Assembly (NCBI RefSeq): GCF_000150275.1
Contig: NW_002060949.1
Location: forward strand, 271,861-335,860
Length of the DNA stretch: 64,000 nt
Direction: 5' to 3'
Source of the DNA: Trichoplax adhaerens
Taxonomy: Eukaryota > Animalia > Placozoa
Part shown: positions 1 to 64,000 of the stretch, one piece after another
Position numbering within the stretch: the first letter of the stretch is position 1
How the letters are laid out: the number at the start of each line of letters is the position of its first letter
Made by a program: the position numbers and the translations under genes
Notes under the pieces: generated by a model
What the model saw: only the letters and a program-made list of their open reading frames with translations
Told to the model about the DNA's origin: nothing
Database searches by the model: none

Positions 1-3000
1 ACCATGGCAGTAACTTCGAAATGATATTGGGTGTACGGCTTCAGGTCTTCAATCATATAAGTTGTTTCACTAGCAGCAAGATCTGATATTACGTACTGTG
101 CTGACTTTGATTTGTTATCTTTCATCTTTTGACCAGTATATTTAATCTAGGAATGTAGTGGAATTTTAGTAAGCTACACAACATCCTTGAACTGTCATAT
201 ATCTTAAATGTACAATTACGCTGTAAAGTCTTAATTTTTCAATCAATACTTACAGTATATCCTATGATGTGTTTCTTCAATGATGAGATTACGCTCCAGT
301 TTAAAAATACGGAATTGCTTGTGACATTGTAAGCGATTACTGAACCCAACTGATCTCCATTAAATGAGATTGTAGTTTCAGTTGTCGTACTTGCTTTGGC
401 TAAAGAAGACAATCATAAAGACTTTTCATTAATTTTTAGTAGAATAGCATTTTAAATGTTACAAGGCATTTGCATACTATCTTAAATTGATAGTTTCTGG
501 ACATAATTAACTTAATTCTGTGGTGTATTTTATTGAAGAATGTTATAAATATAGAGAAATGGTAAATATCAGATGCTTGCATATAAAATATAGTAATTTC
601 TAGGATTAGGGACCGAGATTAGTTAATCTCTCATTCAATTTAAATTAGATTCATTTTCAAAGAAATTTAATCTATCATATGCAGCATTGTAGTACAGGAA
701 TAGAGTTTTGTGCAGATACAAAATTGACCATTTAGCTGACATTTAGTATTGACAAACAGCAAATGTTATAAAGTACAGTATTTGATGGGATAAAAATTCT
801 AAAATAATACCAAAATTACGTGTACTAATGAATTATCGATGACATTCTGCTGTATTTATCCTCCAAATACTACTAGATATGTAAAAATAATTGTTATATA
901 TCTCTATTAATGATCTATTAAACAAGATTTTAACTAAATTAATGGACTAATGAATTACCTGTCGCTGACGTTGCAGTAGTCTGAACTGTCGACGTACGAG
1001 TTGTAGATTTAGTCCCAATAAACGTACTAGTGGCTCTACTTGATGGAGTTGCTTCCTCTGCAGCATTTAAGTTACAAATTTAGCCAGTTAGTAAAATGAA
1101 GTGATACTTGATGAAGATCTAAGTTTTGATATTTCGTAGCTAGTCATAACATAATATAGATTCATTTTACTTACGAGGCTTCGTTGTTACTGTTATACTT
1201 GCTTCTTTACCAGTGCCAGCACTATTTTGAGCATTTATGCTAATTATATAGGTCGTATTTGGTACTAATAATGATAATACAGCCGTATTTAGAGCTTATG
1301 AAATGGCGTATTAATTACATATAAGATATTGATGAGACTTGAAAATGAAATAACTATGCTGAATAATAATCAGTACCGTAATCTTTCTTACTGCAAATAA
1401 TTATAGAAAATTGCGATAAATTTGGTTATACATGTATGTTTTTAAATTAAGTACGGTGCCTAAAAATTTAGTAATATCTTGTTATAAGCAAGTAAAATCG
1501 TATATTTTACTGTAATTGACAGTAATTTACGGATTAGAATTCTCCTAAACTATAGTATTAATTTATTCAGGTATACGACTAAGGAAAACTGATAGTATTT
1601 GTATAGTATGTGCCTTTATGTCGTCTTTAAATGAAGCATTAACAGTTTTAGCACTATATTATTGTTAAGGTGTGAAAACTATGTACGCTATATTTCATAA
1701 GATTTTAATTACTAACTAAGATTGAAAAAGCGAAAAAATGTTTGAAATCCGCTCAATCGGGTCACTCGGGCAATTTCATTCATTTGACGAATTGTCAGAT
1801 AGAAATTTGTCACTTCTTTAGCGTTAACGGTCCATTCGACATCGACTGTAGTACCGCTTAGCACTTTTGCAGTTATCTTTGGAGCCGAAGGAGCTGCAAG
1901 TACAATAAAGTAAATTTATATCTGCGAAAATTTTATTAGATATTGGACTAATGAGTATATTTATACTGAGTTGAGCTATGCAGACTGGATTATTGTGCTT
2001 AGTCTGCCATTGGTAGTAAAGGAGGAAATATTGTAAATATGATGTAGTATATCGAAAGTGCTTAAGTTATCGTATGAATTATCTAAATACAATACGAGTA
2101 TAAAATAAAGATAATTTTTAGCCAAAAGCTTACGAAGCGGTGCGGTTTTGATTTCGATTGTACTTGAAATGCCGTTTCCAGCTACATTAAATGGTATAAT
2201 GCTAATAACATAGGATCCTGAAGGCAGTAAATTCTTCACATAGCAGGTCTTTCCATATAAATGATTAAAATTTCATTTAGTGATACTTTGTTACAACTTA
2301 CTGGCTCATACACTCCTAGCAATCTGATATTACGGCTAGACAGTCCCATTACTTACATGCTGATTTTTAGCCAGGGTAAGCTCTCCTTCTTTGGTATCTA
2401 TTGCGCTCCTTTTATACCAGGTAACTGTATAACCATCAATAGACTGAGAACTAGATAATGTTGGTGGGTCCCATGAAATTTTTATCCACGTCGCATTTAA
2501 TTTATCTACGCGAATTTTGAACACGGCTGATGAAACTGTTGTGTTAAGAAAAAATTAAAAAAGATAATCTTCATTTAGTTTCTGATTTCTTCATTGCATA
2601 GGTAGGATATCACGGTATTTAGTATTTTACCTTCCGGGAAGGTTCTCACTGATATACTCCGACTTCGTTCACTGCGATAAAGAATATTTTCAACTTGAAG
2701 GCTGATTAAGTACTTTTTATTTGCCTTTAGCCCAGTATAAGTGTATTCGGTAATATTATAAGAAACCGTTTTGATGTCAAAATTAATATTATCCACTTTT
2801 TCTCGGATAAAAATTCTTATCGAACGTAACGGTCCGTTAAAGGTGTCAGGTGATGGTAGCTCCCACGAAATACGAATTGCATGTGGACTTATAACCGTTG
2901 CACTAATGCTAGTGGGTGGCTTGCTTGGCTCTATTGTCGCAATCAATATTTGAGGCACGTCAATGGAAAACTCAATGACGAACGTTAAAATTTACGATAC

Positions 3001-6000
3001 GTTACATGCAGCAAAGGCTATTGTGCAACATCTCTATTATTAATATATCAAATTTTCTATGGCTACGGCCCTAAACTTACTCTTAGGCGGGGTCTGGATG
3101 ATAATCACATTGCTCGATTGGCTCATCGACGTATTTGCTATCGCATAAATATATACAGTATAGTTACGGTAAGGTAGCAATGATCGCAGAACGAATGATT
3201 CCATTTTGGGAGTTTTAATAATTTTAGGTTTGTCGTAGGTATTGACGACAATCCCATATTGTTGAATAATGCTGATGCCATACTTTGGTTTTACCCAATT
3301 TAACTGTGCATCCCATTCTGAAATCATGGTAACGGTTAAATTCCTAGGATGGCTTGGTGCTATTTTCAGAAGAAAAATCAACGAAAGTTGAATGACAGCC
3401 AAAGTTAGATAATGTTCAAAAATTAGTTCTGTACGGATTGATAATTATATTTAATTAATTCTTAACAGGACTGTCTGTGTAATATAACTGCAGGTATACG
3501 TATATTAATTACAATTAGCAATAGTATTTTCGAGCATATTTAATCAAGTAGTTATTACTGCCCTTTGACGTCATTCTCACTTTTTGACAATTAAACAATC
3601 TATTTAATACATGTTGTATAGAATTATTAAGCAAGTAAAAAATTTAGATTTGAGATGAAATTCTCCAATTGAGACTTCCAAAGATCCGATATACTATCCT
3701 TACTCTAGATTTATATCCGCCATTAATCGCTAGGAAATCAAAAATAGCGTAAAAGAATTAATATGCCGAATTTACCTCCTTCTTGGACAGTAAAATTTGT
3801 TATTAAGGAGAAAGGTCCCTGTCCAGCTGAAGTTTTAGCCGCCATTGTTAACCAGTATGCAGTTCCATTTATTAAATTGGAGATAATCCTACTACCGAAT
3901 TCATCGTGATTAGAAACTTTAATGGTATTATTTGAACTTTGATCAGCTTCTCTAGCATATATGATGACATATTCCGTGATAATTCCATTGGGTTTTGATG
4001 GTGGATTCCACATTACTTCGACTGATTCATGATTTAAATTGTAAACCATCACATTTAACGGGGATGATGGTGCTGTCATAGAAATACAAATAATTGTTAT
4101 CCCAGTGATAAATTAAAATTACACACTGATATGAATTGGAAATGAATCAAGCATATCTAACTAAACTGATGTCTGTATTTGTGTAAAATAAATTCATGAA
4201 GCGGTTAAAATTGAGTTAAGATACGAAGAGTAATTATAATATGTGCGGTTGCTGAACTCTTATTTAACCTACCAGCTTCAGCAGTAGTTATCGTTAGGGT
4301 ATTGCTTGAATGGCTTTCCCCGTAATTATTTACAGAAGATAAATTAAATTGATAACGTGTAGCGGGTGATAGTTGGTCAACGAAAGTTTTTAATTCATCG
4401 TTATGGACAAAGATTACGGATGACCAGCGATCATTGTTCTTGGAGATATCCAATATCTTATAACGGAGAATATAACGATCAACCTTTTGATGGATATTTC
4501 CAGAAATCTGCGTAGACTGCAACTGCCAGCGTAGAATGAAATTTCTTGATGTGATATTTGTAGCTATTAAATTTTCAGGTGGGATTGGTAAATCTTATCA
4601 CATGAAATATAAATTACATATTAGAAGAATACAGCATCTTCTTAAAGGATGTATTTTGTTTAATATTCAGTGAAGCTAGTTTCAAATCTTCGTTCTTAAA
4701 TGATGATTGTATCTCTTACCTACAATGATAATCTTAAAATATCTGGTGTCTTGACCAAGTGAATTGGATGCTTTACAAGTGCATGTTATGTTAGATGTTA
4801 ACTTACGTAAAATAATTACTGGAGCACTTTCCAATGGATATGCACCAGTTGAATTTATGCATTTCCATTGTATACTAGGTGTTGGATAACCTTCAATGGT
4901 ACAATTTATTCTAATACTGTTTCCTCGAATCATAGTCAAATTTTTCGAAAATTCATTAATAGCGGGTGGTCGATCTCGTTCTATTATAGGGAATTTATAG
5001 AATTAGAATTACTTAAGTGTTTAATCCAGGAAATTTGTAATAGAGATTATCCTAAGTAATTACAATATTGTAGTACTAATTTCTGTTTCTCAAACTTACC
5101 TGTAACATGATAATAAACTCTCTTACTAAAATAGCTACCATGCTGATTTCGAGCTGCACATCCATAGGTTCCATCATCCGATGCTATAGCAGAATAAATT
5201 ATTAAACTACCATTTTTAGCTATAAAGATGCGTCCTTGGTGATCTAATATATTAATTTCCATGTAATTCTTTTCCCAAATAACTTTGGGATATGGATTTC
5301 CTATCGCATTGCAAATTATTTCCTTCCTGTTTCCAAGTATGAAGGGACGAGATCCAGTCTCCGGTCCAGATATAATATTAGGAAAACCCTCTGGTTTATT
5401 TTCAGCTGAAATCAATTGAATCGTAGAAATATTAATAAAAATAGGCCTCAATGTTGATTCATAATAAAATAATAAGTTACAATAAGACAATACTTTCGAT
5501 CTTGAACTACTAGCTAACATATTCATATGAAACTTTAAAAATGCAAACGTTTATATTTTTCGGGATTAATTATATCAACGTATATTCAATACAGTATGTT
5601 TACTTCAAATTCGCAGAGCATTCCATAAATAACTATTTACTGTATTATCGTCTTCATAGACGCAATATCTATATTCTAATATTTGAATATTAAAATGGCC
5701 TTGCCTGGAATAGCTATAATTTTTGCAACTGCCGTGGCAGGTTCACCAATGCCATTATCAGCAACACACGTATAATTCGCTGAACCTTGCTTAACTTCGA
5801 AAATTCGCAATTGTGATGGGCCATTAATAAAAGTTTCGGTCTTCTTATAGGGATCATCATCTCGAATTACACGATTATTAATTAGCCACGAATAAGATGG
5901 TGGTGGAGATCCATCAGCGTAGCATGAAATAAAAATACTGGATTTTACTTCTACGACTGTTGATTTTGGAGGACGCGTTATTTTCGGTGCTGAACCTATC

Positions 6001-9000
6001 ATGACAGCAACATAACATGATATAGTTAACGATAGTTTAATTTGATTATAATAGTTTATATCGAAGTCATTGTTAAACCGTTAGTAATTTCAGATTACAG
6101 TATTATCGATTATCATTCCTCAAGTTAGCTTAATCCATAAATTCTATCTATAGTTTTATAAGACTCTATCGGTGATGTACACAAAAATATCATGAAGAAC
6201 CGGTAGAGATGAAAGCTTTATGCGTCCATGTCAAGCGTAGTGAAGCTGAGCTATAGCATTTAAATCATCGCAAACACCACGCTTTACGAACACAAATTAT
6301 TTACTAGTCACCTTAGAGTTGCTGTTGTAAACTTACAGTATATCACATGAAGAAATTTAATTGTCGCGCAATTATGGCTTATATCAGTTTTGATTATTGC
6401 TTTTTTGTTGCTTAATCATGGTCTGCATTTATAATACAGCACTTAAATAATCTCATAAGTTTAGAATTAGAAAATTGATAGACTTAAGACCTCAAATCTT
6501 GCTTAAGAACGAGAAATGTAAGCGCCTTTCTTATAGCAATGAATCACAAGTCGAAAAAATATTTTAAGTCACCTTACTGTTATATACTGTATAATCTTTC
6601 AGGTTCAAGATTTCGTCTCCATCCTAACTTTAGATTTTAAACTGCTAGTAATTATTTTCTATGACAGAGTACCGTGTCATAATATTATGATAATATGAAC
6701 TAATCTCTTCGTAACAGTGCTGAATAAATGAACAAATGATTGATGTGTTTACTATCCGTAGTGGCATTATGGTACAAAGCATTACAAAATCTGCATATTT
6801 TTACGAGTGTTAAGAAGATATGAAGGAAACTAGATTAGATTATACTGTATCATATGCAAAAGAAAGGTTGATTGTATCTTGCAATGCTTAAATACGTCGA
6901 TACACACGATCTTAAACGAAAAAACTTATCTTTTTATGTCGTTTGTAAATAATGCTAAAGTATGATTCATATTAACATTTACAAGGGTGTAAATTATTGC
7001 AACTTAACATAAAAAATTTAACCCTAAAATTAGTAAGATTTAGTATAGTATTTTTAATACACGACAACATGTGTCGTTTTACGTAAAATTTAACGATGAC
7101 TTACTACCTCAAAACGTGTGGCAATTGCAAAATTAAACTACTATTAATTCAGCACATTACATATCAAATTCACTTTTTTCCACCGAAATAACAACCGTGC
7201 ATCTTTTATCACTCTCATTTATTTATGACAAATAAATTTGCAAGTTTATTTCTAATCAGTTGACAGGCTACTAAGCAGCAGCATAGCTAACGCACTATTT
7301 ATATAAACTACGGCAATGGACTATTATGAAGCTAAAACAAATACTATCGCATACAGTAGACTATATCATAAAATTTACTAATTTTCTTCCCTCAAGTAGT
7401 TTCTCTAACTGCAAATAATGAAATTAGACCTATTCTAATTAAGTGATTATAATATGTAAGCTAAAAAATTAGTATATGGTTTCGGGTAATTTTTATCTTC
7501 TTATACTATAAAATTGTTTTAGCAGTTTAAAATCAAATCGGTAAACGCAGCGTGAAGGTACCGGCCGTTATTATATTTTATCTCATGAGCTGGCTTTTCT
7601 TGGCACTATTTTTTTGAAGTGAAAATCGAAATAAAGACTACATATATAGTAAGAGAACAAATATCTACGTAGATACAAAATTCTTAGAATATTATAACAG
7701 TAAATATCGAAGTGGTTTTGACTGCGAATACATTCAGTGATAGCCTAATGGCCTATTTTGCTCATATATTGTGGCGAGATTAATTTTGAATTTAATGTTT
7801 GGGAGTCAGCGTTGTAAAAACTACAAGCTCAAATTTAGAGCTAATAAAATATTTTAATTATCACCAACATAGATTTACTTATCTAAGGAAAGCTGTGGGC
7901 TAAAAAGCTTGTTGTGTAATTTAAGTTTATTTCACGCTGTCACTATGTAGTAGGGTGGATATAATCAGTATATCAGTATGTCATAAGTAGTCTGATTATA
8001 AACTATGCGCAATGTTTCGTTAATCGAAGTCATGGATTTACCAGTCTGGAAAGCACTAAAAGCAATTTTTTTAACAAAAACGAAAAAGTTTGAACTTTAT
8101 ATTGTTAGATTAAGGTAATTCCTTATGGTAGGTGCAAAATTATTAAATTTTTTTGAAATTCATTTTAGCCGCAATTAACTTAAAATTGTAGTTATATCAG
8201 GATTTAATAGTAAAATTTTAAAGTTTTGGAAGATTTTATCAATAAAAGTAATATACTAGAATTAGAGTAAGTATGGTGCTCTCAGCTGTAGAATTAAAAA
8301 AATTCTTTATATTTACCCGAGCATGGAAATAAAAGCAATAATTTTGTATCTGGAACTGAATATTTGCAGTAAAAGGGTTTTGAACCTACGGTTTTTAATC
8401 CCTACCTTGAGCCGCTGCCGCCGCTGTGCAAGTTGTTAATAGGAATAGTAAAATCCATGCCATAGTTACGACATGAAGATTATTTTTCGGTTGGTTGGCT
8501 ATCATCACGATAAAAATTGTATGATTACCATTGCCTTATTATCGAATTCGTATTCTATTTTCCATCGAAATTATTTCCTATCTGCGTACAAGCTGAGAAC
8601 CAATTTGATTAAAAGTATTTTTAGTGACTTAACTATTAATTTGTATAACATAAATAGCCAGGTGGTGTTTCAAGCTGTTAAATTCAAGCTTATTGTATGT
8701 TACCAATGTGTCATTCCGGTATACTTTTGAATATTGATTAGTAATGTCTTGCCTACTTTAAGGCTATTACTAATTGATTACCATATTTAATATAAGGTTA
8801 GACAAATACGGTAACGATGCCTCAGTCATCAAATAGCATGAAAGATCTTTTATAGAAAAACATCATGATGGTAATGGTGACTAATGGTTTCTATGCTGTA
8901 ATCCTTATTGGATATTCCTATTGATCATTGCTGGGAGTATTTGTTGATTCTCTTGTCTAATTATTCACTCAGATTAACCGTAAATATTGTATTGTCAAAT

Positions 9001-10301
9001 GTGATCACTGATCGTTTGTGCAGATTAAATGTTCGTACAAGATTTATAACTTGGCATCGATAGGATTATTCTAAACTACAATATTTTTTCTACACCTACG
9101 CGATGTTAGAATATTTTCATTCTACATAAATATGAAGTAGACACATAATTTCGAAAATTGTTTTCATTTACTGATCAATTCTTTTAGCCTCAATGTCTTG
9201 CAAAAGTTGCTGTTAATTGTACTTTATGTTTTTAAGGCAATATTTGTAACTCTATACAAACAGTACAACCACATAATTACTAAGCAAAAAGGGGGCTATA
9301 CCTGTCAATCAAATGCTTTCAGCAAGAAATTAAATACAATCAGGCAATAAAGTGACTACGCGGTCCATTGGCGTTGGTATTGTAACAAAAGCTATTATGC
9401 CGTTTATTTGTTACAATTTAATTTGAATAATTAATGGAGATACAACAATTCTTGGCCCACTAAAATTGTCAACATTACATTATGCTATAGGCTACTTTCG
9501 ATGATATACAGTATATCAAACTGGGGCTAAATGACGTAGAAATCTACTCTATAGAACTAGGCAGTAAATATATAGCAGTTTGGGAAGTACTACATCGTCA
9601 TCAATTTCTTTCTTTGTTACAATATAGATGATGCATACTAGAAACAATAGCGTACATCTAAAAGGCTTGCTAAATTGACCGCACGTAATCATTCTGTTAA
9701 CTTTCATGTGTTATACTAATCACTATTAATTGAAATGTTTATTACGGTAGTCCTTCTTCGGTTACATTATATGCTACACTTTATTAATATGATAGTACTT
9801 TCCAGAATAATTCTGAATAATTCTGTTTTAATTAAAAATTTAAGATTAATTGGTAAACGCAGACACTTAACTGAAATTAGACTATTTTATATTACGTATT
9901 GAACCACGATTTCTTCTACTCAAAATGGGTGCTGCAATGTCTTTTTTACTTCAGTCAAGGATAGACTTGCTTTCAGAAATGGTTAAAATCAAATAATTAA
10001 AAAGGAAGATGAAGAAGCAGTATGCTCCTTCCGCATTTGAAAAGGCAAGGTGGAGCTGACAAAGACCTATGTACAAAACTTGTTTGCCTATAACGACAAA
10101 TGATGCCGCTAAAACCTAGATTAGAGCTTTGTTGCTGTACATCGATACTGTTATTAAAACAATTTTTATAACAATTAGATATGTACTGGTTCCTGACGGG
10201 CCGAAAAATTTCTTACAGGCAGTTACAAATAAAAGCGCGATTCTTAATGTGATGGTCGAAAGTATACTGTAGTCTTGACTAACAGTAAAATTTTTGACCA
10301 T
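1..10301 (-). CDS. LAR/type-IIa receptor protein tyrosine phosphatase-like gene, 5' part (signal peptide, Ig x3, FN3 x7+, Ser/Thr linker); continues beyond position 1
   Basis: Frame-compatible spliced exons: 10217-10301 (candidate signal peptide), 8406-8423 (microexon), 5705-5995 Ig1, 5100-5405 Ig2, 4720-4980 Ig3, FN3 exons 4273-4593, 3776-4072, 3081-3359, 2631-2930, 2357-2535+2134-2248, 1717-1893+1175-1264, S/T linker 959-1057, FN3 254-399+<1-146. The Ig1-Ig2 junction ENKPEGFPNIISGP resembles the LAR-family LPxGFPxIDMGP motif, and 3 Ig followed by FN3s is the type-IIa layout. No PTP domain lies in the window, so phosphatase status is inferred. The first two exons are less certain. Confidence 0.8.
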
Positions 10302-11644
10302 ATGGATTATTCTAAATTTTTACTTATAGTAGCCCGAAGTGAGAGCTTAAAAACGGTGTGGAGAATAAATATCACGCTGTTTTCTATTATAGTTATGCAA
10401 AGCGATGTTCTTCAGGATACACAATGAACTTTTATAGCATATTCTATTTTCTATAAGTTAATCAAATAACGTGGTAATGATTTCTTGGAATCCTTAGATT
10501 GCGCATATGATTAATAAATTGCTTTTCGTTCACAAGATTATGTTGTGTGTTATCCTATATTCACTTGTATAGTATTATTACAATCTACAAACCAGAGCTG
10601 GGAGGTTAAAATTAGGACAATACACATATCAATAGCAATTTAGATATGATGTAACCAAAACATTTGTCAATGTCTTTGTTAAACTTATTAGCTATATCTC
10701 TATTAACTTCTGCTAGCCTTATAACTAGCTATTTTTCTCTATGTATAGCTATTTAAAATCTTTACCGATTATAAGCAGACTATTTGTAAAAGAGTATGCA
10801 ACAATGAATTGAAGCCTAATTCTTGTTATGAAATCTACATCGAACGATACAAAGCTGCATCGCGAACTTTCAATCTGCTGTTTTCCGATTGGATATTAAT
10901 TTACAGATAGTTACGATATAACATTTGCTGATGATGATAATAATAGCAAGGTAACGTCGTTATTAGAGTCAACTATATTTGCTTAAATAGAAATAATTAA
11001 AAATTAAAAAAATTTTAATCAGCTTTATTAATATATTAAGTAGGCACTTGAGTAATAGCAGATATAGTAGTTCCAAATTTGTTAAAATATTAAAAGTAAG
11101 TCAGCATATTGTAGTTTGTTCATGTTAAATAATAAGAAGCTATAATTAATATTGCATAAATAGTGTTTGCCATATTTTGGAGAAACAATGGTTAATACTG
11201 ATATTAACTTAACAGGAGCACGGCCTATGGGCTTGTACTACTTCTTAAATTGATAGGATTTAATAAAATGCTTTAAATAAAGCACTCAAATGATTTTTCG
11301 GTCATTTGATTAAAAAAATAATTTAAATAATTATCACTTGAACATGTTATAGCATCTGCGTATGTGCTTTTTATGTACTTAAGATAAAAAACCGCGCCGA
11401 TTAAGTTACTGTAGTAACAGTATATGGAAAGCGCGGTATATTACCAACGATTTTGTATAAAGCAAGACGCGATTGGAGTTTTTGATCTGGGAATGTTCAG
11501 TTCGCTCCCTATGTACATTTGCCACTTTTTTTTAATTTTACATGCTACGATGGCCCTTTTATATGGTTGATCAATAGTTCAGAGGATTTAAATAAGTAAG
11601 AAGAAATAATATTCCGCTATGATCTTTTGATACAACAATTTCCA

Positions 11645-14600
11645 TTAAATCCAAAAGCTGCTTCGGTCGTGTTGTGATAGTTGGCGTCTCATTTGATATA
11701 ATGAAATAGAATCACGAACATCATCTTTAACTTGGTATTGATATTTTAAGCTATCGGTTTCTTCTTGTTCGTCTGCATGCGTTTGAACGTAGAATAGTTG
11801 TATTAGTAATAAATTTTATCACTTCTATTTTAATTAGAGTAATGTATAATTTAACCACACTCAGACTGAACGGAAAACATCAATCGTCGACGTTAACATT
11901 TCATTAATTAAATTTTGCTCATATTTATGCTGACTAACCGTTGCCAATATCGATGTGTGAACAGCTATGACACATACTGTCGTCATAATCTAGTCCAACA
12001 TAACCTGATTCATGATCTTGATCGAAAGTGTTACTGGGAATCTGGCAAGTTTTATTATATGAGGCAATTTATTAATAATGTCAGCAAACGATTCAGCATA
12101 AGAGGATTATTAAAAAAACTTCTCAGAAAATAATATAATTGGTGTACTGAATTTAAATTAAGCCCTGTGAAATTCTTTAACTGCAATTGATTCGCACGCT
12201 AGTTGCAAGGATTTATTAAGTCATTTCGCTTGCAATTCTTACCTTTTCGTCAGTTGGATATTTACAAGTTATGATGCGCAATTGAGGTTCGGAATCTTGT
12301 GAAGGCTTTTCTTGGGACGATTCTCGAGTTTGATCAATCGATATTGAGTTAGGATAATGAACCGAACAATTATGAGGACGCAATTGTGCTTCATTATTGC
12401 CCTATATCATATTAATTAACAGAAAATTACTGTAATATCTGTGATAACAGATAGGACTATTAAATCCTTCTGATTCTATGATGGCGACTGCGTACGATAA
12501 TTCTTCAAAGAACTGAATTATTTTTCGTTACAGCAATAGTTTTTACCATATCAGATTCGATATTGCAGCTATTGGCTGGCTTATTTTCAGTTTTAGGGTT
12601 TCTGATCGTATTCTCGAACAATGTCTTATTAGTTTTGTCGTTCTTGTCCTCCGTTTTAGTATAGTCTGATTGGATATTAGCTTTAACTGTTAAACAATTT
12701 TAAAAGTCCATTTGCAGAAAGAAAACTATGCATCAGAACCTTATTCCCAACAAGCATGCTATATGACAATTCAATAATGTGGTTGATATCAAATAAGACT
12801 AACCTGGATATTTAACTATGGTTTTCAAATTTCTCTGCGAAGATGTTTTGTTATGAATGCGCCGAACAGCGACAGGATGCTTATTCTTGTAGAATTTTCT
12901 GGAAACAATAGCAAAGATTTTTGGAAATTTATTTATAATTATGATACTTTCTGTCACGTAGACAGAGTTCATTCTTAGGTGAATTGTTAGAATTTAATTG
13001 TCCATTAAACTAGGATAAGCAAATTTTGACTGAGATTGATTTCATTCCTAAAATGTTATGAATTTGAGTTGCATCTTACCTGACTATAACCGCGACGAGA
13101 ACTATCAATACAACTGTTAGAAGGGCACTTCCAGCTATAATGATTATTGGAAGTGAAATTATGACCTGAAGTTCAAGTTCCAGACTATCCTCGATACCTA
13201 AGTTCAATATAGATCCATTAATTCTTATTCATTAGAACCGGAATTTAGCTGATAGTTCTGGTAAGTATGAATTCGTATTGAAAAATAGCAAGATGTAAGC
13301 ATAATTCTAATCGCTAAGTGTAGTTACCTGGCAACTGTACCATATGACTGGACGTATAAAGTAACGAATCCTATATTATATAGAAATAAAATAACATTAG
13401 GAGCTAAAAGATAATGATATCTAGTAATTACTTCGATGATAATTGTGGATGACTGCATAATTTAGAAATTACTAGCTACAATAATTATCAAAAAATATTC
13501 ATGTACTACATCAGAACTTACTTTGACTTGATTTGTTTTTACATAAGCTCTTAGTATTGCTGCATATTTTATATTAGATAACAAAGGACGATTGTAGATA
13601 CTATTTGACGTCGTATTATCGCCAATAGTAAAATTTATTGGTAGTTCTTGAGGCGAAAATCTTGCTGTTACATATGCTGGCAGGTCGATGTGGCGAAACT
13701 GAATGCCCAGGAGTCGATTTAAAAACTGAGGATTTAAATCCTCGAGATTATAGACTGGCAATAATTTTTTATCACGGCCAACTACAATCAATTTTATGAT
13801 AATTAAATCATAGTAGCTAGGAAAAAGTTAAGCATAAAATTGTTAACATAAATTCGATACCTTTTCAGTGAGCTCAATTTATCATGTTGAAAATGGTTGA
13901 GTAATTTTTGAATTCGCAATAACAAGTTATTGTACTAGAGTTACCTAATTGGACCATAAGCTTCCGAAACTTTAGGTATTTGCACTAGTACCTGATACGA
14001 TTGATTCTGATTCGGTAAGAACTTTAATTTCAAAACATGAATTTTTTCTACAGCAACCGGCGCTAAATAAGCGGTATGTCGGCGTTAATGTAAAAAATAC
14101 GGTAACTTACGGAAGCTTCTTGAAGTAATTTCTTGACATAAATCACTTATCAATTGAAATATATTTACCCAATTTTTCGGTAGTAAACTGGATATCGCTT
14201 TGTAGTATCCTACTGTCATTCATGATTACAGCAATGTGACCGTGATAAGTAGTAAAAGGCAGCAATTTGGTAATTCTGCAGGAGGTTATGTTAACCATGA
14301 GAAGTTTGCGAATTGATTGCTTGCGTAAATTACTGTTTGCATCTTTACTAGATGCTGCCAACGAAATCTATAAATTAAAGCGGCAAGTTACAGGTAAAAT
14401 ATGCTCAATAAATATTTTACAATTTATCTGCTATATATTATATTGCATTAATTAATATACAGTCCTACCTCATAATGATCAAATTTGCTTCCTGAAGATA
14501 GATTTGGATATCTCCAATTCAAGATTATAGAATTTGGCATAATGTTATCGATGCTAAGGTTAAATTGGTTATATGCTGCAATATTCACAAAAAATATATT

Positions 14601-16732
14601 AAGTATCTATACAATTTTCGTTCAAAGATACTATTACTTTACATTGATCCATACTTTCGAAAATTGCACAAAACAAGGTATGTAATAGCTATAACTTACT
14701 CGCTTGATCATCGCTGTTTTTAGCTATGGTTGTCGAACGTTGAGACTGTTTCGTTGGCAGTAATGCAGTAGTTGTAGTAGTAGCGGTTTTAATGCTTGTT
14801 GCTTTAATGTTTTGTTTTTCTACAGTGGATATTTGCCATTGATGTTGATATTTAATCTCTAAAATGTGATGTAGCTATGAGCTGAAATATTCACAATACC
14901 TATCGGATTAATTGGAGTAGTTTCCTTGTTAGAAGTTGATACATTGATAAAAACTTCTTGACTTGCTGACTTTCCCCATCCCGCACTTGTTTTAGCAGCT
15001 AGTTTTATCGTATACTTGCCACTTTTACCTGTAATCATACGATATGATCAGGATGCTATTTGTAAGTTAGCGTAAATGTTTAGCATCAATGCTACCTTAC
15101 CAAATTCAAATATTCCCTGTTAAAGAATTAGACATTCACAACTATCGTGTGCAGTACGTGTTATACTTACCTAGACTTGAAAAGTAATGGAACTTAAAAT
15201 CTGGCGGCAAGTGGTAAACATTTCCTGTATTGTTGTACAGGATGGAAATTTGATATTTTGTTACGGTATCTACATGAACATTTTTAGGCGATTGCCAGCG
15301 GACAATAATACTTGATTGGCCATATACTTCTAGTGTCATATTGGGTTTACCTGGAACTATAACGATTAATACTTTTACTACTGGGATGTTAGAGAATAGA
15401 ATTTACAAGATTTCGCATATTAAATTCCATGTTTAACGTACTCAAACTTGCTGTGGTACCCACAATTGTTAAGCGTGGATTATCAGCAGTTGCATTTAAT
15501 GATGTTACGTGAATCAGATAGCTGGAACTTGCTTTTAAATTGGAAATAAGGTATTTCTAAAAAATTTTAAAATTCGTCGAAATGAATATTTTTTTTCAAT
15601 TTCATTATTATTGTATAGCTTCTTGATGAAAATAAGAACAGCTAATGCTTTACTTAGTTATACTTTAGAGCTGCTACTTTATGAGATAATCTTTGTTCTA
15701 CCTGGATTTTCTTTACTTTAACTTCTCCTATTTTCATTAAATTTGAGACTAAATACCATTCAATTCTGTAAATAGATTGCTTGCTTGTTGATGGATTATT
15801 AAAAAACTTCCATCTAATTTCCATAGATGTTCTATTTTTGAATGATATCCTAATATTTTTCATGTTTTGGGTTCGTTCTGTAATGATTTTCATACATTTC
15901 GTATACAGTTAGGCATTATATAATGCAATTTGACAGCAACTGCATGGCATGCAGTACGAAGTGAAAACAACAATACAGAGCGGTTAGTAGGACAATTAGT
16001 CCATCTATTCATACCTTGAGATGGCATTTTAGTAGTCACCTTAACCGTTAGTTTACGACGAAGTGCAAAATCGTAGGCTATTACCGAAATAGTATATTTG
16101 GTGCGGGGCTTGAGACTAGTGACAACATAGCTTCTCTTGGATCCCGGCAACACTGTATTTCTAGCAGACGACGAATGTGATTGGCGAATCATAATTATAA
16201 ATTTTGCAATTTTGTACTTTGCTTCTTTAGTTATATTTAACCGCCATTCTAAGATAACTGTCGTTGAATTGATAATTTTAGTTTCCGTTATTTTCAACAT
16301 TGCCCCTGTCATTACAGAAATCATTATTATCATTAGTGATTAAAGTTGTGTTGGCTGTAAGTATATAACACCAGACGTTAATACATCTGTCCAACATAAA
16401 AATTTCAATAACATCTTTGAAATTAGCTAAAATCGTCATAAGAAGACATTTTTTATGTACTGTTTATGTAGATAAAATATATAACCATAAAGTTTAATAA
16501 TATAACTCTATTTCAATTTTGTCTTTACGGCTACACGTATATGGAATTCAAATATACTGTATGAATTTCAGTAGTCCAAATGAATTAAATTTTTACAGGT
16601 ACTTTTCACTTAAACATTACTTAGAAATATTCATATCAAAATTTATTCCTCACCTTTTCTAATATCGATATCGTTGGGCACCACCATAACGAATAAGCAC
16701 GACAACAGAGTTAAAAGTAGGTATCGATTCAT
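11645..16732 (-). CDS. Phosphatase-less LAR-like type-I membrane protein (signal peptide, FN3 x3, S/T linker, FN3, LAR membrane-proximal domain, TM, ~207-aa cytoplasmic tail); ~879 aa, 18 exons
   Basis: Exons 16654-16732 (MNRYLLLTLLSCLFVMVV...), 16015-16305, 15702-15877, 15442-15556, 15171-15356, 14900-15028, 14700-14858, 14469-14575, 14169-14367, 13945-14062, 13522-13816 (AYVTARFSPQELPINFTIGD...YNRPL, RPTP juxtamembrane-domain motif), 13328-13370, 13080-13197 (TM VIISLPIIIIAGSALLTVVLIVLVAVIV), 12804-12898, 12547-12686, 12243-12401, 11939-12041, 11645-11772 (ends ...SSFWI*). All introns are GT-AG and phase-compatible; total 2640 nt. Confidence 0.8.
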
Positions 16733-19700
16733 ATTCTTATTGCGATTCAAAATCCGTGTTTATAATTTAAGCGACAGTGACTTTCTCTTTGGATACTAGC
16801 AATTAAAGTACGTTGAGTTATCTCAAATACTACTAACACATCAGCAATTGTGTATTCTAGACTAAGCCAAATCAGATAAATAAGGCAATAACATAAGTAT
16901 TTCTAGCCTGGTCTAGAGCGCTGCTAGATTGCTATCAGTGATAACAAATAACAGTTAGATTAATTACAGATACAACTGTGTCATAATACTTAAAGAATGA
17001 TGCGTTGGTAAGTCGTTTGATCGTTTAAATGGTAACTCCTGGCAGAAATTCATTTCAAGTTTAAAATATAAATTATTTCAAACTATTGTTTAAAAGAATT
17101 TTGTAAGTCTATTCATTGTTATAGTTAGGACAAGCTCCTCCCCACAGTCCATGCCAGCACTTAGCGAATAAAGAGTTATCTTGTTCTTTCCCATCTATAT
17201 TATTTAGGAATGCTTGAATATTTGTTATGAAACATTTTAATTGCATTTATTCAACATTATAGATGATACATTATTATTACTGAAAGGATACAACTATAAA
17301 AATATTTGCTATGCATTACGATTTGGCAATAAAGTAATACTAGCTCACATGTATAACTTTGTCCCTAAGTGAGGATTGTAAAATTTAATATTCTATATTA
17401 CAATTTATTTTCCTTCGATTATAATTATAATTTATTTTGAAAATTTGCCATTTCATTTCTCAGCCTAATCAGTACTGAGAAACTGACTTCTTAAATTCAC
17501 ATCGAGAGCTATCGGTAACACTCTCTCATCGCATCTACTGAAGCAACACGTATGAAATTGCTCTTTCCTTTTGGTTATAATTCTCAACCGGATCTGCTTA
17601 GAATACGAATATTTTCAATTTATATTACAACAGCCCACTGATAAATAATTTAAAGTTTTGCGTAAGCGTTCCAAATAATTTATTAATACAGTGAAAAATG
17701 ATTCTGAAGATAGCGATGAATGCCGCATGTTGATTACATTTTATGGTCAATTTCTGTGGTAAAAATTTGTATTGGAACTATATGATTCCTTTGTTGAACT
17801 TTAAGATTTCAACAGGTGGTAATATCATTTCCCAGTAATTAAGCTTAATGCCTTCAAATCCGATGCCATTGTAATGTAAATAAAGGACAAACAATAAAAG
17901 TAAAGGAATTAGGCTTGGCATCACCAAGGTAACAAATTATAAGATTTAAATATTAAGCGTCTACATCTGCGTTTAATTAGATCTTTTCTCACGAGTCACG
18001 CACGACAAGAATGCTTGGCACTATCTAAATTATCATGACATTATTGTTGTCACAGGGAGCACACTGATAAAATTTTAGTCTTGTTTATGTTATAAGTGGC
18101 AGTATTAGCTAGCTAGCCTAGGCTACACTATTTTATTGCATTAAGAAATACATCGATAACTATTTTTTTTAAAGCATAATCACGGTAGTAGGCTGTAACT
18201 AAATTCCACAGTGAAGCATTAACTTCGGCAGCATTTTACTATATGCACACCTCTTACTAGATCAAAGACATCTCTACGACGATACGTATAGATTATCTTG
18301 TATTCAAATACTATCTACATTTCTTCTAATCGAGCACAAATATTTGTATTCCATTAAAGAAACTATAAGTCATAAACTAATAGGATTAAGCCAAGGTAGC
18401 TGAATATGGGCAAGATCTCTTTTAAAGAGAAGGATAGTTCAGTAAAAGAATAACTGTACTGTACGGTCTGTGTCTGTACCGTGGTCGATTCTTCAATTCG
18501 TCCTCAAAGCGTTATCGTTAATTATTAATAACAACGTATTTTGTATTTTGTATAGTAAAAGAGTTCATCGAATAATTTATGAATCGGTTGATTAGCTAGG
18601 TATTTTTACTAATCAGTAAGATGAATTTGTGTAATAATGTATACTCTTACTTTAGTGGAGATCAATCATGTCTATCTTCATATTCATATGCTACCATGCT
18701 AAGACAAGACATGAATAATTGACATACACTTGAGGTTGAAACATGCGCCTAAAAATGGCGCAAACTTTTGTTTTACTACACATGCTCATTAGCTTAACAG
18801 CTGGATGTCTTATTAAAACTACTACCGTAAAATTTCCTAAAATGAATACAGTAGCCTGCAGATTAATTCGTTTACTAGTACCGTACGTATATATTAAAAT
18901 GGTTGGAGATTTTCAGATGGTAAAAATTACTGGCTTTACGGTAACATTCTGTTACGTCCCTCCCAGAAAAATACTGGCAATTGCATGTGATAATAGCCAT
19001 AACAAGTCATTGCTATTAATCGTGAATTTTAACTTTAACTTTATGTCAGGGTTATGGGTCAGTTAGAAATAGCTAGCTTTACTTAAAATATAAATCTTGC
19101 CAGCTTTGAAACGTTAGCAATTAAGGTTACACGATAAATATCTAAAAACATTCTGCACATGAATGTGCCCTAATATAGTACATTGATAAATAATATTGTC
19201 CTCAACTTTATTCTGAAGAATGTACGCGTAAGGGTGATAAAAATAGTTTAAAATATTGCTCTACTAAGTACAGTACCATTGCGATGTGAGGGTAAATGTA
19301 GGATGGTATATCTAATGTGATCGAAGGCCAGGTATGTCGGTTTAAATTCATCCATGCTTTGTTATAATATTATAAATTTAATTGTTAATGAATATGCAAT
19401 ATTAGAATTCAGGACAGCATCTATACTTCGTATTGTAATTACGGAGCTTATTCCATTTAATTTTAAATTAGCACGTTGCAATTTTATGCACTAATAGATC
19501 TTGAAGGGAAGCAAAAGCTTTATTATTAGCAAAGTTTCATGATTTTAAAGCGTTGAATTAAAAGGTATACAGATCAGTCAAATGTTGTGTATTATATTAT
19601 CAAGAGTTTTATCAAGTTATACTAACAAATGTACAAGAATATGCGCTTCACTTATTAAAAAATTTATTGAACGACTAACGTACCGAATATTGCGATCTGT

Positions 19701-22013
19701 ATTTACATTGAATTCTTTAATAAATTGCTTTAAAGTGCTAATTAGCTTGGATTTCCGAGAGTACTAAATTATAGTAATCATGGTTTAGCTTTAAATTTTA
19801 TCTTCTACAGCACTTATAGTATAACTACAAAAGTCCACTAAGATCGACCAACAATCTTAAAGCAGATCTTATATAAGTAAAATATACTAGGTTCTGTTAT
19901 CAACCAAATAAATTATTTTTCTAAAGCTACAGTAAAAATAGAATTACTGAACCAATACAGCTTACATGAATTGAAGTTTGTGAAATATATAATTGAGATT
20001 GCGGCATTTATTATTTACTGATTGACTAGAATTTAACGGCACATCATTTTGATGCAAACAATAATTAGTTACGTTTTAAGATGTTTTGATATAGGCTATT
20101 ATTGCAGTAATTTTCAAGTTTAACTGTAAAGTTAATTTGTCACTTTAAACATATTAAGTATTTTAGATTATTATATCAAATTACATGACTGATATAATTG
20201 CGTAAAGTTAACTTGTATTTATACTGGACTTCTGAAATGCTCGTATTCAGACATAATTAAATCATTAAATCTATGGCCACAACTGTGGCCATACCTGAAT
20301 CATAGACCTCAATACTCAGCTATCCGTATCTAAAAGTCTATAACTGAGCCCTACACGTAAACTATACACGCTCGGTATTTTAATCAAGTAATCAATTTGA
20401 ATTATATATTATGCCGATAAGAAGCGAATTATATGCAGCATCCAACTAGTGATTACGTAATTATAAATTGTCTAAATCAATAATTATACGAAAATTTTAA
20501 AGCTAAAAATGATTTACAGGCTCATTAATTGTAGATGACGTAATGATTTGTCGAAATACGCAGGATATTTTATAGGCCGAAGGCATAAAGATGATTGTAT
20601 TTGCCATTGACTTAACATAAAGGTAGATAATTTTGCATGGTTAACGAAATGATATTCTCCTATGTAAATTAGCGTTGAATCACTGGCTAAAAAGTTTAAA
20701 AGGCTTGACCGGATTCTAACCTAATAATTGAAATTCACCGAGCTATTTTTAACTACGATTAATTAGTAATTAATGAAAGGCAAGCATTCTATATGAGTTT
20801 CCAAACGTTGTGCGAATACTGTACGTGGCCTTGGTCGTGATTAACAGGGTAAAAATTATAATAATGCAACGGTATTTTGTAGAACATATCTTGAATAGGC
20901 GTACATCTCTAATCAATTTTGGAAATTCATGCTTATTGTGATGGAGAGTTCGAAGAGTCTGCGGACGGGGACTTCTTAAGCATTTCACAATAATGATGCG
21001 AGGGGCTATTAAAAAAAGAGATATTTATTGTAGAGAATAACTAGGTACAGAGTAGTAGTTGCTGGTAGATCAGAGTGTAAGCTGTTGTGAAGTAACGTGT
21101 GTAGATACTAACACTAACAAGTGCGACTGACAAATCTGAGGTAGAAATGGTCAGTATTTATAATTTTAGAGAGAGAGAACACATGCAGAGAACAATTTTG
21201 TAAAATTAGATACATTATATACCATAAACAGGCTATATAATAGTAAATGATTGTAGCAAAAAGCGAAGACTGTAGGTGCCATAAATAACTAAACATGACA
21301 AGCTATATTTGAGCATAGTTGAAATAGACTGTAGAGGTATTTATGTTCAGAACATAATAAAATGTCTATATTTAAAAATATATCTAAAACTACAGTAAAA
21401 CTAAATACATAACCCTAATTCTTGCAGTTGGCTTAACGAAATCACGGGTAGATGGCTACCAGCTTTTGCTTAGTGCTATAAATTTCTGTTTATAGAATTA
21501 TGGCCCTAGCAAATAAAAATTACGTTGCTAAAATAAAATTTGAAGATGTAAACGAGCCCGAGTGCGTTGATTCTACGGAATCTCTAAACTAATTATCAAT
21601 CATTAAATTATCAAACACACAATTCCATAGTATACTCGTACAGCCGAACGCATCATATTTTTGCCTCACACTAACATTTTAAAGTGATTTTTATGTAGTT
21701 CTACAATTTCTTGATTGAATGGCTCTTACGTCAACAACAAAAACTTTTTAAATAATTCTAAAATTGATTATTTATTTTACCTAAGTAAAAACCCATCAAC
21801 AAATAGTTATATAGTCTAGTTTCATCATGGTAGAGTATTTTGACGTATATAAGATACACAACTCTTGATGACTCATAGTTTTCTGTATTTTGAATATTGC
21901 CTAAATCGTATCTACTAACTTCTTCAGTAACATTTTAGTGTGAAATTAGCGAAAAAACCTAGTACTTATGTTTACTTCATTGAAAAACCTACCACATTGC
22001 CGTATTTGGTGAA
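16733..22013. promoter_or_regulatory. Divergent intergenic region between the phosphatase-less LAR paralog (-) and the EGF/SRCR receptor (+)
   Basis: Inferred only from the head-to-head orientation of the two gene models; no specific sites are identified. Confidence 0.35.
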
Positions 22014-25000
22014 ATGAATTCATTTCTTTCGTATTTGCTGCTATTGCTAACTGTAAGAGATGAGAATAATATTTTTCTGATCCTGTTGTAGTGATGCTAC
22101 CTGTAAAATAGAAATAACTTTCAAAGTTTGAATGCGATTTTTAGTGCTAGTCAAAAATTTCACTCTAGCAAAGCTATAATGTAATGACTAAAGTAGTAAA
22201 AAAATCTAATCTATTTAATCCGTAAATCATTTTAAACTCTTCCTGTTACTTTAGAGTATCATAGCCGTTTGATATGATTGAGAACACTTCAGAAAAAGTT
22301 ATATTAGTTTCTGATCTAATTTTACTGTAATATTGGGAATTATGATAATCGTTGTACAGTAATGAATTTAAATAGCAAAATGTTTGTTAGTTTAGAAAGA
22401 AATACATGAACAGAAATTTTTGATTGTTAACTTGTTAAAAATTCTCATTAGAAGCGATTAACTTTAATTTTTGAAAAATTTTTATTCTGTCAGCAAATGT
22501 AACTAGCAAAGGATCACTTACAAAATATAGTAACAGTTGCAGTAAATGCCGCTAGTTTAATGATTGCAGATGAAGTGCTCCTGTTAGTTACTAATTTAAT
22601 ACTTTGTTTCTTCAACAATTCTGATTATATAATTACTATACCTATGTTATAATTGATAATAGATAATAAATATATTAGGGGCTCTAAATGAACAATTTAA
22701 AAATGGTAAGTCGTTCAGTTCTACGGTTTCTGCTATAAATTTGTAAGGATTTTTCAGGTCCGAATAGCTAACTGCATGTGAAAGTGAAGATTTAAGCATG
22801 ATATTTAGTACTATAGCAAATTGATTCGTTCCTTTAATATACTTGATTACTATCCTACGCAGTTACAAGCATCATTATAGAAACTTTCTTTTCGCATTTT
22901 AGGCGATCTAAAAGTATGTCAACGTAATAGATGCGATGCTGGATTGTGTTATTTAAAAGGTCGTACTGAGATATGTGTATGCTACGATGGATATTTCGGA
23001 GATCGATGTCAGCATGGTAAGTGAAATAGATTTAAGCTTAAACTATTGTAAATTTCTTGTTCGGCAAGTGTAGCTAGATGTTTCTGATAACTTACCATTA
23101 AATCTGTTATTTATTGCATAAACTCTCTAGCGGTTCCTTATCCATTAAATCCTTGCCACAGTAATCCATGCCATTATGGGAAATGTATTTCATATCGCTT
23201 TCGTGATACTCTACTAAACAAGCTTGTATCATCTTATTTATGCCAATGCAATGAAACTACGATCAATTCTGAATGTCACAATGGTAAATTACTATACTTT
23301 CACCGTGGCTGTTTCTATACTTATTCAAATCTTATTGCTGGCAAATGATATTGTCTACGGGTACACAGAAAGAAGAGTTTAAAGTCCTACCTAAACTAGA
23401 TTTAATAATCAGACACATCCACAATGTTGTTTTTAGGAAATAGAGGGATGCAGCTATCACGAATTAATATGATCATAGCTGAAGAGCACTAAGTACCGTA
23501 ATGGCTGCAGCAACTCAGATATGATCAGTAATTAATTGGGTTTTGTACTTATGGAATAGAAGTTACTTGTTGAGTGCAACTATAAGGCTGAACATACTGC
23601 AATATATCTGGTACATCATAGCAGTAAAGAGTAGTAGCAAATAATTGTAGTCGTTTATAAAGTACAGTACCCCTTTTAATACTGATTATAATTATCGATT
23701 TTCGCATGAAAGCAGTTTTTGCGAATTCGGTATGTTACTTACCTACAATTGATCACACCCCTATTATTAAATCAGGGATTTTTGTCGGAAGTCCTTGATC
23801 AAATATTATTTGGTTTAAATAATAGATCAAAAGCAAACGATTTTGTACTGTTAATAATAACTACAGTAGCCGCTGATAACATAATTAATACTAATTTAAA
23901 ACCTTTAGTACAAATTTAAATTCTAGGTTAATCAGCTAAGAATCTTTCATAATAGATACGATTCTTTAAAATATTAATATTCTAGCTGTCCGATCCTACC
24001 GTCACGTATAATTATATTCGTATATGCAATAATCACAATTTCTTAAAAACTTATCTTAATCTTGAAGATAGTGTTAAATTTAGAAGTTCGACATATCTAT
24101 TTTTTTCGTGAGATATTTAATACACTGGCAGATTGCTAAAGCTTCGTATTTTATTTCATGGTCATAGTTACTCGCTGCTTCCAACCCTGTGCAAGTAACC
24201 CTTGTGTAAATGGTATTTGCACGGTTAGTAATAATAAAAATGGCTTTAATTGCCTTTGTAAGAGTCGATGGACGGGTAAAGCTTGCGAAATTGAAGGTAA
24301 ATGACATAGAAAATTTTTTTTAATTTCTTGGTTTACTAAGAGCGACTGTTCTAGTAAATCTGAAAGTATTACAGGAAAGTAGTTTCTAGACTAGGTTTGA
24401 TAAACAAAATGTATAGAATAATGATTTAATTTATCCTGCCTATCTCTTTCAGGCAATGAGTAGATTTAGACTGTTCACTACTATACTAGATACTAGTCAT
24501 TGTAAGATTACATATCAAATGGAAAGGGATTGTGCAATTTTAATTATACATTAATTTGTGAAGATATATAATACGATAGTAATTGCATAATTCAGTCCTT
24601 TATATCGTAAATGAATGTTAACAAAATAACTAGATATCTGAAAAATCTTCTGAATACAATACTTCAGAACTCACTACTTTATAGAATAAATAAATTTACT
24701 TATAACAGAAAAAATAAAATCGTAAATTACTTATGTCACTGGACCGTTGAGAAAATTGGTCTCCTACAAACGACGTTCTTGAAGATACGATCTTCAGTAA
24801 TTGATAGGGATTGTATTCTAAAAGAAGTATTAAAGGGACCTTTTACTACTTAGGCACATTTATAAATGATAATGCATAGATTTTCGTAATACAGGTATCT
24901 AAGGATCGAAAGGCGTGCTCTTTACTCTAGCTATAATTGTAATTTTGCACGTTGAAGTTTCTTTGCAAATGACAATGCCGATAATATAAAGAAAACAAAC

Positions 25001-28000
25001 TACTTTAGGCGAGTGTATGGTCAGTTACCAAGTTAAAGTATTATACAAGTATGCGAAGTATCACGAGCAGAGTGTTCGATCAGTAAATATGATTTAGAGA
25101 TAGATAATGCAGATTTTGCCTCATTATATAGTATAGCTTACAATTTAAATCAAATAAGCTAGACTACAGATAATTGCATTTATTAAATTGTAATTTGAAG
25201 ATTCGAAAAGTAAATTAGATTATTTATTGCTATAAAATTTAAACTGTTCAACCGTTTTGTGGCGTTGTACTTATTTACTTATAAATGACAATATCCGTCA
25301 TAGGATAATTTACAAGACTATCCTAATTTTATTAGTAAAGAATCCTTGTGCTTCCAATCCTTGCTTATACAATGGGATATGCTCAGTTAGAAATGAATCA
25401 ACGGATTATGTTTGCTCTTGCAGAAATTCTTATACTGGACGAAATTGCGATACAGGTGGTAACTCTTTCTTTAATACCAGATCTAAGCAGATCATGATGT
25501 AATTAATTTAGTTTAGATTAATACTCGGACAATTGTAATCTAGAATAGCGTCATGCAATGGTAAATTTAATATTAATCGTTATTTCCTTTTTAACAGAAG
25601 TAACTTGGGCAGGATGCTTATCGAACCCATGTCCAAACAATGCTACTTGCGTATTAAGTAATTATGCCTATTCGTGCATATGCCCTCCTTTATACTACGG
25701 CAATAATTGCCAGCATGGTAATAAGTGCATTAACCTACTTAATGTATAAGAATTATTAGCTCAAACAAATATTTGCGTAGCTGCAAGAAAAGATGCAATC
25801 GACATTCTGTTGGAGGCTTTATACTACGTCATTTAAAATAAATTTCATAGTGTTGCTGCTTAAGTTAACGTTTCTAAATTAAATCTATGCTTAGGTCCCG
25901 TTAAAACTGGAGAAATTCAGTTATCAGGAATATATCATGGCATCCCTCTGGTTTATTTTAATAATACTTGGGGCTCGATCTGTTTAGAAACAAAATTTCA
26001 TCTGGATAAATTCTTTATTTCCAATGTGATATGCATGCAGCTTGGTTACAGAGGAGCTATCACATCGTTTCACTCTTCCCCAAATTTCGACATATCGCCA
26101 ATTTTACTTGTTTACCGCTGTTTTCAGAAATCTATGTCCATTGGTCAATGTAATACAAGAGATTTTGGAGACGTTTCTTCATGCTTACCATCAGACACAC
26201 TGAATATTATTTGCGATCGTAGTAGGACACAAAAAAATGCAACTTACTAACATATAATTTAATAAACCTTTATGGCTTTAATTTCTACAGTAGTATAACT
26301 TATCATGAGAGACTAAACAACTGTTTTTTATCTTAAATAGGGGACATAAACTGCAAAGAATCAGATCAACGTATCTGCAGCTTGACAAATCACAAATGTC
26401 GAAAAGATGTGCGCGGTGTAACTTGTATTTGTGCACAGGATTATACAGGGAAATTATGTGAAGTTAAAATAGGTAAAGTTAAACTTTAACCTGTAAGCAG
26501 TATCTGGGTTTGCTTTCATTTAAACGCATCTCTTTCTGTATATGATCTTATACGTTTGTTGTGAAACTGTACCACATAATCCCTATAAAACTAAATTTAA
26601 TTCTTTTACACTAATAGTGTGATTGTTGAAAGCTAAATCTAGTTTAAAGATTGCGTAAATTTGTTATTTAAACAGGATGCAATCTGGGATAGATTTATAA
26701 ATTCCTTTTAACTTTCTATCTTGTTACTCTGTATTTTCGTCGCGTGCTTAGCTATAGCTCACCATTGCTAGCTTACAACTTACTGTAAAATAAATATTTA
26801 ATACTAGTTTTAAATACATCATATGCTTATATGTCTATTATAATTAAAGTTGAACCAGCCGAAGGAGCTATTCGATTGAAAGATGAGAATGCAGGTTCTA
26901 ACTTTAAAACAGTGGAGATTTATCACCATGGATTTTGGGGTGGCATCTATGCCAATACAACCAATTTGCCCGAAGCTACCGTTATATGCAGACAACTAGG
27001 CTACAAATTTGTTACTTGGTATTCATGTTGTCCAACTAATTGTAACATGAAAATATGGGTTAATGGATTGCATTGCTTGGGAAATGAAAGCAAGTTAGCC
27101 GACTGCCAAGTAAAATATGGAGCAAGCAAATCTGTAGATAGCCGATTTCTACTAAAAATAAATTGTCAAGGTGTGATTTTACAATTACACTTTAAAAATT
27201 TTCGCTGAGCGAAATGTAATGTAATTAATAATACTGGAAATCAAGTATAAACTGTAAAATTAGTTTATTACAAATGCTATCTATCTATGCATGTTACTAA
27301 ATACACCTACTGTATTCATTTATGAGATGAAGAAGTAATATATATATTTATTTTTTAGCGATGTGAGTTCATGTAGGTAACTACGTAATTCACTACTGTG
27401 TAGTTTATGTACTTTCAGTAGGGTTTATTTACTTGTCACAAATAGAGCCTAATAATATGAGAGGATTACTATTACTTAATTCAAAAATCGCCGCTGTAAA
27501 TTTATTCGTCTTCTGCTCATCCTAACTATTTCAGAAGTATTTATTGCTGCGGTATGATTGCAAAGCGATACTGCATAAATTATATCTCAGATCGAGTTTC
27601 CATAGGGCAGTGAGATTATTATAAGTATACTTCTATCATCTACCTATCGCGTTGTTGTCAGATAGTAATTTGTTACCCTTCGAGAGGTAAAATTAACTGG
27701 CATCCATTGAATTAATCTAACTAGGCTCAAGTTGAAAAATAAAAAGTGATTAAAGTGATGTTTTTAATTTTATTCTTTAGATAATATTTGTCACAAGGCC
27801 TGTGCAAATGGAACATGTATAAAGTCATCCATAAAAATCGGCAATATTAATTTTCAAAAGCCAGAGTGCCAGTGCTTCCCAGGTTACTTTGGAAATCGCT
27901 GCCAATTTTTTAATCACTGCCAGAATTTACCGTGCTCAAATAATGGAACTTGTGAAGTTGTCGGGTTTGAATATAGATGCCATTGCAGGCCAGAGTATTA

Positions 28001-31000
28001 CGGAAAAAATTGCGAGCACGGTAATTTTAATACTATTGCTAATAAAAAAGAATTGAACTTTGGTATTTGCAAGATTTTGATTCAATTTAATAAATTTTAC
28101 GATGTAGATCCGAGCAGTTTTGGTAATGTTATTTTAAGTAGTTCGATTTCTAACGCTACAGCAAAAGGATATGTTAAAATTTTTACTGGTGGTCAGTGGC
28201 TATATTATTGCCCATTGGTCTCATTGTCTGTTATAAAATCAGCACGAGTCGTTTGCCAGCAACTGGGGTTTGCTGGCTATGTTAGATTTTCATGGCATCG
28301 TATAACTAAAATCAATATACAACTATCTCCAATAACTCACTTGTCATGTTCAGGCTTCGAAACTTCGATATTGCAGTGTAATAGCACAAGAGCAGATATA
28401 TCGAATAGTACAAATGGACGTAAATGTCTATTTATTACTTGCTTAGGTAAGGTAAAATTAGGAATTTTGCTGTAATTTAGTGAATTATAAATCATTCATT
28501 TATTAAAATTAGAATTGCTTCGATGCTATGACAATTATTTTAAGTAATACAACTTTAATTATAGCGTTAAACCTGATTGTAACCGTATAGTATATTTGCA
28601 ATTTATAGAAAGGAATGAATGTGCTTCTAATCCTTGCAGCAACGGAGCAACATGTGCGAATATGTTTTATGGCTATAAATGTCTGTGTCCTCCAAATTAT
28701 ACTGGCACTCTTTGTCAAGATTATTATGGTACTGTAATGGTACTAATATCGTCATATGATTTAATATACCGTATTTAAACTGAAGTACTATATTTCTAGA
28801 AATTCAATCATTCTGCAGTATTTTTAGCGTAGATCTATGCTTATGTATTAGTTACGGTATACTCGTATATAGAAAATATACCATATGGATAGGGAAACCG
28901 TATCTATGAGCGTTTCTATTCATACAACATACAGTATTTGCATTTTTCATTTCTTTTAATTATGTACAAGAGCTTACAAATGGCACGGTATGGCTATTTC
29001 ATGGAAGGAATCATGCCGAAGGATTCGCCCAAATTTATCTTAACAATCAGTGGAATTCTATTTGCTCAACATACTCCAGTACCACCGTTGCAAATATTAT
29101 TTGCAAAACAATGCATTTGGGGTTCAAAAAGCAATATGCCAATAACTATTTTGGCATTGGCGCCACTATAGCAAATGTAACAGCATACCTAATTCATTGT
29201 CGTGGCCCAGAAACTAATATTAGTGAATGCATGATATCTAAGCTGAATTCAACGCAAGACTGTACGTCTTTAAGTCAATCAACTTTGGATGTTAGTGTAA
29301 CTTGTTCTGGTATGTATACGCAAATAGTGTACCAGGGGATGCGTTGTTAAATTTTTCGATATACAGTATTACTGAAACATCATAATGAACTACACTACAG
29401 ATTATGAATCAAGCTAGTTCTAATTAAAATTTCTGAAGATAGTTTTAAATAAGATTTATATCTAATATCAGAAAGATTCAACAAGAAGCTCATACATCTT
29501 TGTCGCTTTGCTAGTTGACACATGCTCTTCTAATCCATGTCAAAATGGTGCCACATGTTTAAAAAAGAAGCAAGGGTACGAATGTATTTGTGGAGAATTA
29601 GAAACAGGAAGACATTGTGAAACAAGTATGTTGCAATTTATAGACATCATTGATGAAAGAAAATCTTTAAAAAATTATTATAGCTCATTTAGTTAAAGAT
29701 AAATGTAACACTATCAGTTTTTTTAATCAAAATTGTAGGTGTCGGTAAACGAATTCGTTTAACCCATGGCGGTAGCAACTATGGAAGGGTAGAAATTTAC
29801 TATAACGCGAAATGGGGGGCAATATGTGATACACTCTTCGGAAAAGTTGAAGCCGATGTTGCATGCCTTCAGTTAGGCTTTCAGAGATCTGTGAACCTAT
29901 CATGCTGTTCGTATTACGGCAGATCCTACATTGGAGCATATTATTTGAAAGATCTGTACTGTCGTGGTTATGAAAAATCACTAATGATTTGTGGGTGGGG
30001 GTCGATGATAAATTTTAAATGTGCCAGAAATAAAGCTGTTGGAATATTTTGTACTGGTTTGTATATTCTGAGAAAATTAATCTTAGTCAACTTCTAGTAG
30101 AGTAGTGAGATTTTTTGCCCTAAGGAGCACGGGTATGGTATGTTCTTTTATAATCTATTTAAATCTTTAATATAACAGATAATCCTTGTCAACCAGGCTT
30201 ATGCCGTAATGGTGATTGTATTCCTTCTACTAACGTAAGTAAGAAATATTATTGTCGATGTCACGACGGCTTTAGAGGACCTGTATGTGATCAAAGTAAG
30301 ATTGCAAGAATCAAATTTAATTGCTAGTACTTTAAAAGTTTCACTGAGATCGCTGTTAGAACAATAATATCGCTTATTTGAAACTCACGTTGTATTATTC
30401 CCTTCTTTTATAATATAGTCGATTATTGCTTCAACAGTCGATGTATATCGAATGCAACTTGTGTAAACGACTTTAGTAGCTATGCCTGTTTATGTCCTTC
30501 TGGTTATTACGGAGCTAAGTGTGATCAAGGAGGTAACTACCATAATTTGTGAAATAATTACAAAGTCATTGCGTGCGTATATGACTATTTTTAGGGAAAT
30601 CTTCTCAAGGATTAGAATCCGATATATTTCTAATTTGCGATTTGAAGAAACTTGTGTTTATAGTTATTGTTTCTTGTACCGGTATTTCAAACATTATGTT
30701 TTTTCGTTGATATTATTGGAGAAATAGTAATATAACTAAATCTGAATACTCTTTCCAACATAGGGAATTTAAAGAATGGCGATTTACGCATTATTGATAT
30801 GAAAAATAATACGCGCATATCATCTGGGATACTACAAATATATAACAATGGCACTTGGGCCGCTATATTAAAATCCAGATCTGAGAAATCCTTTACTCTT
30901 TTAAGTGGCCTAGTTGCCTGTCGCAGACTAGGATTTCGTACAATTGGCAGTGTGAATTGTATGCGAAATATAACAATCTATCGTGGTAGTAGAATTCTAT

Positions 31001-34000
31001 ACTTGAGTTTTAATTGTAGCGGTGGAGAAACATCACTATTAGACTGTCCTAACGCAAAAATACTCTGGAATGTTTATAGCCATCGATATTCAGTAGTTAC
31101 CCTTAATTGTTCAGGTATAAATGGAATTTCTCATACAGCTGAAATTTTCTTTAATGATTTTATCATTTATTCTAGTTTATTTTATACCTAGGAAAAGCTT
31201 ATTTATTCAAGTGATTAACATATTAAAGTATATAATGGGTCCGGGTTGGGACCTACTATACACTTTAATCGTTACCACCATTATATGCGTATATGATAGC
31301 AGGTTAATTGCAGAGTAGCTATGAACATTTACATAAAAGTAGTTTTCCGTGTGTTTATCATCTGCACCAGTGACATCTTAACGACTCGATACTTATACCC
31401 TAATTATTTTCTTGGGTATTGACGCAAGAAATTACCCTTAGTAATGCTGATTTTAAATTCTATAATATTGTTATATAAATAGCTGTTTTAGGATTAAACG
31501 TAACAATCAGTAGACTGCTGGAATATTTTAAAAGCAAAGATTGTTTAGAAGCTGTAATTGCGTGTAATACTTATTACTGTACCCTTTAATATTTTAGCTT
31601 TGATGTATTAGTCGCAATATCTCGACAGGCACTATTTTGTAACACCGAGATAAGCTATGGTATTAAGAGCTGTTACTTATGCGAATATTATTATTAATAA
31701 GCTTGTAATACTATGACGCCATAAATATGCGATGTCAAATCTAAAGGCCCAATTTCATTTAGTACATTTGTTATGAGACAGCAATATCTATTCAGCAAAT
31801 ATAAAATTTTGATAATTAAATTGAGTTTATTATCTCAGCGTTATTTAGGAACTCATGTATACGCGTAGGTTATGCAATTAGCACTATGCGTAAATATTCA
31901 ACTGAATCTTGAAGATTTGTGATCATATACCGATTAACATGAGTGTTGAAATTATCATCTAATCACCCATATTTAAAAGCATTCATATTTTTACGTACTA
32001 GATTCCCCATGCCAGCTTAATAAGATGCAATGCTTGCATGGTGGGCAATGTATTCCAGATGATAGCGATATTATTGGCTTCAGATGCAAATGCCCTCATC
32101 AATTTTCTGGGCAGTTTTGTGAATTCGGTAATAATATAAAGTAATGTCAGCGGTTAATCTATGTGATAACTATACTTATTTTTCGCTGTTTCTTTCATAA
32201 AAAAAAGTTAATGATGTTTTAGCTAATAACGATTTCTGGTATGTTTTAGGCATGGAAAGTTCATTACGCTTACAAGACGGTACTAGTCCATACGATGGCC
32301 GATTAGAAATTTTTCATAATCGCCAATGGGGAGGAGTTTGTGATGATAATTTTTCCATGGTGGAAGCAAATGTAGCTTGTAATCAACTTGGTTACGGAAA
32401 AGCGTTGTCATATTTCTGTTGTTCAAACGTAATAACGAAATCTCAACGAAGATATCGCCAAATTAATTTTTATGGGGTGTATTGGTTAGATAACGTTAAA
32501 TGTAGTAGCAAAGTCAAAAAATTATCGGATTGTCATCATGCTGGTTGGGGAATGAATAACTGTGGAGTAACGGAGGCAGTTTCAATACAATGTGAAGGTA
32601 ACTTTTTCAGAAAGATTTTTGAAAAATACCAATTAAACCCTTAAATTTTTCTTAAGAGAGTGGTCTATTGGTAATGTAAAACCCAGATTTTTTCAACTAG
32701 TAATGTACTATATAATGGCAGTTAATACGGCATATGATAAATCTACCATTTAAAATCTAGATCTACTTCTACAACTATAATTCAAATTTTACTAATATTG
32801 TTTTATATCCATACAATTACCTAAACTTGCATGTACCGTAATACGCGTACATGACCAAAACGTTTTATGATCTTCTGTTTTAAAGAGCTTACCAATTTAT
32901 CTGTAATTTCTAATACAGTACTACGAGTATTAGCGCTACTAAGATCCAAAGATTCAGTTCATTAATTAGTGCTACACTTAAGCATACTCTGTTGCCCTTT
33001 TAGATTATGAGAAGAATACGATATGAGACTGTGGCCAATCTACTGACAGGACTTATTTTAGGACTATTAAATTAATTCTCCAATTATTAAAGTCTGCTGC
33101 ATTTTTTCGATACGCTATTAATTACAGTAGTCAAGTTTTTAACAATCTGTTTGGAGCATGAATTTGAAAATATTGGGTGCCAAACCAACGCGATTAATTC
33201 TTGGCCGAAAATTAATAATAGAGATATCTGCTAAATATTATTTCATACACTAAAGTTAATACTGAATTAAAACGTAGCTGTCGTCATTGCTTTTGCTAGG
33301 ATTACCCTACACTTGTAATTCTTTAAACCCTTGCAAGCATGGCAAATGTATTTATGTTGGAGCAATGCCAAATTACAAATGTAATTGTTCCTCTACAAAT
33401 TACATTGGTTACAACTGTGACACCTGTAAGTATACGCGTGAAAGTTTCCTTCGTAACTATATGTAATTTAATTACAAATCGGATACCTGTGACCAGCAAA
33501 TTAGACAAGAGGTTACACAATTCATTCTCTTATGATCTATAACTCTATTACTACTAGTTAATTATTGCGCTACCAATTTTTGTCCCGCTGGCGCAACATG
33601 TCAAAACGAATTCAATGGCTACACTTGCTTATGTCCAAAAGGATTATACGGAAAAAATTGTTCAATAAGTGCAGTATTTCTTAGCTTTAGCAAATACTAA
33701 ATCCCGAATAGTATCATATAATTGCCACCTGTGCTTTTAATTATATTAAATCCTCTATGCAATTAAAAATTATCGCATTTTCTTATATAGATGCTAGCGA
33801 AGGAGAAATAAAATTGATTAACACAATCTCTAATGCAAGTATGGAGGGTATCGTACAAATTTTTCATAAAGGCGAATGGATGACAATTTGCGATGATTTT
33901 GCATTTAACATAGCTACAGCTAGAGTTATCTGCAGACAACTAGGTTTTGTATCAGTAAATTTAACCCAGTGCTGCTCTAGATATGGCCATGTGACATCCA

Positions 34001-37000
34001 CAAAATGGCTTCGTAAGTGATATATCATGTAAAGTTGTAGTATACATATTTAAATGACGGTAATATCTTTATTAATAGGCTACAGTACTGTAACACACAT
34101 ACGAATGCCAATTTTTTCTCGCTCACTTTGTAATAAACAAATATGCCTTACGTAATGTCTATTAATTTTTAACAGGTGATTTAAGTTGTTCTACGAATGA
34201 AACTACCATTCATAAATGCCTTCAGAAAAGTACTGTAACAAATTCATGTACCTCTATAGACAACATTGGTATTCGCTGCAGCGGTAATCATTGTCGAACA
34301 TTTACAGATACCGGAACAGTAATTCATTATCAGATTTTATTAATTGGTTTTGTAATATTTGCAATCATTAATTACGTTACCTGATATTAATGTCGGTATA
34401 TATATCTTCTTTAAGTATTTTCGTAATCTCCTTTTAAGTCAGATATTTCCGTCAAATTTGATACAGTAATTTATCTACATTATATTTATATTAACTGATT
34501 AATATCATGGTTGGATCTTCTTAAAATTATTATTAATTACACTTAATTTTTTAGAAAATCCATGCTCGCCGTCTAGTTGCTTAAATTCAGGTATTTGCAT
34601 GCCTGATAGTAATGAAATTAGAGGCTATCGGTGTGAATGTAAACCACCCTATTCTGGTATTCGCTGCGAAATAGGTGAATTAAAGAAAAGCAATAATAGT
34701 TTCATGAAATATTGAGATTACTGTAAGATAGAGTTCTCCGTTTTACAATACCATTATAATTGTGTTATTTCTACGTTTATAGTAGTTTCTTATATGGAGC
34801 GGAGAATCCATATTTGAAAATTAATGTAACTTGTTATCACTGTATTCAATATAGAATTTGAAAATTCATTGCGGCTGGTATCTGGTCCGGATAAATACTC
34901 AGGAAGATTACAAATTTATCATAAAAAAGTTTGGGGGGCAATTTGTGACGACAAATTTTCTCTAATAGCTGCTAGTGTTGCCTGCAGACAACTTGGATAC
35001 GACGGCGCAAGTTCTTTTAAATGTTGTTCGTATATGTATGGTGCTGACGGTTGGCATTTAAACAATTTTGGATTCTATTGGTTAGACGATCTTGATTGCA
35101 TTGGTAATGAAACTGAACTTGCATCGTGTAATCATGCTAGTTGGGGGCAAACGAATTGTCGCTATAATGAAGCTGTATCTATTAAGTGTTACGGTAGGTG
35201 ATTAGCAATATGACTTGGTATCTATATTTCAGCTTAGGATAAATTCGATAGCGAATTGATGGCCGAACAATTTTTATATGGAAGGTTTTGACGTTACTAA
35301 TAATAAAATCCATTAAAAATGATTATACTCTCATATTAAGTATTACAGTACCCAGCTAATCAATTTATGCTACATATTAATCGAATAATGCATATGTAAC
35401 TTCCTTCATATTTTATAGAACTAGATAAATGCAGCAGCAATCCGTGCATAAATGGCAAATGTATTAAGACGCATACCATCCCTAAGTATAAATGTATTTG
35501 CAGTTCTGGCTTTACAGGATATCATTGCGATACAGGTATTATAATATCATTCGCTACGACTAATACCTACATACGTGACTATAAATAGATACTATACTCG
35601 TATACTGTATGGCTGTGAAAGATATAACTAATTCGCATGCTATAAGTATAAGATACTAAGTAAAATGTACTGCAATGAAGCCAAATAAGTTTTTCTAAAG
35701 CTACAATAGTTATTACAATACAAAATAGTAATGCAGAATTTTAAAGGTTAAGCTTCATTACATTGTAATCCTGTACTGTGCGCATTTTAGGTATTTCATG
35801 TCTCAGTCATCCTTGTAATGCAAGTTTTAAATCTTGCGAAGATACACATTATGGTCATGTCTGCATTTGCCGGGATGGCTATTACGGTGAAAACTGTGAA
35901 AAGCGTAAGTTCAACAGATACGTAAGTACTAATTGACAATTTAATGTGCGGCATATAGCTATGAGCCACGTTCGTACATTGATTAAAGATAGCAAAAAAT
36001 GTAATACAATTAGTAAAGGGTCTCATGTATGGTTAACTACTTTCATATAATAAAATTCCCGAATAGATGCAGTAAATGGTGCACTGAGATTAATAAATGA
36101 TAACAGCACTCAGACGACTAGCGGTATTGTACAGATTTACCAAAATGGAACATGGGGTACTGTTTGCAGTAGATATTCATTTAGTCGATCTGCAGCAAAT
36201 ATTCTTTGCAAACAGCTTGGATATAAAACCGCATTTTCTTATGACTGCTGTTCTAAGTATGCTCATATAACCGGGAAAATTTGGATAGGTAAAGTCAAAA
36301 TAAATTATAATGTCATTCCATTCATTAGTATGTTCGCAAGCACTGATAGAACGTTTATCATACTATGCTAAATCAGACATGATTAAAACAGTCACCAAAA
36401 AATATTAAATTTTAGAAATCCATTCTTACAGGTGAAATAAATTGCTATGGAAATGAAACCAGTATAAACGATTGTCCTCAGCTCAGCTTTAATTCTAAGT
36501 CGTGTATGCATCAATCAGACGTTGGTTTGCATTGCAGCGGTATGTAAGATTTGAAAAGTTATGAAACTTTAGCAGCCGTGCCCTTCCTAAATAGTGGGGT
36601 GGAGCATATGATTTATACTGATAATTACAAGATGCTACAGTATGAACTAGAATCCGGTCTACGACTGCTATTACAGCAGTTATAATTTGTCTAATGATTG
36701 TTAAATATACTACCTGGGTTAGTATGAAGTAATAGATTCTATCAGAAAGACACATTTTAGTTTTATTCATGATAATAGTAGGTGAATAATTATGATTTTC
36801 ATAGTATAATACTTGTAAAATTTATACCAAAGCATGGCATCATTTATACACGCACGTTTCGTTAAAAATGTAGTTATTGATTTGCTTAAAAAATTAATAA
36901 CCTGGTTTACTTTAACGCTTTATTGCATATCCCATTCATATGAATTGAATAGAATTTCACGTTTAATTCATTAATGAAATCAACAATTACCTGATATTTC

Positions 37001-40000
37001 CTATGAATGCTCTTAATGTTACAAATATAGAAAATCCATGTTATTCTTTACCTTGCTTAAATAATGGCACCTGCCTCTATAATCATACAACAGTGGCATA
37101 TACCTGCCGATGTACTATAAAATTTAAAGGAGAATACTGTCAAATCGGTAGGTTGATACGCTGATTTCTTCTAGGAAAGATATTGGATAACGTAAGTTTG
37201 CATATATCAGTAACCCCAGTTTATAAACCCTAAAATAGAACGAGAAGGAGAAGTACGTTTAATTTATCAGAGGGAAAATCGTACAGGTCAATTGGAGATA
37301 TTTCATAAAAGCAGTTGGCATACAGTCTGTGGCTACCGTTTTAATATGAACGCCGCAAATGTTGCATGTCGGCAACTAGGTTTTCTTAAAGCGGAAAAGA
37401 TTAACTGTTGTTCGAGAGATACGGAGCACAAAGAGGTATTTTTGAACGAATTTGTATGTCTAGGCGACGAAAAAAGTTTACTCGATTGCAAACAAAGGTA
37501 TCAGAGAATGTGTACCTACCGAGGAGATATTATCATGTCGCTTACCTGTTCGAACGGCCAATGTCGGGATGGTACTCTGCGTTGTTCTTCCAACGCATCT
37601 TGTGTAGACAGTATTGCTACATCTTATTGCACGTGTCCGAATGGCTATTATGGTCGTTATTGTGACCATAGAGCCTATTATGGCGATATTAGGTTAACCT
37701 ACTCAACTTTTGGTCGTGTAGAAATTTATTCTGGGGGCTCATGGAATTCTATATGCATTCAAGGCTTTTCGTCAGGAAGTGCATTGGTAATCTGTAGGCA
37801 ATTAGGTTTTAAATCCTATAAAAGTTATCACGTCAGTTATAAAAGCTACGCAGATGCTACAGGTGGAATTTTGATGGACAGCCTAAACTGTACCGGTCAT
37901 GAGCAAACAATTTTAAAATGCCCGTATAATATCTATACGAAATGCAATCATAATCAAGATGTTGCTGTTGAATGTACAGGTAATCGAGATGGATTTTTTT
38001 AAATGGTTTAAATAATGTAATTGCTTTAAAATTACTTGTACTGCCTGAATTTTACAATATAATTTCATAATTATAGACGTTCCCTGCGAATCATCACCAT
38101 GTTTAAATGGTGGAGTATGTATTTCAGGCAAAGATAATTTTCAAATTAACTGTAATTGCCCTCAGTGGTTTACAGGAAGATTATGTGAGACAGGTAAACC
38201 TAAAATAAAACAATATTTATAACGATAGCAAAGGTCGTCAACTTTGGGAAGGAGGTCTTTATTAAAAGTACAGCGCAGTAGGGTGATCGATATTTGCTTT
38301 TTACACCTATCAGAAGCTGTGTAGCGATTTAATTTAGGTCATATGCAAATTTTTAAACCAATAATTTTTTTAATTAATTTAATATCTTAATGCATTAGCT
38401 CTTGAAAACGCACTTCGATTGGTCCGTGGAAGTAACAACCGCACTGGTCGCCTTGAAATATTTCACAACAAGCGTTGGGGAGCTATTTGCGATGATGGAT
38501 TTAATGATATAAATGCCCATGTAGCTTGTAAACAACTTGGCTTTGTCTCATTTGAGTGGTATCATTGTTGTTCAGTTTATGGAATAGATGAATTTTTATG
38601 GATGGAAAATATAACATGTTATGGAAATGAATCTATGCTCGCAAATTGCTCTCATTCTCCATGGGGTAGTCATGATTGTTCAGGCTATGAGACTATGTCT
38701 CTTAAATGTAGATTGAATAGTTGTATTACAGGTGATCTTCGGTGTTCATCCAATGCAACATGCTATCCTCATAATTTGTTTCAGGATGCCTACTGTAGGT
38801 GTCCTGATGGTTCATATGGCCGTCAATGTGAGTATCATGGCGTGAATAAGGGAGATTTGAGGCTTGTACCAAATGTATTCTACCCGGGCATGAAATCAAT
38901 GTCAGGAAGAATTGAAGTCTATGCAAATGGTACTTGGAATACAATATGCGGTAAAGGGTTTACGAAAACTAGCGCAGAGCTTATATGCCACCGATTGGGA
39001 TATAATGGAGTGAAAAGCTATTACAAAAAGACAAATACAGATGGAAGCTTTGGCAAAGGGTATGGACGTATTATTATGTCGCATTTACAGTGCTTGGGTA
39101 ATGAAACATCAATTCTGGATTGCCCTTATCACGCTAATGTTAATTGTGATCATTTACACGACGTTAGCATAATATGCTCAGGTAATGTAATGCAAGATCT
39201 GGAGCCATGGCTCAATTATGATTTATAACTTTATAGTCTATCGTACAATGTTTTTAATATTGTTATGAATAGCATTATGATCTAGTCTTATGGGATGCAT
39301 GTTATACTATATTGTATGTTGTGATAGCTATTGTTCAGTTTTTACTATATCTTACTGAAGTAAAAATTTTTACTTCTTAGATGAAATATGTAGAAAACAA
39401 GTGACCCCGTGTATGTATGGACGATGTATACAGGGTAAAAATGCAGCTGAATATGAATGCGCATGTCAAAGAGGATATACTGGCCAAAATTGTAGTATTG
39501 GTAATATCTGTAAAATCGTATTAATTTTAATTTTATTTGGATAGAATTTTACGCTATACTAAAATTTTATTTTGCTACGTTGAAGAAATAAATGAATGTG
39601 CTTCCAATCCATGCGGTCCTTCCATAAATAATCAGAGTATTTGCGTAGCAGGTGTAGATAATTTCTTTTGCCAGTGCGCTGAAGGTTACACTGGATATAA
39701 TTGTTTATATGGTAATTTATATATATTTTTATAATTGTATCCAAAAAATGGATAGCCACAAAGTCAGTAGTTGTACTACGATTATCAGTTATGATTACTT
39801 AATTTTTTCCTATGGGATTATTTACAATGTGAATAGATGATGACAAAATAAAAATACGATTATTTGGAGGTTCTCATTATGGAGAAGGATATGTAAAAAT
39901 ATTTCAACGTGGTCGATGGGAAATCGTTTGCAACGATGGCTGGAAGTTCGCGCATGCAAACGTAGCGTGTCGCCAGCTAGGATTCAAAGCAGCCAAAATG

Positions 40001-43000
40001 AGTTATGTCCGTGGGAATAGGAATAAGCAGCTTACATTTATAAAGAGCTATGGGAAAGAAATAGGATACTTGAAAGCAAGGTCTTGTTCAGGCAATCAAG
40101 TATCGCTCAATCAATGCTTATTTAGTATTTTGAATTCTTCTCAAGAATGCTTTACAGGAGAAGTTGCTGGTATCACCTGCATAGGTTCGCTGTATTCTTG
40201 TGAAAACAAGTAGATAATCAATTATGTAATAATAAGGGTAGGATTTATATATGGAATGGCTTACATAACTTTATTCGATACGATAGTGCGGCATTGTATC
40301 GTTAATGGTAAACAATAACAATTAATTAAATTTATGGAGTAGCAGTTAATCTATAAATTCTCAAAAAATTAACTAATCTAGTGAATTTGGGAATCGCTCC
40401 TTGTTTTTATACGTATCTTAGACGTTACAACTTTTCTAGTGCCAATAGAAGGAGTAGATACTTTTACGCTATATCTATGAGTATGAGTATGTATTTATGC
40501 TTATCCTGTAGATAAATCACTGGATCCATCCATGGAAGGATTAGCATCAGTCCATTCGGCGTAAGTTAATTATGAATCTTGCACAAATTTTAAAATTGTG
40601 ACATGCTATCTGGTAATTGTTTAAATGTCTGTTAAAGTGGACTAATTAAATTCTAAAGCATTGAGGAGAAGTAGTAAAATGTGTGCCATTCAAATCTCAC
40701 ATTCTAGAGCCTCAGCAGATAGCCTTATGTGCCCGAATGATCAAATAGGTTTCTTTGTTTTATCATTTTATAAATAAGCATATAACCATAACAGCAAATC
40801 TTTACTTTTATGAATACGATAAGGTCGATCCTGCTCAAGTTCTCCATGTATCAGAAGTAACGGCTCATGTATAGATATCATAACGCCATTTCAGGGTTAT
40901 ATCTGCACCTGTTCAAGTGGGTTTTGGGACGAAAGCCAATGCCAATCAGGTTTATAAATTTTACATCGAATGAATGATTTAATCCTATAGGGGCGGCCCC
41001 GACTTGCGAATTACTCAATTTTTTATTTTATAATATATCTTAGCCACATATTTTTATTCATTATTGTAATTTAATTAACATGGAGATAATTTATAATATG
41101 ATTTATTTCATTGATTAATATTGGCCGTTTCTTTTCTGTTTAGAAACATTTATGTCTGAGGTTTACCTAGAGCCTAATGCTACACGATTCTATCTAAGTG
41201 AAAGCATCAGTATAAAGTGCTCGATTGTCGGAAAACCCAAGCCTGACATCGCATGGCTTAAAGACAATGTAGCAATTCATTTAAATGATCACACTAAACG
41301 ATTTCATATAGTTAGAATGTATCAAGAGTCTAATAAAATATTAATATCGTGGCTAACAATATCCGAGCTAAGACCAACTGATGCGGGAAATTATACTTGC
41401 ATAGCAAGTTTTCGACATAATAAAACAACAAAATTGAAACAGGGATCTACATATTTACATTATGGTATGTTTTGGGATTCTGTTATCTTTAAATTTACAG
41501 TACTGTACATGCCTGATTGTTTATTATGGTTAATATTGTTCTAGTTCCTCATTCTGCTTTTTACTAGGACTTTAGTGTAATAATAACAACAACTTATGAT
41601 TTTTATACTGGTTTTAAGGATTGCATTTTAATATGATTACTTTAATCCTTCCCAGAAGATATTATGGATGATGAGAAAGACTGCTTTCGGTATTCCGTAT
41701 GTGACAGAAATGCAATATGCAGAAGGATCGATTCTAAATTTCTTTGTCAGTGCAATGAAGGGTATACAGGAAATGGTCACGTTTGCCAAGGTCTGAATTA
41801 AAATGTTTTCCTAATTTGATAGATAATTTAATTTTTATTAATTCTGAATCCATATCGGATGAAACTAAGTGTATTTATCAATTACTTAGTGATGCAACAT
41901 ATAGCAACAATTATAGCTCTCAATAATTTTAAGCAATCTATTAATCCTTTTTCAGATATTGATGAATGCCAATCAGTTATTACACCTTGTGGCAATTTAT
42001 CGACGTGCATTAATGTTCAAGGGTCATATCGCTGCAAATGCAAGATTTTAGTAAATATAAGCTCTACTATATTAGATGGGACAGAAAGGAAGTCAGATCA
42101 AGATTGTTCTGGTAATGCGAGACTTTTTAAATTAATTTAGTATTTGGAGTACAATTCATTCCTTAGACGACGGAGACACGAGTGCAAATTTAGTGATAAG
42201 ACTAGCTAAATGCAAAACATTCGTTGAAAATATAAAATAAGCTGCGTATCAATGTAACTGAGTTTAGAAGAATTAGATTTCAGCATTAACTAATCCTCGA
42301 TAAATATATTTTACATTTTAATAAGATTGTATTTAAAAGTCAAGTAAACGCTCACATTTGAAATTTAATTAAAGTATAGCTTTAGAAGATAATTCCCTAA
42401 AGCAATTACTAGTAATGGCACTGTTGCTTTAGGACTCTAAAGGGATTTAAAATTGCTAGTTCGATGAAAAATAAGTTTACTGAACACTATTTAGATAGCT
42501 GCAATAAAATTAGATAGCATAACACTGTTAGTACAATGGTGTACTTGACATTTATGGTTGGCCGTAATAAATGTATTAATGTATTTACTTACAGTTAAAT
42601 TATATACCGCGACCGTTATCTTATCGGGAAGCTTTAACAATGAACTCTATAATAAAACGAGTACTGAATTTAAAAGTCTTGCTGCACTAATACGGACACA
42701 GGTAATAAATAGTGATTTTAAATGACAGTAAACAAATTATATATCTATGTAATGAGTCATGGAAATAAACAAACTGGAGATTTTGATCTTTACTTAGACG
42801 GGTATTTCCTAAAAGTAGTAAATAGCTATGATGTATTATCATTTTTTTGTATAGATTCTTAAAATTTATCGTGATACCGTATTTAATGGCACAATTTTGG
42901 ATATTCTAATAAACCGCATCAGGTAAGTAAGTGTGCATTTAATTTAATTTAATCTTGTAGCTACTGTAGATTATGGCTAATGAAAATCTGAATATATCTT

Positions 43001-44282
43001 GTTATTCCGTTTATTTCATGTTTGCTTAGACCTGGAAGCATTAAAGTAGAACTGACTATAGTTACTCGAAGTAATGCGTCAATTTCTGTAACAAAGTTAT
43101 TAAACACTTTAAGGAAACTACCAAACTTGGGGAGCTATGCAGTCATTGGTGTAATTACACCAGGTATTATGAAATATTATAGTTTATGTTTTTTTAACGT
43201 AAAAATAATGGTAGGTAATACTCGTGTAAAAATACGAAACTTGCTAATACATTGATATGGTAGGTTTAAGCGATCAATATTTAGGCAAAACTTGCAGTTT
43301 AATAGGGAATTTTATACTATAAAATTGCAAGTCTAATGAATATACTATCAGCTATATAATGATCGCTTACGGTGAAGTTGTTTATTATTTGTGGAAGTAA
43401 CTTTATGAAATGTTCTAGTAAGTTCCACATATTCTAAAAGTGTTAAGACAGTAATGACTACTTTAAACGAATAGCTAAATTTTAATACGAGAATAAATGT
43501 GATATTAATTGACCTCTAGTAATCAGTAAAGTTCTGAAATCGTAACTAAATAGCATACATCATATATGAAAGTAACCATCAAAGTAATATATAGAATATG
43601 TGCCAATATGATTTATATAGAAATAAAGTTTATTGAAATAGTCTCGATTTGATTATAGTAAAATAGTATTCAATTAAAGAGCTTTTCTTAAGTGAAGACC
43701 ATGTTACCTATTTTAGGGGATGACACAACAATCTTAGGGTGGATTGTAGGACCTATCGTGCTATTTTGTATTACATTTTTAGGGATTTATTTATACAAGA
43801 AAAAAGGAAGGTATTTAAGACTTTGCATTACTATTGGGATAAGTGTTGTTCATATTTAAAATAGATTCAGGTTACAGATCGTTTCCTATGATCACAGTTT
43901 TACGTTAAATCGAGTCATCTATTTTATTTGAAGATATCAAGGAGTAAATTATTTCGATTTTTGAAACAAATGCACAATTGTAAAGTTTGATTATCGCATG
44001 GTCGCATCTGCGCAACATTGCGACCGCTTACTTTCTAGCGAAATTATTCACATATGAACAACTTTCTCACTACTAGATCCTTGCGTCATGCGGTGAATGA
44101 AAATGATAAAATGCAAATCTTAAATGATGAAAATAACGATACCCTTATCATGCAAGAATTTGGTAGGCAAAGCAATTTAAGCTCTAATTATTGATTCTAA
44201 CTATACAACGGGTTAGCTTTTACAGCTTGCTGAAGTTGGTTGTAAAATGTATGCTCTGAATACTTTAGGTCACTCAGGCTGA
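22014..44282 (+). CDS. Giant EGF/SRCR scavenger-receptor-like type-I membrane protein (~27 EGF, 15 SRCR, I-set Ig, cbEGF, SEA, TM, short tail; ~3,000 aa)
   Basis: Phase-1 EGF exons starting ~22903, 23131, 24168, 25336, 25598, 26341, 27781 (x2), 28609, 29515, 30179, 30419, 32002, 33300, 33558, 34555, 35419, 35791, 37031, 38077, 39381, 39586, 40824, 41656, 41957. SRCR exons (GRLEIFH..WG.VCDD..A.VACRQLG..C.G.E..L..C) at 25895, 26850, 28108, 28971, 29739, 30764, 32250, 33791+34176, 34855, 36067+36432, 37239-37979 (SRCR-EGF-SRCR), 38399-39181 (SRCR-EGF-SRCR) and ~39837. Ig ~41144-41464; SEA 42595-42701/42855-42922/43030-43163 (RPGSIKV); TM 43717-43810 (ILGWIVGPIVLFCITFLGIYLY-KKKGR); tail 44077-44162 + 44269-44282. 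The start (22014) and the last exon are tentative. Confidence 0.85.
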
Positions 44283-44983
44283 AAAATTTGAGAAATAAGA
44301 GAATTTTGAAAGTTATCAAGTTGGCTTGATCTTGAAAATATATCTAGCGTAACATACGCGTATATCAAGTAGATTATTAAGTGAGGGTCGTTATATTACT
44401 ATTAACTGTTAATAATTATTTTCAATACAATTGACTAGGTATCTTAAAAATCCTCAATGTCATTACGATTGAAATTATTGGCTCTATTTCTACTCACTTA
44501 ATTGCCAAATACAAGTACACTGTTTTTACACATTGCAGTTCGTTAAATGTTTCCTTTGCGATGATTTTATGCAGTACGAATTTCTTAAGTAATCTATTAA
44601 ATGTATTTCAGTAATTCTGAAGGGCTATCAAACAATGAATTGTTTATATATGCAGTATTTAGTATCGTACATTTTCGGATAGCTTTATTTACATTAAGAT
44701 GGTGATACACAAAGACAAATTCTGTTGTATTAATGAATCCTTTTACACATCTCCTACATAGTAATTTTAATGGCTGACAAAAACAAAATATTATTTTTTG
44801 TAGGTTTTAAGGGTTCAACTATAATAATTAATAGATTACATTTACAGAATCAGCACTCCATCGTAAAGTACCATGTCTTTTAAAACCGTTTTCAAGTTAC
44901 GTAGATTTTTAGCCCTATTTGCATCGCTAGCGCAACTTGATGAGGTATAAAAAAAAGTTCTTTCATGCTCCTTTAGCAATTGC

Positions 44984-47900
44984 TTATCTGTCACTTCCAC
45001 GAGGCTTCCTATTATAGGTGTAACTTTTACTTTTGCGATATGTGTCAAAGGCGTCATTAAGGGAAACACCAACACCCTAAAATAAAACCAATTCTAATGT
45101 TTAGTAATGGAAGAGTATATTGATGCTAATAACTTGAATTTTATATAAATCACCTTGTACTGATCAACTTTGTCTCTGACTTCGCCTTCTTTAATTGGTT
45201 CATGAATACCTTGTTCCTTTGCTCCCAGTCCAGAACCGCCCCATCCTGAGCCATATCATAATTATATGGCATATTTTATCCACTTTTAGTAGTTATTTAG
45301 TCAATTAGCATAAAATTTTAAAACTGACCCATTTTTCGTAATAGTTGATGACCAACATTATCTTCGTTTATAAAATCTTCTCGCCTTGTAGATTGAAAAG
45401 GGACAAATGGTGGCGTAATACTTCTTCTTTCTCGATCGCGAGGAGATCGCTTTGGAGAGTATGATCGCGATCTAATTTATGTATGTATTGAACATAATTA
45501 AATTAAGTAATCGTAACTGTAGCAACCCAGTAAATTGCAATTAACGCTATTTACGCACCTTGATCGGCGAGGAGAGGAAGAACGCGAACGTGATCTTCGC
45601 CTAATATAGATATTAACAACTTCGTGATTAAATCTTGTAACTATTCATAAGTAGAACAGATTAGAACTACTTGCCTGTCCGATCTTGGCGATCTAGATTC
45701 TGATCTAGAGTGGCGCCTAAATACGGTGATACATTTTTATTAGTTTTGTTATCTGCAACAAAGTAGGCGTATATCGTACTCCCGAGTATCAGTTTATGTA
45801 GACTTTTTACCGGCGTCTACGTCTTCTTGGAGATCTCGATCTTGATCTAGATCGCGATCTTGAATAAGACCTGAAAAGATGTATTTCAAACTTTAGCTAA
45901 TAAAATTACATGAGTAAATTCTTTATTGGGTATCACCTTCTTTTATCTCTTGTGAGTTTACTTCTTTTTGGTAAAGTTTTCGTAAAGGCTAAAACAGCTT
46001 CAATATTCCATCCTTCACTGATAGGGGGATAACAATGAAGATGTAGATCAACTGTCGAAAAGTTATACTATTACGCTAAAGTTACCTGTCTAAGTTGCCT
46101 TCTTTTGTTTCGAAACTGTAAAAGGTATCTAAAGCTTGCAATAATTCTTCATCAGGGGGTTGTGGAAGAGGTAGCTTAACCTCACCTGGTTCTAGAGATT
46201 TATATTCAGTGCTACAGGTCTAAGATATGAAACAGTAGATAAATATTTTGTATGCTTAATGAAAACACCGTAGCGAACAGAAAATTAATTACTGTACAGG
46301 CAAAAAGTTTTATTTTTATTTTACCTTGGTTAGAGGGACAATTAAGCCAGCGGGTAGGTCATAATATTTAGCTTGCATTTGGTTCGCGTCCGGAGTTGTT
46401 ACAGACATCCCTAACGGCGGTGGTGGTATCTGACCGGAAGAAGGTGGCATTGATGAGCTAGGGTTGTGTGCTATAAAATTGGGTGGGGGCTGAAGATGAG
46501 ACATTGGTCGGTTAAGCGAAACATTAGGCGGATTTGCCAAAGATTGAGGAAAAGTTGCATGGCTAGGAAACTGTATGCATATAAAAACTTTTGTAAGGTT
46601 TTTGATTCTTACATACGTACTGAGACATGTCTAAGACGGTAATTACCTGATTCCCTACTGCGTTTGGCTGTTGGCTGGGAATTAAGGGCGGTACCATATT
46701 GGGAACGCTGTAGCCTTATAAGTGAAAGAAGATACATTCAGATCTTACTCACCACCTTCCTAATAACAATACGCGTATGTACCTGCGGAATCAACATGCT
46801 GCATTTTAGGTGTCCCCTAAACATTAAAATTTGGATTTCAGGAGAATAGGCGAGAGAATAATATATGTATGAGTACAAGGCGCTTACTTGTTGGTAAGCA
46901 CTGTTGTGGCGTACTTGCTGCAAAAAATAAAGAATTCATAATCACATTAATCGCGAATGATTTCCACTGTGATCCTATTGATGTTTCCTGAACTTTTAAA
47001 AGCTACGGTATCGAATATTGTGTTATTGTACATAATTAGAAAACCTACGTCGAAAAGTTGCGGGCTGAAATATTTATTAGATTCCCATAATCCTAGGACC
47101 TAAAAATAATGGTTGAAAATACTGAGGTATTCCGTATGCCCACGTGGTTTCGACGGCAACTGGCTTTTACCTTATCGAGTTTTTGCTTATGATCAGCAGA
47201 TTCGCATGATTTGAAAGCAGCGTCGAATATCGGAGGAATTACATGTTCTAATGCCTATTATAGACGGTAATAAATATAAATATTATTACAATTAATAAAT
47301 GGTCATAATTCTTTAACATCTATAATATTTAAATACATTGGACGACGGACCCGTAATAAGTCATTTGCGTTTTTCCGGATGCTGCCAGTGAAATTATAAA
47401 TATAGCAGGCCAACGAAGCATTTATTTAAAATAATTTAAAATGAAGCTTAGATAAAATAATTAAGTGAATGTTCAGAGTCACCTACCAGTGATGAAGACA
47501 ATCGTTTATAAGATAAATCAGATTCAGTCTATATATGAACGGTACTCCGGAAGCAACAGCTCTGAAATAATTTGGAATGTAATTTCATCAATAGTTTCAA
47601 TTATAAAGTAAATTAATCGTGACATAACACTTAACCTATTGAATATTAGATGAGCTATTTGTTGGCAATCCTCAATGGTCATCGTATGATCAAATATCCA
47701 ATTCTTTCCGTTAGATACCGAATCTTTAGAACATGTTTCTATCACAGGTTTGAGAATGTCATTAAATTCATTAGCATCGATTCCCATGCGATGCATAGGA
47801 GGAGCTACTTGCATCAACATTCCTGGAGGCTGCTGCACTGGTGGAAATGAGACTGACTGATGTGATGGGGCATGTGGTATAGGGTTTTGCTGACGCCAAG

Positions 47901-49390
47901 GAGCTGTTTGGATTGATGGATGAACATTTGACTGCAACGGCGGAGGAACGTTATGCCTTACAACAGGCGGCATTTGCTGAAGAGATTGTGCTTTCATATC
48001 TGTAGTCAAGAAACTACACTTTAGAATCTACTTAATAGTGATACATTGGTGATTACATTATCTAAAGAAATGATTGCTAGTGTACATTGAGGTAGCATAT
48101 TTACTTACTTGCTCTTTCTTCTGCTACACATCGGTTATAAAAGTCATGTTGTGGTCCACCAAATAAGAATGAGAATTTCGGGTTGCCTCTTTGCTTGTTT
48201 TTCGTCATTTCTTCAAACTCAGGGCCATTTCTAGCTACAAAGTTAGCTAGTTTTATTATGATGTTCCGCTGTTCAGGGTCGATAGACTCTGTAAAATTAA
48301 TGATCATATTTCATTTTGATGACCGTTTTTATCTATTGATCTACTTAATAATCATCTCAGGTGAGGGAAGAGTAAATAGTTTTGCTGGTGTAACGATTGT
48401 GCTGAAATTATCATTAGGTAATTTAAGCATTCAATGCTTGTACGTCGAATGCACACTTGTACAGTATGATTGAAGCGAGTAGCTTCTGTCACATAGCAAT
48501 GCTTAGCAGTTCCACAAACTATCGTGAACCAGCGCTTAGAAATACCTATACTTGGAATACTTAGGAATGGAACTGTTCCGATTTCTTCGCAAAATAACGA
48601 GCTTTTCGTTACTATTGTAGAACCTTATCCGGTTATATTTTTAGATTATCATACTCGCTATTATGGTATACTGTAGTTATTAGGGAAGTATCTGGATTGT
48701 GCTGCAATTATTGTGATGTTATAATACAAGTTAACAATAAATTAATTTGATTGGCAATGGGTTAAACCACGCCACCGTTAACATTACTGTTGCTAGATAC
48801 TTCACTCCAGGTGAAACGATTTATTAACACAAGTTTAGCTTAGCATGCGTTCCATCGCCATAGAAGCTTGTATATGCAACGACTATTTATTTAGACGGAA
48901 TACAGATTTAGCGAGTTTATTACAAAATGTAGGATTTTAATCAATATTTTAACAAATGGATAGTTATGTCCTTGGCTGTAATATTAACCGCGCTTAATAG
49001 CTTATACACAGTATGATGAAGAAGATATAGAAGAAAGTGATCGTAGAGGGTTGTATGTACAGTATACGCATATACTGTATATACTCTCGAGTCAATCTAG
49101 TGGATTCGAGTGGTGGTGCGAAGCATATTATACTGTGCTGTAAATGTACTGTAAACCATGCAGTACTACATATTCGTGTGCTGCAAATGTACCATAAAGT
49201 GAAATCACATTGGGGGTAAACAGATATAATCAGCCTGGGTTGAAGCGTGGGATTAGGGTGAGAAGAAAATTAAATAAAAATTTTTAACGATACTTCCTTT
49301 ACGAGGTATTACGGTGTAATTCTTGTGCTATCAAATTGAATTAATCAAAGCTTTCTTACTTTCAGCCATTGCGGACGACATTCTCGGCAT
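44984..49390 (-). CDS. CHERP: Calcium homeostasis endoplasmic reticulum protein (SURP-CID-RS-G-patch splicing factor)
   Basis: SURP domain RNIIIKLANFVARNGPEFEEMTKNKQRGNPKFSFLFGG (~48106-48289); CID (ILKPVIETCSKDSVSNGKNWI...LIYLINDCLHHC); YYDLPAGLIVPL motif (~46330-46370); RS-repeat mini-exons 45330-45870; G-patch NVGHQLLRKMGWGGSGLGAKEQGIHEPI; C-terminus YKGVGVSLNDAFDTYRKSKSY...* ending at 44984. Candidate first exon 49360-49390 (phase 1). Confidence 0.93.
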
Positions 49391-49477
49391 TTAGACGTAC
49401 TGTACGCTGTGTTGCACACCAATAACAGCGTAGCTTGTAGAATTGTCCGGCGCTTGAGACGGTTGTTACTATACACT

Positions 49478-49805
49478 TGTACAGTACAGTAAAAAAAGCA
49501 CTTTGTAAGGTACAGTACTGTACAGTACTGTACAGTACAGTACAGTATGAGGGAACTAGTGGGGCCTACTGTACAGTACTGTACAGTATGTACTGTACAG
49601 TATTTTTATTAGACTACAGTACTGTACTGTACTGTACACTGTATAGTACTGTAGTGTACAGTACAGTACTTAACCTTTAAGAGAGAATTTTCTGGAGATC
49701 TGTCCATGATTATGGATCTACAGTAGTACTGTACAGTGTACTGTACTGTATACTGTACATTGTACTGTACATTGTACTGTACATTGTACAGTACAATACA
49801 GTACA
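49478..49805. repeat. Palindromic TACAG/TACTG pentamer simple-repeat array
   Basis: Examples: tacagtactgtacagtactgtacagtacagtacagta from 49511 and (TACTGTACATTG)x3 at ~49751-49786. Lies just upstream of the CHERP candidate start codon. Confidence 0.9.
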
Positions 49806-50819
49806 AGGTATCATCCTTGCTTGTTTCCACATCAACAATGTAGAGAGATTGTGATATTTCTCCTTTTTCATTGTCGCCGATGATTATAATCTAATCTATT
49901 ATACAGTACAGTATATTCTATTTCTTGTTTGTGCGTGACATGTACTTTTCAATTAGTAAAAAGTACATATGTTAAACAGAGTACTGCATGACTGTACGCA
50001 AGAAGTCCTCCATGACTGAAGGCGCTGTATGAAGCCCCTGTCTGAGGCTCTGAGCCATAACAGATATTTTTTTTTGGCTATATGGTTCTGAGCACTGAGT
50101 AGATCTGACTTGGAGCAACGAAATAACGTGCTCTTACTATGTACACGTATACGTATTGGTACAATACAGTACATACTGTTTTATGCCTCTCATTGAAATT
50201 TTATGAGAAAATTGCTGTTTTCGTAATTCATTGCCTGGAGCTGTAAAGGCCAAGGGTATTTATTTGTATTACCCGCGTAGTGTAAACTAAAAGGACTGAA
50301 AGGACTCTTTCTCAGTTTACAGTACAGTAAAGTATTTGCAATGCATTTGCACCACGTTAAATTTCCTGTTGTACATTACAGTACAGTACAATATATATTT
50401 TCAGTAATGACAACATATGCAACAGGAAGTGTCAGAATAGAGCCTCAACACTGAATGAATAGGCGTACTAAAGAATATTACTAATTTACAGTATGAAGCG
50501 CAGCTGTTGTAACAGTTGTACTGGCTGTTACTTCTTTAGGGATTGTTCTTTACTTCACTCACACGACATAACATAAAGCTGTGCGACGTTTTACCGTATT
50601 TGATTTTATCATAATTTATGATTACTAGTCGATCCCTAGTACGTAGTTGTAACTTTTACTTTTTACATGTTATTAAGGTCAATGCATAATTTTACTTGAT
50701 ACAGTACTGTATAAATTTGATGACTTCCTTTGTTTGACGTAGATCAATTTTTGTCGACTTTGCGAATATAAAGGTCTAGTACAATCACCCGTCGTGTTGC
50801 TGACGTATTACTATGCGTA

Positions 50820-51455
50820 CTAGACTGTACTGTACAGTACAGTATACAATATACTGATATGCAAAAATGACACGTGTGTATTAGTCTCCGACATTTGGTA
50901 ATTATATTGTACAGTATTGTATTATATTATAATATAATATAATATTTAATATTTTACTACCTATTTATTATACATAACATATATACTGTAGTGTGTGGTA
51001 ACTGTACTGTACAGTATTAATGAGTGAGTGAACAAACACAAATTCAGTTCGAAAGCCTCAGCAGTCAACCCTCAGGCTTTCAGCCATAGGGTGAAATGGC
51101 TTTGCGTATTAGCCTCTATACCTTCATTTGTGCACTGAAAGATATTAAAGAGAATCTTTTGTCCTTTATTTCATCAAGGATGAAGCAGTCGTCCGCCCTT
51201 ACGGCAGGCATGTGGCACTTTTGTCAGGCTTCCTGATATGTCGCGTTTGTCACGTTGTCACAAACTACAGTGTACGGTGCAGTATGTATGAACAGTACAG
51301 TACGTCCGGTTCCAAATTGATCAGCCCGATTTTGCGTACTGTACCGTACAGTACAGTACAGTACTTGCTAGTTTTACTACAGTACTAGCTACAGTACATG
51401 TACTGTAGCACATTACATTTTATAGTACCGTTCAGTACTGTACAGGCTGTACACT
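50820..51455. repeat. Clusters of the same TACAG/TACTG palindromic repeat
   Basis: actgtactgtacagtacagta (~50825), actgtactgtacagta (51001), gtactgtaccgtacagtacagtacagtac (~51336-51364), cagtactgtacagg (~51433). Confidence 0.75.
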
Positions 51456-52496
51456 GAAGGGACTCCTCTTATTACTGTAGATTTGTGAATTGTGTGTTAA
51501 ATTTGCAAGTCCTTAATTAAAGTACTGTTAGTCTGTTACTGATTCATAAATAAATAACAAAATATCGCATTTTTCATTTACATTTTGTAACCGTAGAGTA
51601 TACCGTACTCTGGAACACTAGTAATAATTCTGCTTAACAATACTGTTCCGATGTTGATGGGAGGCTCTTTTTAAAGAACGGTTATATCGGATACGTCGAC
51701 ATATTCATCCGAACTTGCAAAGCTACTAGGTAAATTTGTATTTGTTAATAATTATAACTAATAATTAATTATAATGCACTAAAGGCTTGCTATGCTGATT
51801 TGATTTGATGTTACTTTCTGTAAGTTCACTGCTGCCTGCTGATCTACAGCAGGTACAGCATTGCAATTTACTTGCTTACAATTGCATATTGTCTCATGCC
51901 GTAGATTGGAATGGGCTATGGTAGATCACCGCTATTAATTAATCTTGATATGATATGATTAAAATTATTAAAATTACAACTACAATTACAGTAACGTACT
52001 TTAGATGTTATTATATATGTGTATGTGATAAAATGCGATCACGAAGATTCCAAAGTTCTAATTTTCTACAACTTTGGAATTTTCGTGATCGGATTTCATC
52101 ACAGCGTAGTACATACAGTATTAAAAGAATACAATCAATAGAGCATCTCGGTTTCACCTTTGCTGATACAAGTAAAATTACACTGTGCGCAGACAGTCGA
52201 ACACTGAAATCTGATAAGAAACCCTGGAACCATTTAGCTGCCGTACATTTATGTACTTTTCGAGGATTGATGATATAATGTAAAAAGAAAATATACTTAA
52301 AGGGGTGTATACAGAACCTGAGTATGCAGTTAGTATTTTTCGTGCTTGTACTGTACTAACATTTTCATATTGATCTAAAATTTCATATTAAATCCAATCC
52401 TGCATTGCATTCAACTCAACCTGACCTAACTTTGATTCTGACCTATCTGTAGTAAATTTGGAGTAAAAAAGTTTTGTGCATATATATATGTACGCG

Positions 52497-52793
52497 TATG
52501 TTAAGTCAAGTTTACTGAGCTGATTATTTCATAAAGTAAACCAGGTCAGCTTGGTCATTTTATAAAATGACCATTAACTTGATTACTTTATGAAGTAACT
52601 AAGAAGGTTTGTAAAATTACCTTTGAAATGTTATGTCTTAAATTAACGATTAACTTCGTAGTAACTTATTATAAAAATTGCCATGGTTCAAGGCGACCTG
52701 GTTTACTCTATAAAATAAGCAATGATTTGATGGCTTTATAAACGAGATCATTACTTTGTAAAATGATAGGCTCGGTAAACTTGACCTAGCGTA
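52497..52793. mobile_element. Foldback/MITE-like non-autonomous element with ~43-bp imperfect terminal inverted repeats and nested internal inverted repeats
   Basis: Left end TATGTTAAGTCAAGTTTACTGAGCTGATTATTTCATAAAGTAA matches the reverse complement of the right end, TACGCTAGGTCAAGTTTACCGAGCCTATCATTTTACAAAGTAA. Inner IR AAGTAAACCAGGTC / GACCTGGTTTACTC; perfect 20-bp palindrome GGTCATTTTATAAAATGACC at 52553-52572; TA at both ends. Confidence 0.55.
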
Positions 52794-54379
52794 TTAACTG
52801 CAATACAATACTGCGCTTTAACAGTTTTTGTTTTACGCAGGGCAATGTACAGTATTTGATTTTACTTTATAATACCAGTACAGTACTCATTTAATTGATT
52901 TGCGATCAGCCAGTCGCTTCTTTTGAATTTACTAACAGTAAGACACTAAGACTGTATGTAATTGTTTATTAAAAATATTTAAAATACCGCATATAAATGC
53001 TGTTGTCTTGTCATGTTGCATTCTAGTGATATACAGTATAACAACTGACATACTGTACTGTACAGTATGCGGTGTAGTAAGGTGCCATTTTTGCGCTTCA
53101 GTTTCAATGTTTGGCCTAAAATAAGCGGCTTGAGCAGTGATATGCGTAACAGCAATACCAAATTACCGCAGATACTGTATATATTTCTAGCTCATATTAC
53201 AGTACTGCATATACACACAAATGTGTATTTATTAATTTCTGATAATCCTGTGAATTACGCGTAACTTATTTATCATGTATGCTGTCAGTGTCAAGGAGCG
53301 CTGTTTCAAGAATTACTAGATGCACGGTACCAGTGTTGTACAGTGTACACTAAGTGACTAAGTGGAGCATTAAGCTTTTTAATATGGTATCGATTCAGGG
53401 TAATACAAATTTTACTTTTTGTGAGCATGTGATACTAAGCAATAGTGACATCTATTGCATTAATCTTGCGATATTTATAAGATAAACTCCATGTCACTTA
53501 ATAATATGGATTTTATTTTAAGTGTTAAGAACCTGCTATGACAGTCAGATGCTGCTTATAGAGTTAGTTGCATATTCAAATAATATTATTTTATTATTGA
53601 AGTATTTTAAAAATTTCGCCAAAGTTGTGGAAGGGCTTTGAATAGAAACTTACTATCAGTAAATTTTACTGTAATTAATCTCATTTAGTTACCGAATCAC
53701 GTAATCGTCCTTTCGTGTCGCCAATGTATCCAAAGGGCAACACTTGATATTCTATTTGCCTAGTGAGACGATAAAAATCATATTCCTTACGGTGATCTTA
53801 TCTTAGCATGTGTTTACAGCTTCAGGAATGTACTATAGGATGATTTTTGATGGGAACATAATACGATTCTGTCATAGCGTAAGTAAAACGTCTTGCTTGG
53901 GTGATGCATCTTTTACAAATTAAACTTAAAGGTAGATACTCGTATTTATCAGTCAATAATTCTGGTAAATTTTTGATATCATACATGTATTTTCTGCACT
54001 GCAGCACTCTGAGTGATCTATAAAACGACAAGTGGTAAGCTTCATGAATGCAAAAGTGCTGACATTACAGTACAAAAATTAAACTGTTGTATGTACTCAA
54101 TTATTGCTAGAATGAATTTAATTATGTTTATTCATCGATTAATACGTAACTTTTCGTACAGGTAATTTCTTAACTTATTTAAGGTAAAATTTTCTGTCAT
54201 TATTAACTAGATTGCAACAGAACGTCGCATACATTTTCCATCGGTGGACGGAATGAATTATTTTGCATGACGTTGAAATCTATGTTGTGCAGTTCTATGT
54301 ATACAAACTGTATGGCACGGTATGCGATGTTTCTACAGTGGATGGGCAATTGATCAGGTGCAACGTAAGCAGCGTGATA

Positions 54380-55744
54380 ATGAAAAAGATCTTACAAGTT
54401 TTGTTGACAGTTACTTCCTTTTGTGGCCTAATTATTACCCTATATTTATCAAGAAATTTTATGCCTTTGTTGTCAGCACTCAAGATACAATCGACATATT
54501 TTAATGATAGCTTCGATGATTTGCCTAAACCACTTATTGTAAATTTCTCGGACAGCTTTATGATTCAAAAACAATCACCTGGCTGCTTACAGAAATTTGA
54601 CCCTTATATCGGATACTACTCTAGATTTGGAACAAATAATTATTATGGTTCGGTTTTTAAGAATAAGCCACGCTGTGATAAGATTATTGGTAACGATAAT
54701 CATAATATCAAACATGTCACTGATAAATTGAAAAACTCTGGAAAGCGAAGTACAATTTCAGATCAAAGACTCGCTGATTTTTCTAGCAATTGTTCTAACT
54801 TTACGCCCTATTTTCCTGTACTTCCATTTTCTAAAGCAGAACTAGAGTATCCAATTGCTTACATTTTAACTGCACACCGCGATGCTGAACAAGTATTAAG
54901 ATTACTACAAGCTATTTACGTTCCGCAGAATATTTATTGTATTCATGCAGATAGTAAATCTTCCCTAGCCTTTCATAACGTATTACGCAACTTTGCTAAA
55001 TGCTTTGATAACGTTTTTCTTACGAAATCTATTTCTGTAGTGTATGCTTCATATAGCAGACTAGAAGCGGATTTATTGTGCATGAACGATTTACTGCATT
55101 CAAAGAAGCCATGGAAATACGTTATCAATTTGTGTGGTCAAGATTTTCCTCTAAAGACAAATCGAGAAATAGTAACGTATTTAAAATCGCTGCATGGTAA
55201 GAATGATGTCGAGACTTATCTTGCTCCTCATTTAAAATGGCGTTGGCAGAAGGTATATAAAACGATAAACGATCAACTAATCAATACAGCTAAAGATAAA
55301 GAAAGCCTAACGGGAATCGAATTATTTAAAGGTAGTGCTTACTATGCTTTAACGTATGAATTCTGTCGCTTCGTGTTTACCAATCCGGACGCTATTAGAT
55401 TGCGTAATTGGCTTAAAACCACTTACAGCCCAGATGAAAATTTTTGGGCAACTCTTCAGCGTCATCGGGATGCACCTGGACGTTACGATAATACTCAGAG
55501 AAATAAAAGATATAATATGAAAATAAAGTTAGCACGCTGGGGCGGAGAATCATGCAAGGGTTTCTTTCTCAGAGGAGTTTGCGTATTTGGCACGGGTGAT
55601 TTACCATCTTTGGTTAAAGAAGAGTATATGTTTGCTAATAAATTTATATTGACGTACGATCATATTACTGTTGATTGTCTCACTTCTTATCGATATAGTA
55701 AAATGGTGATGGACTACGGTAATTATTCATTTTGCGCAACGTGA
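54380..55744 (+). CDS. Core-2/I-branching beta-1,6-N-acetylglucosaminyltransferase (GT14, GCNT1/3/4-like), intronless, 454 aa
   Basis: Single ORF. ATG at 54380 is followed by a type-II signal anchor (MKKILQVLLTVTSFCGLIITLYLS). GT14 motifs: EYPIAYILTAH, RLLQAIYVPQNIYCIHADSKS, WKYVINLCGQDFPLKTN, FKGSAY, TYSPDENFWATL, RGVCVFGTGDL, FANKF. The exact GCNT ortholog cannot be assigned by eye. Confidence 0.93.
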   Translation: MKKILQVLLTVTSFCGLIITLYLSRNFMPLLSALKIQSTYFNDSFDDLPKPLIVNFSDSFMIQKQSPGCLQKFDPYIGYYSRFGTNNYYGSVFKNKPRCDKIIGNDNHNIKHVTDKLKNSGKRSTISDQRLADFSSNCSNFTPYFPVLPFSKAELEYPIAYILTAHRDAEQVLRLLQAIYVPQNIYCIHADSKSSLAFHNVLRNFAKCFDNVFLTKSISVVYASYSRLEADLLCMNDLLHSKKPWKYVINLCGQDFPLKTNREIVTYLKSLHGKNDVETYLAPHLKWRWQKVYKTINDQLINTAKDKESLTGIELFKGSAYYALTYEFCRFVFTNPDAIRLRNWLKTTYSPDENFWATLQRHRDAPGRYDNTQRNKRYNMKIKLARWGGESCKGFFLRGVCVFGTGDLPSLVKEEYMFANKFILTYDHITVDCLTSYRYSKMVMDYGNYSFCAT

Positions 55745-56964
55745 ATTAGTACATACCTATTAAAGTAAAGCGTAAACTTTAGAATATGATCATTGCATTA
55801 TTGCATATTTGATAAATCAAATTCTATTCGTTAAAAATATTGGTAGTTATCGTACTTTTTTAGCTGAGAGTTTAGACCGAATGGTGAACAGGCGTATGTC
55901 AGGGACAAAGCTATGATTTACGAAATTTAATTTATATCATATTATTCATTCTATGATTTCTTCGAAATCCCATAGCATTACAGTATGTAAGTGAAACAGA
56001 TATCATATTTTATTATGATTACATGAATAAATATAATGTGAAATGCCTTCTATAGCATTGTATACGTATTTTCAAGTTAAACACCACCGTTAATTGAATT
56101 TGGAATGTACTTCAACTTTAAAGATTATTTTAAGTTTCACAGCTTTTCGATATTTTTAGGCGCTTTCTATATTGTTAGAATGCAGTGTATCCGAGTGGTA
56201 GACACAAGTCAGCTTGCACGAAATTTATAGTAAAACTTGATACATTCGTTACCTACTTAGTAATTCCGTATAATGTAACATACTGTATAATATACAATAT
56301 TTTACAGTACTGTACATGCAATGCCGTATAGGCAATCCTTGCATTGAAGATAGTGTTAGCTAGTATACTTCAAACGGTATAACTACCAGTCCGCTGCAAT
56401 AGTTTGCCGCTTTACTTGCACTGTGCTTAGTGGAAATCATTATAAAAAGATAAAAACAGTGGCAATATAGAAGATTCCCCTTGTAAAACCGCTTAATTGT
56501 ATAGATCAGTGACCGTAGTTATCTTCCATACAAATATAGAGTAGAGAGACTATGTAGGGTGTATATCACTAATTTTTGCACCGAAATAATTATAGTTAGT
56601 TTATACCATTCAAACTACTCTGTCCATTTTTTTCTATTTATCTACTTTACCAACATACCAATATCGTAATTACGATAATCATTAATTAATTAATTAATTA
56701 TTGTAACGTAGTGCGGTACACATCAGACATATGATCATTCATTATTTACTGGAGACTGGACTCATTAACAATTACAGTACATACGCCCTAAGAATTTTTT
56801 ACATCACAGCACACGCCCTAACCATTTGTGCTAGAATTGTTGCTCATAAAGAACAGAGCAAGGCAGTGTTGTTGCAGTGTGCAGTAACTACGCTGTAGTG
56901 CTGTACCGTACCATATTTATTTAGTTTTGTTTTATTTGTAACTTTCTAGCACGTTGTTTGCATA

Positions 56965-57275
56965 GTGCTGTACTGTACTCTGTATACTGTACAGTGTACA
57001 GTACTATCCCTCACAGTACTGTATCTTTCTCTCATTCGAATTACTGAGTACAGTACAGTAGGATGTCTATTATTCAAGTATTAATGGCTAAATTTAGCCT
57101 GCTGTGACTGCGAGTTGTTGACAAGTACAGTACGCCGCCGCGTACTGTACAGTATGTTGTAGCCTTGCACTGTATGGTACTGTACTGTACACTGTACAGT
57201 GTACAATCGTTGAGATACAGTACATCCAGTATCGAATGACCTAATACAGTAGCGAATTCATACTGTACTGCACTG
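56965..57275. repeat. Second dense cluster of TACAG/TACTG palindromic repeat
   Basis: gtgctgtactgtactctgtatactgtacagtgtacagtact (~56966) and gtactgtactgtacactgtacagtgtaca (~57177). Confidence 0.75.
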
Positions 57276-60227
57276 GACATGGATTCAAAATGCTGTCCTT
57301 ACTACTATTTTAGTCCAAACTAGGCGTAAATGGATATGAAACTTGGTACAGTAAATTAAGTTGCTCTATTTAGCTAATAACCCTATTGTTACTTTACATT
57401 GTTACTTGTGCAGCATTCTAAATTGGTGTATTATAGAATTATCTCTCATACTTCAGGAAGAATAAATGTTGACCGCAGAAATATCAAGTTTGTAGTAAAT
57501 TCTGTATTGAATGCTTAGTTAAAGCTTCAGTTGAAGAGCCGCCTTAACTTAAAGGGAAGGAATGGGCATCTTAAAATCCTTGGTTTGCCTGGTGATATTA
57601 ACTTTTTGGGCGTCGTCGGAAGGTAGAGCGCTTTATTCTTGAGTTCTTCACGTTAGCGTAGCGTTCTTGTACACATATAAACTAAGCCATGTTGACAACA
57701 TTCTTATGCTTTCCAATTTGTTTACTATGAAGTCAAAACTCCTTTGGATATAGAGTACTTCATTATGCTTTGAGAAATTTTATTTTCTGCGCCGTAGTTT
57801 AAAGAGAAGTTCGGTCATTCATGATTCAAGCTGAGGGCTACGAGTATTTGCATATTCTAGAGTATTGTCAGACGAGTACTGTTCAGTACAGTTTAGGCGC
57901 AATTGACTAATTTACTGGATGCCTTCTTGTAATTACTTGTTAGCTTCTTGAATCTTGCTTGGCTTCCTAGATCGAGTCACTTGGATGTGACTTATTACAG
58001 TACTCTATACAGTAATTATAATCCAATCAGTATGTGTTGGTTTAGAATTATACAGTACAATTACGCGTATATTAGTAGAGCCATGATTGCTAGAATTTTC
58101 GATTTCTGAATTAAGTTAACAACGTGGGCAAGACTAATACTGTCCTTTCTGACATTGTGAATTCTAAACGAGAAATCAGTAGTAATGACATAAAGTGATC
58201 AGTTATACAGTGTAATTATCAATTAAGGATCAAAGTAGACTAGTTCTGAAAGTAAAGTTATGATTAATACGATTGGGTGGAATGAATTTCTTACCCGTTT
58301 CCATCAAATAGATCTAAAGGGAACTTTATGATTTATGATGATGTTTTGCTTACTTGGACGGTATATCGTAACTTACGAATTGTGAAATGTAATCAAAGAT
58401 ATTGCATAAGGTCGAACTGCAGCTATCAACGTACAGTACAGTATATGTTATAACTTTAAATAAAGTAAATATATTTTTTAATCCATTTAGGATACATTAC
58501 CTGTAAAGATAACTAAAACTACAAATGCAATACTGCAATTTACACTACTGTACTTCAAATTCAAATAACATATTACATCTTCATCATTGGTGCTACAATT
58601 AAACAACATAAATATTGTGTCCATTACTGTGATTCTATCATAGAGTTCAATACCGCTGTATGTTACATCACAATGTTGTTATGCAAGCTCTATAGCAATC
58701 TTGCAAAGTAGTACTAATCAGTAATTATTTAAAGGAATATCTCATTTTATCCATGCATACGTGATAGACAATTCATATGTTGCCACTAGTCTGTCTTGCG
58801 ATTAATATTAGAAAGTTACGGTAACGCGGTAGCAGGACTTTCGGTTTTCATATAGAGTAGTTAGTTCTTATGGTCGAACTGTCGAGGCTAATAATGATAT
58901 ACAATATGTGATGTGACTTCTATTAAAGATAGACTATTATCCGAAATTCGTGATTAGCAGCATCTTAGGCTAGCTTTAAAGTATTATATTCCTAGAATCT
59001 AGTACGTCTAAGTTGATTATTTTTTTTATAGTAAAAGACGATGTTGATTGTAGAAGTGTAGTTGAAAAGTGCTGCATATAAAGCATGATCATAAATTATC
59101 TATTCATGTATTACGGATAGAAAATGATTGACGAATTTTACTTCTCCATAATCTCTAAATGATGTCATAATTAGATTGTAGATTATGCTGTGCTGTATGT
59201 AACAGAATACTATACTGTACAGTATATTGAGTGCAGCTTATACCACCATACAGTATGAGCATATTATGATAGAACGTAGCAAAGATTAAACGAAATTAAT
59301 AATATAATTTGATTTACGAGTATGTGAAATTTTTTGAGAAAATTACATATTATTTATAGAAGTTCCTCTCACATCTTCAGTCTTAAGCGTAATAGGAAGT
59401 TGGCCTGCACCCATAATACTATATATAACTGGAGTGATTAGATTGCGACGCGACCTAGTAGTGCAACGTACTTCAATCTTCGACGGTATGCGTCGATGTG
59501 CATTGCTGCAGCTTGTACATTTACGTACTTGTTTCATCCACTTACCTTGTACAGTTGTCAAAAGAGCTATTACTGCCATCAAATACACGTCGTACCGATA
59601 TGCCGTAAAGTACGCTTTTATTTAGAACAATGTATTAGAAAATACTGAAATATCTTGTAATTAAAGTGCCATAATATCTTCAAATACCGTGTATTGCGAC
59701 TTCCTAATTGCAGATAACAAAATAGGAAATTTATAATTTACTACATAATGCAGAATACTACACTATATTAAAGTTATTATATTTCTTTATAGCTACCCAG
59801 GATTTATTTGAATAGTTTAGCTACTGCAGCAATCAGTACTGACTCCTTTATTGAACTTAAGACGCTCTGCTTAAACCACAGTATTGTCCAACAATTGTTA
59901 TTCTTATAGCGCACTCCGAATACCACACATAGTTCCTATCGTCAAATTACATGTACTGATTCTTTAAAATCACTTAGGTGATATTATAAGTAATGTTATT
60001 CCTAAGGGGAATTATATGAATGATGGAACTATCTATTAGATATTTCCTAGTCTACAATAGCATCACATAGCTTGAATGTTGACGAATGGATATCATGAAT
60101 ATATATTTTAATGAAAGTGCTGCTGGTGAAATAAGACTTTCTAATAATGCAACATGCTGTAAATTCTTTTAGAATTCGTAGATAGCCGCTATTATTCGTG
60201 ATATGATTTATGTCTGTACTTTTATAG

Positions 60228-63200
60228 GCGCAAATGTTGTCGAAATATTATCGGACAAGAATGTAGTGCTTGAAAACGATTCTCTGAACTTTACATGCCA
60301 AACTATAGGAAATTCGTTATATAATTTTACTCTATACAAAGACGGTAACATATTCGAGGCTTCTTCGGAAAATATTACCGCTAATTATGTAGAATTCGTA
60401 ATAGAAAATATTACGCAGTCAGATATTGGCACTTATTCATGCGAAGTTTCAAGTAGAAACGGTTCCTACAGTAGCCGAAATATAACAATTACTCTTGGTG
60501 GTAAGAATATTTTGTTGCTATATATTATTAAATCTTGTGTTTAGTAATTGAATGTGTTTTACTATTCCGGTAGAATTAAAACCAGTAATTAAAAATTCGT
60601 TGGATTTATTAACACTACTATCATACAATAATCCTTTTACTCCACAGCGATACCATTAGTAACTCTGTCACCTCAAAGTAAAAACGTAAGTGAATTTCAG
60701 CAATTGGTACTACAATGCAATGGAAGCGGTAATCCTTCACCATCGTTTACGTGGTTCAAAGATGATGTCGAGATAGACAATCTTACATACAGTATTACAA
60801 GCAGTATGGACGGGAGCAGTATTCTAAATGGGACTGCGTCAGGCAACTCAGCGGGAAATTACTATTGCGAATTATGGAATCAGTTTTCTAGAGTGAACAG
60901 TTCTTCTGCTTCTGTAATTATATATAGTAAGTTGAATTATGGTTTCTTTGATTAGGTTACATTGGACGCTTATTGCGCTGCTTTTGAAACGAAATATCTT
61001 TATTTTTGATTCTAGCGTTGCCTTACTTTACTGTTAAGCCGCTTAATAAAACTATCAAGATTGGCGATAGTGTATCTTTTGAGTGTAATGCAAGCAGCAT
61101 TCCACTACCAAATATTAACTGGTATAGAAACGGTAATCTATTGAACAGTAGTAGCTATAATATTACGTCAGGACTAGGGTATAGTCTTCTAACCATTAAT
61201 AATGTGGAAAATGGTCACAATGGAAGTTACCGATGTGAGGCCTATAACAGCTTTGATTCTGCTTTAAGAAAGGATGCTAATACGTCGCTGATTGTACTAG
61301 GTAATATGTTTAACAATTGTTATAATAAGGAGAGCATTCAATAAGTGCACAGTATTTAACTCACCTGCTCGTCTAAAGGGAATATGGGGTTATTAATAAA
61401 CTTCGGCATAATTATATATATATATAAAAGGCTATATGAAATGTTGTTTACTAAACGACCTACGGTATGTAATTTATCGTAGCACCTCCCGGACAGATAC
61501 CAGAGATTAAGATCATCGCGTCATCTAAATCTTTTGATATTGCTTGGGCTCCGCCACTATTCTTGGGCAATTTGTTTGTATCAAATTATACAATTAAAAT
61601 TTCGCAATTAACCAATCAGAACTATACTTCACCTAATTGTAATGGAAGCCTGCAGTCTGGTGAATGCATAGTTAACAAAACGATGGCCACGATCATGGAT
61701 TTACATCCAGCCTTAAAATATTATGTTCGCATAGTCGCTAGTAATGCGGTAGGATCTAGTATCCCGAAAGAAATCTCAGCTTATACGGATGAAGCAGGTG
61801 ATACCACATTGCATTAATATAATGATTACCAGATTTATTACGCTGAAGCTAATAACTTGTGATATGTGTTGCTTTATTAGCACCCGGCAAGATAGCCATA
61901 ATATCTGCTATGGTGCTCAGTGCAACTGGTATTAATATTTCATGGGGGCAGCCTTTGCCATTGAATGGGATTGTTAGGTATAGATTGCAAAGAACACTAG
62001 CAAATGAAAGCAATTGGCAGTTAATTTTTGATGGCAATGAAACAAGAGAGTTTAACGATATGGGACTGCATCCTTATACGGTATATTCATATCGTGTTAT
62101 GGCATATAATTTAAAATACGGATTGAATGGATCAGAAAGCGAATCTATTAACGAAACAACAAAACAATCTGGTATGATATGATATAAATTGATAAACTAT
62201 ACAGCAATAATGATGGTGGGTACATGTAGGAGTATATGTACGAGCTTATGTTTAGTGTATATAAATGATTAATATTATATGTATGGAACTTACATATATG
62301 AATTGCAATCTTCTGAATATGTACGTATAAATAAGTACTTATAAGTAATACTTATGACTATTATACGTATTTAGCTCCAAGTGCACCGCCACAAGAAGTA
62401 AAAGTATCAACAACAAATTCGACTAGTCTAAATGTAGTATGGCGATCACCACCTGATGGTAACAAGAACGGCATTATTACAGAGTATCTGATTCAATATA
62501 AATCGGTATCAGAAGCATCATATAAAAATGTCAGTGTCGAGGGTAATATATTCAGTGTTGACCTTGTAAGTTTACAAATTTTCACCAACTATACGATAAC
62601 GGTAGCTGCCAGAACTCAGGTTGGCCTAGGACCTAATAGTCCTAGTATAACAAGACGAACAGACGAAGACGGTTAGTTAAGTATATGAATTTACACTAAA
62701 ACATGCTTACACTGTAATAAATTTATATTAATTATATTCTACATTATGTTATAAATATAGTATTCAAAGTAGTAACATTTAAATACTGTAGTTAAATATA
62801 ATTAAATAGATAGAAGAAGGTAATGTAAAATTATTTACAGTACACATATTACGGAAACAAGATAAATATACTGTACTAAATGTACTGTATATTACAATAC
62901 AATTATTAGCTGATATTTTATATATATACTGTAGTAATAAATAAATTCAATTATTTTATAGTAAGGAAATCAAATAGAGTATTAGATACGTTAATACGTG
63001 ATATTAAACGTTTATAAAGAGAATCATGTTTATTTATTTCAGTTCCTAGTATCGTTATGGATGTATCTGTAACGGTGATCAACTCGACTTCTATTAATAT
63101 TACATGGGGCGCACCATTAAAGCTAAACGGATACGTAGGATATAAATTAGAAAGGACATTAGCAAATGAAAGTCAATGGGAATTAATCTTCGACAGTACA

Positions 63201-64000
63201 ACAAGGGGATTTACTGATACAGGATTACATCCATATACAGTATATTCATACCGTGTTCTCGCATATAACTTAAAATACAACTTAAACAGCTCAGAAAGTC
63301 AAGAAGTTAACGGAACGACAGAACAATCTGGTATAGTATACAAATATAAAGCAATATAGTCTTTATTTACTTATTTAATTAATTAGTTAATAAATCAAGG
63401 ATATTATTTATGTAGCTATATACTATATTGTATAAATATGTATAGATATATGTGTAATATACATATATATATAAAATTATACTGCACATATAATACGATG
63501 GGAATTATTAATTATCATATATGCGTATTATATAATACACTTAGTTCCAAGTGCAGCACCACAAGAAGTAAAAGTATCAACAACAAATTCGACTAGTCTA
63601 AATGTAGTATGGCGATCACCACCTGATGGTAACAAGAACGGCATTATTACAGAGTATCTGATTCAATATAAATCGGTATCAGAAGTATCATATAAAAATG
63701 TCAGTGTCGAGGGTAATATATTCAGTGTTGACCTTGTAAGTTTACAAATTTTCACCAACTATACGATAACGGTAGCTGCCAGAACTCAGGTTGGCCTAGG
63801 ACCTAATAGTCCTAGTATAACAAGACGAACAGACGAAGACGGTTAGTTAAGTATATGAATTTACACTAAAACACGCTTACACTGTAATAAATTTATATTA
63901 ATTATATTCTACATTATGTTATAAATATAGTATTCAAAGTAGTAACATTTAAATACTGTAGTTAAATATAATTAAATAGATAGAAGAAGGTAATGTAAAA
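60228..64000 (+). CDS. Ig x3 + tandem FN3 cell-surface protein (partial; 5' end not identified, continues past window end)
   Basis: Phase-1 exons 60228-60500, 60648-60926, 61016-61300 (Ig, with C...W...Y-x-C) and 61483-61797, 61881-62171, 62375-62671, 63043-63330, 63545-63841 (FN3 with W..P..NG.I..Y and L.PYT.Y...V.A). Many N-x-S/T sequons. Confidence 0.85.
62371..64000 (+). repeat. Direct duplication with 1,170-bp period (FN3 exon plus downstream intron)
   Basis: 62371-62830 versus 63541-64000 differ at 5 of 460 positions by manual comparison, and this span includes ~160 nt of intron. The alternate FN3 exons (61881-62171 vs 63043-63330) are also paralogous but clearly more diverged. Confidence 0.95.

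What the first reader, a model, noticed from the sequence alone, without database searches (positions are those of the whole stretch)
11645..16732. Phosphatase-less LAR paralog in tandem with a LAR-type RPTP gene: candidate decoy/adaptor receptor pair
Seen: a complete 18-exon ORF with signal peptide, 4 FN3, S/T stalk, the RPTP membrane-proximal domain (YGPISYY..IIV; AYVTARF..ELP..FTIGD...YNRPL) and a TM helix. It then has a ~207-aa low-complexity tail and a stop, with no HCxxGxxR or other PTP motif. Only ~1.3 kb separates the stop from the candidate start of the downstream LAR-like gene, too little room for tandem PTP domains. Known: type-IIa RPTPs normally carry D1-D2 phosphatase domains and are regulated through ectodomain interactions. 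Inference: a gene-encoded, catalytically empty RPTP next to its parent could act as a ligand decoy, dominant negative, or Tyr-phosphorylated scaffold.
Basis: partly seen in the sequence, partly recalled or inferred. Interest (0 to 1): 0.8.

Follow-up and report, generated by a model that had tools for sequence, protein, structure and literature searches.

The report
Phosphatase-less LAR-derived receptor in Trichoplax
Next to the LAR receptor-phosphatase gene of the simple animal Trichoplax lies a real, conserved gene that copies LAR's membrane-near outer part and membrane anchor exon for exon but ends in a unique floppy tail instead of the enzyme. The gene is already annotated, it has not been studied, and its role is untested.

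Summary
Window 16732-11645 (minus strand) is an 18-exon, all GT-AG, 866-codon gene. It is Trichoplax adhaerens TRIADDRAFT_57808 (XP_002114227.1), and Trichoplax sp. H2 has a 99% identical 866-aa model with the same stop.

It encodes a signal peptide, four FN3 domains with a Ser/Thr stalk, an RPTP-type membrane-proximal FN3-like domain, one TM helix and a 207-aa polar tail. No PTP domain or motif occurs in the protein or in any frame up to the next gene.

That next gene is a true LAR type (3 Ig, FN3s, D1-D2), starting about 3.2 kb downstream rather than 1.3 kb.

Six consecutive introns, from the last FN3 to the TM/juxtamembrane boundary, share position and phase in the two genes. Exon lengths nearly match (199/202, 118/118, 295/298, 43/52, 118/118), so this is an old partial tandem duplicate.

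Against a distant placozoan contig, pN is 0.22 and pS 0.71 (omega about 0.1). The first tail exon and its splice sites are conserved there.

It is therefore neither a pseudogene nor a model artefact. The functional readings (decoy, dominant negative, scaffold) are untested. Lack of the Ig module argues against a decoy for Ig-binding ligands.

The scan's other notes on this gene cover the same stretch, not other DNA.

The parts
11645..16732 (-). Whole coding span of TRIADDRAFT_57808: 18 exons, 866 codons plus stop
   Evidence: Model built; public models P0002 and P0009
16654..16732 (-). Exon 1: ATG and signal peptide (hydrophobic core at residues 4-17)
   Evidence: present in the H2 model, missing from the JGI H1 model
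16015..16305 (-). Exon 2: FN3 domain 1 (single exon)
   Evidence: Pfam fn3 E 5e-8 on the exon alone
15442..15877 (-). Exons 3-4 (15877-15702, 15556-15442): FN3 domain 2
   Evidence: matches PTPdelta FN1-3
14900..15356 (-). Exons 5-6 (15356-15171, 15028-14900): FN3 domain 3
   Evidence: conserved in L014 at 62-69% aa identity
14700..14819 (-). Exon 7: Ser/Thr-rich stalk
   Evidence: Translation; gene 1 has a Ser/Thr stretch at the matching place
14169..14575 (-). Exons 8-9 (14575-14469, 14367-14169): FN3 domain 4
   Evidence: Best Pfam fn3 stretch, residues 371-449; same intron phase 0 inside the domain as gene 1
13328..14062 (-). Exons 10-12 (14062-13945, 13816-13522, 13370-13328): RPTP-type membrane-proximal FN3-like domain and a 43-nt micro-exon
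   Evidence: Fn3_PTPRU sub-threshold; PTPmu FN3-4 E 3.5e-7 and PTPdelta last FN; invariant Y..A.F...P..F..G...N.PL motif; exon 11 omega 0.04
13080..13197 (-). Exon 13: transmembrane helix, ends in phase 2
   Evidence: Hydropathy; helix 635-665 in the otherwise poor AF2 model; same length (118 nt) and phases as gene 1's TM exon
11645..12898 (-). Exons 14-18 (12898-12804, 12686-12547, 12401-12243, 12041-11939, 11772-11645): 207-aa polar cytoplasmic tail and stop. No PTP domain.
   Evidence: Exon 14 is conserved with its splice sites in L014. Exon GC is 0.34-0.40 against 0.29-0.31 in introns, and codon score is +0.22 against -0.47 bits. No paralog in the genome.
11531..11536 (-). ATTAAA, a possible polyadenylation signal 109 nt after the stop
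   Evidence: pattern match only
8464..11644 (-). Intergenic stretch between the stop and the LAR gene's start; no PTP-like coding in any frame
1..8463 (-). 5' part of the neighbouring LAR-type RPTP gene (signal peptide, 3 Ig, FN3 repeats). It continues left of the window to D1-D2 at C1408:265528-268948.

Best explanation
Shown:
- This is a real, intact gene (TRIADDRAFT_57808) for a type I membrane glycoprotein.
- Its parts are a signal peptide, four FN3 domains with a Ser/Thr stalk, the FN3-like membrane-proximal domain otherwise found in receptor tyrosine phosphatases, one TM helix and a 207-residue polar tail.
- It has no phosphatase domain.
- The part from the stalk and last FN3 through the TM exon is an old partial tandem duplicate of the adjacent LAR-type RPTP gene.
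- Five unrelated exons stand where LAR has its juxtamembrane and D1-D2 exons.
- The gene has been kept under purifying selection since before deep placozoan lineages split.

Inferred (mechanism, low confidence):
- The protein sits at the cell surface and cannot dephosphorylate anything.
- It most likely acts through the module it kept most strictly, the membrane-proximal domain plus TM. That module would let it associate side by side with LAR or with whatever binds LAR's membrane-near region.
- It would then couple to cytoplasmic partners through short motifs in a disordered tail: an acidic Tyr cluster SGYVGLDYDD and a C-terminal F-W-I that fits a class II PDZ ligand.
- So it is an adaptor or co-receptor rather than a decoy for Ig-binding ligands.
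For: - Gene model: 18 exons, all GT-AG, one frame.
- The same protein, tail and stop appear in the evidence-based H2 annotation (method in PMC6057997).
- Domains.
- No PTP anywhere in the window, whereas the neighbour has D1-D2.
- Paralogy: introns in phases 0, 1, 2, 0, 1, 2 at the same alignment positions. Exon lengths are 199/202, 118/118, 295/298, 43/52 and 118/118. Identity is 32% over 293 positions, z 15.8 against shuffles.
- Gene 1 is the only other hit to this protein in the whole genome.
- Selection: against contig L014, pS 0.71 and pN 0.22. Exon 11 has omega 0.04. Exon 14 has omega about 0.3 with conserved AG/GT sites.
- Tail exons look coding by GC content and codon use.
- FN-domain homophilic binding in LAR has a precedent (LARFN5C, PMC13486334).
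Against: - I saw no transcript directly. Support for exons 15-18 is indirect: the H2 model, composition, and an open frame across GT-AG sites.
- I could not retrieve tail exons 15-18 from any distant placozoan, so their conservation is unknown.
- H1 and H2 differ by only 0.5-1% everywhere, so that comparison cannot tell.
- The motifs named in the tail are short patterns that occur by chance.
- No binding test was run.
- The three N-terminal FN3 domains are not clearly collinear with gene 1.
Confidence: 0.6

Rival explanations
1. Neofunctionalised adhesion or receptor protein. It descends from LAR but now works on its own, with its own FN3-binding partners and its own tail signalling, and has no functional link to LAR.
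For: - Identity to gene 1 is only about 32%.
- The N-terminal FN3s are not collinear with gene 1.
- The tail is unique in the genome and in the databases searched.
- The synonymous-saturated divergence from L014 shows long independent evolution.
Against: - The most constrained exon is the one shared with LAR, the membrane-proximal domain (omega 0.04).
- Tandem position and orientation are kept in H1 and H2.
- None of this excludes independence.
Confidence: 0.25
2. Ligand decoy or dominant negative: the ectodomain soaks up LAR ligands, or pairs with LAR to silence it.
For: - RPTP-like ectodomain without a catalytic domain.
- The gene lies next to its parent.
- LAR FN-domain fragments bind LAR homophilically (PMC13486334).
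Against: - No Ig domains are present or encoded nearby.
- In LAR-RPTPs the proteoglycan ligands bind Ig1 (PMC13486334).
- A 207-aa tail with a conserved first exon is more than a pure decoy needs.
Confidence: 0.1
3. Gene-model artefact or complex locus. The real mRNA joins the TM exon to the LAR gene's cytoplasmic exons, and exons 14-18 are spurious or a minor alternative end.
For: - Exon 13 ends in phase 2. LAR's first cytoplasmic exon starts in phase 2, so such a join would be in frame.
- I saw no RNA reads.
Against: - The join would need a 14-kb intron that skips the entire LAR ectodomain.
- The evidence-based H2 annotation keeps two genes.
- Exon 14 and its splice sites are conserved in a distant placozoan.
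- The tail exons look coding.
- No chimeric protein turned up among 1.84 billion representatives.
Confidence: 0.04
4. A decaying duplicate (pseudogene) that merely still has an open frame.
For: Loss of the catalytic part; low similarity to the parent gene.
Against: - An open frame across 18 exons in 31% GC DNA, with all splice sites canonical.
- Omega about 0.1 at saturated synonymous divergence.
- Orthologue present in H2 and in a distant placozoan.
Confidence: 0.02

Closest known systems
Type IIa (LAR) receptor tyrosine phosphatases: Lar, PTPRF, PTPRD, PTPRS, and the neighbouring Trichoplax LAR gene
   Same: - FN3 repeats, with best solved-structure matches to PTPdelta FN1-3 (E 3e-13).
- The membrane-proximal FN3-like domain with the Y..A.F / F..GD / N.PL motif.
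- A single TM helix.
- Six intron positions and phases shared with the adjacent LAR gene.
   Different: - No Ig1-3.
- No wedge or juxtamembrane region and no D1-D2.
- A unique 207-aa tail instead.
- Only about 32% identity to the neighbour.
Type IIb RPTPs (PTPmu/PTPRM, PTPRU) FN4; Pfam Fn3_PTPRU, and the related PTP_tm of R3 RPTPs
   Same: - Residues 380-602 align to PTPmu FN3-FN4 (E 3.5e-7).
- Exon 11 is the best Fn3_PTPRU hit in the whole Trichoplax genome.
   Different: - The score is below Pfam's gathering cut-off.
- No MAM or Ig domain and no phosphatase.
- The long database proteins with this domain that I examined (P0003, P0004) both carry a PTP domain.
Catalytic-domain-less relatives of receptor enzymes (BAMBI for TGF-beta type I receptors, truncated TrkB.T1). 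From my own knowledge, not tested here.
   Same: A receptor-like ectodomain and TM without the catalytic domain. Like BAMBI, it is encoded by its own gene.
   Different: - Those proteins keep the ligand-binding part of the parent receptor. This one lacks LAR's Ig ligand-binding module.
- It has a long tail of its own.
Non-catalytic or N-terminally truncated LAR products: the LARFN5C ectodomain fragment (PMC13486334) and the rat liver LAR isoform from an intron-11 promoter (PMC2674045)
   Same: - They show that pieces of the LAR FN region can act alone. LARFN5C binds LAR FN domains.
- They show that Ig-less LAR forms exist.
   Different: - Those are fragments or isoforms of the LAR gene itself.
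- The liver isoform is described only as a truncated LAR transcript from an intronic promoter with a proposed 150 kDa product. That it keeps the phosphatase part is my reading, not checked.
- Here a separate gene has fixed the phosphatase-less state.

Membership tests
Type IIa (LAR) RPTP | Three N-terminal Ig domains (ligand-binding module) | tested here: not met
   No Ig family in Pfam on P0009. No Ig-like exon between 9 and 24 kb by tblastn with gene 1's Ig exons.
Type IIa (LAR) RPTP | Several FN3 domains | tested here: met
   Four fn3 stretches, E 3e-28. PTPdelta, PTPsigma and PTPmu are 5 of the 26 solved-structure matches, including the top five.
Type IIa (LAR) RPTP | RPTP-type membrane-proximal FN3-like domain followed by one TM helix | tested here: met
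   PTPmu FN3-4 E 3.5e-7 and PTPdelta last FN domain. Motif invariant across 7 sequences. Pfam Fn3_PTPRU only 21.2 of 24.7 bits. TM helix.
Type IIa (LAR) RPTP | Cytoplasmic tandem PTP domains D1-D2 with HCxxGxxR | tested here: not met
   No PF00102 hit in the protein or anywhere in the window. No tblastn match to gene 1's PTP exons. No signature motif in any frame from 8.3 to 13.2 kb.
Type IIa (LAR) RPTP | Common descent with a LAR gene (shared gene structure) | tested here: met
   Six introns with the same position and phase and near-identical exon lengths; alignment z 15.8.
RPTP pseudophosphatases (PTPRN/IA-2, PTPRU type) | Keeps a PTP fold with disabled catalytic residues | tested here: not met
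   No PTP-like sequence at all. The tail has no look-alike.
Decoy or pseudoreceptor (BAMBI-like) | Lacks the catalytic domain of its parent receptor and is encoded by its own gene | tested here: met
   separate gene in the H2 annotation.
Decoy or pseudoreceptor (BAMBI-like) | Keeps the parent receptor's ligand-binding ectodomain | tested here: not met
   The Ig module is absent. Only the membrane-near half is shared.
Decoy or pseudoreceptor (BAMBI-like) | Binds the parent receptor or its ligand and damps signalling | not testable with these tools
This needs a bench test.

The most novel reading that the evidence does not exclude
A dedicated, gene-encoded regulatory partner of LAR, conserved across Placozoa. 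It would pair with LAR in cis through the duplicated membrane-proximal/TM module and set LAR's clustering or dimerisation state, while its own tail recruits adaptors. That would be a BAMBI-like 'pseudo-receptor' for a receptor phosphatase, in an animal without synapses.
Probability: 0.12. Interest if true: 0.7.

Novelty: new variant of a known kind. Interest (0 to 1): 0.4.

Why it matters
LAR-type phosphatases organise cell contacts and synapses, and part of their action does not need catalysis. This is a separate gene that has kept only LAR's membrane-near ectodomain and anchor for a very long time, in an animal with no nervous system. That makes it a natural experiment on what this part of the receptor does by itself. 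It could also show how receptor families give rise to non-catalytic partners.

At present it is one lineage-specific gene that is already in the databases, misnamed 'Tyrosine-protein phosphatase Lar' in one of them. It has no expression or binding data, so its weight is moderate.

Tried and rejected
- Word search with tail exon 16: no candidate.
- ESM Atlas look-alikes of the tail: no usable feature hit, and all structure matches had TM-score at or below 0.30.
- Two metagenome scans, one with P0009 and one with an exon-11 alignment, to find longer placozoan contigs carrying the tail: none confirmed.
- H1 against H2 DNA: 0.5-1% divergence in exons, introns and intergenic DNA alike, so it has no power for a selection test.
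- AlphaFold2 on P0009 without an alignment: mean pLDDT 32, useless apart from the signal-peptide and TM helices. No fold search was run on it.
- PF18861 (PTP_tm) scan of the genome: nothing rang anywhere, so it is uninformative.
- Literature look-ups by gene, protein and UniProt identifiers: no paper. Term searches for phosphatase-less LAR relatives found no description.
- The single-cell atlas paper (PMC10580291) does not mention the gene in its main text.
- Rejected as a pseudogene (omega about 0.1).
- Rejected the idea of hidden PTP exons before the next gene.
- Complex prediction with LAR was not sent, because gene 1's spliced domain has no reference here.
- My joined H1 model was used only inside scripts for coordinates, phases, hydropathy and alignment, and was not sent to any search or fold tool. 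Whole-protein searches used the public records P0002 and P0009. My own searches of the window went exon by exon, by reference.
- The contig is placozoan, not human.
Full report
**Identity of the sequence.** The window is G000:C1408:271861-335860 of a 105.6-Mb, 31% GC assembly. A protein search with exon 11 returned a 100% identical 807-aa record, XP_002114227.1 / TRIADDRAFT_57808 / B3S1F2 of Trichoplax adhaerens. The contig is therefore placozoan, not human. Earlier notes of this scan had suggested Trichoplax, and one search confirms it.

**The observation.**
- Stop-free stretches on the minus strand can be chained into 18 exons, from 16732-16654 to 11772-11645. Every intron is GT-AG and there is one frame of 866 codons.
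- The Trichoplax sp. H2 protein P0009 (866 aa) has the same structure and the same C-terminus, and differs at 9 residues.
- The older JGI H1 model lacks the signal peptide and 44 residues of the third FN3.
- H2 models come from an evidence-based MAKER run fed with Trinity and Cufflinks transcripts (PMC6057997). I could not see the evidence for this particular gene.
- Hydropathy shows a signal-peptide core and one TM segment at about 636-658.
- Pfam finds four fn3 stretches (E 3e-28), a sub-threshold Fn3_PTPRU match at 552-597, and no Y_phosphatase. Exon-by-exon scans agree, and the tail exons hit nothing.
- Among solved structures the best matches are PTPdelta FN1-3 (E 3e-13) and PTPmu FN3-FN4 (E 3.5e-7). 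A second PTPdelta stretch aligns the last FN domain, with its YIAAHF ... FTLGD motif, to residues 478-599.
- The motif Y..A.F...P..F..G...N.PL is invariant in seven sequences from placozoans and other animals.

**No phosphatase.**
- A six-frame PF00102 scan of the whole assembly gives 47 matches. None lies inside the window.
- tblastn with every open frame of the LAR gene's cytoplasmic region finds nothing between the TM exon and the next gene.
- No HCxxGxxR, Cx5R or WPD occurs in the model, and no PTP signature occurs in any frame from 8.3 to 13.2 kb.
- The neighbouring gene is a full LAR type. Its signal peptide starts at about 8463, followed by three Ig exons and a run of FN3 exons in the window. 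D1 and D2, with WPD, VHCSAGIGRTG and the D2 counterparts, lie at C1408:265528-268948. H2 annotates it with Ig, fn3 and two Y_phosphatase domains.
- The gap between the two genes is about 3.2 kb, not 1.3 kb.

**Origin.** Reading both genes side by side and rebuilding gene 1's last six ectodomain/TM exons shows the following:
- Intron phases are 0, 1, 2, 0, 1, 2 at the same alignment positions in both genes.
- Exon lengths are 199/202, 118/118, 295/298, 43/52 and 118/118.
- Both genes have a Ser/Thr stretch before the last FN3.
- Identity is 32% over 293 positions, z 15.8 against shuffles.
- Gene 1 is the only other place in the genome that matches this protein.
- This confirms the sibling note s1-747332 for the part from the stalk and fourth FN3 onward.
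- The three N-terminal FN3s match gene 1 only weakly and out of order.
- Exons 14-18 have no similarity to gene 1 or to anything else in the genome.

**Is it functional?**
- A word search with exon 11 found a 79% identical open frame on a 2.9-kb Logan contig, L014 from SRR30664516. L014 is collinear with exons 4-14.
- Over 429 aligned codons, pS is 0.71 (saturated) and pN is 0.22, giving omega about 0.1. Exon 11 is the most constrained, at 0.04.
- The TM exon of L014 ends AG|GT in phase 2. Exon 14 is present with conserved acceptor and donor sites, 45% identity and a kept RIHNKT core.
- A placozoan metagenome contig, L017, carries the LAR counterpart. Both paralogs are therefore old.
- H1 against H2 DNA is too similar to be informative.
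- For exons 15-18 I have only indirect support: higher GC than the flanking introns, coding-like codon use (+0.22 against -0.47 +/- 0.23 bits per codon), canonical splice sites, an ATTAAA 109 nt after the stop, and the H2 model.

**Mechanism.**
- What is shown is the architecture and the history.
- What is inferred is that the protein acts at the surface without catalysis. It would work through the strictly kept membrane-proximal/TM module, possibly beside LAR, and through a disordered tail. That tail is polar (mean KD -1.26), carries ten tyrosines including the acidic cluster SGYVGLDYDD, and ends in F-W-I.
- LAR FN-domain fragments bind LAR FN domains, and proteoglycan ligands bind Ig1 (PMC13486334). 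The first point makes a cis or homophilic link plausible. The second makes an Ig-ligand decoy implausible, because the Ig module is missing.
- I rate the identity and origin at about 0.9, and the specific mechanism at 0.2-0.3.

**Comparison and novelty.**
- It fails membership of the LAR family as an enzyme: no Ig and no D1-D2. It clearly descends from that family.
- It is not a pseudophosphatase, because it has no PTP fold.
- It only partly fits the pseudoreceptor pattern.
- The two long database proteins with this membrane-proximal domain, P0003 and P0004, both carry a PTP domain. Exon 11 is the best Fn3_PTPRU hit in the whole Trichoplax genome.
- No paper in the searched library mentions the gene or such a paralog.
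- The gene is already in the databases, once under the misleading name 'Tyrosine-protein phosphatase Lar'. I rate it a new variant of a known kind, with interest 0.4.

**Method notes.**
- My own searches of the window went exon by exon, by reference. Whole-protein searches used the public ids P0002 and P0009.
- The joined H1 model stayed inside scripts and was not searched or folded.
- A complex prediction with LAR was left out because gene 1's spliced domain has no reference.
- The single-sequence AlphaFold model was too poor to use.

Noticed in passing
L013, about window -1202 (C1408 near 270,658), minus strand: The LAR gene's TM exon in T. adhaerens appears to end CAG|GCGAGG. That is a GC donor in phase 2, with no in-frame GT before the stop. 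The metagenomic placozoan contig L017 has AG|GTAAGA at the same place.
   Followed up: partly
window 8391-8540, minus strand: The LAR gene's likely start is ATG at about 8463, encoding a signal peptide and followed by the donor CAAG|GTAGGG. The first Ig exon follows after a 2.3-kb intron. The H2 annotation splits this 5' part into a separate 108-aa 'I-set' gene.
   Followed up: partly
window about 22,500-42,000, plus strand: A giant SRCR/Ig/EGF gene (3003 aa in the H2 annotation) is transcribed divergently from the finding. Many single-exon SRCR domains are visible.
   Followed up: no
window 54263-55744, plus strand: A single 493-aa open frame with a Core-2/I-branching glycosyltransferase domain (PF02485, E 8e-46).
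   Followed up: no
C1408:345267-347547 (+) and C1408:421018-423268 (+), outside the window: Two more sets of PTP-domain exons lie on the same scaffold, 9 kb and 85 kb beyond the window's right end. This scaffold therefore holds a loose cluster of receptor-phosphatase genes.
   Followed up: no
P0009 (Trichoplax sp. H2 record): The source names this phosphatase-less protein 'Tyrosine-protein phosphatase Lar', probably by best-hit name transfer. The JGI H1 model (P0002) lacks the signal peptide and 44 residues of FN3-3.
   Followed up: yes
P0003 and P0004 (database proteins): Other animals have receptor phosphatases that repeat the membrane-proximal module many times. P0003 has 4 Fn3_PTPRU stretches alongside 3 fn3 stretches. 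P0004 has 14 PTP_tm repeats in 3320 aa with one PTP domain.
   Followed up: partly
P0005 and P0008 compared with window 13522-13816 and L013:8725-9021: Two short non-placozoan sequences carry a basic RKRR/RRRR stretch just before the Y..A.F motif, like the furin site of bilaterian LARs. Neither placozoan paralog has one.
   Followed up: no
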